Positions 1 to 58,368 of a DNA stretch of 58,368 nucleotides are shown one piece after another. Position 1 is the stretch's first letter, and every line of letters starts with the position of its first letter. The stretch spans positions 1 through 58,368 of the IMG/VR virus record IMGVR_UViG_3300046171_000264. The stretch is one strand, 5' to 3'. The notes under the pieces are model-generated. The model was given only the letters and a program-made list of their open reading frames with translations, had not been told where the DNA came from and did not search any database. The position numbers and the translations under genes are program-made. The stretch is from a virus (lineage: Duplodnaviria; Caudoviricetes).

Positions 1-2430
1 ATTGCCTGGACTTCCGGTAAGCCTGGACGCCGTCAGATCTTCTATCAAGTTCCTCCTCACTTAGTCCTCGAACTCGAGCATGTGAAGACCTTGATCCTTC
101 GGACTGAGGATGGCAAGTGGCATTTGGGGCATGGGGACAAGAATCGTGGAGCAGGTGGTGAAGTCGCTGCCGCCGGCAATGGTTCTTATGAAGAAGTCGT
201 GCTGCGGTTCAACGCCTGCCAAAGTGTTGTCCCAGGCTCACCACATCCAGATACCAAGCTCCCTTACCGTTTTTTAAATTACAACGCAGGAAAGGTTGCA
301 CCAATACCTTCCTGGCTACTGGACGTTCTTAGAGAACACCGTAAGCCTGTTCAGTGGTTATCAGAAGCGCAGCAACGTGAAATTATTGAAGAAATTGGGG
401 GGCAAACTGTTGTACCTCCACGTCAGATTCGTGGCTGGTTTTTTAAAGATGAAGTTCAGCGGCTATTACAACCACGGTTAGCTGATCTCATCTTTAAACA
501 TGAGGTATTCGACGAATACGGCTGGAAGGAAAGAGGCGGAGAAAAGCCTCAAAGAATGAGTGGCTGCCCATGGCACGGAGGCCAAAGTGGGACCACGTTC
601 CAATACGCGGCCGAAACAGGATGCTGGGACTGCAAAGCGTGCGGGGTAGGTGGTGACGTCCTCGATTTCGTACACAAAGTCCGCACGAACGATATGCATG
701 CGGGTCGGCCGACCGGCTTGGACCTGGAAACCTATGTCGCTGAGATAGCAGGGCAGCTCGGGTATGACTACCCAGCGTGCGCTACAGCCACTGAAGTCAC
801 AAATAAAGATGCGCCTTTAAAACGCCTGAGTGGCGGTGACTTCTTTGATTCAGTCGAGAAAATCGTCAATGGTTACGACAACGCTGAGCTAGCGCACTAC
901 CACCTCATGGAGCTGGTGCGGGATGCCGGGCTAACGCACGTCTACAAGTCGGGGCCTCAGGTCGAATCGGCGCTCGAGAGGTACTTGCTGCACCAGCAAC
1001 AGGTGGAAGAAGATCCCGAGTGGCAAGAGAAAGTTCGGAATCAGCGAGATTTTCTGATCCCAGACTTCATGTCAGCGCCTAGCTCGATCCTTCTGCATGC
1101 CCGGGGCGGCATGGGCAAAACACGTATTGCTGTGCTTCTCAGCAAGATCGTGGGGCAGAAACTCCCAATGAAAGTGAGGGGTTTGACTGTTGAGCCGACG
1201 ATCTCGGGGAATGTGCTGTTCATTGGGAATGACATGTCAATGACCGATTACGCCGAGTATCTCGATCAGCAGGGAATCGACACCACAGGGGTTGATAAGT
1301 GGTTTCGATTTAAGCCGCAATGGCAACAGAGTCAATATCGCGTGCTACTGCGGTGGCTTCAGGAAATTAAGCCGGTACTCGTTGTCGTGGACTCCTTGAC
1401 ATCGGTGAGCACCATGATTGCGGCGAAGGAATACGAGAAGGAGTACTCCAACACGCTCTACCGCTTGGCGAGGGAGAACGGGACCGCGTTCCCGCCGACA
1501 ACCTTCTTATGGATCCACCACAACACCAAAGACGGAAGCAAGTTCAGAGGCACAGACACCCTCAGAAATGCAGTGCATGAAACCTGGGAGCTTAAAGAGC
1601 TCAGTGATGAGGAACGGGCGCAGTACGGCGACACAGCCATGGTTCTCGAAATCGACAAAAGCCGCGGCATGAGAGGTGGTGACCGCTTCCTGGTGCAGGA
1701 AGACATCGAGGAAGCGCTGAGCATCGAAGACCTCACACCAACGGTGACGCGGGAGAACCAGGGCCAGGGCGATGAAACCCCTCGAACTCTTGTTCTCGGG
1801 ATCCTCAAGGCTGCGGAGGCTCCGATGACAGCCAAAGATCTCCGGTACGCCCTCAACGCGAAGCTGGCAGGGCTTCGGGGGCCGGGAGTGCTGGTCAGTG
1901 AGAAGACCGTGAAGCGATGGGCCAAGAGGTGGGTGGTGGCCGGCCTCGTGGAGGAATCGTCTGTGAGACAGACGGGATCTAAAGGGGGGCGCCCTCAGAA
2001 GGGATTTTCCATAAAAATGCCTATATACGAGCCAAAGAATGTCCAAAACCTCCCCTCTTTCTTTGAAGACCCTTCTGTCGGAGGGACTTTGAGTTTTGGA
2101 CAGGGTTCGGACAAAAGTGTCCAAAACCCCGAAATGTCCAAAACCCTAGAGGACGAAGTGACTCAAGAGGGCACTGTCGCAGCTGAGACGCGTGAGAATG
2201 ACCCAGCTGGGGAAAACTTGGGGAAAAGCGCCCCTCAAAGTGGCTCTGAGGTTTTGGACATTTCGGACAGATCAGAGGGGGTGTCCGAAACCTCTAAGGC
2301 TGAAACCCTCTCCAGCACAGTAATTCCCGAGAACGAACCAGAGGTTTTGGACAATTCCTCAGGCATTAAGGGAGACCCCCCTTCTACGGAGTACTACGGA
2401 GATTGGGACTCTGAGTGCTGGGGCGCCTAG
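1..2430 (+). CDS. Primase-polymerase / Zn-finger / AAA (RepA-like) helicase fusion, C-terminal part (full protein about 918 aa)
   Basis: CPWH...WDCKAC zinc finger, Walker A ARGGMGKT, Walker B LVVVDSL, IHHNTK..FRG, C-terminal HTH-like region. Frame is open from base 1. Confidence 0.88.
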   Translation: MAWTSGKPGRRQIFYQVPPHLVLELEHVKTLILRTEDGKWHLGHGDKNRGAGGEVAAAGNGSYEEVVLRFNACQSVVPGSPHPDTKLPYRFLNYNAGKVAPIPSWLLDVLREHRKPVQWLSEAQQREIIEEIGGQTVVPPRQIRGWFFKDEVQRLLQPRLADLIFKHEVFDEYGWKERGGEKPQRMSGCPWHGGQSGTTFQYAAETGCWDCKACGVGGDVLDFVHKVRTNDMHAGRPTGLDLETYVAEIAGQLGYDYPACATATEVTNKDAPLKRLSGGDFFDSVEKIVNGYDNAELAHYHLMELVRDAGLTHVYKSGPQVESALERYLLHQQQVEEDPEWQEKVRNQRDFLIPDFMSAPSSILLHARGGMGKTRIAVLLSKIVGQKLPMKVRGLTVEPTISGNVLFIGNDMSMTDYAEYLDQQGIDTTGVDKWFRFKPQWQQSQYRVLLRWLQEIKPVLVVVDSLTSVSTMIAAKEYEKEYSNTLYRLARENGTAFPPTTFLWIHHNTKDGSKFRGTDTLRNAVHETWELKELSDEERAQYGDTAMVLEIDKSRGMRGGDRFLVQEDIEEALSIEDLTPTVTRENQGQGDETPRTLVLGILKAAEAPMTAKDLRYALNAKLAGLRGPGVLVSEKTVKRWAKRWVVAGLVEESSVRQTGSKGGRPQKGFSIKMPIYEPKNVQNLPSFFEDPSVGGTLSFGQGSDKSVQNPEMSKTLEDEVTQEGTVAAETRENDPAGENLGKSAPQSGSEVLDISDRSEGVSETSKAETLSSTVIPENEPEVLDNSSGIKGDPPSTEYYGDWDSECWGA
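2040..2353. repeat. About 9 direct and inverted copies of TGTCC(A/G)AAACC; iteron-like, candidate replication origin
   Basis: Copies at 2040, 2093(rc), 2105(rc, partial), 2118, 2135, 2250(rc), 2261(rc, partial), 2282, 2343(rc). Confidence 0.7.
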
Positions 2431-2644
2431 CTCCCCTTGCATTTGACTCTCTAACCCCCCGCTTACCGGCCCCGAAACACCAACTTCCGATTTTTCGGTC
2501 AAGCTCCGGTCGCCCAGTACAAAGAGGCTCCCCTCTGCGTCCTGGGCTCGCTACACCCCGAGGTCGGGAGCAGTCCACCGACCTTTTAACTAGATGAACT
2601 GATGAGCCTGTTAGCCTGGTCGGCGATCTTGTTGCTCAGCTTGA

Positions 2645-2836
2645 CTAAGACCAGCTATCGCGGAGCGTGCCGTCTTTGTGCAGTGACGGCAGAATTAACT
2701 GCTCTATATAGTCACGGGCTTGAAAGTTAGAAGCTAAAAGCGTTTTTGCTAAAGCTTTTAGCTCGTCTATATTGGTGCAGTTATCGATTTGCCTAAAAGT
2801 AGCTTCTTTAGTAAAGTTACGTGTAAAATCGTCCAT
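2645..2836 (-). CDS. NblA-like phycobilisome degradation protein (putative)
   Basis: 63 aa, two-helix pattern F..E...RQID...IDELKALAKTLL....QAR resembling cyanophage NblA proteins; recognised by eye only. Confidence 0.5.
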   Translation of the reverse strand: MDDFTRNFTKEATFRQIDNCTNIDELKALAKTLLASNFQARDYIEQLILPSLHKDGTLRDSWS

Positions 2837-2858
2837 CTCAAAACTGCGTTATCTCAGT

Positions 2859-4808
2859 ATGCCATCGCTAGCAACACTAGACCACATCAAAGCACTGCAG
2901 AATGTCGATTTCGACTTTATACGTAATGGACGACCTGTGGCTCTGCTAAAGCGGCGTCTCACCGAGCTCGGGGAAGTTGAGGGTCCGTTAGGTATTGATA
3001 CAGAGACCACAGGCCTTGATCCACTAGTCAATCAAGTGCGCTTGGTGCAAGTGGCAAGTAAGGATTACGCCTTGATTGTGGATTTGGATGGTTGGCGAGA
3101 GGAAGGTAAGCGCGACCTTCCTTGGGCTGCACCCGGTCTTGCGCAGCTTAAAGAACTACTGGAAAGTTCTAAGCCGAAAGTATTACAGAACGCCGCTTTT
3201 GATTTGAACTTCTTAGCTGCAGAGGGTCTTAAACTGGGTGGTTCTTTTTTTGACACCATGATTGCTGCCAAGATCGTTAATAACGGTACAGGCGCCAAAA
3301 ACGATCTTGGTAGCATTGTGCACCGTGTGCTCAAAACACCGCTTTCCAAGGAGCTACAGAAAGCTGATTGGTCGGGAGATATTTCTGATGAGATGGCCCG
3401 CTACGCTGCGCGTGACGCGCTCTGCCTCCCGCGGTTGACCCTACCTTTGGTTACCGCACTCAAAGAAGCTGATACCCCGAGCCCGGGGAAGTTGTGGCGC
3501 GTCTTTGAGCTTGAAATGAAAGCACTCAAACCTATTGCCAGTATGCAGCGGAACGGGTTCGGGTTTGACACCGCGGCGGCTAGTACGTTGTACACTTCGC
3601 TGTCTGAGCAGGCTGAGACACTTAAACTGGCATTCTTGCAATCTTTAGATGCGGCGATTAAAAAAGAGAACCCAGATGACCCAACTTTATGGTTACCGCG
3701 TGACAAAGACAATTCTTTTAACACCCGTGCAAAAGATTCAGGAGCTATTCGATTAGGGACAAAGCTTTACAAAGGTTTCAATCCGCGTTCGCCTAAACAA
3801 ATGGCGCTTAGGTTTGAGCAAGCTGGTATTTTACTACCGCCGGATAAAAAAGGTTTACCAAGTTTGGATCAAAACTTGCTCGCATTTTTAAAGTCGGAGT
3901 ACGAGCTAATTGCTATGTACCTCGAGTGGAAAAATGCTGTAACTCGTGTGTCACATATAGAGACACTCCTTGGTTCCGTAGCCTCTGATGGACGTATCCA
4001 TGCGAACTACCGGCAGATGGGTACGGAGACTGGTCGTCTCAGCTGCGCGGGGCCGAACCTACAGCAAGTACCTCGTGGAAAGGAGTTTCGACAGCTATTC
4101 CGAGCTCGGGAGGGGTACAAACTGGTTGTGGCCGACTTCGCACAGAAGGAGCTGCGGGTAGCTGCTGAACTGTCTGGAGAAAAAAAGATGTTGGATGCTT
4201 ACCGGGCAGGTAGGGATTTACATATAGAGACCGCTGCTTTGGTAACTGGTAAAGATGCTGAAAGTGTTACTAAGGAAGAACGTACCTCAGCTAAACTTTG
4301 TAATTTTGGCCTTTTGTATGGGGCGGGTGCCGCTACTTTGCGTAAGCAAGCTGTTTCACAGTATGGTATTGACATGACGCTAGAAGAAGCGCAGACGCTT
4401 GTTACTGGATTTCGTTTGGCATACCCAAGGTTATATGAGTGGCAACAAGAAGAAGGTACAAAAACAACGACATCTGTATTTACTAAATACGGTAGACGTA
4501 GAGTTTTGGTAGGCTTTAACGACAAATATACTACTAGAATTAACACACAAGTTCAGGGTACAGCTGGTGACATTGCCAAAATTGCTATTGCCATGATCTG
4601 GGATTGCATACAGGCGGCCGAAGCAGCCGAAGCCTTTCTCATTGCCATGGTGCATGACGAGATCGTCCTTGAGGTCAGAGAAGGTACAGAAGACCGTTGG
4701 ATGAAGTTATTAGCCGACGTTATGCAGCGTGCTGGTTCACTTGTTTGCTGTCAAGCTCCTATTGAGGCCGACGCGTCTTTTGGTTACACATGGGCGGATG
4801 CCAAATAG
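2859..4808 (+). CDS. polA: DNA polymerase family A with 3'-5' exonuclease
   Basis: Exo I DTETTG, Exo II QNAAFD, Exo III YAARD; TGRLSC..PNLQQ; motif A DFAQKELR, motif B RTSAKLCNFGLLYG, motif C VHDEIV. Likely ATG at 2859. Confidence 0.97.
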   Translation: MPSLATLDHIKALQNVDFDFIRNGRPVALLKRRLTELGEVEGPLGIDTETTGLDPLVNQVRLVQVASKDYALIVDLDGWREEGKRDLPWAAPGLAQLKELLESSKPKVLQNAAFDLNFLAAEGLKLGGSFFDTMIAAKIVNNGTGAKNDLGSIVHRVLKTPLSKELQKADWSGDISDEMARYAARDALCLPRLTLPLVTALKEADTPSPGKLWRVFELEMKALKPIASMQRNGFGFDTAAASTLYTSLSEQAETLKLAFLQSLDAAIKKENPDDPTLWLPRDKDNSFNTRAKDSGAIRLGTKLYKGFNPRSPKQMALRFEQAGILLPPDKKGLPSLDQNLLAFLKSEYELIAMYLEWKNAVTRVSHIETLLGSVASDGRIHANYRQMGTETGRLSCAGPNLQQVPRGKEFRQLFRAREGYKLVVADFAQKELRVAAELSGEKKMLDAYRAGRDLHIETAALVTGKDAESVTKEERTSAKLCNFGLLYGAGAATLRKQAVSQYGIDMTLEEAQTLVTGFRLAYPRLYEWQQEEGTKTTTSVFTKYGRRRVLVGFNDKYTTRINTQVQGTAGDIAKIAIAMIWDCIQAAEAAEAFLIAMVHDEIVLEVREGTEDRWMKLLADVMQRAGSLVCCQAPIEADASFGYTWADAK

Positions 4809-4851
4809 CTTAGTGCGTGGTATGTTGTATGAGCGCACTGCTTTTTAGCTA

Positions 4852-5247
4852 ATGTTGACAGGTCAAGAGTTGCTTTCTTTCGTGGAATCCAATAAAGATA
4901 TGAATCACTACGATATTGCGCGTGCTACAGGCTACTCGCGCACGACGGTAGGACAAAAGGAACGTGTGCTTATTACCAAGTTTATGAGAGCTTTGCTGGA
5001 AGCTCAGGGCTTGACGCTCAAAAGTGGTGCAAAGCCCGGTAAAACTGCGAAATATCTGACTACGGTGCATAGCACCGGAGGTGTTTTACTAGGCAAAACC
5101 TACGTGGAGCAGTTCGGGATGGAGCCTGGTGACAAGCTACGCATTGCTGTCGATGACGATTGCATTCGTCTGATGCCGGCACCGGTTGAGCCAGTAACTA
5201 TCTCCGATACATCTGCCTCTACTGAAGCCTGCAGCGTCGCCACATGA
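4852..5247 (+). CDS. Cyanobacterial AbrB-like (cyAbrB) transcriptional regulator
   Basis: LTGQELL...ARATGY...F..ALLEAQG...Y.TTVH.TG.VLLGKTY.EQFGMEPGD.L.I matches the cyAbrB family pattern. Confidence 0.85.
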   Translation: MLTGQELLSFVESNKDMNHYDIARATGYSRTTVGQKERVLITKFMRALLEAQGLTLKSGAKPGKTAKYLTTVHSTGGVLLGKTYVEQFGMEPGDKLRIAVDDDCIRLMPAPVEPVTISDTSASTEACSVAT

Positions 5248-5417
5248 CGAGCGCAAGTGAACTCCGAGCTCGGTTGTTGAAACGGTTGAACCTGCTCGCA
5301 GAACGCTTGCCTAATGGGCTCCTCCACCGTTTGGTAGAGGATGCCCAGTTTTTTTATGACTGGAATTTAAAAAAGAAGAAAGCTAGGTCGTCTTCACGGC
5401 TGTCTAGGTATGAGTAA
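5244..5417 (+). CDS. Hypothetical protein (57 aa; below the ORF-track cutoff)
   Basis: ATGA overlap with the AbrB-like gene; MTSASELRARLLKRLNLLAERLPNGLLHRLVEDAQFFYDWNLKKKKARSSSRLSRYE*. Confidence 0.65.
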   Translation: MTSASELRARLLKRLNLLAERLPNGLLHRLVEDAQFFYDWNLKKKKARSSSRLSRYE

Positions 5418-5430
5418 AAAAAAAGACCAC

Positions 5431-5949
5431 CTACCCTTTACTGCCCTGGACCCCTACGTCGCCGTTATAGCGCCCCGTTTTCGAGTAACTTTTCAGAGGA
5501 ACCTCGCTCATCCTCATAAAGATGATCTGCCCTATTTTCAAACCAGGGTACAGTGGAAGGTCGTAATGACGCCTTGCGTTTACTAATTCGAGGGTTAATT
5601 TGCTGTTACAGAAGCCTGGATCGATCCACCCGGCAAGAAGAGCATCGTAGCCCTCCCTAGCCCTGCTTGATTTCAGCGCAAACTGAGCGCAAATGTGATC
5701 AGGTATTTTTTTAAAAGTCTCGTGAGTCTCGGCCAAGACTAACTCGCCTGGGGTCAAACGATAAGGGTTCTTTTCTGTCCGGCTGGAGATGTCAACATGG
5801 AGCAGGTCTTTCTGCCCTGCGACTTCAATCATCAATCCACTGCCCAGCCTTACATCAAGCGAGGCCGGGTTGATCAGATCTTCAGACCAATCTTCGATCG
5901 CTCCACTGGAGCACAGTGAAATAATCTCAAGATCAGAAAGCACAGTCAT
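5431..5949 (-). CDS. dcd: dCTP deaminase
   Basis: LINPASLDVRLG, KSSRAREG, AGWIDPGF, LTLEL, IGQIIF, GRYNG. Confidence 0.93.
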   Translation of the reverse strand: MTVLSDLEIISLCSSGAIEDWSEDLINPASLDVRLGSGLMIEVAGQKDLLHVDISSRTEKNPYRLTPGELVLAETHETFKKIPDHICAQFALKSSRAREGYDALLAGWIDPGFCNSKLTLELVNARRHYDLPLYPGLKIGQIIFMRMSEVPLKSYSKTGRYNGDVGVQGSKG

Positions 5950-5961
5950 GAACGCAGTGAA

Positions 5962-6015
5962 TCAGTAGTCCCAACGTACTCTTGGACCGCCTTTTCGTAC
6001 GCCATCGATGAACAC
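5962..6015 (-). pseudogene. Remnant or duplicate of an endolysin C-terminus (VFIDGVRKGGPRVRWDY*)
   Basis: In frame directly after the lysin stop codon; paralogous to GFIHLGRREGGLWVRWDY*. Confidence 0.75.
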
Positions 6016-7069
6016 TCAGTAATCCCACCGGACCCACAGCCCCCCCTCTCTGCGCCCTAAATGTATGAAACCCCTTGATGCGGCACGGCCAACACTATGG
6101 GGCCAATGCTCCTCGCAGTACGACTGAACCGCCCAGATGTCAGAATCCTTCACGTAGAAGTCCACGGCCCCAACGCCTTTTTGATCGTATAGATGCTCGC
6201 TGCGGAATGCACCGCCAACCTCGCGATTAATTGCCGGGGGTCTGTAGCCAGACGTGATGATGACCGGCTTGCCGCCAAATTTGACGCGGACACGCTCAAG
6301 GAATGCCGCCAGCTCAGCGGCCATATCAACCTGATGTTGATGCTCAAAACGCCTGCGCCTCTTGACCCAGCGCAAACTCACCGAGCGTGATGTGTGGCGT
6401 TAGCCTGCTGCTGAATGGTGAGCCGGGCCTTAACTTCGCAATCTCGCGTGGTTTCTCTTCTGCAGGCTTACTCTTGACTGCAGCTCTATCCATGATTGAG
6501 ATCAGCTTGCTGGCGTATTCAGGGTCGGTGGCGTAGCCCTCGCTCACAAGCAGTTGCGCACATTCATCGCGTGTCATGGCTCGGTTCACGCCATGATGCT
6601 GCTGATAGTCCTGATACCAGCGCGACACAAGATACTCGACGCAGGCCGCCAGCGATGGAAAGTCGATGAACGTGTCGGTGATCGTGACCCATTGCCCGCC
6701 CAAAAACTCCCGTGTGGTTGCGGCTGTGCCGGATCCCTTCAATCCGAAGTAATTGTGCTTCCCCGATGTGTGTTCGCCCCATCCACTTTCAAGCGCCCAT
6801 TGAGCTGCTGCGACATCGGGAAACTTTGCCCCGGCATACCTGGCCGCAGCGAGAACTCCGTCCCAAGCGTTGTCAAATGCCTGTGGTGGATCTGGTTGCT
6901 TTCCAGACTGGCTCCATGTTGCAAACCAGCCTCGATCGCGACGCATGGCAATCTCATAGCCATGTTTGCTTAGATCTGCTTCTAACTCCTGAACCGCCGC
7001 GGCCTGATGTGGAAGCGCTTTGTAGTACCGAAAAAGCTGTTCAAGGCTGATCGGCTTATTGTTCGTCAT
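6016..7069 (-). CDS. Endolysin: glucosaminidase (GH73-like) plus peptidase M15 domain; split by a 1-nt insertion near 6355
   Basis: AAQWALESGWG, NYFGLKG, GYATDPEY; then ITSGYRPP.INR.VGGA..SEHL, AVDF, GFIHLG. Removing one base gives LGQEARRFEHQ and joins the two ORFs. Confidence 0.88.
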
Positions 7070-7156
7070 TCCAGGGTGATTTGATGTGCAGGTCTTCGAT
7101 TTCGGGTAGTGGCATAGCTGGCGGTTGAGATTTGTGCCACCACCCGTCGGCAGGGA

Positions 7157-7306
7157 TCAGCCCTTTTTTGCTTTCAACGCTCGCAGCGCATGAAAAATAA
7201 CCTGAATTACGCTGTTGTCTCTCATCGGGGATAGCGCGATCACCTCAGATGCAGCCGCAACGATGATCCACGTGATTGGGGATGCCAAGATTTCTTCAAT
7301 GCCCAT
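7157..7306 (-). CDS. Small holin-like membrane protein (49 aa) with a probable -1 frameshift extension to 7056
   Basis: MGIEEILASPITWIIVAAASEVIALSPMRDNSVIQVIFHALRALKAKKG*; directly upstream of the lysin; A_AAA_AAG at 7169-7163. Confidence 0.7.
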   Translation of the reverse strand: MGIEEILASPITWIIVAAASEVIALSPMRDNSVIQVIFHALRALKAKKG

Positions 7307-7333
7307 CGGTCACGTCATCAGCTGAAATAAATT

Positions 7334-7612
7334 CTAATCCTTCCCGGCTTCTAGGGCCGTAATTCGGTTCCCCTGTTCGTTCAGCAATTTGTAAATCGTG
7401 GCACGATCAGTTTTCATGTCTAGATGAAGCTCCTGCAGCGCAGTCCCGATCTGCTCGACAGCACCAGTGAGTTTTGCGAGCGCAATCATCGTTTCTTTCA
7501 GCTCGTCACGAGAGCGTTGATTGTTGTTTTGCTCTCGATTTTGACGGCTTAATGCTCGATCTCCCACAACCGCTAGGGATGCTGCGGCGAGGGGCGCAAT
7601 AATGTCGATCAC
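7334..7612 (-). CDS. Hypothetical membrane-anchored coiled-coil protein (lysis module)
   Basis: Hydrophobic N-terminus, coiled coil ending RITALE. Confidence 0.7.
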   Translation of the reverse strand: MIDIIAPLAAASLAVVGDRALSRQNREQNNNQRSRDELKETMIALAKLTGAVEQIGTALQELHLDMKTDRATIYKLLNEQGNRITALEAGKD

Positions 7613-7635
7613 TGCTTAAGGTGCCCCTGGTCTTG

Positions 7636-7764
7636 TCATTTTAGCGGGTCTGGTCTTCCAGACAAAATGGCTACCGCACGCCGGTAAAACATGCAATCGG
7701 TCTTACCGGCCTCTCGGAGGGCTTGTTCTATGGCCTTCCAATTTTCCAGCGTGCGGGAATCCAT
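7636..7764 (-). CDS. Small cyanophage-type protein (42 aa)
   Basis: MDSRTLENWKAIEQALREAGKTDCMFYRRAVAILSGRPDPLK*; fills the gap between neighbouring genes. Confidence 0.7.
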   Translation of the reverse strand: MDSRTLENWKAIEQALREAGKTDCMFYRRAVAILSGRPDPLK

Positions 7765-7767
7765 TGG

Positions 7768-8580
7768 CTAGCTGAAACGACCGTTGCCGCGTGCCCAGTC
7801 GGCATCCCAGACCTGTTCAGGGGTGCGACCGGAGACGGAGAGGTTTTCGACGTACAGGCGATAAATGCTTGGGCTGTCACTAGACCAAGCGGCACCACCA
7901 TTGCCAAACAAACCACCTGACCACGCAGATTGATCCTGCACGCCGTCTGATCCAGTGCCAAAAGTAGAGTTTACCCAAGCGCTTGGCGCGCCATTGTTTA
8001 TGCTTCCTTTGTGTTGCCAGTTTCCGCTGTTTTTCTGCCATGTGTATCCGAGCCGTACAACACTATCTGTGGTCACGGTCTCGACATAAGAATTCTGGAA
8101 AGTTGTAGAATCAGTTGATGCTGGTCTAAAAAACTTGACCCTGCTAGGAGTAGTGCCAGTATTTACAAGCAGCGAAAAATTCGGGTTATTCCCACCGGTG
8201 CCCGCTCCTAGTCGCAATACACCTTGAGCATCGGCCATAGTGGCTGGAATATAAACCCAAATTGAAATGCAGTACGATGCGGTTGTGTCAGCAAAGACGC
8301 GATTGCTCGCATCTTGAATCGGCATTTCGCTGATGCTTGTAGTGGATACGCGGCCTGTCGCTGGGTCGTATTGCTTGCTGGCGTCTCCAGTAAAAGTTGG
8401 CCAGTTATTGTTTACCATCGAATCGTAGGAACCAATAGCTCCTGCTGCGCCTGAATAAGTGGCTACATTCTTAAAGTCATAGAGTAATACACCGCCTGCG
8501 TTTGGGATAACGGGATCTTTCTGCAAAATCGGCAGGCTGGTGTCCGTAAATGCTTGGCTGAGCCTAGTGATGAGGGTCAT
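7768..8580 (-). CDS. Putative tail-associated LamG/ConA-like beta-sandwich protein
   Basis: YCISIWVYIP-type strand pattern; follows the tail fibre gene. Confidence 0.6.
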   Translation of the reverse strand: MTLITRLSQAFTDTSLPILQKDPVIPNAGGVLLYDFKNVATYSGAAGAIGSYDSMVNNNWPTFTGDASKQYDPATGRVSTTSISEMPIQDASNRVFADTTASYCISIWVYIPATMADAQGVLRLGAGTGGNNPNFSLLVNTGTTPSRVKFFRPASTDSTTFQNSYVETVTTDSVVRLGYTWQKNSGNWQHKGSINNGAPSAWVNSTFGTGSDGVQDQSAWSGGLFGNGGAAWSSDSPSIYRLYVENLSVSGRTPEQVWDADWARGNGRFS

Positions 8581-8628
8581 GGCGGAACCTGATGAAGGGG
8601 ATGGAGCTGGTGGCCAGGCCGGGGGCTG

Positions 8629-11120
8629 TTATTCTTTTGCCTCCAGCACTGTCATCTTAAAGTGCGGGCATACGTGATATAGTTGATACAACTCGCCGTC
8701 AATCGTGACCGCGTCCGGGGTGCTGTCTCTTAGATTGCCGGTGGCACCATTGTTGATTATGACGCCGGAGGCTAGGTAGTCCAAGGCGTATCTAAGGGTA
8801 ACGGCACCGCTCACCGAACGAGATAACGTGAAGACTAGTTCATTTCCGATTGAGTCTTCGTTGATGGCGATGGAGGAAATCCCAACAGTTCCTGCGTCAT
8901 CTACAATCCTGAAGCCCTGATCTTGGGCTGGGCGAATGTTGACGGAATCAAGAACCAGCGGCAGCGATGGCACGTCAAAGCGAGCTATGATTTTCCCGTT
9001 CCTAAGATACGCCGACAATGGGTTTATGAAATCAGGCTTTCGCCTGTCGAATACAATTTGCTTATAGGCTCTACCAGTGTAGGCCCCCAAGAGCTTTCTA
9101 CCTAGTGCGCTGAAATGAATCTGATCAGGTAAGTGAGGGATGTGATAAACCGGCGTAGAGAGGCAAATCAGTTCACTGCTTCTGACGGCATCGAGCTGTT
9201 GCAGTGTTGCATATGCAGTTGCCGTAGAGGCTCCAGAAACCGTTTGATAGGTGATCATGTAGACCGGTGAAGTCTGTCCAGTAATCGCTTGGATGTCTGT
9301 TTCAAGGTCGCTACGGATCTGGGTTAATTGTGATCCGTAGTCGATTGTTCCGCTATTCGCTTCACCTTGTATCCATGCAATAGCGTGGACCGCATAGTTG
9401 GAGTCCAATGCTTCCGCGCCATTAACATGATCGAGAAGCAGGTTGTAAGTCGTTTTCCCTTGTGCGAAGTTATCAATACTTGCGCCGCCTTTTCCTACAG
9501 CAGACGCCAGAATTACGTGATTTGCCGGGTCAAGACCGTTCTCAACTATAGAGAGAGTTGATGCGTAATTTGCAGCGCCTGAGCAAGGCGTTTCGCCCAG
9601 CGTCGTAGTTCCGCTTGTGTTGTAAACCTCTCCGCTTTCGACAAGAGGCTTAAAGGAGGAATAGTCGAAGCTTGTGCCGTCGTATGCGCGTGCGCCCCCG
9701 TTAAAGGTGATATTACTGTAAGGCTGCGTAGCGCTAATTACTTGACCGCCCGTATATCCAAGAGCATTTGACTGTCCATAGACAATAAGATGGTTGACAG
9801 CTTTGGCGATTGGAGGGCTGGATAGTGGTTGAATTGTTTTTGTTCTATCAAACGGAGATACCGTGCCTCCTCCAACCCTTAGTTCTGTAGTGCTCGCGGT
9901 ATTGATTTCTGCTTTTGTAATCTCTAATTCACCTGCTTTGGCTTTTGGGAAATACTGCGCACCGTCTGGATATACGCCTCGCGTTATCCTGTCGTTTTTG
10001 TCAACCTCGATTTGAACGTAAAAGTCATAATCAAAGACTTCTTTGATCTCGTTATCGCCCAGAGCCGTCAGCTGCGCTGCTCGTGTTGCTTCACCTTCAA
10101 TTTGCTTACTGAACTGGACAGTGCCATCAGGCCGCACGCCGTAGGCAATGCGATCGGCGCTGTCGAGCACTACGTGGCTGTAAAACTCTTGGAAGACAAA
10201 ATCGCCAGACTGTGCGCCACCTTCCAGGATGTTCAGCAGTTGCGTGTTGACGCTGTCCAGGTCGATGGTGCCGCTAGAGGCGATCAGCTTGTTGATGACG
10301 ATCGAGCCGTCCGCCTTCACGCCCCACGCGATGCGCCCGGCTGCATCAACTTCGACTCGTGCATACCCAGATCCATCTGTATAGCTGTCATCACCTTGAA
10401 CTTTTTCGTCGTCTAAGTTAATGTTGCCGCCTGGAACATCAAAAGCGCCGTCATTTTTAACCCCATACCCAATACGACCAGAAGAATCAACGACAGCATG
10501 GCTGTATCCTGAACCGTCTGCGTAGCTGCTATCATCTTCAACCTCGGCACTACCAATCCGCAGCGGATTAAACGTATCATTCAGGAATGCAGCCGCAAAT
10601 CGCGTCCCAAGCGCAAAAGTAACGTCACTTGTATAGCTTTGATTTGAAACAAATGAATAAGTGCTACCGCTGCGACTTAGCGTTCCATACACCGTACCGA
10701 GCACGCCTGTGATGCTGGTGCCGTCTGTCAGATAGCTACTATCAGCAACGCTAACGGTGATCGGGCCGGTGCTGCCAGCGGTAAGCGTTGCCGGTGCTGT
10801 CAGCAGAACAGATGCGGTGCCTTCGACTAGCTCAAAAACACGCTGCACTTCGGCGACCACCTCGTTCCACAGCGCTCCACCCATCAGCGTGCTGGTGATC
10901 GTGCCCCAGCCCAGTGCGTAGTTACCCGCGCCGGTCTTATACAGCACCTGCTGCGTATCCCCACCCGGCAGCATGGTGACACGGTTGACCGTGCCATCAG
11001 TCTTTTTCAGGTAGATATGACCGTCAGCCGCTTGAATCGCGATTGAGCCAAGATCGACTCTCGGATGCTGACGGGATGTCGCCAGGTGTGATCGAATAGC
11101 TTATGGATGATTTCGGTCAT
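8629..11120 (-). CDS. Tail fibre/spike with SGNH (sialate O-acetylesterase-like) domain; N-terminus broken by two indels
   Basis: GQSN, WIQGEAN and DQIH SGNH motifs; four VDxxxRIxxGVxxDG repeats. Corrected start MTEIIHKYSITPGDIPSASEVDLGSIAIQAADGHIYLKK from ATG at 11120. Confidence 0.8.
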
Positions 11121-11163
11121 TCTAGGCCCTGGTCCTGCCTGTGAGATGCCTTCATTCTACTTA

Positions 11164-12212
11164 TCAAATCCCTTCAAGAAGCTCAACATCCCGCACCGTG
11201 ACGAACGAGGCTGATCCAGTGATAACGTCAGTTGCAGCCGCGCTAATCGCATTTGATGTAATGATGATTTTTGCTCGGTAAAACAAATCCCCAGGTTCTT
11301 TTACAACGTTTGAGCTGCTCCCTGATCGCGTCTTCCTCAGAGATCATCCAAAACTCTGCATCAGCCTCTGCTTGATCTCTGAGTTTCGAGCAACAAGCCT
11401 CATCAAGTTACTGGTTCCTGATCGTGCGGCTTCTTCGCATAATGCCTCGGGGCAGGCTCGACGCCCGAAACGGAAGCATTGTCATAATTGCCGCCTGAAT
11501 TAGAGCCTTCGGTAATACTGCCGTTGATCAGCGTCGTCCCATCGTTCGGTCCAGTCCAAAGAACAGCGTTTTGATAATTAGGAAGGCTGATGATAGTGCT
11601 ATTTTTTGGATCAATTGTTTCGCGTTCGACTAAGAAATCGAACGTACCACCCCCTTTGATAATAGATTTTACTCCGTTAAAGAACTTGTCTCCTAGTCCC
11701 GTTGTATCAATTTCAGCTGAATCAATATTTAGCGCCCACTTTGTCATGCCGCATTCAATGCGCCAGTCATTCACAAGGCGAAATTCAAGCGTGTCTGATG
11801 CACTAATAGCGTCAAGACTTTCGCGATCTGCCCTAACGTTTTGTAGAGCTGAACTTCTGCTTCGATAAAACGCAACGCGGTTAAGCTGATCAACGCTGAT
11901 ATAAAGTTGATTTTTATATGGAGTGCTCCCCAGCGCCGCTGGGTATGGCTCGGTGTAATCAACCATTTCCAAGTTGTTGCGCCATTCATAGGGGATGTCC
12001 GCAACATAAGCAGGAACCAACCCAACATCTGATGGTGATGCGTTTGGCCAGTTAGTTGTTGATGCAATCTCTACAAGATCGCCGTTTCTATACCCTGCTT
12101 GAGTCAGTGTGTACATTTTTTGCGTTTTATTTATTGCGCTAAAGTCCATTACCTCAGGTTGAGGGGCAGAGCGTTTAATTGCAATACGCCCAAACGTTCC
12201 TAAAACTGCCAT
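11164..12212 (-). CDS. Tail protein (tube-like domain); C-terminus frameshifted near 11340-11440
   Basis: WALNIDSAEIDTTGLGD...GGGTFDF. A downstream frame encodes PGDLFYRAKIIITSNAIS...GSASFVTVRDVELLEGI*. Confidence 0.7.
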
Positions 12213-12598
12213 TACGTCGAGGAGATAGTCAAGTCACCAGTAAACGTAAATGCAACATCTGTGCTTGTAACGTCACCGACAGTCACGGTTGAACCAACAC
12301 TGGTAATCAACACACTGCCTGAAATCGTCTTGCCTGTGGTCAGCGTCAGCGTTGCGGTGATGCTACCTTGCGAATCAGTATTGATTTTGGCGTAAACATC
12401 ATCAAGCAGACTGTTTTCGTAGAGCAAAGTTGCACTACCTGATGCACCACGCAACCCCGTTGCGTACACCCTGCTTGATTCACCTAAGTTTGTGGTCTCC
12501 AGTGTGTCGCGTGAAATATCAATGCTTGCGTCACGAACCACAACCGTTGAGTCGAGCCCAGTGATCGCAAAGTTGCCTGTTGTGCTGGTGACTGCCAT
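12212..12598 (-). CDS. Tail tube-like minor protein
   Basis: SIDISRDTLETTNLG...GLRGASGSATLLY...FTFTG. Confidence 0.7.
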   Translation of the reverse strand: MAVTSTTGNFAITGLDSTVVVRDASIDISRDTLETTNLGESSRVYATGLRGASGSATLLYENSLLDDVYAKINTDSQGSITATLTLTTGKTISGSVLITSVGSTVTVGDVTSTDVAFTFTGDLTISST

Positions 12599-12610
12599 TT
12601 TGTACTCCTG

Positions 12611-13018
12611 TTAGCTCATTCTAAGCTCTGCCGTCAATTCAACGGTCACATTGGAACGACCAGGGGCGACGCTTTCAACTTGTGGTGACGACCCTTCACT
12701 AAAAGACCACAATAATCCGGCCCCTGTCGCGCTGGCGTTCAGCCAGCTTTTTAAGGTGGCATCCGCTCCAGCAAATATTTGCGTCGGCAAAGTCAGACTA
12801 TCGACTGAACCTTTTGCGCTGTTGTATGCGCTGAGGATTGCTGTTGTGTTGGTGTCGTTGACGTTGCCAAATGTCAAGCTAAGTTTTGCACTACTTGGTC
12901 TGCTGCCCCAGAGCCTACGGGTGATCACGCCGGATTGAGAAGTTTGCGTTTTAGTGGGCCATGTTGGTGCAACAAATCTGCGTCTTGTTGGTGCAATGCT
13001 GGGAAATGTTGTCGCCAT
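12611..13018 (-). CDS. Minor/distal tail protein
   Basis: Position in the tail operon and FPSIAPTRR...LSLTF.N pattern. Confidence 0.6.
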   Translation of the reverse strand: MATTFPSIAPTRRRFVAPTWPTKTQTSQSGVITRRLWGSRPSSAKLSLTFGNVNDTNTTAILSAYNSAKGSVDSLTLPTQIFAGADATLKSWLNASATGAGLLWSFSEGSSPQVESVAPGRSNVTVELTAELRMS

Positions 13019-16000
13019 CAGTCTTGAATGCTCCAGTTACCAGCGGTGTCGAAGCCATCGGCTAGCTCAAGGATGTCTGAGCTGTTGGTTGGCATGTGCA
13101 CTGCGTCAATTGTAAACGTGCCCTCTTCAGTTGGCGTTATGCGCTCAATCTGGTAGGTGCGAACCTGTGTGCTGGGAAGCTTAACTGTGAATACAACTCC
13201 CGTAGGTGTCGCTGTCTTGCCGCTGTTGCTAACAACCAGCGTGGTGTCAGCTGGTGCTGTATCAGCGTCACCGTTCCAAGCAATTACGGCATAGGAACCG
13301 TCAGCTAATGATGTTGTACTGACCAATGCACCCTCAGGAGTTACGACTCCGTTATTGAACTCGTCGTACTCAGTAGCGTCCATCCCGACTTTGATGTAAT
13401 CGCCTGGTGCCATTGCCATCAAAACGCCTTCATGCGTCGTTGTAAACGAAACAGTATGAGTCGGGATGCGCCTCATCCTGATAACGAATTTTGCTGCATC
13501 AATGGCATGTTGTCGGCTGGTGCAATAGTCAGACATATCAATGGTTTCTAGAGATACCGTCTCGCTCGCTGATGATTCACGCACCAACACTTCGCGAACG
13601 GTCGGGAACATTCCTGGATTATCCAGGTTTGTGCTTGCGCGTTCTTCGCGGTAACGAACCGACACCTGGATCGGGTCGCGTTCTTCAGGATCAAAATACT
13701 GAAGCTTGAAGCTATTTTCGACGATATTGCCTGCAGTAAACAGGCCCGTGATTGCCACAGCATCGAACTGCAGAGCTGGACGCAGGAAAAACTTGCCGTC
13801 AGACTCGCCAAAAATTAACAGGTGTGTTGCTGCAACATCAGCGCACCATTGACGGATGTTAATCTTGTCAGCTATTACACCGTCAAAGAAATATTTGCGG
13901 GAGTAACACCAGTTAGCTGCAGCTGTAAACTCAGGGAAATTCACCATGTCGTCAGTAATTAAATCGCCTCTCCCATAGGTGCTGTTGGTCATTAAATCCA
14001 GCACAATATCTGGAAGCAAATGCGTTGCTCCTACAGCTAAGCTGCTTCGCAGTTGACGGCAGGTTTTACCGCCAGTCACGTAACAACTAAATTGATTGAA
14101 TTGTTGCCATTCCACTGACGAATTTATGTTGACGCCTACTAATGCGAGGTTGTCGTAATTTGCTTGAGTAGAGTTTGGTACTATCTCATTAATGTAAACA
14201 ATTTCATGTTCTGGCCCTGTCTCGGCAGAAGATGTAATTTCTTCATACACAAAACTTTCAGCCAATTTGCCCCAAGTGTCTATTAACGAAGTATCGCCGT
14301 TGCTGAAATCTGCATCTGTTTGTGGGTAGTTTAATTGCCCCTCAGCGGATGGTCTGCGGCCAATGCTGATCGCAAACGTGTCTGCACTTTTTGTGATTTG
14401 TATGCCTGTAAACAGCACGCTAATGCCACCTGTTTCCGAAACCAGTTGGGTAGTTCCAAATATGTAACTTGCGTCTAAAACGTATAAATTACTTGTTACA
14501 TGATTGCGAACTTCGTATCCCGTAAGCGGTTCAATCTGGAACTCCCATTGCTTGACGCTAGGCATATCAAGCTGAATGTAATTAAATATTTGTTGTGACG
14601 TTGCGCCCCGAATCCCGTATGCGTTATTTAGGCGGGTAAATGCTCCAGAAGTTCCGGCAACTCGATAGCTAATGTAGAAAAAACTATACCGTTCAGTAGT
14701 TGTTGAGACAAGGTTTGAAGAATGTATGTCAGTGTATAAAACCGTGCCTTCGTTTAAAATATTTCCTTTGTAATCCAAGCACGCGCGGTTATCGCACTCG
14801 TCATAACCTTTGGAAGTGTCAAAATTAGTTAGCCCGTTAATGCGTGTGCCTAAGGTAGATCTGATGCCAAACTCAACTGTTTTACACGGCCTTGTTGTTG
14901 ATACGCTTGCAATAGCACAACGCATAATATGGCCATCAGTTGTTGCGACATTACGAGGCTCAGGACCACTACCAGCAAGCAACTGGTTAAGCCATGTGTC
15001 GCCGTCTTTTTCTATTTGTGATTGACTATTTGTGGTAACGACTCCGGTACGGACTGTTTTGAATGTTGCCTCAACAGTTAGTGTCGCTCCGTCAACTTCA
15101 GACTTAAATGGTCCATTGGTTCTGTTAGTACAAATTGCCAATCCAGTACCAATTTTATACAACTCTCCTACAACAATAGAATCATCCCAGCTTTGTTGAC
15201 GGCCTGCGACGACAGAGGCAATGTCCTTGCATTTCTCGACATATGCGTCTTTAATAGAAAACCAACTTACAAAAGTGAATGAGTTGCTAGTCGTCCCTGG
15301 ACCCTGCCAAGTCGCAGTATTACGATCAAATTTAAACTTTGGATACACCTGAGATGTTGTAACGTCAAGCTGTGGAAACGTAACAGAAGTAAGAACAGTT
15401 GTCCCGTCAATGCTTGTTGTGCTTGTAGAAGGAGCTGTAAGCCCGATTTCTTGCTGGGTGTCGTCTTCTATAAGGATTTTGTGAAACTGAACTACTTTTA
15501 TGTCATCTTCGGGATCGTCAGCGGTAAGATCATTTTTAAATCTAAGCTTAAACTTACTTGCCTTGAGTAATTCAAGCTCTGTGTCAACTGCGTCGTTGTT
15601 ACTAATGCTGTCCAGACCGCTGCTATTAAAAGAAATATTCACGGCAATATATGCCTTATTTGATCCTCCTACGTTTGTGGGGTCAATTCTGGTAGTTCCC
15701 GGCCATGCAACAGTAACGCTATTGCCTACAACTACTGTAGTAATGCTTACACTCAGCCTGTTTAGAAGGCTTTGAGCTAAATTTTCAATGTTGCTGCTTT
15801 TGAAACGAGAAACAGCCTTTTTGTTGGAGCCCGATCCTGTATCAAACTGCTTTACATAACCCGCTGGAGTTTCTGCAGTAATTAGCTCTTTTTCGATTAC
15901 CCATGAACCTGTATTTGTAAGATCTTCAATGTCACGACTAAAAATAGTGTCCTTGTCACTTGAAGAAAAAAGCTTATAAGTGGTTGTGCCACCGATAGCT

Positions 16001-17009
16001 CCCAGCCCTGAAGACGTGATCCCGCTGCGCGATCCATAAAATGCTTGAGCCTTTTTGCGGCTTGCGTATTTTGCCTCGTCTAATACGCATTTAACTTCAG
16101 TCTTTCCCTCGTCGCCTTCAGGTAGCAGCTGTGCCCGTACCTGCGGCTCAAACGTCGGGTTAGGACGCATCCCAAAATCATTGCCGCAAAAAGCGTACAC
16201 ACCAAATGTTGTCTGGTTAGCTGGCTTCTGAGTCGCGGAAAAATGCTGAGTTATATTATTTCCGACACGAACGCCAAACACTTCTGAACCGGCTAAGTTG
16301 CTGCTATTTCCTATGTCTTCGCTTGCACTTCGCCCGTAAACGTGATCTCCTGGTGCAATACGAGTTGTAAGACCACTTGCATATCTTGCGTATACTGCCA
16401 TCCTCGAACCAATCTGGTTGGCAGTTGTATTGCCAAAGTCATAGCTAGTTAAAGTATTGCCACCAGACGCAAAATTGCTGGGCTCAATAGCGGCTATTGG
16501 TCCCTCACCGACCAGAAAGATCGCCCGTAGCATCTGCGATCCACCCAGGCTATAAATCTGCGACCAGAGCAGCTGCGTATTAACTCGAACGCCACCATAG
16601 ACAATAGGATGCAATCGTTTCTTTGTTTGTATAAACAAGCGGAATAACTGATCCTAAAGTTGAAATCTCTTGCGTTGAATTGAAGCCGTATCTTGGTGCA
16701 TAGCGTTGGTTCTGTGTTGTTGTTTGGCCGCCGCTGCTTGTCGCCCTTAGTTCGGGTGGTCTGCCCTGGTTCGTTTTGATCAAATGACGGCTTGGGTCTT
16801 AGCAGCGTCGAAACAACAACAGTGCCGACGCCAATCACTAAATTAACGATTGCAATCGCTAAAGCAACATCAAAAGTCCCCGCCACTACGGCAGGTTCAG
16901 GAGCTTCTGCGCTGCGCTTTCGCACCTCAGCCTTAAACCAGGAATACTCCTCATCCGTTAGCCCCAGCATTGAGGCAAGATACTTATCAGATGGAAGTAG
17001 GCTGCTCAT
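13018..17009 (-). CDS. Central tail/tip protein (lambda J-like); 5' part broken by indels near 16610 and 16765
   Basis: MSSLLPSDKY start; RYAPRYGFNSTQE..LGSVIPLVY..; GGVRVNTQLLWSQ; YFFDGVI; GLFTAGNI. Confidence 0.8.
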
Positions 17010-17388
17010 TTCACAAATCGACGATACTGAGATTCTCGCATGGCTCGTGGCGGCAACCAGCACACGCCACGCTTGTGATGGACAACTAAAACGCCGTTCT
17101 CTACTACGATACCGACACCAAGACCGCTTGCGCCATTTTCAAACATGCAAACTGCATGCTCTTCCATTTCTGGCAATACCTCCGTTGCTTCATTCCATAG
17201 CGCCTGCAATTCTTCCCATTTACCTGCAGTTGCTAATTCCATCCACTTGTAATCAAACGGTGGGTGATAAACACCAACTGAATCCAATATCGCCCAGACC
17301 ATGACCACACAATCAGCACCCCGAGCCATGCTTCGGGTGCTCACCGAATGCATGAGGCAGGCCAACCCACGGGCTTCCAATCAATCAT
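17006..17388 (-). CDS. NlpC/P60-like tail assembly protein (lambda K-like); indels in the 5' end
   Basis: Corrected MIDWKPWVGLPHAFGEHPKHGRGADCVVMV; position between the L-like and J-like genes. Confidence 0.7.
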
Positions 17389-17861
17389 CAGCTAACGACC
17401 AACGAACCAGATGTTGGTAACGCCCCAACAAGTTTGGTGTTCAAGACACGCCTTGGAACGTCTGACGCAACAGCATCCAGCGGTGAAGTTAGTTTCAACA
17501 GCACTTCTCTGTATCCATGTCGTAACTAGCGACACGCCATAGCTCAGATCGAATCAGTGCAACATCACTAAAGTTCGTCACATCGAGGCTGACAGTTTTT
17601 AGATCCAACTAGCCATCTGCTTTGAACGGCTTCTGCAAATATGTTTACGCTGATTTCGTTAGTGGCAGCGCCTAGCACTGCTTCGGATCGGTCGCCGCCT
17701 TTACTGCCTGCACCAGTCGAAACAGCAAAGGGCATAAAGCTATATGTGACTCCGCTGTAAGTTCTTGTTAAATTGACTGAAAAATTCTGATAAGCGTAAA
17801 CGGTTGGCGTCGAAGAATCCTCCATAAACCGTGCATAGTTGACAAAGGCAAATGTGCTCAT
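17388..17861 (-). CDS. Minor tail protein (lambda L-like); indels near 17610 and 17506
   Basis: YQNF...YSFMPF; corrected C-terminus LKLTSPLDAVASDVPRRVLNTKLVGALPTSG. Confidence 0.7.
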
Positions 17862-20800
17862 TAGCTAAGTCCTACTTTTTTTCTTGTCTTAACACTACCT
17901 TGTAAAGCCGAAAGTGTCAGCGATCTGCCGCGTTCAGCCGCCTGAGCCATGCCCTGACGATGCTGTTCTGCTGTAACGTATTCAACATTATTGATAACAG
18001 TGGATTCATACCTCACGTCAATCGGAGCTGAATTTGACAACATCATTTCGGTCATGCGTTCTGTTTCGCGGGTGCTGTTGGTAATCATTGTGTTTCTTTG
18101 CGTGTTCAGCTGCTGACGGGCCGCTTCAGTGCTACGCATTGCAGAATCTTGTTGCGTTAGCTGCTTACGAGTATCGCTATTAGACAGTACCGTACCTGAA
18201 GTTTGTGGAACAAAAAGCTCCATTCCACGTTCGCCAACGATATACGGCTTATTTGCGCTAACTGGGCCGCCGTTGGCTCTAGGTGATAAAAAGTTGTTCA
18301 GCGCCGAAGTTGCCGCTGCTCCCGTCTTTGGGGTCACGTCCAATGCTCTCTGGATTCCGGGGCTGCTGCCGCCGCCACTTAAACCTGCAAAAGCTTTGGC
18401 CAGACCAATAGCTATGTACGTTGCGATCATCTTCGCAGCTTCCCTAAGCAGGATCTGCCCTATGTCTTTCAAAAAGTCAGAAAAGACTTCTTGAGCTGTC
18501 TTTGTGCCTTCAATCAGACCCACAACGCCATCTGTGAGAGCGCTACCCACAGCATTTCCAATACTCTGTGAGACCCGAATTGACAGCGCCTCAAGATCTT
18601 CAAGCTCCCGTTTGGCGTCCCCTATGAAATTGGCAATCTTGACGCCAGGCTCGAGCGCTGCTTGAGCACGAGCATCCACAGCAGTTGCTTGACTCTCAGC
18701 AGCAGCGCTGATAGCTACCTGCTGTTCGGGAGTCGCTTGCTTCAACAAGCGGTTCCTTTCCCGCAGAATTTCGAGCTTTTTAAGCTCGGCTTGAATCAGC
18801 TCGGGAGCGACTCCTTCAGCTTGCAACCTGTTACGTAATTTAAGATTTTCAATTTCGCTCTCGATGTCCCTTACTTGAAGCGCGCTTTGCTGAATGAACT
18901 GCGTGGCTTCCTCCACGCCAAGCCTCTCGCGCTTTAGCTCGTTGATTCTCTCGAGCTTGGTCATATACACCTCACTCTGCTTCAGCACGGCATCCATCGC
19001 ACGCTTGCGCTCGCTTTCACTTAACTGCTCGCGGTTATTGATCCCTGCTTTGATCTCATCCAGCTCGCGGGCGGAAATTGCGATCTGAGCTAGGTTCGCT
19101 GCTTCAAGAGCGGTGCGCGCTGGAGTGAAAGCAGCATCAGCGTTGGTTGAAACTGCGTCGTAAGTGAATTTGAGCTCTGCAAGCTGATCCTCGTACTGCT
19201 CAACTGCGACTTTTGGGAACGCTGCTTTGGCGATGCGCTCAAAGGCTTCCACAGTCTGTGCTTCGGTGATTGCGACCTGCAACAAACGTACGCGGTCCAT
19301 GGCGCTAGCCACGTTGCTCACAGCTTCGGCGTAGCGTTGCGTAGTCGCAGCTGCGTCAGGAAGCTCAGTATTTGCAGTGGAAGCTGCCTGGTTTTCGCTA
19401 GCACGAGCAGCTTGTGGCCCAGTTGGGCTCGCTGTCGACGCTCGGCTCCCGTGAAGGAAAATATTGCCTGTTTTAAGAGAAGTGGCTTGGACGCCGACCG
19501 CACCACCTAAGGAAGGCGTACCTACAGGTGTAGGGACGAGCGTGCCAGCAGGTACAGCAATGTCAATAGCACCACCACCAGAGCGCCTGCCGTGCACTTC
19601 CTGCTCTCGAGCCAGTGCTTTACGCAGCTCGGCTTCGTCAAACATATTCTTGACATCGATCTTGGCATTGCTCAGCTGGATGTACTCGAGTCCCTGACCT
19701 TGCCAAGCCTTGATGATGGCGGTTGCCTCATCAACGACAGCCTGCTTATTGCCGGTGGGGCTTCGTATGTCAAGGTGAGGTCCGGTGCTACGCCCTGTGC
19801 TTCCAACCAAGAAACCAGCAGATACACCAGAGGCAGCGGGTGTAGTACCGCCGGCAGCCCGTTGCCGCGCATCGGCAGAGTCCTTCTCATAATCCGCGGA
19901 CTTTTTGCGAAGGTCTGCGATCTTCTTCTCAGTCTCGTAGCGATAGTCGCTGACGTTTTTTTCTAAATTCGCAAGCTCAATGACAAGTGTCTTCTTGGCC
20001 GCCTCGATCTGAAGCTCTCCACGCTCTCGGGTGGCGATGTAGTTGTCGAGGGCTTCCAGAGCAGCACGAGAAGCACCTTCTTCTCCTTCGAGAAGCTTGG
20101 CGTTGGCCTTTTCGATCTGCTTGATGCGCATCTCGCCGGCGAGGCGGAAAATTTGGACTTCTTTTTGGGCTAGAGACTGGCGCTGTCCGAATAGGTCGTT
20201 GTCGAACTTGCGGCGGAGCTCAAAAATCTGTTTTTCGAGATTTTTACGTTTGTTGGCCAGGAGCTTGACATCTTTTTCAGCTTGTTCACGATCACGCAGA
20301 GCGTCTACACCCCTGAGCTGCGCTGTAATCGCGGCTTCTTCTTTTCCTAGCTTTTTCAGTTTTTCCCGGGCGCGTTCCTCAAAACGTCCTATTTCGGCGC
20401 CAGATACGGCGGATAGGAACTCACCAAAACTTTGAATACCGGGTTTGAGCTCTTCCTTTACTTTTTTTATTTTCTCTCTTACTTCATCTAACTCCTTTAT
20501 ATTACGACTATAATTAGAATTAACAATAGCTTGCTCAAAATCACGAGCTGCTTTAGTGGCACTGCTAGCTTCATCCCCCACGTCTTTGTACGTGGTCTGC
20601 AAACGACGTAACGCTTCAGCTGCTCGCTCGTTCGATCTTTGATTTTCTTGAACGCGGCGAAAACGTCCAAAAAGGTCTATAAGGACGGATAGGCCCACCT
20701 GAATGACAGCTATCCAGCCCAGCGATTTAAGAATGGATAAACCGGCGGCTTTAGCACTGGCTCCAAGGCCACGGAAGCTAGCAGCAGTTACGTTTAATTT

Positions 20801-22618
20801 AGTGCCTGAACTTACTGCTTGTTTACCAACAGTAACTAGTTCGACGCTTAATGCCTTAAGTGCAACGGCCACAGCTGGAATAAGCGTAGCCGGGCCTACA
20901 AGTGCTGTAGCCAGTCCGGCAAGCACAAGTATTAGTTTACCTAACGCTACAACTACTGCCGCAATAGAGGCTACAAGTACACCTAGCGTAGTACCTAAAC
21001 CACCTACAGCAGGTATTACACTACTTAAAATAAACTTACCGAATAGTGCTAACTGAGTTAGCGCGTCGAATCCTACGCGCTTGAGGAGACCAAGAACAGC
21101 AGCGACCTCGGAGAAATACTGGACGAGGGGCGTGTTAAGGAAACGCGCATAGAGGTTGAATACGGTCGCAAGGCTCGGGGCAAGCGCGCCCACTACGCTG
21201 GCGATATTGGCAAGGGCAGATGCAAGCGCCTCAAAGGTGCCGACTTTGATCCTGACGAAAGCTTCGGCAATGTTCTTGAAAGCGTCGACAAGGATTAGCG
21301 CGGTGGGTTTTAAAGCCTCAATTGCTTGAGCCAGTGCACCGACGGTGCGTTGAGCCACTTCTTCAAGCTTCGTAAACCCAAGCTCCGCCACCTTGGCGGC
21401 GGACGCTGCCGCTTTGCTTGGATCACCGGAGCCTATACCTGTGCGGCCGGCAGTGAGCCCGACAATGAGGCGACCAGAAGTCCCAACAGCCTTCCCAGCC
21501 GCAGAAGCAATATCAAAAAGCTGCTTGCGAATGCGGAATAGCGATTCAAAGACAGAGGACAGGCCAGCAAGCAGGGGATCGAGTAGCCCGCGCCCGAAGT
21601 TTTGCCCGATCAGCTCACCGAGGTCAGCGATGTTAGAGACAACACCCGAAAATCCCTCAGCAGCGATCCTTTGGCCTGCTACGGCAGCAGAAAGACGCTC
21701 TTCGAGGAACTTGACTACACCACCGGAAGCTGTTTTTGCTTTTGTAATATCGTCGTTTGTAATACCTAGTGCTTTAGCTAGGTACGAATCCAGGGTGATG
21801 TCAGCACGAAGAATAGAACCAATTTCTTGACGAGCCTGATAAAGAGGGATACCAAAAGTACCAAGTGCCGCAGCAAAGTTAATCGCCAGATCTTCAGCTT
21901 CTTTTAGGCCGCCTCCAATTATACCGACTTGCGCAGCAACAATACCAAAGACTTCAATAACCTCATTTGAGGTCACGCCAGCTAAGGCGATAGACCGTTC
22001 TCGGATGGAATCAATATTCTTTTTTACCGCGCCTGTGAGCGTTAGGATCTTTTGGTAGGGATCTGTAATCTCTTTACCATCAGCAAATACTTTATTAGTA
22101 GATGCAAGTGTTGTCTGTGTTTTAAGAATAGTCTCGCGCAGCTTTATCTCACGACCTATTGTGTTATTAAAAAAGCCGTTCCATGCTGACTGTAGTATGT
22201 TTACAGCTTCTTTTATTGCGAATGTAGCAAGACCTAATTTAGCTAATACTGTAATTAGCTGGTTACCTTTAGATGCAGCTAGCTGAAAGCTAGTGGCAAG
22301 AATGCCGCCTGCTTTTGAGGTCTCCTTTAAGGCAGCACCTGTTTTGGCTGCTTCTGCGGAGCTTTTAGCTAGCTTTTCAAATTGGTCAACTTTGTCACCT
22401 ATACCCGGGATATTTTTACTTACTCTGTAAAATGTTTTAATATTGTTTGTTGCTGATTTTATATCACCGCTGATATTGCTTAGCCCTTTATTAAGCGCGC
22501 GTAAGTCGATATTAAGTTTGCGTTCTCTTGTGGCTTTATCTGCTACCTGCGCTACTTGCTTTAGCCCACGTTCAGCGGCCTTAGTATCAGCTATTACGTT
22601 GAGCCGAAAATCAGACAC
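17861..22618 (-). CDS. Tail tape measure protein with an embedded M23-like domain
   Basis: 1585 aa, Ala/Leu-rich helical; C-terminal RANGGPV..PYIVGERGMELFVP; follows the chaperone genes. Confidence 0.92.
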   Translation of the reverse strand: MSDFRLNVIADTKAAERGLKQVAQVADKATRERKLNIDLRALNKGLSNISGDIKSATNNIKTFYRVSKNIPGIGDKVDQFEKLAKSSAEAAKTGAALKETSKAGGILATSFQLAASKGNQLITVLAKLGLATFAIKEAVNILQSAWNGFFNNTIGREIKLRETILKTQTTLASTNKVFADGKEITDPYQKILTLTGAVKKNIDSIRERSIALAGVTSNEVIEVFGIVAAQVGIIGGGLKEAEDLAINFAAALGTFGIPLYQARQEIGSILRADITLDSYLAKALGITNDDITKAKTASGGVVKFLEERLSAAVAGQRIAAEGFSGVVSNIADLGELIGQNFGRGLLDPLLAGLSSVFESLFRIRKQLFDIASAAGKAVGTSGRLIVGLTAGRTGIGSGDPSKAAASAAKVAELGFTKLEEVAQRTVGALAQAIEALKPTALILVDAFKNIAEAFVRIKVGTFEALASALANIASVVGALAPSLATVFNLYARFLNTPLVQYFSEVAAVLGLLKRVGFDALTQLALFGKFILSSVIPAVGGLGTTLGVLVASIAAVVVALGKLILVLAGLATALVGPATLIPAVAVALKALSVELVTVGKQAVSSGTKLNVTAASFRGLGASAKAAGLSILKSLGWIAVIQVGLSVLIDLFGRFRRVQENQRSNERAAEALRRLQTTYKDVGDEASSATKAARDFEQAIVNSNYSRNIKELDEVREKIKKVKEELKPGIQSFGEFLSAVSGAEIGRFEERAREKLKKLGKEEAAITAQLRGVDALRDREQAEKDVKLLANKRKNLEKQIFELRRKFDNDLFGQRQSLAQKEVQIFRLAGEMRIKQIEKANAKLLEGEEGASRAALEALDNYIATRERGELQIEAAKKTLVIELANLEKNVSDYRYETEKKIADLRKKSADYEKDSADARQRAAGGTTPAASGVSAGFLVGSTGRSTGPHLDIRSPTGNKQAVVDEATAIIKAWQGQGLEYIQLSNAKIDVKNMFDEAELRKALAREQEVHGRRSGGGAIDIAVPAGTLVPTPVGTPSLGGAVGVQATSLKTGNIFLHGSRASTASPTGPQAARASENQAASTANTELPDAAATTQRYAEAVSNVASAMDRVRLLQVAITEAQTVEAFERIAKAAFPKVAVEQYEDQLAELKFTYDAVSTNADAAFTPARTALEAANLAQIAISARELDEIKAGINNREQLSESERKRAMDAVLKQSEVYMTKLERINELKRERLGVEEATQFIQQSALQVRDIESEIENLKLRNRLQAEGVAPELIQAELKKLEILRERNRLLKQATPEQQVAISAAAESQATAVDARAQAALEPGVKIANFIGDAKRELEDLEALSIRVSQSIGNAVGSALTDGVVGLIEGTKTAQEVFSDFLKDIGQILLREAAKMIATYIAIGLAKAFAGLSGGGSSPGIQRALDVTPKTGAAATSALNNFLSPRANGGPVSANKPYIVGERGMELFVPQTSGTVLSNSDTRKQLTQQDSAMRSTEAARQQLNTQRNTMITNSTRETERMTEMMLSNSAPIDVRYESTVINNVEYVTAEQHRQGMAQAAERGRSLTLSALQGSVKTRKKVGLS

Positions 22619-22642
22619 GAGAAACTATGCGCTACTCGTATG

Positions 22643-23637
22643 TTACGCAGAATCGGAAGCGCTAGCTGCTAAGGCGGCGTAGACATGCAAAGGAATCTGG
22701 CGTTTACGGACGAGCTCGGAAAGAACAAACTTGGTGGGCGCGTCGGGGCCGTCGGCAGTAGCAGCCTCAGGCTTCCAATCAGGGAAGGGGAGAAACTCAC
22801 GGGGCTGGGTCTTGGGTGCAGGTCGTTTGGACCCGGAAAACCCATGAGCAACCTGTATAAGCACACCGGTGAGGCGCGCTGCGGTCACGCTATGTGTATT
22901 GGCATGTGCACAGTCATGGTCGTCGATCTGCCGCAGCAACCAGCGAATTGTGCTGATTGGAGTGCGAAGAAAGCGCTCGGGGGTGAAATCACCTCCGATG
23001 ACAGAGGACCTAACTCGGAAATAGACCGTGTCCCAGTCCACCAGTGGAGCCCGGAGCGTGTCCTCGGCATTCTTCAGTATTTGCTCGGGGCTCAGCTCGG
23101 CTCTTCGAGCTTCGGGGCGTTTCCCTCCGACAAGGTTTCACTTGGCCAACCATCGCGCTCCCAGGTAACCATCTCGAAGACCTTCTCCATTAAGCGTCTA
23201 GGAATGGCCTCGGTGTCGGCCTCAGTCCAATCGGAGAGCTTTTGCCAATCTTTCGTACGAGTGCCTGAACTTCCGGGTAGTTTTGCTTCACCGCGATATT
23301 GCATGAAAAGCGTAACAAAAGAGATTTGCTGCTCTACTGCACCTACCGAATCACGCTGTAACTCTTCAAGTTCGCTGGCATAATCGTACAGGAGCTCCTG
23401 ATTCTCTTCATCGGAACTACCAAGAAGATCAATTGCTTCTTTTGTTGTGATTTTTTTATCATGTGCAATACGCTTAGCGAGTTTAAGCGAACGGAATGTC
23501 GATTTGGATTGTTTACGACCTATCTCTTCAATACCCTTAGCTTCACCCGGGACGAGGTCGCGGTACACCGGAAATCGGAAAGGACCAATTTCGTGGTACT
23601 TCTCAGGAGAAAAGAGCAGAGACGCGTACTTAGACAT
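22643..23637 (-). CDS. Tail assembly chaperone, long -1 frameshift form (gpGT-like, about 331 aa)
   Basis: Slippery G_GGA_AAC at 23125-23119; the -1 frame is open and joins the 22643..23041 ORF. Confidence 0.85.
23092..23637 (-). CDS. Tail assembly chaperone, short form (gpG-like)
   Basis: Lies between the major tail and tape measure genes; ends just after the slippery site. Confidence 0.85.
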   Translation of the reverse strand: MSKYASLLFSPEKYHEIGPFRFPVYRDLVPGEAKGIEEIGRKQSKSTFRSLKLAKRIAHDKKITTKEAIDLLGSSDEENQELLYDYASELEELQRDSVGAVEQQISFVTLFMQYRGEAKLPGSSGTRTKDWQKLSDWTEADTEAIPRRLMEKVFEMVTWERDGWPSETLSEGNAPKLEEPS

Positions 23638-23863
23638 GGGCTAAAGGAAGATCAATGGACCACGACCTAAAAGGCTCGGGTTGATTAACGAGCTCGGTAG
23701 GCAATTCAACCATAACGCTAGCAGTTTCATACGCTAGGCGTATAGACTTGAAGGGGATCAGGGGTTCCAGGAACAGGGCGCCGCAGTGCAGTGCGTCGTC
23801 TTGTTCTTGGCAATTCACTGCATACACCATGTGGGCAGCGTCCATCAGAAGGTCGTGTTGCAT
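23630..23863 (-). CDS. Hypothetical protein
   Basis: 77-aa ORF overlapping the chaperone start. Confidence 0.65.
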   Translation of the reverse strand: MQHDLLMDAAHMVYAVNCQEQDDALHCGALFLEPLIPFKSIRLAYETASVMVELPTELVNQPEPFRSWSIDLPLAHV

Positions 23864-23873
23864 CGGATTGTCT

Positions 23874-23901
23874 AAAAAAAAAGCCCCGCAAAAGCAGGGC
23901 T
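23874..23901 (-). terminator. Rho-independent terminator after the major tail gene
   Basis: Minus strand AGCCCTGC-TTTT-GCGGGGCT hairpin followed by a T run. Confidence 0.75.
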
Positions 23902-23930
23902 AAAGGATTGGCTCCTCCTCAGTCTGACTG

Positions 23931-24950
23931 CTAAGCGGTTTTGAAGAGGCTTGTGAAGCCTTCAAGTGAGAAAAGCACACCAGATGCAGAAGGGTTACCG
24001 CTGCCGTCGAGGGCCTGCTTGATGGCGCCGTCTGCCACACGGAGGCGGTAGATGGTGTCAGCAGCCAGGTCGGCAGTGGGGTTGATAGTGATCACGTTGC
24101 TCCCCACACCGCCCAAGGTGACAGTGGCAGGTGCAAGGACACCGGTGTCTGCGACCTCGAGGCGGAAGCCCCCTCCATCGGTTTGGCCCAGGTTGAGCTG
24201 CGCGAGGGCGGCCGCACCGTCGCTGGTGTAAGTGACAGTGAGGTTATCGGTCACATCAATCGAGTCCGCATTGGCTGCGGGAACCACGGCGTAGCGGCGA
24301 TCACCGGAGTTGGCTGCGGTGAACAGCAAGCTGGACTGCACCCCACCAAAGGCGAGCTGCGTGGAGCCAGCGTCATAGAGGCCGAACACTGGACTCCCTC
24401 GAGACATGAGGTCGAAGGACACCTCAGTGAGACCTTCAGCTGTAAGGTTTTCGTTGTAGTTCATCACCACGGCGTTGAAGCCGGTGAAGTCATACATGTA
24501 GTTGCCGGATTGACCGTAAGTCTGCCCGAGCTCCTTCAGAAACTCAACGTAGATCTCGTAATCCTTGTTGTAGCGAGCTTTTTCGATGAGGCTGAAACCT
24601 TCTTCGTAAGCACCACGGAACTGGGGGCAGTTCTGCCCGGCAGGGGTTTCTGTGTTCTTCAGGAAGTAGGCAGTCACAGATGCCTGCACCGTAGAACTGG
24701 TGATCAGCGAATCACCCCAGCCATCGTCGCCCAGAAGACGGAACTCCTGGTTGTTGTCGTTGATGGCGAAGGAGGTGTTGCTCACACCTTGCATTTCGAC
24801 GTATCTGGAGCCGGCGTCAAGGGAGGGCAGGGTAATCAGGCCGGCGGTGTCGCGCGTAGCGAAATAACGGCAGGGTGGGGTCAAGTCCACGGCGCGGACA
24901 AGGGTCCGGTGAGCCTTGTGGAAAGACAGCCCGATGGCGTAATCAGCCAT
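23931..24950 (-). CDS. Major tail protein with C-terminal Ig-like domain
   Basis: Position in the operon; FRLLGDDGW; C-terminal ITINPTADLAADTIYRL (Ig-like). Confidence 0.8.
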   Translation of the reverse strand: MADYAIGLSFHKAHRTLVRAVDLTPPCRYFATRDTAGLITLPSLDAGSRYVEMQGVSNTSFAINDNNQEFRLLGDDGWGDSLITSSTVQASVTAYFLKNTETPAGQNCPQFRGAYEEGFSLIEKARYNKDYEIYVEFLKELGQTYGQSGNYMYDFTGFNAVVMNYNENLTAEGLTEVSFDLMSRGSPVFGLYDAGSTQLAFGGVQSSLLFTAANSGDRRYAVVPAANADSIDVTDNLTVTYTSDGAAALAQLNLGQTDGGGFRLEVADTGVLAPATVTLGGVGSNVITINPTADLAADTIYRLRVADGAIKQALDGSGNPSASGVLFSLEGFTSLFKTA

Positions 24951-24962
24951 GGTTTGTACTCC

Positions 24963-25436
24963 TTAGGGGATCGGGGGATTGAGAACGGGTCCAAGAACGG
25001 ATACCGTCAAGGCCTCATAGGTGGCCTCAGTCCGGGGCGTGGGGGTAGCACGGTCCCGGGGGAAAACGCGAGCCAAACGTCTGCTGATGTCCAGCAATGT
25101 AGTTGCCATACGTGTTCCCTTTTGCGTGCCGTAGTTGGTAAAACGAATCGGCCAGCGCTCGAAGGACACAACGGCTCCGACAGAGCCAGGTGAAGTGATC
25201 TCAGGCATGTCCGAAATCGTGCACTCGATACCGGTGACTACCCAGTCAGAAGGCACCATGTAGACCCCGACGACGTAAACCGCTGGGATACGAGTGCCAT
25301 CAGGCAGTGAGTAGTACCCCGGCCAGTCGGCTTCAGGACGCAAGGTGGTTCCGTCGCTCTCGTAAAGGTTCAGGATGTAGCGCTCGATGGTCGTGCGTAC
25401 ATCTCGGACCTGAGGGCATGCGGTGATGGCAGTCAC
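24963..25436 (-). CDS. Tail terminator/completion protein (putative)
   Basis: Synteny; GTG start overlapping the previous stop. Confidence 0.6.
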   Translation of the reverse strand: MTAITACPQVRDVRTTIERYILNLYESDGTTLRPEADWPGYYSLPDGTRIPAVYVVGVYMVPSDWVVTGIECTISDMPEITSPGSVGAVVSFERWPIRFTNYGTQKGTRMATTLLDISRRLARVFPRDRATPTPRTEATYEALTVSVLGPVLNPPIP

Positions 25437-25804
25437 TGTTGCTGCCTCCTCAGCGCTTCTTGTGCAAAACGCTGAAACTGTGCGGGGGCCTCCTCCAGAG
25501 GAGCTTTCGTCCAAGGGCGCCCGGGGAACCGGAGCCCAGAGGTAGAAACTCCGCCCTCGTGGACTTGCGCGGCGTACTCCACAGGCCAGGTGAACGTGAT
25601 CGAGCCATCTGGATTGATGACGCGCGTCTGGCTGGCGCGAAGGCGGCCGGTGTCAACGATGTCCCGCACTTGTGGCGGGGTGGGGTAGCTCCACTTGGCG
25701 GCGGAAATCTCCTCCGTGAAGCGGGTATCGAGCCAGCTGGCGAGTTGCTGCGTGGCCTGGGCAGCGGCAGCGCGGAGCTGGTTGTTGAGCGGACGCTTAG
25801 CCAT
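25433..25804 (-). CDS. Head-tail/neck protein (HK97 gp10-like)
   Basis: RDIVDTGRLRASQ...YAAQVHEG...RPW. Confidence 0.75.
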   Translation of the reverse strand: MAKRPLNNQLRAAAAQATQQLASWLDTRFTEEISAAKWSYPTPPQVRDIVDTGRLRASQTRVINPDGSITFTWPVEYAAQVHEGGVSTSGLRFPGRPWTKAPLEEAPAQFQRFAQEALRRQQQ

Positions 25805-26201
25805 TGCTCGGACCTCCAATTACACGAAATGTGCCTTGAATAGATTGCCGAATATCCTGATAAGCAGCGTTGTCCATATTGAGCTCAAAAACGAGCTCAA
25901 AACGGCCGTGATAACCGTTAATGACGGCTTCAGCTTGACTGCCATTGGTAATCCGCGTGTCTAAACGCGCAGGATTTAGTAACCGACCACTGCAGTTGTA
26001 ACTAGAGTTGTCAGCACCTGACTGCCCATTCCAAGAAGGGGCTTCAAGGTTTAAAGCTGCCAGGTATTCGACAGTCTCAGACGTTTGAATCGTGTTTCCG
26101 GTAGCTGGATCCACGCTGAGCTGGGTTCCACCGACCTCGAAAGCCAGCTGAGCATTCCCCCAAGGGGCGTAGTTGGCAATAGTGGTGGCGGAAATAGCCA
26201 T
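25797..26201 (-). CDS. Head closure protein (putative)
   Basis: Synteny; VDPATGN motif. Confidence 0.55.
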   Translation of the reverse strand: MAISATTIANYAPWGNAQLAFEVGGTQLSVDPATGNTIQTSETVEYLAALNLEAPSWNGQSGADNSSYNCSGRLLNPARLDTRITNGSQAEAVINGYHGRFELVFELNMDNAAYQDIRQSIQGTFRVIGGPSNG

Positions 26202-26203
26202 AG

Positions 26204-26512
26204 CTACAGCGCGAAGCCAGATAAAGGCAATGTGTCTTTCAGCCGTTCATACTCCTGTCCATAAAGACTGGCTTTGAAACCGGTGCCGAAAGGTTGTCCT
26301 GATTGACTGCCGACCTGAAGGCCGACTTGCATCACCCGGGTGGAGAGGCTATGGGCTGCCAGATAGCTGACAGCCTCGGTGTGGACTTCGCCCCATTGAG
26401 TTTCTGGGGTGGCACGCCCCGCCTCTGCGATCGCTCCCTCGACAATGGTGAGAGTGAGCTCACCGAACTCGGGGAACCGAGCCAGGAAATCGCTTGAGGT
26501 GGGGACAGCCAT
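26204..26512 (-). CDS. Head-tail adaptor (DUF4054-like)
   Basis: FLARFPEF...YLAAH...YGQEY. Confidence 0.8.
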   Translation of the reverse strand: MAVPTSSDFLARFPEFGELTLTIVEGAIAEAGRATPETQWGEVHTEAVSYLAAHSLSTRVMQVGLQVGSQSGQPFGTGFKASLYGQEYERLKDTLPLSGFAL

Positions 26513-26925
26513 CAGCCCTTGCCTTCCGAAATGGCCGCGACGCGCTTGTTAATCGCGTTGATGACGCGGATGCGTTGCTCACCTCCCTCCCAGCGGCGAA
26601 GCTGGGTGACGTCGAAGCTGTTCTCCACAAGACTCATGGCCTGAGTTACAGGCATATCGGCAAGGGAGTCCGTTTCAGCTGGGGAAGCTTCAGCAACCAC
26701 AGCTTTCTCCTCTTCCTCGACGCGGAGTGCACCGAGTTTGAGCAGGGACTTGACGTAATCGTAGTTCTTGATTTTCTCCCAAATGGCTTCGGGGAAAGCA
26801 CGATTGACTCCAGACGTGACCTTGATGTTAGATGGCTGTCCCTTCTCTTCAATGAAAGAGAAGCTAATCGTGCACTCTTTGTCCATCGGAGGACTTTCGA
26901 GTTCAGGTCGATAAACGAGAATCAT
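26512..26925 (-). CDS. Hypothetical virion-module protein
   Basis: 137-aa ORF after the capsid gene. Confidence 0.7.
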   Translation of the reverse strand: MILVYRPELESPPMDKECTISFSFIEEKGQPSNIKVTSGVNRAFPEAIWEKIKNYDYVKSLLKLGALRVEEEEKAVVAEASPAETDSLADMPVTQAMSLVENSFDVTQLRRWEGGEQRIRVINAINKRVAAISEGKG

Positions 26926-26977
26926 TACTACAGAGGTGAAAGAGCCAAAAAAGCAAGCATCAGCTTACCGACCTTTA

Positions 26978-27895
26978 TCAGGCCTTTTCGAGCACAAGTG
27001 CGCTCTTGGGGTAGTAGAGGGACATGCCGCCGGTGCGAGCATGAGCTGCCACGGTGAACTCAAGCTCCTGCCGCACAGGGGGGAAGAACTCGAGAGGCTG
27101 CGGAATGTGCAGCTGCAGCTTGTCGGGGCTGCGGTCGTAGCAGATGATCCGGTCCTTGGACAAGAAGCCGCCAGACTTGGAAGCCTCGAGCTCGTTGATG
27201 GGCTCGATGGCGGTGATCATCGGGTTCGTACGCAGGAAGAACTCCATCACCGTGGTGTCGGAGGTAGTGCTGCGTGGGGTTGTAGAGATGACGCGATACA
27301 CGTCGTAGGGCACCAACATCGTGTTGGGCATCTCCTTCATGTTGCTGTTCTGCACAAGACGAGTGGGAGCCTCGTTGAGCAGCTGCAGCATCTCATCGGT
27401 GGTGATGTCAGAAGTGTCGAACCAATGATCCGGCACAAGCTTGTCCACCTGATCGTTATTGAAGAAGCCCTTCATGCCTGAAGGAGCCTCGCCAAAATAG
27501 GCGATCTCTTGAACTTTTTCCTCGTAAGCACGCCGCACAGCGTTGGCGCGGCGTTGCTCGAGGTTCATACCCGGCACCATGGCGGCGGCGCGGGTTTCCT
27601 GCACGGTGTAGGCGAAAGAACCACCCAGGGAGCGGATCGGGTGCGTGACCTCCTTACGGAGCACGTCTGCCCGAGGCAGATCCTTGGCCTTGTCGCCAAT
27701 CACCTTCATCGAGCCTTGCTTGTCGAAGACGCGATAGGTGTAGGAATCAGCGCCATTGCCCACCTCGGATGAGACGGGGATGATCGCGCTGTATTTGATG
27801 TCGGCGTACTCAACCTCGAAGGTGCGAGCCAGGATGGTTTCCAGTTCGCGGGCGAGAAAGAGACCGACCTCGTCATTACGGATTTCTGAAGTCAT
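26978..27895 (-). CDS. Major capsid protein (DUF2184 family)
   Basis: FLARELETI...DLPRAD...YTVQE.RAA...IAYFG...GFFN; typical DUF2213/DUF2184 head module. Confidence 0.9.
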   Translation of the reverse strand: MTSEIRNDEVGLFLARELETILARTFEVEYADIKYSAIIPVSSEVGNGADSYTYRVFDKQGSMKVIGDKAKDLPRADVLRKEVTHPIRSLGGSFAYTVQETRAAAMVPGMNLEQRRANAVRRAYEEKVQEIAYFGEAPSGMKGFFNNDQVDKLVPDHWFDTSDITTDEMLQLLNEAPTRLVQNSNMKEMPNTMLVPYDVYRVISTTPRSTTSDTTVMEFFLRTNPMITAIEPINELEASKSGGFLSKDRIICYDRSPDKLQLHIPQPLEFFPPVRQELEFTVAAHARTGGMSLYYPKSALVLEKA

Positions 27896-27911
27896 TGGAG
27901 GGGCTCCGTGA

Positions 27912-28532
27912 TCAAGTGTCGGCGGTGAAAGTTACCCCGGGGATGTCGATCTCCAGGAGTACCAGACCTGCGCCACTGGTTTCCGACAGCCAACGAGCTC
28001 CGCCGGTCAAAGCGAAGGTCTTGTTAGCTACGGCGGTGTCAGTAAAGCGGCCTACGTAGGCGCCATCCACAGTGCCGGAATGGTCAACACCGAAGAAACG
28101 CACGGCATCACCGAGCGCGATGGCAGCGGTGCTGTACACCCAAACAACACCCTTGGACAGCACGTTGACGGTCTGAGTGTCGGGGTAGCCAACACGGGAG
28201 GAACCGTCAGCGATGATGTTGGTGGGGTTGGGGGTGTAGGCGGAAGAACCGCTGACGCCCTCGAAGGTCATGCCGTCGATGGCAAGGCCCACAACGCCAG
28301 TGCCGCTGGTGGCCAGGGCGACCGCGAACGGATCGTTCGAGGTGGGGGTGTTATCGGTGGCAACCAGGGAGCCGAAAGGAATAGCGGCACCGGACTGGTT
28401 GTAGTAGCTGCGGGACACATAAGCCTGCAGATCAGCGAGCATGCCTTCGTGACCAGCGGTCAGTTCGAGCGGATAGCTGCCTTGTGCACCAGAAGGACTG
28501 GTGACAGTGGTAGGGGTGAAAGTTACGGCCAT
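27912..28532 (-). CDS. Head decoration/cement protein
   Basis: GHEGMLAD...IPFG...VNVLSKGVVWV; lies between the DUF2213 and capsid genes. Confidence 0.75.
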   Translation of the reverse strand: MAVTFTPTTVTSPSGAQGSYPLELTAGHEGMLADLQAYVSRSYYNQSGAAIPFGSLVATDNTPTSNDPFAVALATSGTGVVGLAIDGMTFEGVSGSSAYTPNPTNIIADGSSRVGYPDTQTVNVLSKGVVWVYSTAAIALGDAVRFFGVDHSGTVDGAYVGRFTDTAVANKTFALTGGARWLSETSGAGLVLLEIDIPGVTFTADT

Positions 28533-28544
28533 TGAAGGGACTCC

Positions 28545-29810
28545 TTACTTGGTGGCGGTGAGGGGACGTTTCCAAGCCTCAACCTGCTTGGCCCGGTAGG
28601 CAGAAACAGGGTCGGCGGCACCGCGACCGGCACCTTTCAGTGCGTTACGAAGAACGTTGGTGCTGTCTTCGCGGTCAGCGGAGTCCTGATTGATGGTTTC
28701 GCTCTCGGAGTCCTCTTCCTCTTCGTCGTGTTCCTCTGCGGAATCAACGTGAGCAGCGAGGATGCCTTCGACCACGCCTTGGATGTAGGCGGGCTCGGCG
28801 TCTTCGCGAGGTGCGGAACCGGTCAGGTTCTCGTAAGCCTGGGTGTAGAGCGTGGCGTCGTCGATGCCGTCGAACGTGAAGTCCTCGGCAAAAGCGGGAG
28901 CCAGACGCTGCAGGGTATCCAGGCGCGCCGCGACGAGCTGGTCGAGCTCGGCGGTATCGATGCGCGGGGTGTCGGAAGACGCGAGCTCTTCTTCAAGAGC
29001 GTCGGCACGACCTTCGGCGGCTTCTTTTTCGAGAGCCAGGGAATCGAAGTCGGCCTGCAGAGAATCAAGCTTGTTGGAAAGCTCATCGCGCTCGGTGGCG
29101 AAAGCCTCCAGCTGGCGCCCCATGTCCCGGGAGTAGGACTGGACCGCACTAGCTGTTTCTGCGGGCAAATCGATCTCCAGGCCGTCGAGTTTGACGGTTG
29201 CCATAACGGGAGATGCAGTTGAACTGGACTGGGGCGCCATTTCTTGCTCGGTGGGGTTGGCTACAGCATCAGCTGCATCCATACGATCAAGCAAGAGTCG
29301 AACCTCCGGGCCAGCCCGGCCGCGGGGGACGATGGCGATGTGGTTCACACGGATGTTGCGCTGAACGCCGGCATACTCTTCGCCCTCAGGGGTAACCCCG
29401 GGGGTCGGGTCGAAATCGACCTTGTAACCGGCAGATACCTGGCTGGCATCCTTTCTCTTGATCTTTTCAATTGCTTCGTCGTCTGTGACAAGGAGCGCAA
29501 CTTCTACAAAACCATCGTTGTACCTAACTTGACTACCGGAATAGCCAACTTGGAACTTCTTAGTGTTTAGAGAATCGAGAAGAACAGGAGGGTGACCCCA
29601 CGTTGCGGGTTTCATCCCGAACGTAGATAAAGAATCCGGGTTACTGACCTCTTCAGGAGGTCGGTACTCGCGGACCTGGGAACCATCAGCACGACGATAG
29701 AGTTGTGTACCTACACGGGCGGCGCGGGACCACACTCGGAGATAACCCTCCGGTGTGATCTCGCTTCCCGTTATGGGCGCAAAATCGTATCGGGTTACTG
29801 ATGTTTCCAT
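28545..29810 (-). CDS. DUF2213 protein (prohead protease/scaffold)
   Basis: ITPEGYL, EYRPPEEV, TWGHP, SAGY, NHIAIVPRGRAG; acidic coiled-coil C-terminal half. Confidence 0.9.
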   Translation of the reverse strand: METSVTRYDFAPITGSEITPEGYLRVWSRAARVGTQLYRRADGSQVREYRPPEEVSNPDSLSTFGMKPATWGHPPVLLDSLNTKKFQVGYSGSQVRYNDGFVEVALLVTDDEAIEKIKRKDASQVSAGYKVDFDPTPGVTPEGEEYAGVQRNIRVNHIAIVPRGRAGPEVRLLLDRMDAADAVANPTEQEMAPQSSSTASPVMATVKLDGLEIDLPAETASAVQSYSRDMGRQLEAFATERDELSNKLDSLQADFDSLALEKEAAEGRADALEEELASSDTPRIDTAELDQLVAARLDTLQRLAPAFAEDFTFDGIDDATLYTQAYENLTGSAPREDAEPAYIQGVVEGILAAHVDSAEEHDEEEEDSESETINQDSADREDSTNVLRNALKGAGRGAADPVSAYRAKQVEAWKRPLTATK

Positions 29811-29839
29811 GCGTTAAATCTTACCTGTTACTGTGAAAT

Positions 29840-30088
29840 TTGGTAGCTTTATACGAAGAACGGCTACCGCAGTTGGCAATTCACAGACAGTTGACGCTGT
29901 GCCGGCGCATCCGCGCATTGCGTGAGTACCGAGGGTTTACTCAGTTAAGAGTGGCTGGGGAATTGGGAATAAGTCAAGCGGCTTATTCGCGGTTTGAAAA
30001 AGGAGAAGTGGAAATATCAGTAATGAAGCTCATAGCTTTATGTGAAATTTACGATATTACTTTTCAATCACTGCTAAGAGACATCTAG
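29840..30088 (+). CDS. XRE-family HTH regulator
   Basis: RIRALRE.RGFTQ..VA.ELGISQAAYSRFEKG. Confidence 0.85.
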   Translation: MVALYEERLPQLAIHRQLTLCRRIRALREYRGFTQLRVAGELGISQAAYSRFEKGEVEISVMKLIALCEIYDITFQSLLRDI

Positions 30089-31353
30089 ATTACTTCTACC
30101 CAAGAAGTATCTAAGAACAGTTTTCCGCCGTCATTAGTAGGTGTAGCGGCAATAAGGAAAACGTCACTGACACCAGCTATGGTTCGCCCGAGTTGAAAAT
30201 TAAAATTATTAATGTCACCTAAGTCAAGTTTAGTCGCGCTAGTTAAATAACCGCTAATAAGCTCATCACCTCCTAAGTAGCTTGTTATGCCTGTGTTGTA
30301 TTGCACTAAATTAGCGGGGTGCGTGCTCCATGAGCCGCCAGTAATCGATGTGGGATTCAAAATTAGATGAAACTCCACAATATCGAGCTTGTTATTGGTG
30401 GTTTGCTCTACTGCTGCACTAATACTAGCTGGAATTACAACACTATCAATGCGTGCGCTATTGAGGCGTAAAGCAATAATAGGATAAGTAGTGCCTGCAG
30501 TTGTAAGGGTGACTGGTGTAGACCCAGTGGATACGCTGCGCTGCCGCGAAAAACCTTGATAACCGCCCTCGGATGCAACGGTGTTGCAAATTTGTTTGGC
30601 AGTCGCTTCTGTAGTGAGGACTCCGGTGTTCTCTATTTCCTGTCTCAACGGTAAGACAGCGGTGGTCATATAGGTAGTGCTGTTGATATTGTCGCTGTGA
30701 AATGTGTGCGCCAGGTTAAAGCGCCCCTCCACGATGAAGCCGCAACGAACATCACCGACACCTAACCATTCGAGATCGAACCAAACAATTTGAGCTGTAG
30801 CCAGGTCTAAATCGCGCCCCGATAAACCTGTCCCATCAAACGTATCGAAGTTCCAGTTACTTTGAGCGATACGGGTATTCACCACACTGCCACTGACAGA
30901 GCTGCGAAGAACAAAGTAAACGGTGTCTCCGTCTTGCTCGAGATATACGCCGTTCTCGGTGCCGAAATATCCGATGCGCTGTCGAAGGTTTGTTTGGGCA
31001 GTTGCGCAAACAAAGGAAGACATAGCGAGTAGCGACTTACCGGGCTGGTAAGGAAACACACGCCTGGTCTCGCGATAGACGTAGGCCCCGGACGTAACCG
31101 GCACTGTTAAATTTACGCAGCTTTCATTAGCGACGTAAGTAGTTGAACCGCCTGCATTGACTGCGGTGTCCCACTTATCATTTTCTTGATACCTGTGTTG
31201 GCTATCAAACAGAGTAAAGGGCGCACTGATACGTAAACGACCAAAAGCATCTCCGTCCGTACCGGTGCCGCCTTGTACGGATAACGGGTGCTCAGCATCA
31301 TTGCGCACCCAAACGAGCGCGTAGCGGTCATTGTCAATAATGCGTTGGCCCAT
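30085..31353 (-). CDS. Putative virion structural protein
   Basis: DAFGRLRIS.PFTLFDSQH...YQPGKS...WLGVGDVR pattern, familiar from aquatic phages. Confidence 0.7.
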   Translation of the reverse strand: MGQRIIDNDRYALVWVRNDAEHPLSVQGGTGTDGDAFGRLRISAPFTLFDSQHRYQENDKWDTAVNAGGSTTYVANESCVNLTVPVTSGAYVYRETRRVFPYQPGKSLLAMSSFVCATAQTNLRQRIGYFGTENGVYLEQDGDTVYFVLRSSVSGSVVNTRIAQSNWNFDTFDGTGLSGRDLDLATAQIVWFDLEWLGVGDVRCGFIVEGRFNLAHTFHSDNINSTTYMTTAVLPLRQEIENTGVLTTEATAKQICNTVASEGGYQGFSRQRSVSTGSTPVTLTTAGTTYPIIALRLNSARIDSVVIPASISAAVEQTTNNKLDIVEFHLILNPTSITGGSWSTHPANLVQYNTGITSYLGGDELISGYLTSATKLDLGDINNFNFQLGRTIAGVSDVFLIAATPTNDGGKLFLDTSWVEVI

Positions 31354-31356
31354 TAG

Positions 31357-32211
31357 TCAATCCTCATCGCGGCGGCTGGTCTTCCCCGAGCACTTCCATT
31401 TCGTCCTCGAGAGGCAGAGCGGTGTATTGCGGTCCTTGCCAGCGCAGTTTTTGTTGTGGGACTTCATATCGCCAAAGCTGCGGGCGCAGTAGCGGTCACC
31501 TTTGGCAGTGCCTGGGGCGATCTTGTACCCCTTGGCACCGTAGCGGACAGTACGAGTGCGGCCGGTCGTGGGGTTGCGGACCTTCTTGCTGTATTTCTTG
31601 CCGTCTTTAGTGTCACGGCGCGTCGGGAGCTGCAGCTGGACCGGCGCGTAATATTGAATGAGGCTGTCACGGCGCGGCTTACGGTAGCCAGGTTCATAGC
31701 GGCGGCGGAGTTTCTCCACGGTGAGTCGGTGAGAACGCACGCCACTGCGGAGGGAGGCGCGCCCGGCTTTGCCTGCGGCATACATGGCCTGACCAACAGC
31801 CATGCCGCGTTCGATCTCAGATTGAGCTGCCCTGCGCATGGCCTTCTCAGCTTTCACATTGGCGGAGCGCGCGGCCCGGCCAAGGCGCTCGGTCTTGGAA
31901 AGAGGTCTGATCTGCTCAAAAGCACCAAGGGTCAGCCGCATCGAGGGTTTCCGAGCTGTAGCCCGGTGCACAACCTCTGTTACGTCGCGCTGCGCCGCCC
32001 GTCGCATCGTTGTGGGACTGGTGAGAATTGCTTTGCGACTGCCTTTGTGTAGAAGGGCCGCGCCCACAACGCCGGCAGTCAGCCCGACTGCAGCAGCTTG
32101 GCCTCCCGAGCCCGCTCCTGTTTTGCGGCATGTCTTGGCAGGGGCGATGTGGCTCTGCCCGCAGGGGCGGCCCTTGCTATCAGCACGGAGTAAGGCTGAA
32201 GTAATAGTCAT
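31357..32211 (-). CDS. Basic modular head-region protein (R-x-D / CG..HI...C tag, hydrophobic helix)
   Basis: LRADSKGRPCGQSHIAPAKTCRK followed by AAAVGLTAGVVGAALL; C-terminal VRYGAKG...YCARS..WKC domain. Confidence 0.75.
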   Translation of the reverse strand: MTITSALLRADSKGRPCGQSHIAPAKTCRKTGAGSGGQAAAVGLTAGVVGAALLHKGSRKAILTSPTTMRRAAQRDVTEVVHRATARKPSMRLTLGAFEQIRPLSKTERLGRAARSANVKAEKAMRRAAQSEIERGMAVGQAMYAAGKAGRASLRSGVRSHRLTVEKLRRRYEPGYRKPRRDSLIQYYAPVQLQLPTRRDTKDGKKYSKKVRNPTTGRTRTVRYGAKGYKIAPGTAKGDRYCARSFGDMKSHNKNCAGKDRNTPLCLSRTKWKCSGKTSRRDED

Positions 32212-32221
32212 GGTGAAAGTG

Positions 32222-32662
32222 CTACTGGTGAAAGCCCACTGCCCAAGTGTCGGCCTTGGAGCTCACCATCACCGGGGCGCCGCTGCGCTCCTTGCGAGGG
32301 TCTTCGCGCCGCTTGCGGGAGACCAGGCGGCGGCGTTCAGCGGGGGAAAGCGACATGGCCTTGGCGGCTGGTAGGCATTTAGGCTTACCTTCACCCTTGG
32401 AGCGGTCACCGCAGGGGCCGAGGATCCGGCCGCTGCTGCTCATGCGGACCCATTTCTCCTTGAACCACTTGTCCAGACCGTCATTGCGGAACTTGCCGCC
32501 GCGCTTTTTGTACTCGCGCACCATCCAGGCGTTGGCGTACGCACTCGGGTAGATCTTGAACTTGCGCTTGGCCGCGGCTTTTACCGCGGCGTGGAGCTCT
32601 TTGTTGACGAAGATGGTTTTGCCGGTTGCATCACTGTGAAGTGAGGCAGGAGTCAGAGTCAT
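32222..32662 (-). CDS. Basic head-region protein
   Basis: YPSAYANAWMVREYKKRGG; RND-GLDKWFKEKWV..PCG..PKCLP; ends DTWAVGF. Confidence 0.75.
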   Translation of the reverse strand: MTLTPASLHSDATGKTIFVNKELHAAVKAAAKRKFKIYPSAYANAWMVREYKKRGGKFRNDGLDKWFKEKWVRMSSSGRILGPCGDRSKGEGKPKCLPAAKAMSLSPAERRRLVSRKRREDPRKERSGAPVMVSSKADTWAVGFHQ

Positions 32663-33555
32663 GGTTCAAAACCCTCAGCCCAGATGGAGTCACGACGAGA
32701 GGGACGGATGGCAGAAGGTTTACGGAAAGCGCGTTCCAGAGACCTACGACGACGACGAGTTTGCAGCGCTGTGCGACCCCTACGCAGTCCGCTGGCTATT
32801 TCACCAGTCTTAGCTTCGCGAAGCATTGTGGCTGCACCAACAGACAGTGCCGCGTTGGCAAGTATTTGTTTGCTTTCTTTCTTAAGGCCCATACCACGTG
32901 CCCCGGCTGCAGTTAATGCCTGCCCAGCTCCTGCAATTTGGAAAGCACGGGCTGCTCCAGCAGTATCACCACTGAGTGATTTACCTAGTCCGACGCCAGT
33001 GGCACCAGCTTGAAGGGCTAGCCCCCCGAGAACAGCACCGCTTGACGCTGCTTGTCTCAGTCCCGATTTGGGCTTCTTAGGCCTGACTTTGGTAGCAGGG
33101 CCTTTAGTACACTTTTCACCCTCGGAAATGGCACCTTTACCGCACTTCAGGTCGTTGCGAGCTTCAGCGACGTCCAACCGAGCTCGGATGTAGGTCGCGC
33201 CGCGGTCCTGGATACCCATCTCACAGGCGGTCAGGTATTCCTGCGGAGTGAGGGAGTCGCTGCGCTTACGCATAGATCCGCAGCTGCCGTCGCACTTGCG
33301 GCCTTTTTTCTTACCGCAGCCGCACTCGGCATCCATGGGCTTCTTGCCATACATGTCGCCATCCATGGGCTTCTTCATGCCGTAGCCGTCGGCGGCCGGT
33401 TTGCGCCGCTTACGAGAGTGGCCGGGCTTCATGCCCATGTCCATCTCCTCTTCCTCAGTAGGCTTATTACCGCGGGAGCGTTTGGCCATCGCCATGCCCT
33501 CGCGGATGCCCTTCTCGTAGGCTTTTGGCTTGGAGCGGCGGGCGGCGGCAGGCAT
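32659..33555 (-). CDS. Basic modular head-region protein
   Basis: RNDLKCGKGAISEGEKC plus hydrophobic segment; ends RRDSIWAEGF. Confidence 0.75.
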   Translation of the reverse strand: MPAAARRSKPKAYEKGIREGMAMAKRSRGNKPTEEEEMDMGMKPGHSRKRRKPAADGYGMKKPMDGDMYGKKPMDAECGCGKKKGRKCDGSCGSMRKRSDSLTPQEYLTACEMGIQDRGATYIRARLDVAEARNDLKCGKGAISEGEKCTKGPATKVRPKKPKSGLRQAASSGAVLGGLALQAGATGVGLGKSLSGDTAGAARAFQIAGAGQALTAAGARGMGLKKESKQILANAALSVGAATMLREAKTGEIASGLRRGRTALQTRRRRRSLERAFRKPSAIRPSRRDSIWAEGFEP

Positions 33556-33599
33556 GCTAACGGCCTTTACATGGGCTTTTCCAGGATAGCTACTTTGTG

Positions 33600-34469
33600 T
33601 TATTGCGTATCAAAAGGTTGCGGGGCTAACTGCTCAAATACTGCAGCTCTGTTGAGATCAGCGGGGCCTACAGTTGCCACTTTCGTCACTTCTTCACGGT
33701 GGCGCCGAGGTAACGCAGCGTAGGTGTCATCAATTGCTGCGATCTCGGGATCCCAGGGAGCTAGATAACATCGACACCTCGGATGGCAAGGAGCTTTTGC
33801 AATGACACGCTTGTAGATACGACCAGCGCGGGCATTACAGATAGGACACGTACGGTCATCACTGGTGGCGTACCACATCACTAAGTCAATTCCATTCACT
33901 GCGTAATACTGACTGCTGGCGCTGTTGTAAGCACGCAGTGATTCTGTGCGGGCAATAACATCAGCGCGAGATTTGACTACACCAAGCCGAAGACGCAGAT
34001 CCTTTGTAATAGCATCCGTAGGACGACCTTCTGCCACACCTTGTGCAACGAGTTCGGTGGCAGTCTCTGCGAAGGTCTGACCGTGACGCCGGAGGTATCC
34101 CTTTGACTGGGCCGCGGCGGCGACGGTTGCTTCGATAGGGATCGAGACGTCGATGCGCCGGCGAGAGGGAGTGAGCTCACGCATGGAGTCGCTCGCCACG
34201 CCGATGCCCTTCTGGTGGGAGCTACGGAGCAGGCCACGTAGAACTCGGTCGTAGGCGTCCGTACGCTGCGGGTTGAACGCAGGCACAAGCTGGCGAAACT
34301 CTTGCAGCAGAGCCACATTGCGATCCGCGGCAGGCTTGCCACTGCGAATCTGGATGCGGGTGCGGCGGATTAAACGGTTGAAGCTGCGGTCGAGAATACG
34401 ATTGAGCTGAGTGACTGTGACGTCCTCGGAGCGGCGGAGGGCGGCGTTGTAGCGCTCAAAGAGTTGCAT
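33600..34469 (-). CDS. MuF/SPP1 gp7-like minor head protein
   Basis: RADVIARTE...WYATSDDRTCPIC...PCHPRCRC. Confidence 0.9.
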   Translation of the reverse strand: MQLFERYNAALRRSEDVTVTQLNRILDRSFNRLIRRTRIQIRSGKPAADRNVALLQEFRQLVPAFNPQRTDAYDRVLRGLLRSSHQKGIGVASDSMRELTPSRRRIDVSIPIEATVAAAAQSKGYLRRHGQTFAETATELVAQGVAEGRPTDAITKDLRLRLGVVKSRADVIARTESLRAYNSASSQYYAVNGIDLVMWYATSDDRTCPICNARAGRIYKRVIAKAPCHPRCRCYLAPWDPEIAAIDDTYAALPRRHREEVTKVATVGPADLNRAAVFEQLAPQPFDTQ

Positions 34470-37400
34470 TAGGAGGCACGACGTAAGTCTTTGCGCACTG
34501 CTTCGTGGAACTCCAGCAGGTCTTTTTGGTTAAGCGCTTTGCCTTGACTGATCTTGGTCTGTAGTGCCTTTCTGCGGTTTGTCATAGCTGTGAAAAGAGG
34601 AGCATTAGTGTCTTTTGCGGCACTTATCAAGTTATTTATATCAGAGATGCCGTTCTTAGTCACAGGTCCGGCAGTGCCGAAATCAATCAGTTTTATGTCG
34701 TTGCCTTTAGTTAGAACATTTCCCATGTGAAGATCACCATGGGAGTAACCGAGCCTGTGCATCTTTTCTACTTCGCGTAGTGCGCTTTGAACCGCTATGC
34801 CTTGCTGTTTCGGTGTAAGTGACTTAACAGTATTGTAGTTTTTTAGATAATCCATTATTACTACGCCTTTCTTAGGATCAGCGTTGTATATTTTGGGAAC
34901 GCTTATACCCGCAGCATGCAACGCATTCTGCGTATTTACTTCGTTAGCGAACGCTCCTTTGTTTACTTTGCCTTTTGGGGTCTTAATTACATACTTCTCG
35001 TCTTGTGAGATCCAGGTGCGACCGCTAACGCCCTCAGTGAGGTATGTGGCTCCCTGAGGGGGGTTGTTCTTGTCGAACGGCTTCGCGTTATTGCGTATGC
35101 GTTGGGCAGCTGGCGTCCATTTTGGAGCGGTGATCGCCAGGGCAGTGCCACCAATAGCAGCAGCAGCCAGTGCTAAGCGCTTAGTGCGTTTACCTGTTTG
35201 CGGCGCACCCGTGTTTACTTTAGTTGCTGGGCCGACATGGCACTTTTCGCCTTTAGAGATAGCGCCTTTGCCACACTTGAGATCAACACGGGTATCAGCT
35301 GAGTCGCCGCGAATGAGTTTGGCGACATAATCGGCTTGCTCATCTGGGATTTCAGTGAGTTTACCCATGTTTTTAAGTGCCCACATATTCCCACCGCGAA
35401 CACCCTTAAGCTCTTTAAAGCCGAACTTCCTGTAAATAGCATTACGCTTGTTGCCTAAACCATCATCTTTATATGGGTTGTTGAATAAAACTGCATTTTC
35501 AGGCATTTCATTGAGCTGCGCTTTAAACATAGACTTAACTTGCTTTGCAACACCTAATCCCTGTGCTCTGCTAAGCCCTTCTTTCTGATCAAAACTTAGA
35601 TCCGTTTGAAACGCGATACCAAACTTGTCAAAAGAACCCGCTTTACCACTAGGGGTAGATACAAATGTGACAAGTGTGTCATCGACAGCCCCGACACTCA
35701 TGACATGCCCGGTTTGAGGATTTTTAAATGTACTGAAATTATTAGTAGGATCTACTTTTGTCAGCTTAAGACCTTGAGCGTCTGCGGCGACAACAGCCAA
35801 ACCTACTTTGGCTTTACCTAATAGTTTACTGGCCGGTCCTTGGTATTTTTCAGGAAGCTTACTAATCGTGTCCCTAACTTTTTTAGAAGACATCTTCTGT
35901 ATTCCAGTGTTGATATGTTTTGCCGAGGTTTTGTACAAAGGTATATTCTGCCTATTTTTAAACGCCGCCCTTCCGCCTACAACAGCCGCTCCTGTAATAG
36001 CCGCGGCTCCTGCAGCAAGCGCCAGTTTCTTACCGCGGCTGCTGGACTTAGAGGATTTACTTTTAGAAGCAGAGTTTCCGCTTGCTGTTTTTCTGCACTC
36101 ATGCGCCTTCGGAATGTGCGAGGCCCCACAGGGCTTTCCCCGCAAGTCCGCCCTTACAGCTAAGTACGCATCAATGCGCGCTTGTTGGAGCTCATCTTTC
36201 CGCATGCGCTTCAAAGCGGCCTCGGCAGCTTCGCGGGTGGCGTACCGAGGTGTCCCATCCTTGTTCTTCTGTCGCATCAAATCAGCAATACGCTGAGCAT
36301 TAGAGCGCCGACGAGCGGGGCGGTCTGGCTTCTCTGGTGAAGGTGTGCTTGACCGGACTCGGGTTTGAGAGCTTCGCAGAGTGGTCAAACGTTCAAAGCC
36401 ATTGCTCCGCAAATAGTCAGCCGCAGGAGCTGTAGTGCTGAAGCTGCGCCCTGAGAGCTCGGATGCTGCGAGCCGGATCTCTCGATCTGTGGCTGTGAAC
36501 GTAGGGCTACCAATGACCTTGCTGGAGTAGTACTCCTTAGCTACCAAATCACTAAGGCCCTGCCCCATCTTGGTTCCGACTGCTTCAGGCTTGTTCAAGC
36601 TCTTGGCTAAATAGCGCGATTGCCCGATACGTGCGCTAGTCAACAGCTCGCTGTAACCAGCTTTGCGTGACTCAGCTGAAAGCGCGGCACCCGCAGGTTG
36701 ACGAACTTCATCAGCGATTCTTCCGAAATATCGGTCAAAACCATCACGAGTATCTCTGTAAAACGTGTCTGCAAGCTGCTTACGGCTGACTGCAGTCGAT
36801 CGACCTCTGGGGGCATCTCCGATAATCCTGTCGAGGTTGCTGACTGCACGCGCTCGGGCCTCATCGGAGAAATTAGCTGTGCCAGGTCCTACAACCCGAT
36901 TTAAAAACGCATTGCGAGAATCAGCATCTTTAAGATTTACACCTTCTTGTCGCGCTAACGCTTGTAAGTTAAACGCTTCACGGTTTAGTGCAGTAGCAAC
37001 AGAGCGCCGTACAGCTGTAGCATCATCACCTTTTTTAAGTTTAAAGCCAAACTGACGAGATAAATACTGATTTGTAGCTGGCTCGGAAAAAGTACTTCCA
37101 TCACCTGCGCCCCCCGCGTTAGTACGAGTAGCTCCCCAAAAAGTTTCTAGGTTTTTCTGCCTCCACGTAGAAGCATTCATATTCAACTCTTTAGCTTCAA
37201 TATCTAACGCTTTTATCTTATTCTCTAGTACTTTTGCATTTCCATACTCTGTTGCGCGACGTTCTAGCTGAGTAGGCGTACTAAGTAAGGCACCTCGCAT
37301 AGCCTCAGGGCCTCTAGCCGATTCTCCTGCTGCTCTAGCTACTACCTCACCGGCAGCAGAACTACCAGCAGCACGTCGCTCTGCCCTCGCTCTACGAATT

Positions 37401-37954
37401 ACAGGAGTTGCATCCAGTACACGATTAATCCCAGCCGCTACCGCGTCATCGATCTGTCGACCCACTCCATCTCGGTAGAAGGATGCTCGCTTCAGTTGAT
37501 TGTGACTGAATAAACCAAAGCCAACAACTGCAAGACCAGCAGCGATTCCTCCAGCACGACGCTCAAGATCAGCCTGCAGTTTCTTCTTGCGTTGGATGTC
37601 ACCAGGAGTGGCTTTCACAACCCCGCGAACGATGGCACGCTTGCCACCTTCGATCTCAGAAAAGCTCCCTTTACGCACACCTTTAGATATACGCTTAACC
37701 CCACGCTCAATGTTGGCCAACCCACTAATTGGATCTGTACGAACTGCCCTGAGATGTGAATCCGGGCCTTTACCTTTTAACCGGCAATCCCAGTTTGGAG
37801 GAATGCACCGGCCACCACACTTCACATTGGGCGGTGTGCACGTCACCTGACGTCTAGTCTTGCCAGAGCGGCTCCGCGCAGCATCCATCCGGGCCTTGGT
37901 TTCCAGGTACGCCGCGGTGCGAAAACCTTGAGGTGTGATGTTGGGTTGTGTCAT
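34469..37954 (-). CDS. 1161-aa modular polyprotein: three Cys-tag/hydrophobic-helix units, GNAT-like domain, C-terminal protein kinase-like domain
   Basis: CGGRCIPPNWDC, CGASHIPKAHEC, CGKGAISKGEKC; RNAIYRKFGF; kinase motifs EGVSG/VIK/NEV/HGDLHMGNVL/IDFG. Confidence 0.8.
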   Translation of the reverse strand: MTQPNITPQGFRTAAYLETKARMDAARSRSGKTRRQVTCTPPNVKCGGRCIPPNWDCRLKGKGPDSHLRAVRTDPISGLANIERGVKRISKGVRKGSFSEIEGGKRAIVRGVVKATPGDIQRKKKLQADLERRAGGIAAGLAVVGFGLFSHNQLKRASFYRDGVGRQIDDAVAAGINRVLDATPVIRRARAERRAAGSSAAGEVVARAAGESARGPEAMRGALLSTPTQLERRATEYGNAKVLENKIKALDIEAKELNMNASTWRQKNLETFWGATRTNAGGAGDGSTFSEPATNQYLSRQFGFKLKKGDDATAVRRSVATALNREAFNLQALARQEGVNLKDADSRNAFLNRVVGPGTANFSDEARARAVSNLDRIIGDAPRGRSTAVSRKQLADTFYRDTRDGFDRYFGRIADEVRQPAGAALSAESRKAGYSELLTSARIGQSRYLAKSLNKPEAVGTKMGQGLSDLVAKEYYSSKVIGSPTFTATDREIRLAASELSGRSFSTTAPAADYLRSNGFERLTTLRSSQTRVRSSTPSPEKPDRPARRRSNAQRIADLMRQKNKDGTPRYATREAAEAALKRMRKDELQQARIDAYLAVRADLRGKPCGASHIPKAHECRKTASGNSASKSKSSKSSSRGKKLALAAGAAAITGAAVVGGRAAFKNRQNIPLYKTSAKHINTGIQKMSSKKVRDTISKLPEKYQGPASKLLGKAKVGLAVVAADAQGLKLTKVDPTNNFSTFKNPQTGHVMSVGAVDDTLVTFVSTPSGKAGSFDKFGIAFQTDLSFDQKEGLSRAQGLGVAKQVKSMFKAQLNEMPENAVLFNNPYKDDGLGNKRNAIYRKFGFKELKGVRGGNMWALKNMGKLTEIPDEQADYVAKLIRGDSADTRVDLKCGKGAISKGEKCHVGPATKVNTGAPQTGKRTKRLALAAAAIGGTALAITAPKWTPAAQRIRNNAKPFDKNNPPQGATYLTEGVSGRTWISQDEKYVIKTPKGKVNKGAFANEVNTQNALHAAGISVPKIYNADPKKGVVIMDYLKNYNTVKSLTPKQQGIAVQSALREVEKMHRLGYSHGDLHMGNVLTKGNDIKLIDFGTAGPVTKNGISDINNLISAAKDTNAPLFTAMTNRRKALQTKISQGKALNQKDLLEFHEAVRKDLRRAS

Positions 37955-37957
37955 CGA

Positions 37958-39805
37958 TCAGTACCCTTCGTTGTAGGCCCGGAAAGCATCGGCCTCGTTA
38001 TCGGGCACCGGTGAAAGCCCTACTACATTCTGCCCGGGAAACAGTTTCTGCACCGCAGCCCTTGCAGCGCGGAGTGCGTTGAATCCTGTGGTGTAAGGGC
38101 CGTCCGTAATAGCACTATCAAGGCTGAAGCGCGCTCGGTAAAGCTTCCGTGCTCGAGTGCGGTGGGGTCCAATGATCAGGATCGGAGCTGCAGAGCCACT
38201 ATCGATGCGCTGCCCGTCAGGGCCGACAAGCGGGCCAGCGACGACATCATCAACACGATGGGTGATACGAATGCGGAGTCCTTCAGCGGAATCGAAGTGC
38301 GTGTCCCCGCGGTTGGGCGGCAAGATGCCTTGCTCCCCGCGGTTGGGCGGCAAGATGCCTTGCTCCCCGTCCTCGGAAGCTGTCGGCCGCTCAGCTGCGG
38401 CTTCAGCTGGCTGCACCGCTTGCTTCTGCGCTTGGTAGCCGGCCATCTGCGATTGGAATTGAGCGTCCGCGGAGATAGCGAGCCGCTCGGTGATCACTTC
38501 ATTGAGTTTTGTATCGATGCTGTAATCTGTGCCGCTGAAGCGGGACTCACGGACCTCTAGAGCGTTGAGCACCCCATATTGCAGGTACTGAATGTCGGAA
38601 GCTGCCGTGAGCTGTCTCAGCTCGGCCTTCTCCTTGTCGGTCTGCGTAAAGACCGAGGGAAACTGGACCGACCAGGACTCGGGGACACGGCCTCGGGTTG
38701 GTCCTTCGCTCGAGGCCAGGATGTAATTGAAGACTTCTGTGATAGGCGTGCGGCAGTAAACCTCTTGCCACTGCTCCACCAATGAGGCCCACATGCGCTC
38801 CTCGAAGCGGCCTTCCTTACCCAAGCCACCAGGGCTGTCGCCCATCAGGATGGAAGCCGGCCAACCCGTGGAAGCCTGCAGATCCTTCACGAAGGGGTCC
38901 GTAGCCGTAGCGATATTGCTCAGTGCTCGGTTGAGGAAGCTCAGTTCCTCTTCGGTGTCGACCACCATGCCGCCATAGAGGCTACGGCTGAGGCTGTTGG
39001 CCTCCAGCCGTTTGCGCAGGTCGCTTTCGTGGCCAGCGGCGATACGGTTGAAAAGCCCGGGGATCTTGTGTACGAACAGGTCGGCATCCGACGCCATAGC
39101 TTCGAGGCCTGATATTGCGGTCTCATAGCGTTTGAATGATTCCCAGATCAGCTGCAGCACAGACTGTCCCCACCCTGTGTTGCGGGAGCGCATGTTCCAT
39201 GGCAGGTACAGACCGTCGAAGCGGGCTACGCGAGAGCTGTGCACGCGAATATTGACGTAGCCGCTGGTCTGCTCTGGCGTGATGCGCTGACTGGTGGTGA
39301 TCCGGTAGTGCGAAGGACGGGAGTAGTCCGTAATGGAGAAGTCTTCGGGGATCAGTTCGTGCCGCGAAAGCGGGATATACCCGCGCACTCCGCGGATGCG
39401 CTTGTTTTCGACCGGGTCCTCAGGCTGCCCACCGTCATCGACGAGCAGGACCAGGCCGGCGCCTCCATAAAGGCGTTGCAGCTTAACAACCTCAGAAAGT
39501 GCGAAGTGAAACTGTGTTGTCTGGAGATATTGATTAAACGAGGCGCGCAAGTCAGCACTATCGGCCGCTGCGTCCCCACCTAAAGAGATGGTAGGTACAT
39601 GACGCAGGATCTCGTCACTGATGGCATCAACGTAGCGACGTGGGATGCCACTGGTGTATAGAGATTCGAGTTCAGCTTCAGTAAGAAGCGTGTTAAAGCG
39701 TACGTTTGTGCTAACTGTTTTGTCTTTCTTAGCTACGCCTAAACCTGTAAGTGCATTAATTAACGCACCATCATTCCGGTAGTCTTCTGATGTTGAATTG
39801 GCCAT
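37958..39805 (-). CDS. Portal protein (DUF1073 family) with C-terminal extension
   Basis: RLYGGAG, VHSSRV.RFDG, WGQSVL, GWPASILMG.SPGGL; lies between terminase and MuF. Confidence 0.9.
   Translation of the reverse strand: MANSTSEDYRNDGALINALTGLGVAKKDKTVSTNVRFNTLLTEAELESLYTSGIPRRYVDAISDEILRHVPTISLGGDAAADSADLRASFNQYLQTTQFHFALSEVVKLQRLYGGAGLVLLVDDGGQPEDPVENKRIRGVRGYIPLSRHELIPEDFSITDYSRPSHYRITTSQRITPEQTSGYVNIRVHSSRVARFDGLYLPWNMRSRNTGWGQSVLQLIWESFKRYETAISGLEAMASDADLFVHKIPGLFNRIAAGHESDLRKRLEANSLSRSLYGGMVVDTEEELSFLNRALSNIATATDPFVKDLQASTGWPASILMGDSPGGLGKEGRFEERMWASLVEQWQEVYCRTPITEVFNYILASSEGPTRGRVPESWSVQFPSVFTQTDKEKAELRQLTAASDIQYLQYGVLNALEVRESRFSGTDYSIDTKLNEVITERLAISADAQFQSQMAGYQAQKQAVQPAEAAAERPTASEDGEQGILPPNRGEQGILPPNRGDTHFDSAEGLRIRITHRVDDVVAGPLVGPDGQRIDSGSAAPILIIGPHRTRARKLYRARFSLDSAITDGPYTTGFNALRAARAAVQKLFPGQNVVGLSPVPDNEADAFRAYNEGY
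38304..38369. repeat. 30-nt in-frame tandem duplication in the portal linker (GEQGILPPNR x2)
   Basis: tccccgcggttgggcggcaagatgccttgc repeated exactly. Confidence 0.95.
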
Positions 39806-39848
39806 GGAATGAAGGGCTCAAGGGAGCTGTGTTGATCCTAGCGCTACT

Positions 39849-39942
39849 GTTACCAGATACAGATTGCTCCGGTAACTGACTTGAGTATCTGGTAACACGC
39901 AGCTGGATCTGGTAATGCATATTGGTATCTGGTAACTGACTT
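39849..39942. repeat. Array of (GTATCT)GGTAAC repeats with an exact 20-bp period plus one inverted copy
   Basis: GGTAA cores at 39871, 39891, 39911, 39931; inverted GTTACCAGATAC at 39849. Confidence 0.9.
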
Positions 39943-39996
39943 CTAGGCGTGCACTACGGTTCAGACAGTTAAACTGATTAAGCCACCCAAAAAGGA

Positions 39997-40326
39997 ATGG
40001 TTGACCATCAAATCGATGGGTCGAGTCTCCTAACCAAGCGGCAAGCCAAGCAGCAATTTCGCGAAGGGATCCTCAATAGCTGGGGGTCCCTTTGTGCTTA
40101 TTGCGGTCGCCCAGGAGACACGCTGGACCATGTGCGCCCTCGGAGTCGAGGCGGGCCTACCGACAGGCACAACCTTGTGTGCTGCTGCATCTGCTGCAAC
40201 CAAGCAAAAGGAAGCGAAGGCGACTGGCGCCATTGGTTCAGACAACAGAAATGGTGGTCTCCATACAGAGAGCACGCAATCCAGGTTTGGTTAAATACAG
40301 AGACTCAAGACTGGGCTACGGTCTAA
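39997..40326 (+). CDS. HNH endonuclease
   Basis: CAYCG...TLDHVRPRSRGG...NLVCCC..CNQAKG. Confidence 0.9.
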   Translation: MVDHQIDGSSLLTKRQAKQQFREGILNSWGSLCAYCGRPGDTLDHVRPRSRGGPTDRHNLVCCCICCNQAKGSEGDWRHWFRQQKWWSPYREHAIQVWLNTETQDWATV

Positions 40327-41726
40327 ATGTTGTCGAAGAAACCTGCTGTAGCTGGAGTGTCTGGAATTAAAGAGCAAGCAAACGCCAGCGCCATCACAGT
40401 GTCGTCGTGCGCTCCACTAGCAGCCTGCCGAGCACCGTTCTCCTGCTGTTGAAACGCTCGTAGCTCGTCTGCAATAATGCCCGAGGGAAAGATCAACTCA
40501 TCGCGCTCGAGGATATAAAGAATGCGATCTGTGGCTACGGTTTTGGACGCCCTGCTCGTATTGAAAGTCTCAATGGCGTAATTAGGTAATATGTGCTGCA
40601 ATGCTTCAGCTATAACAGCACCCATCGCTTGTTTCTCGACAATTACACGTTGAGGCATATAATCCTTTATTAGCTCACTTACATGCTTCAAGCTGTAATC
40701 AGTGCTCTTGCCATTCTCTCGGTACATACCAACGATCTCGTAGGGCGTGGACGTTATGTCCATCACCATTGCTACGAAATAGTCGTTCCCTCCGGCATTG
40801 GGATCAATTCCTATGACATAACTACGGTTAATCGACCCACACTCGCGCCAGTGACCCCTCGCGGCTTTATTAATCAGCTCATTGGGGTAGATCTGGGTAT
40901 CAGTGGCCCCAAACTGAAGCTCGTACTCGGAGTTCCATGCCGCCGTGGTCATGCGGCGAGACTCACGAGTCTTACGCGCCCAGCTGGGGTCAGCCCCGTA
41001 GATCGGGTGCTGCGAGTAGTGAATGGTGACCTTGTTCCAGTTACCTTCGTCGGTGTGCCAGAGCTGGCCAAACCAGTCCTGTTCGGTGTCGGGCGTGGAG
41101 ACCACGATCACCTTGGCGGCGTCACCCACCATGGAGAGTGTGGGCATGGCGCCGCGGTAGATCTCTGCAGCGCCCTCAAGAAAGGCGGCCTCATCCATAA
41201 ACAGGACGGAGCAGCTCGGGATGCCCCGGGCAGCGCGGGGTGAGGCCGGCAGGAAATACAGCGTACCCCGGCCTTCAAACGCTAACTGTGTAGTGCTATC
41301 AGTGAGGTAGCGAATGGTCTCGCCCCGCAGGCTGTTCGCCATTGCACGCACACGTCGACCGAGCTCGGAGGCGTCCGTCTGCGTCTTGCTGAAGACAACC
41401 GCGGCGAAGCCTCGTTCTGTCAGCGCGCGGTCGAGCAGGTAATTGCAGACAGTTTCGGAAACACCGGTCTGGCGTGACTTGTTGACGAGTGTATTGGGGT
41501 TTGCGTTGATGGACCGGACCAGATCTTCCTGGTACACGTACGGGTCAAAAGGTGCCACCGTCCCGCTGGTGCGAATCCAGGTGCGGCGCGCGAAATCAGG
41601 CCAGTTTGCGACTGTGGGCAACGTGGAGGCTACACCAGACTCGTAATTGGCAGCCCGCGCTTTACGTCGCTCCAGCTCTGTCTGCAGTCGTTCTACACGC
41701 TTGCGGAGGGCAGAAACAGAAGCCAT
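40323..41726 (-). CDS. terL: Terminase large subunit
   Basis: Walker A KSRQTGVS, Walker B LFMDEAAF, VSTP, nuclease IGIDP and HDDTVMALA. Confidence 0.95.
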   Translation of the reverse strand: MASVSALRKRVERLQTELERRKARAANYESGVASTLPTVANWPDFARRTWIRTSGTVAPFDPYVYQEDLVRSINANPNTLVNKSRQTGVSETVCNYLLDRALTERGFAAVVFSKTQTDASELGRRVRAMANSLRGETIRYLTDSTTQLAFEGRGTLYFLPASPRAARGIPSCSVLFMDEAAFLEGAAEIYRGAMPTLSMVGDAAKVIVVSTPDTEQDWFGQLWHTDEGNWNKVTIHYSQHPIYGADPSWARKTRESRRMTTAAWNSEYELQFGATDTQIYPNELINKAARGHWRECGSINRSYVIGIDPNAGGNDYFVAMVMDITSTPYEIVGMYRENGKSTDYSLKHVSELIKDYMPQRVIVEKQAMGAVIAEALQHILPNYAIETFNTSRASKTVATDRILYILERDELIFPSGIIADELRAFQQQENGARQAASGAHDDTVMALAFACSLIPDTPATAGFFDNI

Positions 41727-42178
41727 CAGATGTCAATGGCGTCGTCAGTCTCGGAAACGAGCTCAAGTCCGTCGGAGTCGTTGTACGCCGTGAGGCGAAG
41801 TAGCTGGCGCTCCAGATCCTGGATCTGACGCTCGAGGATCCGACGTTCCTGATAAGCCTGTGCTCCACTCATCAGGGTCCGAGCCGCCGCGATGCGATCA
41901 GCTGCCCGGGCGTTTTCGTCGTTAATGATGGCGTCCAGCATGTTGATGGCGTCAGGGATCGTGCTGATGTTCATGCCACCGGTCTCGGAAAGCATGTCTT
42001 GTTGGATGCGCGAGATGGCCTGCTGGACTGGGGCTCGCTGACGCCAGGTGTAGATCGATTTCTCGCTGACACCGATCTTGCGAGCTGTCTCGCGGATGGT
42101 GGTGCCCCGAGCAAGGTAGTTGGCGGCGATGCGCTGCCGTTCATTCAGTCCGTCGGGGCCATAGACACGATCTACCAC
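41726..42178 (-). CDS. terS: Terminase small subunit (HTH)
   Basis: N-terminal HTH (TIRETARKIGVSEKSIYTW); directly upstream of terL. Confidence 0.75.
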   Translation of the reverse strand: MVDRVYGPDGLNERQRIAANYLARGTTIRETARKIGVSEKSIYTWRQRAPVQQAISRIQQDMLSETGGMNISTIPDAINMLDAIINDENARAADRIAAARTLMSGAQAYQERRILERQIQDLERQLLRLTAYNDSDGLELVSETDDAIDI

Positions 42179-42232
42179 GAAGCTTCTATTGTGTTCAGAC
42201 AGGTTCAGACTAACAGGTAAGAGTACGGCTTA

Positions 42233-42421
42233 TTATGAAGTAGGCAACATCTGATCCAGGTAGATCGCTGCTTGATGCAGGTTGGTGGAATAGCGGCACA
42301 TACCGACAGCGCAGCTTAGGTAACAAGTACTGCCGTCCTCGGTGGTAAAGACTTCGATGGTGCCTCGGCCTTTTATGAGGCACCGGTGGGGTTTATTTAC
42401 TGCTAGAGGACGCGGCTGCAT
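42233..42421 (-). CDS. Hypothetical protein
   Basis: 62-aa ORF in the operon. Confidence 0.5.
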   Translation of the reverse strand: MQPRPLAVNKPHRCLIKGRGTIEVFTTEDGSTCYLSCAVGMCRYSTNLHQAAIYLDQMLPTS

Positions 42422-42611
42422 GCTCTGCCTGGTCGATGGCGACTAAATACCGGATGCGTTCTTGATAGAGCCCGGTGTAAAGGCCGTTGGTACGCCCGCT
42501 GTTGATGTAAAGGCGGTGGATGTAGTCAGCGCGGGCTTGCTGCTCATGTGGATTTAGTGCTGGATGCATGCTGAAAGGTACTCCGTGGTCATGGCGTGAT
42601 TCTTTTGTCAT
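42393..42611 (-). CDS. Hypothetical protein
   Basis: Likely start MTKESR overlapping the thyX stop; SGRTNGLYTGLYQE motif. Confidence 0.55.
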   Translation of the reverse strand: MTKESRHDHGVPFSMHPALNPHEQQARADYIHRLYINSGRTNGLYTGLYQERIRYLVAIDQAEHAAASSSSK

Positions 42612-43345
42612 GGCGCTAAACGAGCTTTGCCCCAGCGATTTTTTGTGTACCAGTCGTGAACTGGCGCGATCCACTCTGCGAAATGCGGCATCATCAACTG
42701 GCACATCTGATGAATTTCTATCTGCGCATCCGCCTTGCCCCGCAGGTCGAGGAAGTGCATAAGGCTGCGCAGGTTGAACGTTACGACAAAATGCTGTCGG
42801 TAATCAAACGGCAGCACTCCTCTAGCGTGCTCCTCCGAAATACCAGCATCTAGCGCCTCTTTATAACGCCGAGCAGAGTCCTCGCAGTGCTGCAGATCCT
42901 TGGCCCGTAGCCGCTCGTCGTATGTGTATCGCTTGCCCTGGCGATTGGTGTAATCACCAACAGGTCGCAGGTAGAACGCCTCTTCGACATCAACAATGCC
43001 CTCAGCCACAGCAGCGATTCGCTGGCCGGTGTAGCGCATGGACTGAACGTCCCAGCTGGTGCCCACCCTGTGAGTCCGAGCTTGTTGGATTACCGAGTGA
43101 GGGAAATAGCCAACAGCAAATGTGATACTGGCGTGTTCCAGTGGGCCGTAATGGCCGCGACCTCCCAAAAGCAGGTGCTTTACGATTCGATCACCAGCTT
43201 CTGACTCGATCCGTAGTTGGTCAAAACACCGTTCAAGAAAAATCCAAGACTCTGAATAGTCCTGGTGCATGGCCTGCCAGCAAAGCGTGGCTGGCTCCCT
43301 GGTCTGGCTTAAAACGCCAACCTGAAAGCGCGGGTCAATTTGCAT
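42608..43345 (-). CDS. thyX: Flavin-dependent thymidylate synthase
   Basis: GHYGPLEH, RTHR...SWDVQSMRY, ARGVLP, NLRSLMHFLDLR...AQIEI. Confidence 0.95.
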   Translation of the reverse strand: MQIDPRFQVGVLSQTREPATLCWQAMHQDYSESWIFLERCFDQLRIESEAGDRIVKHLLLGGRGHYGPLEHASITFAVGYFPHSVIQQARTHRVGTSWDVQSMRYTGQRIAAVAEGIVDVEEAFYLRPVGDYTNRQGKRYTYDERLRAKDLQHCEDSARRYKEALDAGISEEHARGVLPFDYRQHFVVTFNLRSLMHFLDLRGKADAQIEIHQMCQLMMPHFAEWIAPVHDWYTKNRWGKARLAP

Positions 43346-43491
43346 CGTTCATCTCCTGTAATAATTTTTTTAGTTCTTCGTCTTCCATTGAATCTACAGC
43401 TGACAGGAAGCCAGCTGTTATAGCTTGCACAAGACGTTGAGGGCTAACAATGGCTAGCAGCGCAAACTGCAAGCGAGTGTAAACGCCAAAT

Positions 43492-43743
43492 TTAATTTTC
43501 ATTGGTCGTTCTTCTGTGGGTCAAGTTCATTTGCAATATTGGGTCAAGTTCATTTGCAACGTCACGTAGATGTGCAGCTAATTCTCGCCTGCCTTCTCCA
43601 CACAATAGGCCCAAATCGACTGTAGTGTCGTTAGCGGTAACTTCAACCATAAGAATCTGGTTCACACCATCTGATATTTTGTCAGCAAGGCTTCGGAAAG
43701 CATAAGGAAGACGCTTGGTTTGGATAGTTAGCGGGCGAGCCAT
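43492..43743 (-). CDS. Hypothetical protein
   Basis: 83-aa ORF in the operon. Confidence 0.5.
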   Translation of the reverse strand: MARPLTIQTKRLPYAFRSLADKISDGVNQILMVEVTANDTTVDLGLLCGEGRRELAAHLRDVANELDPILQMNLTHRRTTNEN

Positions 43744-43915
43744 TATTTTTCAAATGCAAGGCAAATAGATTGGGCAAGAATGTTGTCGTAAAGACGCCCA
43801 CATGCTTGCCATTTTTGAGGTATCCACCAAACACCAATAATCACCGCAGCGACCATAAGGGCAATCATCTCCCAAACAGGTAGTTTGGCAGAATTGTTTT
43901 TAGTTTTGCAATCAG

Positions 43916-44731
43916 TCATGAATTTTCCTCCAGTGTGATTGGGGCTTCCTTGATCAGCTTCAGCAAAGTGTCTCGCTGTCTCCGTCGCGCAAGGATGGGG
44001 TCGCCGTCGGCTAGTGCGGTGGCTTGGAAAGCGCGGGCGGCGAAGGTGGCGGAGTCGGCGGCCAGTTCGGCGGCCAGTTCGGCGTAGTTGGTGGCTAGTG
44101 CGGCGTCGTCGGCCCAGTCAGCGCAGGCAGCGGCGGCGTAGGCGGACCAGGCAGCGGCGGAGTCGGCGTGGGCGGCCCAGGCAGCGGTGGCGGCGTCGGC
44201 GGCGGAGGCCCTGGTAATGGCGTAGGCGTAGGCGGCGGCGGCTTTTGACGCGGACTCGGCTTCGTGAGCAGGCCATCCTAATCCGTTGGCTAATCGATCC
44301 ATCCCTGCGATAACAGGGGCGACAACAGCCTGGGTTTCAGCGAGAACAGTAGGCAGTGCTCGCAACTCTGCAGCAAGGAATTTCCACCCGATGCGGCTGA
44401 GGTCTTTCCCGTTGCATTCAATAGCGCCCAGTAATGCAGCCAAGAACTCAGGAGCTTCGCCCGGAGGTAGCCCTTCAAAAATTGATTCAGCGATGCGGCT
44501 GATCATTCGTGGGATCCCATATTCCCGCTCGATGCATGCGGGGTTGTCCACCCCGCCAGAAAGACAATCGATAAAGCAGGTTAAGTAACCCCCCTGCTCG
44601 ACACGAACAGCTTCAACGTGGCGCTGGACTTCAGCTTTCAGTTGGTGAAAATTCTTAGTGATCATTAGCTGTTCTCCTGTGGGCGCATTGCTTTTCTTAG
44701 GTTGTTGATCATTAGCTGGTGGGTGAGTCAC
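43916..44731 (-). CDS. Hypothetical protein with Ala-rich low-complexity tract
   Basis: CFIDCL...YGIP...ESIFEGLP N-terminal domain; Ala repeats; RRRQRDTLLKLI C-terminus. Confidence 0.7.
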   Translation of the reverse strand: MTHPPANDQQPKKSNAPTGEQLMITKNFHQLKAEVQRHVEAVRVEQGGYLTCFIDCLSGGVDNPACIEREYGIPRMISRIAESIFEGLPPGEAPEFLAALLGAIECNGKDLSRIGWKFLAAELRALPTVLAETQAVVAPVIAGMDRLANGLGWPAHEAESASKAAAAYAYAITRASAADAATAAWAAHADSAAAWSAYAAAACADWADDAALATNYAELAAELAADSATFAARAFQATALADGDPILARRRQRDTLLKLIKEAPITLEENS

Positions 44732-45165
44732 GAGTTGCCCTCCGGCTCTGAAGAGTCTTCAACCGTATCTTCACATTGCTCTTCAAGAGCTTTGATCGTG
44801 AAACGTTGCGCCTCTATTTCATTGCGAAGACGCTTGATGGTTTCGTCAAACTTTTCCTTTTGCCTGGCGAAAGAAACCAAGACTTCGGGAGCGCAAATTT
44901 CAAACGACTTGTAAAGAACGGCATCGCTAGGCGGGACGACCATGAACTCAGGGTTCTCTGAGCGACCCTCAAACTTAACCTTATCAGCCAACAAAACAGT
45001 CATCTCAGGCTCGACTACCTCAGGCCGGTTCCATGAGTCTTGGTAAAAAATCGCATTGTTTTCCAGCATTAGCGCCAACTGCTGCAGCGAATCGGAGCAG
45101 CTGTCGTCGCTAGGAATATGGATAGCGATATGCGTTGCGCCATTTGTTTTAATGAGTGCAAACAT
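44728..45165 (-). CDS. Hypothetical protein
   Basis: 145-aa ORF, coiled-coil C-terminus. Confidence 0.6.
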   Translation of the reverse strand: MFALIKTNGATHIAIHIPSDDSCSDSLQQLALMLENNAIFYQDSWNRPEVVEPEMTVLLADKVKFEGRSENPEFMVVPPSDAVLYKSFEICAPEVLVSFARQKEKFDETIKRLRNEIEAQRFTIKALEEQCEDTVEDSSEPEGNS

Positions 45166-45205
45166 TTGTTTGATTAGTTAGGTGAACAGTAGTGCGGGAC
45201 TAAGG

Positions 45206-45514
45206 TTAACGAGTCTCCATTTTTTTGTAGGCAATGGCTAATAATTCGTTTACAGAGTAAGATTCGATATTACGAAAAAGTTCTAAGCCCTCATTGAACG
45301 ATATACCTTTAACTGACGTAGCCTCTATGCAGAGCGTGACACGCTCTTGGACAGGAGCGGACAATGTTTCGCCAAAACTTGTAGCATCAACGCAATCTAG
45401 CTGTACGTCTAGTTGACTTAAATAGTAATTCTCTACAAGGTAAAAGCTATCATTGAAGCGAACAGCCATTCGCTCGCCGTCTGCGAAAACTGTAGGACTA
45501 TTACTTAGAAACAT
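45206..45514 (-). CDS. Hypothetical protein
   Basis: 102-aa ORF. Confidence 0.55.
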   Translation of the reverse strand: MFLSNSPTVFADGERMAVRFNDSFYLVENYYLSQLDVQLDCVDATSFGETLSAPVQERVTLCIEATSVKGISFNEGLELFRNIESYSVNELLAIAYKKMETR

Positions 45515-45749
45515 AACCTTCGCTCAACATAAGGATTCCTGACTGGTCATGTGCGAGCAAATCAGCTAATTCTGTTTTGGCTCTTTCTAGCATAATTTCA
45601 AGCCGTTTGATTTCAAGCAATCTATCTTTAATGACGCTCTTTGCTTTGTCGTATTCGTCAACTTCAAGCTCTGCCATTGCCTTGTTAAGCAATGCGGTGC
45701 TTTCATTGGACAACTGCAGATTGGAAAAAGTGGTTTTGAGTGTGCTCAT
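45501..45749 (-). CDS. Hypothetical coiled-coil protein
   Basis: 82-aa ORF. Confidence 0.6.
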   Translation of the reverse strand: MSTLKTTFSNLQLSNESTALLNKAMAELEVDEYDKAKSVIKDRLLEIKRLEIMLERAKTELADLLAHDQSGILMLSEGYVSK

Positions 45750-45910
45750 GAAGATTCAGGGTTAGTTGATAGTTATAAGATTGGGTGTGGCTCTTACGGG
45801 CCGCGGGATGAGAAAACTAGAAGTTACGCAAGCATAAGCGCAATAGAGAAACCAAACACAACAAAAATAATGCAAAGCTCTCCGCTCGAAATAGGGCGCT
45901 GAGTCATAGC

Positions 45911-46156
45911 TCAATCTGAGCGAAGCAGGCGTGACAATCTTCGTGCGAACTTTTTGATCTGTAACTTGTTGTACTTAGTAACATGCCAGTTACCACATAA
46001 AGGACAGTGATAAGGCGTGCCTGGATAACCACCACGACGTAAATGCGCCGTGGCAGATTGACGATTGATGTGCGGTATTTTGGACGCACACATCATGCGG
46101 GCACGTTCAAGGAATTGATCGTCACCCAAAGTGAGTGGATCAGTGTGCTTATTCAA
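45911..46156 (-). CDS. Small Zn-ribbon protein
   Basis: C.SK...A...YHCPLCGNWHVT. Confidence 0.65.
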   Translation of the reverse strand: MNKHTDPLTLGDDQFLERARMMCASKIPHINRQSATAHLRRGGYPGTPYHCPLCGNWHVTKYNKLQIKKFARRLSRLLRSD

Positions 46157-46331
46157 AAGAGTCGCTTAATCGCCCTCATAAATGGGGAGCTTCGCGCGGG
46201 AAGGTGGACGCTCATCGCTTGAGGCACGGTAGATAGCGTCGGCAGTCTCGCTGGCAGCACTGAGCAGGGGGCCGACAACAGGAGCTAACTCGCTGCAATA
46301 GCGAGCAACTGAACTCCAGATGTTTTCGGTT

Positions 46332-46739
46332 TTAGGCATCGATGATTTTGCGGTAGTGGGTAAAAGCAGCGTTGATCAAATCGCCGCGAGTGGTGCCTTG
46401 TGAACTGGCGGCAAGCTTGCGCTCGAGCCATGCGTGATTGTCAGGAAGAAGCGTCAGCGTAATGCGATGCTTCTCCTGCTCTCGGCGCAAGGCCTCATTA
46501 GTGCGGGCTAGCGCTCGGCGGGAGTCGGGCGAGCGATACCGCTCGAGATCCTTGGCTGTGATGATCCCGTGTTCGATAGCTCGCTGCATCATTTGATGCA
46601 CGCACTGTCGAGATACCCCGAGCTCGTGGGCAAGATCGGTCCACTTAGCAAAGCCGCGGCGTTGGTACTGCGCTTCGGCGTGTTCGATGAGTTCGGTGTA
46701 ACGACCGATAAGAAGTGGTTTAGGCATATGGAAGCTCAA
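46332..46739 (-). CDS. Putative HTH DNA-binding protein
   Basis: WTDLAHELGVSRQCVHQ. Confidence 0.65.
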   Translation of the reverse strand: MSFHMPKPLLIGRYTELIEHAEAQYQRRGFAKWTDLAHELGVSRQCVHQMMQRAIEHGIITAKDLERYRSPDSRRALARTNEALRREQEKHRITLTLLPDNHAWLERKLAASSQGTTRGDLINAAFTHYRKIIDA

Positions 46740-47171
46740 TAGTGACGACAGTCAAGCCGCTCCACCCCAGCTCTTCCAAAGCGGCGGCACGGCGATGTGC
46801 CGTAACGGACTCGGTAAAGCGTGTGGCTCGGATGGCGTCTTCGACTAGAGCAATCGGAGGGCCTTCAGGTCCGTGATTTGCCGCGAGGTAGTCACCACCC
46901 TTAGTGCGGATCGTGTAAGCAAGGCGCATTGAAGGTCCCTGCTGGGTAGTAACGGCTGTTGAATCCAAAAGTGCGAAGTCTGGCATTAGCGTGAAGAATC
47001 TCAGTGGCTGAAGCACATGTGCAATAAAGCACTGTGCCTGTAGTGGTATTGCAAAGCTCGTAAAGCTCAAATGCAGGCAAAGACATGCAAAAAGCAACGG
47101 AAATTCCGTAGTCGATAAGCGCGGCGGGCTCGGAGAATCTTGCTCCGTCCCGTACGCTCAGTCTGCCAAGC

Positions 47172-47582
47172 TCAGGGGGCGCTGTGCGCGCTAAAGTGAT
47201 AAGTACTACCACCTCCTTTGTGTAAGATACACTCAGGGACTGCATCATACAGATTTAAGCACGCATCAATGAATTGATTGACACGCGCTGCGGCTGTATG
47301 ACTATTTACACACTCTATAGAGACTTCATCCCTATTGCTCTCAACTAAATCTAATAGTTGCAGACAAGCTGCGCGATTAAAGTAGCCCCACAGATGCGTT
47401 GATAGACTTATTGTTTCCATGAATGTCTCATCGTTCAGCTGACCTTTTGTCAACTCAGTATGAAAAACCTGCACGATTTTTCTTTGAGTAGATGAAAGAC
47501 TATCGAAGTTTGGAAACAGCTCTCGGATTGTTTCGTCCCCGAGCTGCTCAAACAGCTGCTCAGGGGTATCAGGGATGTTCAT
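47172..47582 (-). CDS. Hypothetical protein
   Basis: Likely start MNIPDTPEQ within the 175-aa ORF. Confidence 0.6.
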   Translation of the reverse strand: MNIPDTPEQLFEQLGDETIRELFPNFDSLSSTQRKIVQVFHTELTKGQLNDETFMETISLSTHLWGYFNRAACLQLLDLVESNRDEVSIECVNSHTAAARVNQFIDACLNLYDAVPECILHKGGGSTYHFSAHSAP

Positions 47583-47635
47583 TAGAGGAAAAAAGTAAAA
47601 AGAAGGCCGGGGGTGCCGACCACTTGGGTGCATGC

Positions 47636-48712
47636 TCACACCAACGCCAGGCAAGCCTCCCGAGCTCGTTCGATGCGTTTCGCTGATGTGCCGCCCCAAA
47701 GAGACTCGAGGCGAGCACGCGCACGCTCGGTGGAGTCCTTCGCACGGCCTCCGTCGTGGGTGGCCTGCTGAGTGATGGCGTTGAACAGGGCGTACGCAGT
47801 CCCCCGGACGCCGGGGATGTCATTAATCCCCAGCCCGGTGTTGCCGGAGTAGTGGCTGCGAATTGTGCCGATCTCGGGTAGGTCGTTCAGCTCACGGAGG
47901 CGCTTGTCCCCAGTCCGCTTGTCACGGATTGGGGTGGCGAGCTTGTCGGAGTAGGTCTGCTTCAACACCAGGATGGCGATCTCTGGGGTGAGCGTCACCT
48001 TCGTAAGCTCACGCAGCTCATCCACGGATTGAGCGAAGGTGCGCCGCTCGATGTCGATCAGCTGTGGCAGCTTCTGAGTAAAGTCTGTGACGCTGCTGGT
48101 GTGACGCCGGCGCAGGCCGGCACCCTCCTTCACTGCGCTGCTCGCAGCACGGCCAGTCAAAAAGTTGAGCTGATTGGCGCAGGCCAGGCGGACATCACTG
48201 AAGAACACGCCGAAGCCGCTGGAGCCATCATGAGAATTGAAGATGTGGAGGTAGCGGCGGACCCGGTCACCGGGGAGCACTTCGTCCTCGGTGTTGATGG
48301 CGGCGGTGGCGTAGACACGGCGCCCATTGCGGATCGACAGGACAGTCTCGAGATGGATGTCCTCTCGCAAGTAGTCGAGGAGGTTCACCAGGGCGTTGTT
48401 CTGTACAGGGGTGTAACCAGTGCCGTGGATACCGAGCAGCCCGTCGTTGTCGCTACGGACAATGGCGACGTGGTCAGGGGACTGAAGCGGGCCGTCGGCA
48501 CCCATGAAGGTGACCGGTCGACGCTCCGCGGTCCAGTTGAGCCCGGCGATCTGGAAGGCTTCAGCGGCGGAAGCGCGCTCGGGGACGAAGGTGCCCAGCT
48601 GGGCGGTGAGGGGGTTCACCGCGTAGCCGTGCTCGCGGTACTTGCCATAGACCATGGGGCCGGTGCCGTCAGCAGCGTAAGCAGTGGAAACGGCGTTGAG
48701 GCTTTTTTGCAT
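47636..48712 (-). CDS. DUF932 family protein
   Basis: AGLNW...YTPVQN...NSHDGS...VRLACANQL...GTAYALFNAIT. Confidence 0.88.
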   Translation of the reverse strand: MQKSLNAVSTAYAADGTGPMVYGKYREHGYAVNPLTAQLGTFVPERASAAEAFQIAGLNWTAERRPVTFMGADGPLQSPDHVAIVRSDNDGLLGIHGTGYTPVQNNALVNLLDYLREDIHLETVLSIRNGRRVYATAAINTEDEVLPGDRVRRYLHIFNSHDGSSGFGVFFSDVRLACANQLNFLTGRAASSAVKEGAGLRRRHTSSVTDFTQKLPQLIDIERRTFAQSVDELRELTKVTLTPEIAILVLKQTYSDKLATPIRDKRTGDKRLRELNDLPEIGTIRSHYSGNTGLGINDIPGVRGTAYALFNAITQQATHDGGRAKDSTERARARLESLWGGTSAKRIERAREACLALV

Positions 48713-48781
48713 GGAAGGAGTGAGGTTGGTGTAAACATCCGCGTTGATAAAGGAGACGCAGCCCTCCGGGGTGTTGTTTAC

Positions 48782-49048
48782 TTAATAACTAATAAGTTGA
48801 ACTTTTGTAATGCGCTTGCCGTCTAGGCGTAACGTGGTGTTAATCCTGTTAAAAGGAAAGCCTGTAGAACTGCACATAGAGACATAGCTAAGCTCAACAT
48901 CAAGATGTTGCCCGGTAGCCAGCACATAGCGTAGATGTTCGGTGTCTTGGTGCAGGGGGTCCCCTACGCCTCCGAGGCCTTTTTTGTATCGCTGGCAGGC
49001 TTGTTCGACAATTGAAGTGATCTTGCCTGTAGGGATTGGTTCAGTCAT
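48782..49048 (-). CDS. Hypothetical protein
   Basis: ATGA-coupled small early gene. Confidence 0.55.
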   Translation of the reverse strand: MTEPIPTGKITSIVEQACQRYKKGLGGVGDPLHQDTEHLRYVLATGQHLDVELSYVSMCSSTGFPFNRINTTLRLDGKRITKVQLISY

Positions 49049-49305
49049 TCTCCTAAGTGAATCAGGTGAGTTTCGAGGTACTTGTGGGCCTCGTGAAGTT
49101 TGCGGGCGGCCTCGTTGCGTTCAGTGGTGGCCTGCTGCCAGGCGCCGTCTGGTTGCACGTAGTAATCGCGCTGGTTGAACTCGACAGCGTTGAACGCGGT
49201 GATGGCTTCATTCAACCGGTTCCATGCATCTAAGTAGCCCTCAGAAAGCATCTTGCGGCTTGTGCCGTTGAGATGAACAGTGGGGAAAACAGTGGGTTCA
49301 GTCAT
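49045..49305 (-). CDS. Hypothetical protein
   Basis: PTVHLNGTS...NQRDYYVQ. Confidence 0.65.
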   Translation of the reverse strand: MTEPTVFPTVHLNGTSRKMLSEGYLDAWNRLNEAITAFNAVEFNQRDYYVQPDGAWQQATTERNEAARKLHEAHKYLETHLIHLGE

Positions 49306-49487
49306 ACGTCCTCGGTGTAGTGAATGCCTCCAGGCCCGTACTTCAGCAGATAATCAGGAAAGGCTTGCTCGATAGTTGCTCGGTTGCGGGTGTCGGCGCA
49401 TTGCCAGGTCTGCGCCAGCGATCTGCAGAAGCTGCCGCCGCAGCGGCGCATGGTCGCGAAGGTGTATTCCAGTTGCTTGGAGGTCAT
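49302..49487 (-). CDS. Hypothetical protein
   Basis: GGSF...LA..W..AD..NR..I..AFP. Confidence 0.65.
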   Translation of the reverse strand: MTSKQLEYTFATMRRCGGSFCRSLAQTWQCADTRNRATIEQAFPDYLLKYGPGGIHYTEDV

Positions 49488-49822
49488 CGAAACTTGGTGG
49501 AAAGGGAGACATAAACAGTGGGGGAATCGGTGGCAATGCCCTCCTCCTGCTCGCGGCGCTGCAGCTGCTTGATGCGTTTTATCTCGGCTTCAAGCTCGGG
49601 GGAATATTCCCAGTTGTGGCGCACCTTGCGGCTCACCACCAGATCGCCGTGCTCGATGCAGTCGATATTCAGCCGCTGCATGCGTGCTGTCAGCCATTGC
49701 CTGTGACCGACCAACTCGGCAGTGAGCCGCTGGGCCTGCATCTGAAGCTGATGGGTTGCACTTAAGCGGCGGCCGATAGCACCTTCAGGGGAGTAGGTGC
49801 GGGTTTGTTTGGTTTTTTGCAT
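49484..49822 (-). CDS. Hypothetical protein
   Basis: Coupled early ORF, W.YSPE motif. Confidence 0.65.
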   Translation of the reverse strand: MQKTKQTRTYSPEGAIGRRLSATHQLQMQAQRLTAELVGHRQWLTARMQRLNIDCIEHGDLVVSRKVRHNWEYSPELEAEIKRIKQLQRREQEEGIATDSPTVYVSLSTKFR

Positions 49823-50933
49823 GGAATTGTGCGTTGTGTGTGGAGACTAGCAGGTGATCACAGGATTGTGCAACTAACGGCAGGAAACACCGCAGATGAA
49901 CTCGGGCATGCGGAACACCCCAGCGGAGTGATCGTGAATGTCCGTGTAGTGCTGGGCATAAGCCAGCGCCGTGCGTTTGTTGGTGAAGTAGTGGCGGTCG
50001 CTTTCAAACCCGCGATGAAAGTCGCCGTAGTAGGCATCACGAGTGGTGATGACAGCCCACTTGCCTTCGGCTTGGGTGGCTTGTTTGTCGGAAAGCTCGT
50101 TGAAGCGGTCTACCCGTTGCTGGAAAGGGCGGTCGAAGTTGTACTGCACTAGATCAATGAAAGAGTTACAGGGCCAGTGGTTTGCCCGTATAAACGGGCA
50201 CCGCATGAGAGCGGTTTGGAGATGGAGTTGACGAACTCCACGCCCTCGTGAGCAATGGCGCTCTTGCAGGGGTGGGACTTGCCCTTGTACTGGACGGTGT
50301 AGGGGCACACGTCCTCGCCAGCTACGGCGCGGCGCAGCAGGTTCTGGTTGACATGGATGCGTTTGATGCATCCTGCGGGGAGGGTCTTAGTCAACCCCTC
50401 GGGGATGGCATTAGTCGAACTCATGGCGCATCCAAAAACAGCAAAGTTGATCAACCTCTTTGAGAGGTTGTGTGGCATAAATGCCACCGGATCTTTTAAT
50501 GATCCAAGACGCACATCCGTGCGCGTCGTAAATGTCAGGCCATTGAAGGCCCATGTAATTAATTAGCTGGGTCAGTGTCATTAAATGTACCTAAGAGACG
50601 GATACATTTGGCGTAGCCTTGTTCAGCTACGGCAGCCTTATTTATGCGCTCCGCAATTACGGATTTGAGCGCATCCACGGTTCGGTAGACGAGTTCATTT
50701 TCATCGTCCTCGTCTGACACTGAGTGTTGAACTAAAGAAACAGCTGTGAACAGAGCCTGAAGCTCGCGGAAAGCGGCTTCATATTCACTCCTCGCGGAGT
50801 CGAGCTGAGAAACTAGCTGTGCGTGTCGAAGATCCATGAGGTTCAGGTTCAGGTACAAAGAAAGGCTGAGCCAGAGCCCAGCCAAGGAAGACACCGACTG
50901 CCAGCAGGGCAGCCGGGTGAACGGGTCGAGTCA

Positions 50934-51659
50934 TCAGTTGATTGAAGTAAACGCTTTACGACGTGTGCCATGCGCCGGTATGTAATACCCACCAGTGCTG
51001 CCGTCACATGCGTGGCAAGCGGCACAGGTTGTCTGGTGACCGGCCTGGGCTGAGGCAGGGCAGAGCGTCAGACCGGCGGGAGCGGGCTGGCCGGGCTCGG
51101 TGACGAGATAGGGCTGCCAGCTGTGTGCGGTTGCGTCGAGGTAGTCGCGCATTCCGTGGCAGGACGCTTGCAGGAAGTCGCGGTAAGGCTCGGCAGCCTT
51201 GCGACGCCATTGCGCGGTGTAGCCGGTGTGGTTGCGGACGCGGGACAGGCAGTCGCGCCAGACGTGCTCGGGGACGCAGAACGGGTCACCGGCGGAGCCG
51301 ATCCGCAGGTCGAACCCGGACAGCACGTCGTAGTCGTCCAGGTGGGCGTAGTTGCTGCGCCGGTAGCACTGCCAGACCGAGAGCGGAGCCTGATACCACC
51401 GGACGTAGCAGGTCTTTTGAACGAAGTGGGCGCAGCCGCCGCAGACGGACACGTTGGAACCGTCGCGGTAGCCGACGTTCGGGGCGACGTCCTGGCGCAA
51501 AATCCAGGTCTGAAGCATGTGGCCGGTCTTGTCGTTGGCGGATGCCTGCTCGAAGCCGGTGACGATGCAGACAATGGGAGCGCCGTCGATGGGCGAAGAG
51601 CCCTCCCAAAGGATGAGGCCGTTGTTATTCATGCCAGTAAGGATTAGTAAAGGGTCCAC
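50934..51659 (-). CDS. Cys-rich protein, possibly radical-SAM/Fe-S-like
   Basis: N.KTG...VCGGC.H....CYV, LRIGSAGDP, HTGYT, CPA....TCAACHAC. Confidence 0.6.
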   Translation of the reverse strand: MDPLLILTGMNNNGLILWEGSSPIDGAPIVCIVTGFEQASANDKTGHMLQTWILRQDVAPNVGYRDGSNVSVCGGCAHFVQKTCYVRWYQAPLSVWQCYRRSNYAHLDDYDVLSGFDLRIGSAGDPFCVPEHVWRDCLSRVRNHTGYTAQWRRKAAEPYRDFLQASCHGMRDYLDATAHSWQPYLVTEPGQPAPAGLTLCPASAQAGHQTTCAACHACDGSTGGYYIPAHGTRRKAFTSIN

Positions 51660-51933
51660 AGTTCATTGACTGATAACAGTCATGACTCAAACGCGTTTGA
51701 TCACGTCAATAGCTGCGTCAGCAGGTGCGTCTACACCCCGGACATGATTAGCAAAGTGTTCAATTGCATCGTCTATATCGATGCACTCACTGATCTCGGT
51801 CCAGCCAAATAGGCCAGACTCGGTAGTCCATGTGATGCTGAAAGTCATTCGCCTGATGCCTCAATAGTGTTTTGGAGTGTTTCCACAATGTCCATGCAGT
51901 TGCAGAGCATCGTGATTGCAGGGAGTGAGACGT

Positions 51934-52152
51934 TCATTTGAGATTGGCGATGCGGGTTGCGAGCTGATCGATAGGGCCGTTCCATGCACGGCCTCGGTTG
52001 CCTTCCCTGAAGGCGGCCAAATACTGCTCCTGGTTGTCCTTGTCATAAGGCAGATCCGTTGTGTGCCAGTCGTTGTAGAACGACAGGGCGTTGACGATCG
52101 CCAGCTGTCCGGCCTCGGTGAGGATGGCGTGGACGCGGGTGGTGATAGGCAT
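51934..52152 (-). CDS. Hypothetical protein
   Basis: Early small ORF. Confidence 0.55.
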   Translation of the reverse strand: MPITTRVHAILTEAGQLAIVNALSFYNDWHTTDLPYDKDNQEQYLAAFREGNRGRAWNGPIDQLATRIANLK

Positions 52153-52158
52153 TGTTCA

Positions 52159-52443
52159 TTAGGAGAGATAAAGGATGTAGTCGGAGGATTCACGGCAGTT
52201 GCAAGCCCACGTCCAGAGGACGCGCTTGCGGTTCTCTTCGTGGTCACACAAGTCAGAGCTATCCCACGCACCGAAGCCGCTCAGGTACTCGCGGAACAGC
52301 CAGGCAGGCCCGTCAAAATCAAGATGGTCCACCCAATAGTTCACGTCCTCATCGCAGTCACCCTGATGGCTGCAATCAATGACGCACTCCAGGGGGAGTT
52401 GCCGCACAGCGGTACGGTCCATAAACCAGTCGTTTTTGTACAT
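52159..52443 (-). CDS. Hypothetical protein
   Basis: CSHQGDCDEDV...GAWD...N.KRVLW. Confidence 0.6.
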   Translation of the reverse strand: MYKNDWFMDRTAVRQLPLECVIDCSHQGDCDEDVNYWVDHLDFDGPAWLFREYLSGFGAWDSSDLCDHEENRKRVLWTWACNCRESSDYILYLS

Positions 52444-52446
52444 GAT

Positions 52447-52716
52447 TTACATAGGAGCGAGGATTGAATAAGAACGGATGCGGGAACGTTTTTCGGATTG
52501 CGGACGCTGCCGAATCTTTATGGTCTGGCCCATGAACTCCATCCGGCGCATGAACCACCCAAGGTCACAGTCCTCTTCCAAATAGACGTACTCACTGCGC
52601 TCGTAGGAGAACGGTGAGAATTCAGAGCGCCAACGCGCTCCGAGGTGCTCACGCAGCACGGCAATGGGCACCTTGAGCCAGCCGTGGCTGGGGTCGGAAT
52701 AGAAGTCGAAAGTCAT
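52447..52716 (-). CDS. Hypothetical protein
   Basis: DPSHGWLKV...YLEEDCD motif. Confidence 0.7.
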   Translation of the reverse strand: MTFDFYSDPSHGWLKVPIAVLREHLGARWRSEFSPFSYERSEYVYLEEDCDLGWFMRRMEFMGQTIKIRQRPQSEKRSRIRSYSILAPM

Positions 52717-52907
52717 CAGTTCACACAGTGGTGGTTGTTGTATTTGCGGAGCATCCGCATATAGCGGGTCTCCTCGACTTCGGCGGAAGCTCGCTTTGCT
52801 TCCAACTTCGCGAGATAGTCCCGGTCAAAGTTCGGGACTTGCTTGTACGTCTCGACGAGAGCCCGGGCGTGGCGGGCTTTTTCAAGAATTTGATCTCCGG
52901 TGTTCAT
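52716..52907 (-). CDS. Hypothetical protein
   Basis: Coupled small ORF. Confidence 0.55.
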   Translation of the reverse strand: MNTGDQILEKARHARALVETYKQVPNFDRDYLAKLEAKRASAEVEETRYMRMLRKYNNHHCVN

Positions 52908-52909
52908 GG

Positions 52910-53143
52910 TCAGAGGCGAACTCGAAGTCCGGCGGGGAGGTCACGGTTGCGGCGGGTCAGTTCCATGCCATAGGTGCTCGCTTGATCGAGGTAGAAGCCC
53001 TCGCGAGAGGGATTCCAGCCACGCATAGCGTCAGCTGCCTTATGACAGTCGGCCACGATGTAGCGAAGGGAATAGGAGTCGAGCGTCTTGGCATGGCACT
53101 CCCATCGGTCGAAGTGCTCGGGTGTGGCGTGCTGCTGGATCAT
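52910..53143 (-). CDS. Hypothetical protein
   Basis: Likely start MIQQHATPEHF overlapping the upstream stop; SLRYI..DC..A...EGFYLDQ. Confidence 0.6.
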   Translation of the reverse strand: MIQQHATPEHFDRWECHAKTLDSYSLRYIVADCHKAADAMRGWNPSREGFYLDQASTYGMELTRRNRDLPAGLRVRL

Positions 53144-53376
53144 TGGCCGGCCTCGATGAGGGCGAACAGTTCTTGCTTGACAGCGGAGACGGTGGAACCT
53201 TCCACGGTGTGGATGCCGTAGATGCCGTAAAAGCACGGTTCGCCAGTGCTCAAATCCATCTCGGAAGTGATTAGTGCGATGGCTTGGGGGCGGACGCCCT
53301 CAGGACGGGGCACGTCTGTGCGCCAGATGAACTCCAGGTAGCCGTCCGCGTCAGCGCGGCGGGAGTTGAATTGCAT
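53140..53376 (-). CDS. Hypothetical protein (first gene of the early operon)
   Basis: 78-aa ORF after the structured leader. Confidence 0.55.
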   Translation of the reverse strand: MQFNSRRADADGYLEFIWRTDVPRPEGVRPQAIALITSEMDLSTGEPCFYGIYGIHTVEGSTVSAVKQELFALIEAGQ

Positions 53377-53425
53377 GGTGCTAAAACCTCAGCTAGGGGA
53401 CAAGCTCGGGGGAGAACCCGAGCAA

Positions 53426-53518
53426 TGGCGACCAGGGGGACTTGAACCCCCATACAGAAAGCCCACCCCCTAACAAGGGAGCGGGCAAACTGCGCCTTGC
53501 CACAGAAGTGGTGGTCGC
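53426..53518 (-). ncRNA. tRNA-like element with a non-canonical body
   Basis: Acceptor stem GCGACCA/TGGTCGC and perfect T-arm GGGGG-TTCAAGT-CCCCC, but no standard D loop or 7-nt anticodon loop. Confidence 0.6.
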
Positions 53519-53960
53519 AAAATGCTTGTGGTGACTAATCCGTCAGAGCATTTCTGACACCTGTAAGGCTCGGACCCCACAGACCGGATGCATGAAGTGG
53601 CATTGCCGGGATCTATTCCGCTTGCGGCAGGAGGCCCAACCCCCCTGAGCAGTAGTACGTTTTACCTACCGCAACCCGCTACGGGTGCTACAACCGATAC
53701 TTTGCTGCGCGTCTGCCGGGCATACTCCTCTCGGTTTCACCGATCCCCTCCCTTGATCACTACTAGCAGCTCCGCTCCGTCAGCCAGGTGTTACCTGGGG
53801 AGCACGTCAAGCCCGTTCGCGTTAAGCGGCTCATACTCCGCTTTCGGTACAGGGACCGGGCCTATCGAGAGCTTTCTGCCCTTAGTCGGCGTCGGTCTAT
53901 CTATGGCGCAGCTACTATCGGCCGCGGTTTTCTTAATGCATGGGCTGGACTTCGTTCGAT
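53519..53960 (-). ncRNA. Candidate large structured non-coding RNA or leader
   Basis: No ORF of 60 aa or more on the minus strand; many short hairpins with purine-rich loops. Confidence 0.45.
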
Positions 53961-53964
53961 GTGA

Positions 53965-54220
53965 CTATGGTTGCATCACTTGGCAAGTCTGTCAAGTGAT
54001 CGACCGGAAGTGATTCGGTGGGACGTCTAAGCGTCACAGGACCGTTACCTCTGGCCCTTCAATACTTGCATGAGCTAAAGGTGCTGTCAAGTATTAGGCA
54101 ACAAATAGGCTAAGTCTCGTGAGACTTAGCGCACGCTGAGGGAACCTCCTGAAGTAGAAAGGAACCGCGCACGCGCGGGTGTGCCTGACCCAGTATTGCA
54201 TGGCTTCGACCTAGCGTCAA
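53965..54220 (-). promoter_or_regulatory. Three tandem leftward promoter-like motifs TTGAC(A/G)-N14-TGCAA
   Basis: -35 hexamers at 53990-53995, 54085-54090 and 54215-54220, each exactly 14 nt from TGCAA. Confidence 0.7.
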
Positions 54221-54368
54221 GAGTATTGGGTGAGTCTCATGAGACGCACGAAGGGGCGGTGAGTCTCAGTGAGTCCCAAACTGAGATCAGACCCAGTGAA
54301 AACCCGAAGGGGGGTACATCTGTACATATCAGGGATAGGCCTACAAAAAATGTATATGTATGTAGTAA

Positions 54369-55241
54369 TTAATCTTTAACAAGATTGCTATCATCGCATA
54401 GTCTTACACGCAGCTTACGGATTGACTTAGCATATATAGCGGAAGCTTTGTGGCGAGTGATCCCGAGTTCAGTAGATAATTCTTTAAGGGATTTGTTGTC
54501 AAAGAAATAACCGATCATCAGAGTGCGAGCGACGGGCTCCAGGGTGTCGAGTGCGACCTCGAGCTTCTCATCGCGCTCGGTGATCAGGGCGGCTAGCTCC
54601 GGGGACTCGAAACCGCTCGGATCGGGCGACGTCAACACTTGGTCTATCGAGCTGTCACTAAAGCGAGATAGCGCGTCAAGGGACAAACAATGAGCAGCGT
54701 CACAATTACTCAGCACGTCTCGGATGCGAGTAATTGATAATTTTGTCACTTTTGCTAAGTCTTGCACGGTAGGGTGTTCACCCGTCTTAGAATTGTATTC
54801 TGTTACTGCTCGCTGGATCGTGCGCATATCGTCCTGGACATTTATAGGTATGCGAATTGTTTGAGCTGTGTTGTAGATAGCGCGGGATATTGATTGACGG
54901 ATCCACCAATAGCTGTAAGTACTAAAGCTGTAGCCACGTGCAGGATCAAATAGCTCTAGACTACGCAGTAAACCTAAGTTACCTTCTTGAATTAGATCAC
55001 CTAAATCCAGTCCACGTTGTGTGTACTTCTTCGCAATGCTTATGACTAAACGAGCATTGGTCTCTACCATAAGACGCATAGATCGCTGACCACGCAGCTT
55101 GACACTGTGTGTTGCGTGCTTACGGCCTCCGGGCCAGTCAACGTACTCGCGGATACGTCGACAATGGTGGAGTTGTGCTTCTTTTGTTAGTACAGGGAAC
55201 CGCGTAATACTGTGCATATACGCGTCTAGCTCAGATGCCAT
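54369..55241 (-). CDS. RNA polymerase sigma-70 factor (RpoD/group-2-like, cyanobacterial type)
   Basis: NARLVISIAKKY..RGLDLGDLIQEGNLGL...FDPARGYSFSTYSYWWIRQSISRAI...TIRIP; region 4 HTH. Confidence 0.95.
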   Translation of the reverse strand: MASELDAYMHSITRFPVLTKEAQLHHCRRIREYVDWPGGRKHATHSVKLRGQRSMRLMVETNARLVISIAKKYTQRGLDLGDLIQEGNLGLLRSLELFDPARGYSFSTYSYWWIRQSISRAIYNTAQTIRIPINVQDDMRTIQRAVTEYNSKTGEHPTVQDLAKVTKLSITRIRDVLSNCDAAHCLSLDALSRFSDSSIDQVLTSPDPSGFESPELAALITERDEKLEVALDTLEPVARTLMIGYFFDNKSLKELSTELGITRHKASAIYAKSIRKLRVRLCDDSNLVKD

Positions 55242-55254
55242 GCGTAGCGAGAGG

Positions 55255-55302
55255 TAGGTATGCGAATTGTTTGAGCTGTGCTGTAGCTAGCGCGGGGTAT
55301 TG
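55255..55302. repeat. 48-nt copy of sigma coding segment 54845-54892 upstream of the sigma gene
   Basis: 45/48 identity. Confidence 0.95.
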
Positions 55303-55313
55303 GAGGCTCAGCA

Positions 55314-55889
55314 TTACGGTCGCAGGGAGTCGGTCAGCCTTAAACCCTCTAAGCGTAGCTGAGAGTGTAAATACCCTATAGAGCCATTGTTGTGTATGGT
55401 TCTGTTGAAGCTGAAACCTACTAAACCTCCATCAGAACGGTGTGTGCTCTTATGCGTGGCCTCGGCGTCTGAACGTCTAACTTCCCAAAGCTCACCTCCT
55501 TGTTCAATTATTAGTTCAGCTTCATTAGGAAAACGCACATCGTCAACTACGATAGGAAAAGCCGTAGTACTTTTTATTTGGTGATACCTAGCAAGCCAGC
55601 ATTTAAGCCACACATCAGGGTGCACATGATCACGGCCCCATTCAGTACCGAGAGTGCGTAACAGATCTCTAACGCTGATTGGAGGATAAATACCTTTAAC
55701 AGCGTCTGTTTTAGTCATTAAAGCTGCTTCAGCTTCTTCAGCATCGTACCCAAGAGACACAAGAAATGTAGTCACCATGGATTTAATAGGAGTAGCGAAG
55801 CTGTGCACCTTGAAGCCATACTGGGCTAAATACTGAGCTACAGTAGTCTTGCCACAACGAGGGGCACGTGAATAAATACCAATGAGCAT
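55314..55889 (-). CDS. Deoxynucleoside monophosphate kinase
   Basis: APRCGKTT, SFATPIK, RDLLRTLGTEWGR, VDDVRFPNE. Confidence 0.9.
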   Translation of the reverse strand: MLIGIYSRAPRCGKTTVAQYLAQYGFKVHSFATPIKSMVTTFLVSLGYDAEEAEAALMTKTDAVKGIYPPISVRDLLRTLGTEWGRDHVHPDVWLKCWLARYHQIKSTTAFPIVVDDVRFPNEAELIIEQGGELWEVRRSDAEATHKSTHRSDGGLVGFSFNRTIHNNGSIGYLHSQLRLEGLRLTDSLRP

Positions 55890-55891
55890 GA

Positions 55892-56296
55892 TTAAGGGTT
55901 AGACGTGGGAAAGCCTTTAGGATTAAGCATAAGTAGAAAGATTGTATACATGTGAAAAGCTGTGTCTTTGTATGCTTGCGGAGGTGTAGGTCCACCTCTT
56001 TCGGGATCACCTAAGCTAAGCCAAAGCGACATAGCTATAAGGCTTGAATTAACGTCTAGTACACTATCCTGACACATTAAATCGCAAATGCTGGCTAAAG
56101 CGTAGTAAGCTAATTCGTTCCAGTTAATGCCTAATGTATCACGCAGCATATCGGTTACTTCCACTGCTAAGGCTTGTATGTGGTCTGAATTTAACAAGTC
56201 CGCAGGATCTAAAACCTTGTGGCGCATGTAAGACTCTAAGAACGCTCCGTGCAGCGTCTTAGCCACATAATCTTGAATAGGACTGATGTGGGTCAT
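55892..56296 (-). CDS. Hypothetical protein
   Basis: Coupled ORF in the operon. Confidence 0.65.
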   Translation of the reverse strand: MTHISPIQDYVAKTLHGAFLESYMRHKVLDPADLLNSDHIQALAVEVTDMLRDTLGINWNELAYYALASICDLMCQDSVLDVNSSLIAMSLWLSLGDPERGGPTPPQAYKDTAFHMYTIFLLMLNPKGFPTSNP

Positions 56297-56964
56297 GTGC
56301 GAGCTCGGGTAAATCGTTCTACACGTGCCTTAAAGTGCAGCATGTACTGAGTGAGCTGTGTGAGGTTGAGCTCCTGTATTTGGGGGGTTTCATCGGGAAT
56401 CGCAACCACAATAAAAGCTCTGGTTATGTTTAACCCTTGAGGTTTGTAGACATAGTTGGCAGCGGCAACATAGGCAGACACCTGCAAGTAGTACTCGTAC
56501 ATTTTGGCGGGATTGCGCAGACGGTCAGCCGTTTTCCAGTCCAGCAACGAGGGTTGATCATCATCGTCGTGCAAGTAAGCAATGCAATCAAACGCTCCGG
56601 CGTACCCTAGGGGGTGATACACAGCGCCTTCTGTTAAAAGCGTTTTGCGTATGCGATCCAGAAACGCCCGACTACTGTTCCAGTAGGGCGTATTTAGAAA
56701 GTCAAACTTAGGCTCTGTGCCGTCTAAGAGATATTTCTCAATGGAATCATGATGCCGATCACCGCGGAAACAGGCGAGTTTGCAAATAGCATCAGCGCGT
56801 TCTTCACCTACCGACTCACGCCATAGTTCAAGCCCTGTGTTATCTCTGGTGGCACCTAGGATTGTTGTGACAGAGCGGCACGCTCCGAGGGGAGTTATGT
56901 AAGTGCGTTCTCCGTCGACTTCGGCACGTACGGGCTCGTATTTAGGCAGTGCTTTAATTATCAT
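56293..56964 (-). CDS. PD-(D/E)XK exonuclease
   Basis: SVTTILG...RG..H..IE.YL...YAGAFD...LLDWKT...LQVSAY. Confidence 0.88.
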   Translation of the reverse strand: MIIKALPKYEPVRAEVDGERTYITPLGACRSVTTILGATRDNTGLELWRESVGEERADAICKLACFRGDRHHDSIEKYLLDGTEPKFDFLNTPYWNSSRAFLDRIRKTLLTEGAVYHPLGYAGAFDCIAYLHDDDDQPSLLDWKTADRLRNPAKMYEYYLQVSAYVAAANYVYKPQGLNITRAFIVVAIPDETPQIQELNLTQLTQYMLHFKARVERFTRART

Positions 56965-57209
56965 GCCACTTGACCTTCTTCTTCGTAAGGTACACCTTCA
57001 ATTGGCATCAGCAATGCGTTAGCATCGCAGTTAAAGACGCGCATTAAATCACTGATTAAGTTGGGGTCGATTAATCTAGTTTTACCGCTAGCTACGCGTC
57101 CAAGCGAATAGGCAGAAGCTCCTGTCTGCTTAGCTACAGAGGTTAAAGACAGATTCAAACGAAACAAATGAAAACGGATGTTGCGGCCTAGTAGTTTAGT
57201 GGTGTCCAT
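56961..57209 (-). CDS. Cro/CI-type HTH protein
   Basis: LSLTSVAKQTGASAYSLGRVASG...L..VFNC. Confidence 0.7.
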   Translation of the reverse strand: MDTTKLLGRNIRFHLFRLNLSLTSVAKQTGASAYSLGRVASGKTRLIDPNLISDLMRVFNCDANALLMPIEGVPYEEEGQVA

Positions 57210-57218
57210 AGCGGTAGT

Positions 57219-57253
57219 AAAAAAAAAAGAGGGAAGCAGATGCTTCCCTTTTA
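57219..57253. terminator. Bidirectional rho-independent terminator
   Basis: A run, AGGGAAGCA-GA-TGCTTCCCT hairpin, T run. Confidence 0.75.
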
Positions 57254-57262
57254 GTAATTAGA

Positions 57263-57790
57263 TCAGGCAGTCGGCTGAGTGAAAGGATCTGTCCCGTCAA
57301 ACAAATTATTTAGGTTGCAATAAAAATCTTCATAGCGCTGTAATATACCTGAGGGCAGAGCTTTAGGTGGTGAAGCAATTAGCGTATATGTAGTGTCTTT
57401 TTTAACACCTGTTTTGCTGATTTTAATATCGTAATTGACTGGATCTCCATAATCTATGTCTTGGTAGTACTTAAAAAGTTGCTCCATCAAAGTTTTTTGG
57501 GTCACCTGAAGCACTTTAAAACTATCAGATTCGTAGCTATAAACAAGAGCAGCTAAAAAACGCTTGATAGGCTGATAGCCGTCTTGTACTTTAATGTTTG
57601 CTGGCAGTTTTTCTGGCTTAGTTTGCCAACGAACAGGTTTATTGTCGTCAGTCCAACCCTCGAAACCGGTAACACCGGCGCCGAGAATACGAAGACGAAC
57701 TTCTTCCGTAATTTTTGCCGGACTAATGTAGTTACTTTGAGACTCTTTCTTGATTTCTTCTACGTCGCTTAGGTTAAGAAAAGGGCTCAT
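57263..57790 (-). CDS. Putative ssDNA-binding/recombination protein
   Basis: VRLRILG...G.EGW...VLQVTQKT...YDIKISKTG..KDTTY, acidic DPF tail; next to the exonuclease. Confidence 0.6.
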   Translation of the reverse strand: MSPFLNLSDVEEIKKESQSNYISPAKITEEVRLRILGAGVTGFEGWTDDNKPVRWQTKPEKLPANIKVQDGYQPIKRFLAALVYSYESDSFKVLQVTQKTLMEQLFKYYQDIDYGDPVNYDIKISKTGVKKDTTYTLIASPPKALPSGILQRYEDFYCNLNNLFDGTDPFTQPTA

Positions 57791-57856
57791 GGGGCGATAC
57801 TTGGGGGAAAAGTGGAGGATGTGCCAAAGACCAGGGATTTACCTGGCCTAAGGTCC

Positions 57857-57885
57857 AGTGTATGGGGTAAAAGTGCGTGTGTCAA
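57857..57885 (-). promoter_or_regulatory. Sigma-70-type promoter TTGACA-N17-TACACT
   Basis: Near-consensus, upstream of the SSB/exonuclease/kinase/sigma operon. Confidence 0.7.
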
Positions 57886-58041
57886 GCATGTCTGTGACTC
57901 CGCCCTAGATAGGACTAGGTTCGCGCAATCTTAGTGCACCGCTTGTGATTTCAAGCGGCTTTAGCTAGGCTTACAGAACGCTCCAGACAAAAAAAAACCC
58001 TGCCGTGGGCAGGGGGAGCGCATTCATACGCAACCAGCTTA

Positions 58042-58368
58042 ATGAAAAATCAAGAAAAAGGCAAGCCTATTGCCTTACTTGAAGGTAGCGCCATTGAACT
58101 CCTAAGGCGAGATGTCTTTCCTGACACTTGGGCTTTCGTACCCGTAGCAGGAAAGGCCACCTTCATCAAAGAGTGGACAACTAAGCCTCTCACTCGTGTT
58201 GAGTGCATGACGGCTTATCAACTAAGAAAAGACTATGTCGGCTTGGGTGTTGTCACGGGGGCTTTCTCGGGTGGTTTAATCGCGCTCGATATTGATGGTT
58301 TTCAGGCCGATTCTCGCTACATGGATGTAGCGGGCTCAGCCTACGAAGCTCCTGGGGATGAAACCACT
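58042..58368 (+). CDS. N-terminal part (109 codons) of bifunctional primase-polymerase/helicase; continues across the circular junction into 1..2430
   Basis: ATG at 58042, open to the last base (327 nt). Prim-Pol motif GLGVVTGAFSGGLIALDIDG. Continues in frame at base 1 as IAWTSGKPGRRQIFYQVP. Confidence 0.9.
   Translation, partial: MKNQEKGKPIALLEGSAIELLRRDVFPDTWAFVPVAGKATFIKEWTTKPLTRVECMTAYQLRKDYVGLGVVTGAFSGGLIALDIDGFQADSRYMDVAGSAYEAPGDETT

Follow-up and report, generated by a model that had tools for sequence, protein, structure and literature searches.

The motif of T4 gp21 is L/I-x-E, and the capsid targeting sequence (CTS) of this phage comprises 10 residues. MARTX proteins are toxins secreted by bacteria and include a cysteine protease domain of their own, and MuF-fused polymorphic toxins are said to have been described in temperate phages by Jamet et al. 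in 2017. For phage SPN3US, the accessible text of PMC10052503 reports 14 gp245 sites in 9 proteins, demonstrated by mass spectrometry. In the case of the polyvalent proteins (Iyer, Burroughs, Anand, de Souza and Aravind, 2017; PMC5512222), processing is assigned to a zincin-like MPTase domain, and the text of the article contains 0 mentions of cysteine, transmembrane or linker. Regarding Pa193, the sections available of PMC11042391 describe a fragment of gp24 bound within the capsid, called 'possibly cleaved', and uncharacterised ORF products (gp20, gp21, gp24, gp27 and gp31) found by LC-MS in virions and encoded near capsid, neck and tail genes.

The DNA analysed here, a stretch of 58,368 nucleotides to which we refer as the window, comes from an uncultured aquatic phage, a siphovirus whose nearest cultured relative is the cyanosiphovirus S-CBS4. 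Three genes of its head operon encode proteins that appear to be strings of self-contained units, each with an R-x-D motif, a Cys-containing tag, a basic linker, one Gly/Ala-rich helix and phage-specific cargo. We found no earlier description of the tag motif. The proteins, with their exchangeable enzymes, look like packaged, protease-cut effectors.

Results and Discussion

Organization of the head operon

On the minus strand, the window encodes a 1161-aa polyvalent protein (34469..37954), in which a conserved N-terminal domain bearing a 4-Cys tag is followed by units 2 and 3, a stand-alone MuF-like minor head protein of 289 aa (33600..34469; PF04233, 53.6 bits; phrog_115), a 298-aa protein (32659..33555), a DUF5872 protein (32222..32662; PF19197, 48.9 bits), a 284-aa protein (31357..32211) and a DUF2213 protein (28545..29810; PF09979, 140 bits; phrog_530, 'head maturation protease'). 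Pfam identifies the portal (PF06381, 37958-39805) and the capsid protein (PF09950, 26978-27895), and a virion protein of phrog_1645 lies at 30085-31353. The 1161-aa ORF is separated from the portal gene by a 3-nt gap and overlaps the MuF gene by one base, a gene order that suggests tight coupling of portal, MuF and tagged gene. The DUF5872 gene, located between tagged genes, has the leader MTLTPASL-HSD-A and no tag, and relatives have fused forms in which DUF5872 (PF19197) precedes the 284-aa unit. The phage also has a long-tail module, which encodes a J-like protein and a tape measure protein of 1585 aa. In S-CBS4 the corresponding slot holds glycosyltransferases, a methyltransferase and an HNH endonuclease, unrelated to the virion.

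Architecture of the tagged proteins

In a six-frame translation of the whole window, the pattern CG-x3-I-x5-C has exactly five matches, all on the minus strand and confined to the 284-aa, 298-aa and 1161-aa ORFs, so that the five copies in three genes reported in the preliminary description are all recovered. The order it proposed (R-x-D, Cys tag, basic linker, Gly/Ala-rich helix, cargo) holds at each copy. The consensus covers around 20 residues with two Cys, (K/R)(P/A)-C-G-x3-I-x5-C-x-(K/V)-G; Pfam scans gave no match covering it, and AlphaFold2 assigns pLDDT <50 to tag, linker and hydrophobic helix. The two KCGKGAIS copies had been said to differ mostly at synonymous sites, and their 25-codon core indeed comprises 6 identical, 15 synonymous and 4 non-synonymous codons.

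All features of the 1161-aa protein are given on the minus strand. Its first tag, CGGRCIPPNWDC (residues 46-57, 37784..37819), preceded by C-x6, had been listed as one more copy of the module; it does belong to a conserved unit, but it is a 4-Cys variant (C-x6-CG-x-RCIPP-x-WDC), with R-M-D (residues 22-24, 37883..37891; conserved in 114/114 aligned homologues) 21 residues upstream and the helix 75 residues downstream. This variant has 164 unique copies in relatives, and the distance from tag 1 to hydrophobic Gly/Ala-rich segment 1 (residues 133-152, 37499..37558; Kyte-Doolittle 17-mer maximum 1.79) is 75-78 residues in 112 of the tags examined. Unit 2 consists of tag, helix and GNAT-like cargo. 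The R-A-D that precedes its tag (residues 601-603, 36146..36154) is conserved in 102/102 aligned homologues and lies at the C-terminus of a predicted helix, which in the AlphaFold2 model spans model residues 2-26 and stops just before R27. Tag 2, CGASHIPKAHEC (residues 609-620, 36095..36130), is followed by a linker of net charge +7, hydrophobic segment 2 (residues 643-662, 35969..36028) and a GNAT-like domain (around residues 675-885, 35300..35932; AlphaFold2 pLDDT ~90), for which GNAT acetyltransferases make up the majority of the top Foldseek matches, none of them at E<=1e-3. Unit 3, with tag, helix and a RIO-like kinase, starts at R-V-D (residues 889-891, 35282..35290), with R-G-D (882-884) just upstream, and continues with tag 3, CGKGAISKGEKC (residues 894-905, 35240..35275), hydrophobic segment 3 (residues 925-944, 35123..35182) and a RIO/ABC1/APH-type kinase-like cargo (34604..34996). 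The latter scores 37, 33 and 31.2 bits with Pfam RIO1, ABC1 and APH, the RIO1/ABC1/APH/Pkinase matches span residues 987-1117, and in the PDB it matches kinase 9x4g_B (E 3.8e-5). The only hydrophobic 17-mers of the protein are at residues 133-152, 643-662 and 925-944, each after a tag. An uncut chain with three such helices could not place both the kinase and the GNAT in the cytoplasm; such a placement would require that the chain is cut or that the helices do not span the membrane.

The 298-aa protein has a Cys-rich N-terminal part, R-N-D (conserved in 120/120 homologues) with the tag CGKGAISEGEKC (33109-33144, minus strand), a Gly-rich hydrophobic region (32983-33036, minus strand) and the C-terminus RRDSIWAEGFEP. 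In the 284-aa protein, the leader MTITSALLRAD is followed by the tag CGQSHIAPAKTC (32128-32163, minus strand), a hydrophobic segment (32044-32103, minus strand), a basic body and a Cys-rich C-terminal domain. This protein terminates in SRRDED, and in relatives the same C-terminal RRD runs on into another tag.

Conservation and cargo exchange

The unit is retained across hundreds of metagenomic relatives, in which 663 unique tag modules were counted, while the cargo differs between them. The tag is borne by 119/120 of the listed homologues of the 1161-aa protein (168 found), and among the matches listed for the 298-aa and 284-aa proteins by 119/120 and 107/120, respectively. Within the 120 listed homologues of the 1161-aa protein, 272 of 278 tags have a hydrophobic segment <=90 residues downstream, and 149 post-tag segments fall into 6 clusters of 78, 50, 14, 5, 1 and 1. 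Pfam cargo domains include LRAT/NlpC, kinase, ADPrib_exo_Tox, DnaJ, Lipase_3 and ATLF-like (zincin-like), and a search with a tag profile retrieved tag-bearing proteins with InPase, ART-PolyVal, PolyA_pol, HD, NUDIX, His_Phos_1 and PARP domains. These domains, together with the clusters, support the earlier proposal that the tag is linked to varied enzymatic cargos; the idea that exchangeable cargo is joined to the tag rather than to MuF also stands, MuF being a separate 289-aa gene with neither tag nor toxin fused.

All 142 loci of an IMG/VR set bearing the two commonest tag variants match operon proteins of the window and belong to a single siphovirus clade that shares this head operon; 136 of them match tag-free head genes, and the other 6 are short and match tag-bearing proteins only. 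Two complete relatives contain 5 and 9 CG-x3-I-x5-C motifs, every one within the head block, and the 69-kb genome of S-CBS4 contains 0. Neither the 1161-aa nor the 298-aa protein had a tblastn match among GenBank phages, and the genes were not found in cultured relatives.

The presence of one helix per unit, the location of the genes in the head operon and the frequency of NlpC/LRAT cargo (50/149 post-tag segments) would also fit channel-forming ejection proteins like T7 gp14-16 or P22 gp7/16/20, with the helices as a trans-envelope conduit and enzymatic cargo secondary (e.g. NlpC/P60 wall digestion). We regard this as highly improbable, given that the phage has a long-tail module, which is the usual source of the conduit in siphoviruses, the cargo in the window is kinase and GNAT-like rather than muralytic, genomes differ in their number of units (1 to at least 5) and a second lineage, described below, lacks helices.

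R-x-D as a junction between units

R-x-D lies <=14 residues upstream of 492 of the 499 tags other than the 4-Cys type (212/212, 250/256, 21/21 and 9/10 in four variants). The residue that follows is A, L, F or S, and the tag begins 2-11 residues on. Points of gene fission and fusion fall exactly at R-x-D; ORFs without a following unit terminate 3-6 residues past it, and those with class-1 cargo end in ...LIRNDRADAT. Among stand-alone proteins, 81/85 open with the 11-residue leader M-x-L-T-P-x-x-L-R-x-D, copies of which inside proteins have R-x-D on both sides.

Observed numbers of R-x-D were compared with those expected from shuffles, in the head block and in the other ORFs of three genomes. 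The head block of the window contains 39 vs 19.3 expected (a value reached by 0/500 shuffles) and the other ORFs 18 vs 34.9 (0/500 as low); the corresponding figures are 34 vs 17.1 and 42 vs 69.5 in G001, and 41 vs 24.0 and 41 vs 63.4 in G002. The motif is thus enriched around twofold in head proteins and depleted around twofold elsewhere, a pattern that nine control motifs did not show. The head-block enrichment is partly circular because tagged proteins fed the hypothesis; the depletion is not, nor is the excess in the DUF2213 protein, which has no tag. This protein contains 9 R-x-D vs 2.5 expected, one of which, R-M-D-A, coincides with the domain boundary; in the S-CBS4 homologue the count is 7 vs 1.9 expected.

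These data give indirect support to R-x-D as a functional site. It could be structural and not a cleavage site, since its spacing to the tag is fixed in two variants, with 2 residues from D to the first Cys in 212/212 KGAIS and 21/21 KSGI tags. The proteins would then remain uncut, whole multi-domain polyvalent proteins, as in full-length transfer of the N4 vRNAP type, and R-x-D would cap a Cys hairpin; full-length transfer is noted for some polyvalent proteins in the available text of PMC5512222. This seems unlikely to us, as R-x-D also closes units with no tag following (SRRDED in the 284-aa protein, and the class-1 cargo ORFs), is overrepresented in the DUF2213 scaffold, which has no tag, and underrepresented outside the head proteins in three genomes, and the second lineage carries the tag without it.

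Proposed processing and delivery

The DUF2213 protein would combine a prohead protease, in its N-terminal domain, with a scaffold in its C-terminal part; the protease label comes from the PHROG annotation only. A profile match relates the protein to the Pa193 gp24 scaffolding protein (E 3.8e-4). Its AlphaFold2 model is poor (pLDDT 52.8), and a fold search with it placed T4 gp21 at rank 14 (E 0.036), yet with the best TM-scores of the list.

Based on the sequence evidence, we lean, if only slightly, towards the three genes encoding polyvalent internal head proteins that are packaged, cut at R-x-D and delivered as tagged units at infection. Precursors would enter the procapsid, where the DUF2213 prohead protease would cleave after R-x-D, destroying its own scaffold part and freeing the units, which would exit with the DNA during infection. 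If the protease were active solely inside proheads, the depletion of R-x-D in cytoplasmic enzymes would be unexpected. The interpretation advanced in the preliminary description is, overall, partly supported.

A second lineage

In an unrelated 105-kb phage, 12 of 13 tags are within the head module. One tag is carried by a prohead protease of the Mu-like type (Mu-like_Pro), and a polyvalent protein is tagged as well. Every context recovered is a head operon, as had been anticipated; the restriction to DUF1073/DUF2213/DUF2184 operons does not hold, since this phage has a Mu-like protease and a capsid of another family. Its tags have neither R-x-D nor hydrophobic helix, so that tag, junction motif and helix are separable parts, and R-x-D is unbiased in this genome. 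The tag is probably a protease-independent handle for head loading or retention, possibly through binding of DNA, scaffold or metal, and the helix would be an optional, lineage-specific addition that may tether units to the host membrane.

Weakly hydrophobic, Gly/Ala-rich helices could also be signal anchors of the SAR type, in late membrane-anchored proteins that stay unpackaged in the producing cell (e.g. for superinfection exclusion, lysis timing or envelope remodelling); LRAT/NlpC cargo could target the envelope, and the S-CBS4 slot is occupied by virion-unrelated genes. The helices are mostly internal rather than N-terminal, however, and kinase, GNAT, ADP-ribosyltransferase, DnaJ, NUDIX and PolyA-polymerase activities belong to the cytoplasm and are typical of polyvalent proteins that are injected. 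With the tight portal/MuF coupling suggested by gene order, and tags that in the second lineage lack helices and in one case sit on a prohead protease, which must enter the procapsid, we consider this alternative quite improbable.

Comparison with known systems

Like MARTX toxins, whose effectors are delivered in a single chain and freed by an internal protease at short junctions, the tagged proteins combine multiple effector domains in one chain, which would likewise be freed at short junction motifs, but there is no homology and MARTX lack a virion context. MuF-fused toxins share with them exchangeable toxin-like cargo that is encoded beside the portal and presumably enters the head; here MuF stands alone and the cargo is on the tag. 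Pbunaviruses Pa193 and E217 have the same head families (DUF1073 portal, DUF2213 'scaffolding' gp24, cement protein and DUF2184 capsid), and no tagged units were detected in cultured phages of this type when the 1161-aa and 298-aa proteins were used as tblastn queries. The gp24 fragment inside the Pa193 capsid and the virion proteins of Pa193 mentioned above fit the proposed packaging and processing.

The likeness to Alt and the internal proteins of T4, and to the ejection proteins that the prohead protease cuts in the giant phages SPN3US and phiKZ, lies in a short, conserved N-terminal leader ending in a three-residue motif whose last residue is acidic, in the several sites in scaffold and internal proteins and in an ADP-ribosyltransferase among the cargo. 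There is no sequence relationship; internal proteins are cut at x-x-E by gp21 in T4 and by gp245 in SPN3US, while the motif proposed here would be Arg-x-Asp, ending in Asp and not Glu, the proteins are polyprotein strings and the retained product would open with a Cys tag.

As far as the available text of PMC5512222 goes, polyvalent proteins resemble the tagged proteins in having many unrelated effector-type domains per chain, encoded beside virion genes, and tag-bearing relatives share ART-PolyVal and InPase, signature domains of that study. Processing into units is postulated there as it is here. Unlike those proteins, the window encodes no zincin-like MPTase domain, and its units are set off by R-x-D, Cys tag and helix.

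Tagged units in the head operon

The tagged genes lie between the portal gene and the scaffold and capsid genes of a head operon on the minus strand of this 58,368-bp IMG/VR virus record, whose completeness is estimated at 83%. The operon comprises the large terminase (40323-41726), the portal (PF06381; 37958-39805), the 1161-aa ORF (34469-37954), a stand-alone MuF protein (33600-34469), the 298-aa ORF (32659-33555), a DUF5872 protein (32222-32662), the 284-aa ORF (31357-32211), the virion protein phrog_1645 (30085-31353), the DUF2213 protein (28545-29810), a cement protein (PF22758; 27912-28532) and the capsid protein (PF09950; 26978-27895), all on the minus strand. A tape measure protein, a J-like tail protein and a family-A DNA polymerase are also encoded, from which we take this to be a long-tailed phage. 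Two genes sit inside the operon on the opposite strand, an HTH_3 regulator (29840-30088, +) between the DUF2213 and phrog_1645 genes and an HNH endonuclease (39997-40326, +) between portal and terminase; the nearest cultured relative, the Synechococcus siphovirus S-CBS4, has a 'transcriptional repressor' at an equivalent place. In the C-terminal extension of the portal, the ten residues GEQGILPPNR are perfectly duplicated in tandem (38309-38368, -), and three R-x-D sites follow within this extension (residues 499, 517 and 533). The window further encodes a sigma-70 family factor (54369-55241, -) and a ThyX thymidylate synthase (42608-43345, -).

The tagged unit is a real, conserved feature. 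Six-frame translation of the whole window gave five matches to CG-x3-I-x5-C, all of them in the three ORFs named in the preliminary description. Downstream of each copy lies a Gly/Ala-rich hydrophobic segment, and the tagged proteins have no other segments of this kind. The claim that the KCGKGAIS tag is conserved as protein was borne out: its two copies use different codons at 19 of the 25 core positions, and 15 of these 19 changes are synonymous. The linkers after the tags are basic (net charge +7 and +4). The unit as originally described, i.e. an R-x-D junction, a two-cysteine tag, a basic linker, a hydrophobic helix and a cargo, stands overall, but the first copy of the 1161-aa protein is a four-cysteine variant (C-x6-CG-x-RCIPP-x-WDC), with R-M-D 21 residues upstream and the helix 75 residues downstream. 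Metagenomic relatives numbered 168, 317 and 355 for the 1161-, 298- and 284-aa proteins, respectively, and among the matches listed the tag was present in 119/120, 119/120 and 107/120. In the listed relatives of the 1161-aa protein, a hydrophobic 17-mer was located within 90 residues downstream of 272 of 278 tags, and almost no other hydrophobic segments were seen. AlphaFold2 modeling of the module gave pLDDT values below 50 for tag, linker and helix, with no confident structure, and a search of the ESM Atlas with residues 1-600 of the 1161-aa protein yielded no usable match.

The layout of a SAR or signal-anchor endolysin, an N-terminal weakly hydrophobic helix and then a muralytic domain, does not fit the 1161-aa protein, two of whose three helices are internal and whose cargo is a kinase and a GNAT-like domain. 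A MuF-fused polymorphic toxin is ruled out, the MuF ORF being 289 aa long and having PF04233 (residues 139-236) as its sole domain. The MuF ORF is separate and the tags are in other ORFs, in agreement with the proposal that the exchangeable cargo is attached to the tag rather than to MuF.

Several other features of these genes deserve mention. The 298-aa protein has a second cysteine cluster, ECGCGKKKGRKCDGSCGS, upstream of its tag (residues 70-97; window ~33295-33350, -), the K-C-D-G of which is kept in 118 of 119 homologues; proteins of an unrelated 105-kb phage, described below, likewise start with ...FNGGCGC. The DUF5872 protein has a leader as in the tagged units (MTLTPASL-HSD-A) but no tag, although it carries a motif, GPCG-x11-KC, of tag-like appearance; its end, KADTWAVGF, resembles that of the 298-aa protein, RRDSIWAEGF, and in relatives DUF5872 is fused in front of the 284-aa unit. 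The C-terminal third of the 284-aa protein (31357-31620, -) is a Cys-rich domain common to cultured phages at 43-71% identity, namely cyanomyoviruses of the S-TIM5 group, roseophages CRP-212 and CRP-7 and several Vibrio phages, where it is annotated as hypothetical.

R-x-D junctions and leader

Among 663 unique modules, R-x-D was found within 14 residues upstream of the tag in 212/212, 250/256, 21/21 and 9/10 tags of the four variants other than the four-cysteine one, and in 0/164 tags of the latter. The spacing between R-x-D and tag is 2, 5 or 10-11 residues. The motif also terminates units that are not followed by another tag: the 284-aa protein ends in SRRDED, where relatives go on as SRRDADGQACG, the 298-aa protein ends in SRRDSIWAEGFEP, and ORFs that stop after the GNAT-like cargo end in LIRNDRADAT. 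Stand-alone tag proteins start with an 11-residue leader, M-x-L-T-P-x-x-[LIV]-R-x-D, in 81 of 85 cases as judged by pattern, and internal copies of this leader carry a second, flanking R-x-D (RRTDS-ALSPKAVRQD-LKCG). Since leader copies are bounded by R-x-D, cleavage after each site would yield identical products whether the units are encoded separately or fused.

Bias in R-x-D content and a candidate protease

Expected R-x-D counts were obtained from within-protein shuffles, on ORF sets called mechanically (at least 90 aa, greedy) of which a few may be spurious. Two relatives with complete genomes, ~60-65% identical (G001 and G002), were included. Enrichment in the head block, which is partly circular, amounted to 39 sites against 19.3 expected in the 10 head ORFs of the window, 34 against 17.1 in G001 and 41 against 24.0 in G002, values reached in each case by 0 of 500 shuffles. 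The depletion elsewhere is not circular: the 31 other ORFs of the window contain 18 sites (34.9 expected), those of G001 42 (69.5 expected) and those of G002 41 (63.4 expected), with 0/500 shuffles as low in any of them, so that R-x-D is depleted about twofold in non-head proteins. The primase-like protein, the DNA polymerase and the terminase of the window have 0 sites each, against 2.0-2.6 expected for each. Nor is circularity involved in the result for the DUF2213 protein, which is tag-free and taken alone has 9 sites against 2.5 expected (reached by 0/300 shuffles), including an R-M-D-A that falls precisely where the Pfam domain gives way to the acidic C-terminal part. Its homologue in S-CBS4 has 7 against 1.9 (reached by 1/500 shuffles), and the other S-CBS4 proteins show mild depletion, with 42 sites against 55.4 expected (19/500 shuffles as low). 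The 105-kb phage was unbiased, both in its head block (24 against 21.9) and in its other ORFs (76 against 72.3). A cause at the DNA level or in generic composition is ruled out by the opposite sign of the bias in head genes; in addition, nine control motifs lacked the pattern of R-x-D (K-x-D was mildly low in the window and G001), and the 105-kb phage has no bias.

On the most economical reading, R-x-D is what a phage protease recognises, and the likeliest candidate enzyme would be the DUF2213 protein's N-terminal domain. T4 gp21 processes internal proteins at short motifs whose last residue is acidic. Cleavage of internal and ejection proteins at such motifs is likewise established for SPN3US gp245 (PMC10052503). 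The DUF2213 protein matches phrog_530, annotated as 'head maturation protease' (E 1.5e-81), and its C-terminal part is scaffold-like. His73, Ser126 and His157 of its N-terminal domain are invariant and make candidate catalytic residues. The AlphaFold2 model of the N-terminal domain, from a shallow alignment (23 sequences, 75-93% identical), is poor (pLDDT 52.8); with it, Foldseek gave no match at E<=1e-3, and T4 gp21 (5jbl_A) appeared at rank 14 with E 0.036 and the highest TM-scores (0.42/0.47), so that a protease fold could not be confirmed in this way. Scanning IMG/VR for more diverse DUF2213 sequences returned close relatives only, and a PDB search with the single sequence gave nothing informative. 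The DUF2213 profile matched the homologous gp24 of Pseudomonas phage Pa193 in the PDB (E 3.8e-4). A helix-turn-helix fragment of gp24 is bound inside the Pa193 capsid and is considered by the authors of that study to be possibly cleaved, and LC-MS of virions detected the products of uncharacterised ORFs near capsid, neck and tail genes, namely gp20, gp21, gp24, gp27 and gp31 (PMC11042391).

Depletion of R-x-D in cytoplasmic enzymes is unexpected if the protease is confined to proheads. A 2026 preprint reports cleavage of host sensor proteins in vivo by prohead proteases (PMC12991175), and on that basis such a protease could conceivably act beyond the prohead as well. That R-x-D is avoided twofold outside the head genes would then reflect a DUF2213 protease active beyond the prohead and a phage proteome that evolved to escape its own protease. 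Cleavage would often expose Leu or Phe as first residue, which could act as a degradation signal limiting the lifetime of injected enzymes.

Distribution of the tag and nature of the cargo

IMG/VR was searched with degenerate DNA patterns for the two commonest tag variants, which were found in 101 and 85 stretches, representing 142 loci in all. Every one of the 142 matches operon proteins of the window; 136 match tag-free head genes and six short loci match tag-bearing proteins only. Synteny with the window is preserved where enough of the contig is present. Since all loci match the window's operon, within IMG/VR these two variants represent one clade. The capsid protein and portal of S-CBS4 are 57% and 34% identical to those of the window, with unrelated genes between portal and protease, and the tag was nowhere found in its genome. 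Among GenBank phages there were no matches for the 1161- and 298-aa proteins (tblastn) or for 16 kb (megablast), and the 284-aa protein was matched in its C-terminal domain alone. A profile built from 101 diverse modules was run on 1.84 billion representative proteins and retrieved 593 clusters at E<=1e-3, with up to six modules per protein. Large members of this set carry polyvalent-protein domains (ART-PolyVal, InPase, PolyA_pol, HD, NUDIX, His_Phos_1 and PARP). Pfam scans of the window, the relatives and the profile-found proteins gave no match over the tag itself.

The cargo is diverse. The 149 post-tag segments from the listed relatives of the 1161-aa protein fell into six clusters, and those of the wider locus set into 25, one of them chained together by low-complexity Gly/Ala-rich sequence. 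Pfam cargo in the window and relatives includes LRAT/NlpC, RIO-like kinase, ADP-ribosyltransferase and DnaJ domains, with weaker hits to a class-3 lipase (at threshold) and to an anthrax-LF-like zincin (below threshold); the ATLF-like zincin exceeds the cut-off only in one protein, P0393 (29.8 vs 27.4 bits). The 1161-aa protein combines a GNAT-like domain with a kinase, and relatives combine LRAT, ADP-ribosyltransferase, kinase, zincin-like, NUDIX, His_Phos_1, InPase and PolyA_pol domains. The middle cargo of the 1161-aa protein, with no Pfam match, was modeled at pLDDT ~90; most of its top Foldseek matches are GNATs (probability up to 0.97), although the E values are 7e-3 to 5e-2. A given cargo class can occupy the second or the third position, so the units are shuffled.

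The tag in other lineages and its possible role

Two of the profile-found proteins come from one 105-kb phage contig. It has 12 of its 13 tags in five genes of a head module with a different capsid family (phrog_1005), and the remaining one outside the head block, in a 1097-aa ORF; a DUF932 gene adjoins this module, and the window also encodes a DUF932 protein (47636-48712, -). In a 406-aa protein of the 105-kb phage's head module, a leader and a tag are joined to a Mu-like prohead protease (PF10123), and M(TQ)FYKLFN forms the start of two proteins. Its tags lack both R-x-D and the downstream helix; a hydrophobic-x-N motif stands 3-8 residues upstream of every one, and the head block contains more copies of it than expected (90 vs 53.3, reached by 0/300 shuffles). 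Because hydrophobic-x-N is not depleted outside the head block, the parallel with R-x-D is only partial. A third tag context, G-x-G-T-G-Q-P-C-G-E-S-H-I, was also recovered. Every recovered context is a head module, but confinement to the head operons originally named does not extend to the 105-kb phage, given its capsid family and Mu-like protease.

R-x-D as a universal partner of the tag is ruled out, being missing within 14 residues upstream of all 164 four-cysteine tags and absent from the second and third lineages; nor can the helix be obligatory, as none follows the tags of the 105-kb phage. Tag, junction motif and helix are therefore separable, and the tag is the common element. For its role we favour loading or retention inside the head through binding to scaffold, DNA or metal, and consider protease recognition and membrane insertion less likely, since the tag is common to lineages with different proteases, is once attached to the protease itself and is followed by a basic linker. 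The tag may serve different head lineages as a general handle, independent of the protease, by which arbitrary enzymes are loaded and delivered; each lineage would pair it with the motif of its own protease (R-x-D for DUF2213, hydrophobic-x-N for the Mu-like enzyme). That the tag is a cross-lineage handle, that the DUF2213 protease works outside the prohead and that the exposed Leu or Phe is a degradation timer, all three together, seems to us rather improbable.

Significance and relation to known systems

Proteins that a phage carries alongside its DNA are the earliest weapons a host encounters, yet recognising them by sequence is difficult. If leader, junction motif and Cys tag mark packaged and processed units, effectors could be read directly from metagenomes, and the catalogue is already large, the 593 protein clusters including kinases, acetyltransferases, ADP-ribosyltransferases, NlpC/LRAT hydrolases, J-domains, NUDIX and phosphatase domains. 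R-x-D is also a predicted specificity for the DUF2213 head protein family, widespread but uncharacterised, and the specificity of a viral protease could perhaps be inferred by sequence alone, through the avoidance and enrichment of a tripeptide across a proteome. The tag is in turn a candidate natural handle to load foreign proteins into phage heads.

We class the tagged proteins with the polyvalent proteins described by Iyer et al. (2017), with which they have in common at least two unrelated effector or enzyme domains per polypeptide and a location of their genes among virion genes. The signature domains of polyvalent proteins (ART-PolyVal, InPase, MuF, LPDs and MPTase) occur in none of the window's own tagged proteins, whereas they are present in two tag-bearing proteins of another lineage (P0439 and P0427). 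In the text of that article (PMC5512222), 'cysteine', 'transmembrane' and 'linker' have 0 occurrences, and literature listings on DUF2213, DUF5872 and capsid targeting gave no description of the leader, the Cys tag or a grammar based on R-x-D. PHROG and Pfam scans detected no T4 IP or Alt family. In their working mode the tagged proteins would resemble the internal proteins of T4 or giant phages. The short N-terminal leader of the stand-alone units, which ends in the candidate protease motif, is as a pattern comparable to that of T4-type capsid-targeted internal proteins.

Follow-up and report, generated by a model that had tools for sequence, protein, structure and literature searches.

A phage non-coding RNA locus with a conserved two-codon mini-ORF, exchangeable bodies and a tRNA-Leu-derived 3' element

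The locus and its surroundings

The window, by which we mean the whole stretch of DNA analysed here, is a complete IMG/VR virus record (58,368 nt, linear) that is 83% complete as a genome. It derives from a tailed phage, encoding portal, terminase, head protease, tape measure, and tail fibre proteins, and it also encodes DNA polymerase I, a primase-helicase, ThyX, a dNMP kinase, and its own sigma-70-type factor. By portal protein, the nearest cultured phage is Synechococcus phage S-CBS4, at only 34% identity. The minus strand carries nearly all genes from ~5.4 kb to the right end of the window, and it also carries the RNA locus described here, which lies between the sigma gene (55241..54369) and a gene for a 78-aa protein (53376..53140). 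The start codon of this first early gene is located 27 nt beyond the hairpin that ends the locus. The features of the region, in the order of transcription, are:

54192..54220, minus strand: promoter-like site P1 (TTGACG, 17 nt, AATACT, with TG upstream), conserved in the relatives L002 and L003
54156..54178, minus strand: terminator-like hairpin CCGCGCGTGCGCGG with a T-rich tail, just after P1 and nearly invariant in L002 and L003
54066..54090, minus strand: promoter-like site P2, with the motif TTGACA-N13-ATGCAA
53967..53995, minus strand: promoter-like site P3, with TTGACA at 53995..53990 and the -10 element AACCAT at 53972..53967
53933..53941, minus strand: two-codon mini-ORF ATG CAT TAA, read from the sequence and conserved in position in relatives
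53902..53941, minus strand: conserved 5' block (mini-ORF plus CCGCGGCCGATAGTAGCTGCGCC), 90% identical to L003 over 40 nt
53519..53932, minus strand: type A body, ~410 nt, lineage-specific (from alignment and RNAalifold)
53881..53869, minus strand: hairpin GGGC-AGAAA-GCTC
53798..53784, minus strand: hairpin CCAGG-TAACA-CCTGG
53743..53731, minus strand: hairpin TCGG-TGAAA-CCGA
53688..53671, minus strand: hairpin GCACCCG-TAG-CGGGTTGC
53627..53618, minus strand: hairpin CCG-CAAG-CGG
53558..53542, minus strand: hairpin GTCAGA-AATGC-TCTGAC
53427..53518, minus strand: pseudo-tRNA, 92 nt, tRNA-Leu-derived (from fold, covariation, and alignment to tRNA-Leu)
53518..53512 with 53434..53428, minus strand: acceptor stem of the pseudo-tRNA, 7 bp, GCGACCA/TGGTCGC
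53511..53500, minus strand: D-like short hairpin of the pseudo-tRNA
53492..53455, minus strand: long arm of the pseudo-tRNA (3 bp, 3x3 internal loop, 10-bp GC helix, hexaloop)
53451..53435, minus strand: T arm of the pseudo-tRNA (5-bp stem, loop TTCAAGT)
53427, minus strand: discriminator C of the pseudo-tRNA, without CCA
53404..53423, minus strand: hairpin GCTCGGG-TTCTCC-CCCGAGC after the pseudo-tRNA, a weak terminator (z = -5.0)
53140..53376, minus strand: first downstream (early) gene, 78 aa, of no known family; the anchor for finding relatives

Relatives of the locus were gathered in three ways, through the neighbouring sigma factor, through the 78-aa gene, and through DNA patterns, and together with the window they form a family in uncultured marine siphoviruses. 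Cultured phage genomes gave no blastn match to the window region or to the corresponding regions of two relatives, and no tblastn match to the 78-aa protein. The protein atlas was uninformative for this protein. Thirty window ORFs, a part of the ORF set, were scanned against Pfam and PHROGs, and among them we found no RNA-related domain indicative of a partner protein and no match to Ro60/TROVE. Full-text literature searches returned no description of the locus family. The interval is best explained as a copy of a phage non-coding RNA locus that had not been classified before; the copy in the window is referred to as type A.

A preliminary description of this DNA had placed the interval behind a triple promoter and ahead of the early operon. 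As a motif, the triple promoter is real: the entire 58,368-nt window contains TTGACR-N13-RTGCMA exactly three times, always on the minus strand within 53971-54220, and the position of the interval downstream of these tandem motifs and upstream of the first early gene on the same strand is supported as well. Hairpins analogous to the promoter-proximal CCGCGCGTGCGCGG hairpin occur in L046, L055, and L094. In 12 relatives, a P3-type motif is located 49-61 nt upstream of the mini-ORF (measured from the -35 box); in the window, the mini-ORF lies ~25 nt downstream of the last promoter. The RNA presumably starts downstream of P3, at ~53965..53960.

The two-codon mini-ORF is absent from the preliminary description. 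A regular expression recovered ATG-NNN-stop (once ATG-stop) after the last promoter in 15 of 19 loci, and the motif is visible by eye in the other four (two of these loci are truncated upstream of the element). Its middle codon is CAT, AAT, AGT, CAC, CCT, CGC, CTC, GTT, CGT, or none, the stop changes from TAA to TGA in one strain variant of the window, and Shine-Dalgarno-like sequences occur in only some of the relatives. This conservation has the pattern that would be expected of a translated two-codon ORF. Upstream of the pseudo-tRNA, the type A RNA can be aligned to other types in the 5' block around the mini-ORF and nowhere else.

We also considered whether the interval is a replication origin and rejected this: it contains neither iterons nor an AT-rich tract (GC ~0.585), its only direct repeats are two 11-mers, and the cumulative skew does not mark its position.

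A pseudo-tRNA and its alternation with terminators

The strongest feature of the locus, which the preliminary description did not contain, is a tRNA-like cloverleaf. It is the minimum free energy structure of 53518..53427, makes up 59% of the ensemble, and folds far better than shuffled sequence (z = -5.85 for the 92-nt element). We aligned nine distinct copies to a covariance model derived from seven of them, those collected first; 93.5% of cells pair, compared with 42-51% when the partners are slid. Fourteen of the 29 pairs change on both sides (shuffles 8.8 +/- 1.5, with 0 of 500 reaching 14), and all seven acceptor pairs covary over the nine copies, as does the T arm. A model-fitted alignment leans towards structure, yet the slid controls and an earlier count on a MAFFT alignment of seven copies (11/29 pairs changed on both sides) agree with this result. 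E-values from our own covariance models are to be read as rough.

The last 24 nt of the pseudo-tRNA match, letter for letter, genuine tRNA-Leu genes in 21 unrelated bacterial contigs, which come from gut and rumen bacteria and not from a plausible marine host. Alignment with real tRNA-Leu shows that the pseudo-tRNA retains the acceptor stem and the T arm, along with a vestige of the D loop and stem and the three outermost anticodon-stem pairs. It has the 7-bp acceptor, the 5-bp T stem, and the 7-nt T loop of the TTCRANY type (TTCAAGT, TTCAAAT, or TTCAATT among the copies) of a functional tRNA. It differs from tRNA-Leu in the anticodon arm, where the three outer pairs are followed by a 3x3 internal loop and a 10-bp GC hairpin with a 4-6-nt loop in place of the anticodon loop. 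The long variable arm is missing as well, leaving a variable region of 3 nt, and the discriminator is C in the window or T in relatives, followed by ATTG or ATCG and not by CCA. The discriminator A73 is an identity element of tRNA-Leu. With the anticodon loop, variable arm, and A73 all missing, we rejected a working tRNA; by sequence comparison, the element is a disarmed descendant of tRNA-Leu. ARAGORN reported no genes in the window or in eight relatives scanned, three of which (L002, L003, and L006) carry the pseudo-tRNA, and an exact scan with a 26-mer from the pseudo-tRNA returned no further copies. In L022, L041, and L093, the acceptor helix is displaced outward by two positions and has two internal mismatches, which makes these copies poorer mimics of an RNase P/Z substrate.

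The hairpin that follows the pseudo-tRNA had been listed in the preliminary description, and its GCTCGGG/CCCGAGC stem is kept by compensatory changes in L002, L006, L022, L064, and L068. Some relatives have a T-rich tail after it, which in L022 reads TTTTT. The long arm of the pseudo-tRNA together with the TTTCTGTAT tail also scores as terminator-like, so many transcripts may end inside the pseudo-tRNA.

The slot at the 3' end of the locus is occupied differently in sister phages. Within the 170 nt upstream of the anchor gene, 12 of 58 loci have the T-arm motif of the pseudo-tRNA and 10 of 58 have a full intrinsic terminator module. A sequence that we refer to as module X is followed by the pseudo-tRNA in L041 and L093 and by a terminator in L069. 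No promoter motif was seen between terminator and gene in the relatives with a canonical terminator. Pseudo-tRNA and intrinsic terminator are thus swapped for one another in the same slot among sister phages.

Bodies of different types and their structure

Between the conserved 5' block and the 3' slot lies a body that differs radically among relatives. Clustering 51 upstream regions by the similarity of this part yielded 16 groups, some of them coding, with bodies of 400-600 nt. The type A body can be aligned only to L020 (99% identity) and L068 (90% over 445 nt). Between the window and L002, L003, and L006, whose flanking proteins are 83-91% identical to those of the window, alignment is confined to the promoters, the first 40 nt, and the pseudo-tRNA, and the type A body is thus unalignable even to L002 and L003, with flanking proteins at 83-88%. 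Conversely, the body of L068 is 90% identical to that of the window, while the adjacent protein is only 49% identical. A body conserved next to a divergent protein, and unalignable in closer relatives, indicates that the body travels independently of its flanks, and bodies are exchanged in the manner of cassettes. Comparing the type A body with other types by nhmmer and blastn gave matches in the 5' 40 nt only, our model R2 matched 8 of 33 sources with type A not among them (type A lacks the sub-module of types B, C, and D), and an exact 24-mer scan of IMG/VR returned no further type A copies. Variants are present in the DNA runs X9-X18, which contain 40-60% of the sequence words.

The seven stem-loops that the preliminary description had drawn (the six body hairpins listed above and the hairpin after the pseudo-tRNA) are all present in the minus-strand sequence at the positions it gave, as are two copies of the repeat GGAGTATG and the ATGCAT copies near both ends (53941..53936 and 53593..53588). 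The interval had further been called hairpin-dense. The 561-nt interval does fold better than shuffled sequence on the minus strand (z = -2.89; plus strand -1.11), but the 3' end accounts for this: for the body by itself (53968..53519), z is -1.09, with 12 of 100 shuffles doing equally well. The hairpins are therefore there, whereas their density as such is not beyond chance. Individually, TCGG-TGAAA-CCGA loses one pair in L068, and a single long-range helix accounts for CCG-CAAG-CGG and GCACCCG-TAG-CGGGTTGC better than the two local hairpins do. A C-G pair of this helix becomes U-A in L068, a double-sided change that contradicts both local hairpins.

RNAalifold on the three type A sequences (effectively two) predicted 105 pairs, four of which change on both sides (shuffles 1.4 +/- 0.9, with 7 of 500 reaching four; slid partners 0), in a structure predicted from the same three sequences. 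Approximately 16 of the 105 pairs are G-U and fit the minus strand only. These predictions weakly support a structured body in the window. For types C and D, modelling well supports structured RNA: RNAalifold on five sequences (four effective) gave 171 pairs with 95.8% of cells paired, compared with 35-41% for slid partners, and 29 of the 171 pairs change on both sides (shuffles 7.7 +/- 2.3, 0 of 500 reaching this count; slid 1-6), again in a structure predicted from the sequences used for covariation. Types B, C, and D have a sub-module in common that we drew by hand; 99% of it pairs, and double-sided changes affect 11 of its 18 pairs. The earlier proposal of a structured, unclassified non-coding RNA thus stands for the 3' tRNA-like element and for the bodies of relatives, which covary, and weakly for the ~410-nt body of the window.

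We had considered that CCAGG-TAACA-CCTGG and the motif AGGGCAG resemble helices of RNase P RNA; the idea was dropped, as no Rfam RNase P model matches.

A proposed discrete early RNA and competing readings

We favour, with a probability of about 0.5, the reading that the locus specifies a discrete non-coding RNA that is made early, acts in trans, and owes its 3' end to tRNA-processing enzymes. Starting at the three tandem promoters of sigma-70 type, host polymerase would transcribe the minus strand, the 5' end of the RNA would be occupied by a ribosome parked on the mini-ORF, and the transcript would pass through the ~410-nt body, the 92-nt pseudo-tRNA, and the hairpin into the early gene. The features that maturation enzymes read (an acceptor arm stacked on the T arm, and a T loop of canonical form) would still be present in the pseudo-tRNA, whereas those that serve decoding or charging (anticodon loop, variable arm, A73, and CCA) are lacking. 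RNase P would cut 5' of G53518, and RNase Z or exonucleases would trim after C53427. The primary transcript would thereby yield three products: a stable ~0.45-kb non-coding RNA, the early mRNA, and, between them, a small tRNA-like RNA. The intrinsic terminator of sister phages and the pseudo-tRNA of the window would both provide the large RNA with a defined 3' end, and the body would act in trans on a host or phage target during host take-over. The main reason for favouring a discrete RNA over a mere leader is that two unrelated devices, each of which could define a 3' end, occupy one slot. In the metatranscriptome RNA library X20, three short contigs (81, 83, and 175 nt) fall on 53436-53474 and 53527-53663 only; one crosses the junction of body and pseudo-tRNA, and they are variants, each running into unlike sequence, that may be DNA; they are not taken as evidence for transcription or for transcript ends.

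Early genes always sit behind terminator-like elements, which keeps alive the main competing reading, doubtful in our view, in which the RNA is a cis-acting 5' leader controlling polymerase read-through, either by HK022 put-like antitermination or as an attenuator, with the arm of the pseudo-tRNA as the regulated terminator. The RNA does lie between early promoter and downstream terminators on the same predicted transcript, as put does: it is directly downstream of the early promoter motifs and directly upstream of the long arm with its T-rich tail, the hairpin after the pseudo-tRNA, or the canonical terminator of those 10 relatives, and the conserved terminator-like hairpin right after P1 suggests that regulated termination is a theme of the region. 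Yet the RNA is ~540 nt long, compared with the 70-120 nt of put and EAR elements, no Rfam leader or antitermination family matched, and unalignable bodies beside neighbouring proteins that are 83-91% identical would not be expected of an RNA with a conserved polymerase as its target. A terminator would also not need covariation of all seven acceptor pairs and the T arm. By fold and covariation, the pseudo-tRNA is by far the best-supported part of the locus, and it might be the only functional one, for example, as a decoy for tRNA-binding host enzymes or tRNA-targeting defences, with the ~410-nt body a fast-drifting spacer or leader. The window's body, which has no thermodynamic signal and is wholly different between close relatives, would fit this idea. 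We consider it improbable, since bodies of types B, C, and D covary strongly and are selected as structure there at least, the type A body is 90% conserved in L068 despite a flanking protein at 49%, and many relatives have a body without the pseudo-tRNA (10 of 58 with a terminator instead).

The identity of the 3' 24 nt with real tRNA-Leu genes also raises the question of a relic, either the phage half of a tRNA-Leu integration site or a decaying phage tRNA gene with the remainder junk, and phage attP sites often contain tRNA 3' ends. Both acceptor strands are present and covary over nine copies, however, which is unexpected of an attP core or a decaying gene, and the exact matches point to gut and rumen bacteria. 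An attP within a tRNA gene was rejected because the full cloverleaf is present and no integrase was found in the window: the tyrosine and serine recombinase families PF00589 and PF00239 are absent from this 83% complete record. A relic is thus very unlikely. We give still less credence to a protein-coding function, whether of a small minus-strand ORF or of the plus-strand ORF 53588..54013. The latter is an open frame of 141 codons (141 aa), but it crosses promoter P3, cannot be aligned in close relatives, matches no Pfam family, and is interrupted by an in-frame stop in the 90%-identical L068. The window and L068 differ at 19 of its nucleotides, with no preference among the three codon positions (6/7/6), and 14 of 90 residues change, so that codon-type conservation is absent and the interval is non-coding, as the preliminary description had held.

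Likeness to known RNAs

The Rfam comparison proposed in the preliminary description returned no family for the interval. At gathering scores, Rfam 15 had no matches in the whole window, and at E <= 10 the region 53200-54400 matched only a plastid ycf2 leader model on the wrong strand, a match that reflects the T arm and acceptor, and a fungal snoRNA at E = 10. Nothing relevant was found in L002, L003, and L006 (E <= 1) or in L010, L013, L015, L017, and L018 (E <= 0.1); in L006, a miRNA model matched an operator palindrome. RNase P RNA, group I and II introns, 6S, SRP, Y RNA/YrlA, OLE, and HEARO were rejected, with no Rfam match in the window or the eight relatives.

Judged by Rfam models, neither the window nor any of the same eight relatives belongs to GOLLD or ROOL, which the preliminary description had invoked and which are nevertheless the closest kind of RNA. 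These are large phage RNAs often found near tRNA islands, with tRNAs sometimes inside the GOLLD linker, as PMC12286853 describes. The present locus shares with them that a large (>500 nt) phage non-coding RNA is joined with tRNA sequence. It differs in lacking a covariance-model match, in having a disarmed pseudo-tRNA attached where theirs is a working tRNA, and in its conserved ends, two-codon mini-ORF at the 5' end, and body of mutually unalignable types.

By mechanism, the nearest analogue would be the mascRNA device of MALAT1. In the eukaryotic MALAT1 and MEN-beta RNAs, a tRNA-like structure forms the 3' end of a long non-coding RNA. In both systems, a long non-coding transcript has at its 3' end a tRNA-like cloverleaf that takes no part in decoding and to which RNase P and RNase Z could be recruited; they differ in that one belongs to bacterial viruses and the other to mammals, without homology, that processing in the phage is only proposed, and that phage relatives use an intrinsic terminator. 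We know of no mascRNA-like release device for a long non-coding RNA of a phage.

Like tmRNA, the locus joins an anticodon-less tRNA-like domain to a larger structured RNA, but its cloverleaf is a local 92-nt unit and is not formed by the ends of the RNA pairing with each other. A tmRNA was rejected: neither ARAGORN nor Rfam matched, G3:U70 occurs in only two of seven copies, and there is no tag reading frame. The C4 immunity RNA of P1 and P7 and the CI RNA of P4 are cut from leader transcripts by RNase P. Like these and like HK022 put, the locus follows early promoters and precedes terminators and early genes, and like C4 and CI it differs in sequence between related phages. It is, however, five to seven times larger and has no sequence or Rfam similarity to them, and inspection by eye revealed no complementarity with the ribosome-binding site downstream.

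Large structured phage non-coding RNAs are few (GOLLD and ROOL are examples), and the locus would add a third, unrelated family. Its link with a tRNA is physical, in that a disarmed tRNA-Leu is fused to the 3' end of the RNA and is interchangeable with a terminator in sister phages. This interchange suggests a testable reason for tRNA association: RNase P/Z would form the 3' end and release the RNA. The cassette pattern resembles that of arms-race genes, and the bodies may thus point to RNA-level effectors of host take-over. Taken further, and tentatively, the locus might represent a new class of large modular phage RNAs, in which a constant frame (tandem early promoters, a translated two-codon minigene, and a 3' pseudo-tRNA or terminator) carries exchangeable, structured cassettes of ~400-600 nt that are swapped like anti-defence or host-take-over genes. 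The tRNA-Leu-derived tail would then use host tRNA-processing enzymes to release the RNA and would be the phage counterpart of mascRNA.

The conserved 5' two-codon ORF would be a natural phage minigene with a conserved position. As in the lambda bar minigenes (PMC2490762), it is an AUG-NNN-stop ORF on a predicted phage transcript; it differs in that its middle codon varies freely (His, Asn, Ser, Pro, Arg, Leu, Val, or none) and in that its translation is only predicted. The shortest minigenes sequester the most peptidyl-tRNA, according to PMC2490762. Among the 10,006 structured RNAs of <=151 nt that PMC10690425 reports as predicted in IMG/VR, tRNA-like ones included, short pieces of this locus may already be present.

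Sites flanking the early promoters

The transcript of the ~540-nt non-coding RNA locus is preceded by three tandem promoter-like sites, of which P1 (54192..54220, minus strand) is the first, and the following elements lie around them in the window:

54345-54365: A/T-rich motif ACATACATATACATTTTTT, directly after the sigma gene
54229-54268, 54234-54245 and 54109-54130: operator-like repeats, ahead of the promoters as well as between them
54156-54178: GC hairpin with a T-rich tail, directly after P1

The GC hairpin is near-invariant in relatives, and transcripts starting at P1 would be predicted to end after ~30 nt, barring read-through at this hairpin. Within the operator-like region, GGTGAGTCTCA occurs in two copies, 29 nt apart, and the palindromes GTCTCATGAGAC and GCTAAGTCTCACGAGACTTAGC are also present in the promoter region of the window. 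Similar GAGACTCA/GAGTCTC repeats were found in the related loci L002, L003, L006, L055, and L094. These repeats probably bind a regulator that acts on the early promoters. The ACATACATATACATTTTTT motif is kept even in the distant relatives L010, L015, and L094, where it is located upstream of the promoter cluster. On this side of the RNA the base composition also changes: G+C is ~0.53-0.60 in the early-gene block (46000-54000) versus 0.43-0.49 in 54000-58368, a block that encodes the sigma factor, a dNMP kinase, and a PD-(D/E)XK nuclease.

Variation within the RNA locus and modules of its relatives

In the DNA sequencing run X17, variants of the window sequence lie on two contigs, whose junction is near 53835. 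The contig spanning the promoters and the 5' end of the RNA (window 53833-54300) differs from the window at 40 of 468 positions, whereas the one spanning the body, the pseudo-tRNA, and the gene start (window 53300-53840) differs at only 3 of 541, a contrast that is consistent with a recombination boundary within the 5' part of the RNA. Two further elements were recognized in related loci:

L069 2345-2405, L041 770-835 and L010 2840-2905: module X, two hairpins
L010, L015, L046 and others: small hairpin over GAGG, downstream of the terminator and ahead of the anchor gene (the first gene downstream of the RNA)

Module X has covarying stems and the loop YTCGGCTC in its second hairpin, which is followed by CACGCACAAA. 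It is conserved in many body types, just upstream of the terminator or pseudo-tRNA, and is absent from the window. The smaller hairpin reads GAGGTGC-TTT-GCATCTC in one locus and GAGGGGC-TTT-GCCTCTC in another; both sides of its stem differ between L010 and L015, and it may occlude a ribosome-binding-like sequence.

Likeness to tRNA-Leu

The marine phage element has an exact 24-nt T arm and acceptor 3' strand in common with the genuine tRNA-Leu genes of the bacterial contigs L072-L092, which belong to gut/rumen Alphaproteobacteria and Muribaculaceae. This identity most likely reflects common tRNA-Leu sequence rather than a link to a host.

Elsewhere in the window (34469-37954), a neighbour of the portal and Mu F-like genes encodes a 1161-aa protein with a C-terminal RIO/ABC1-type kinase domain.
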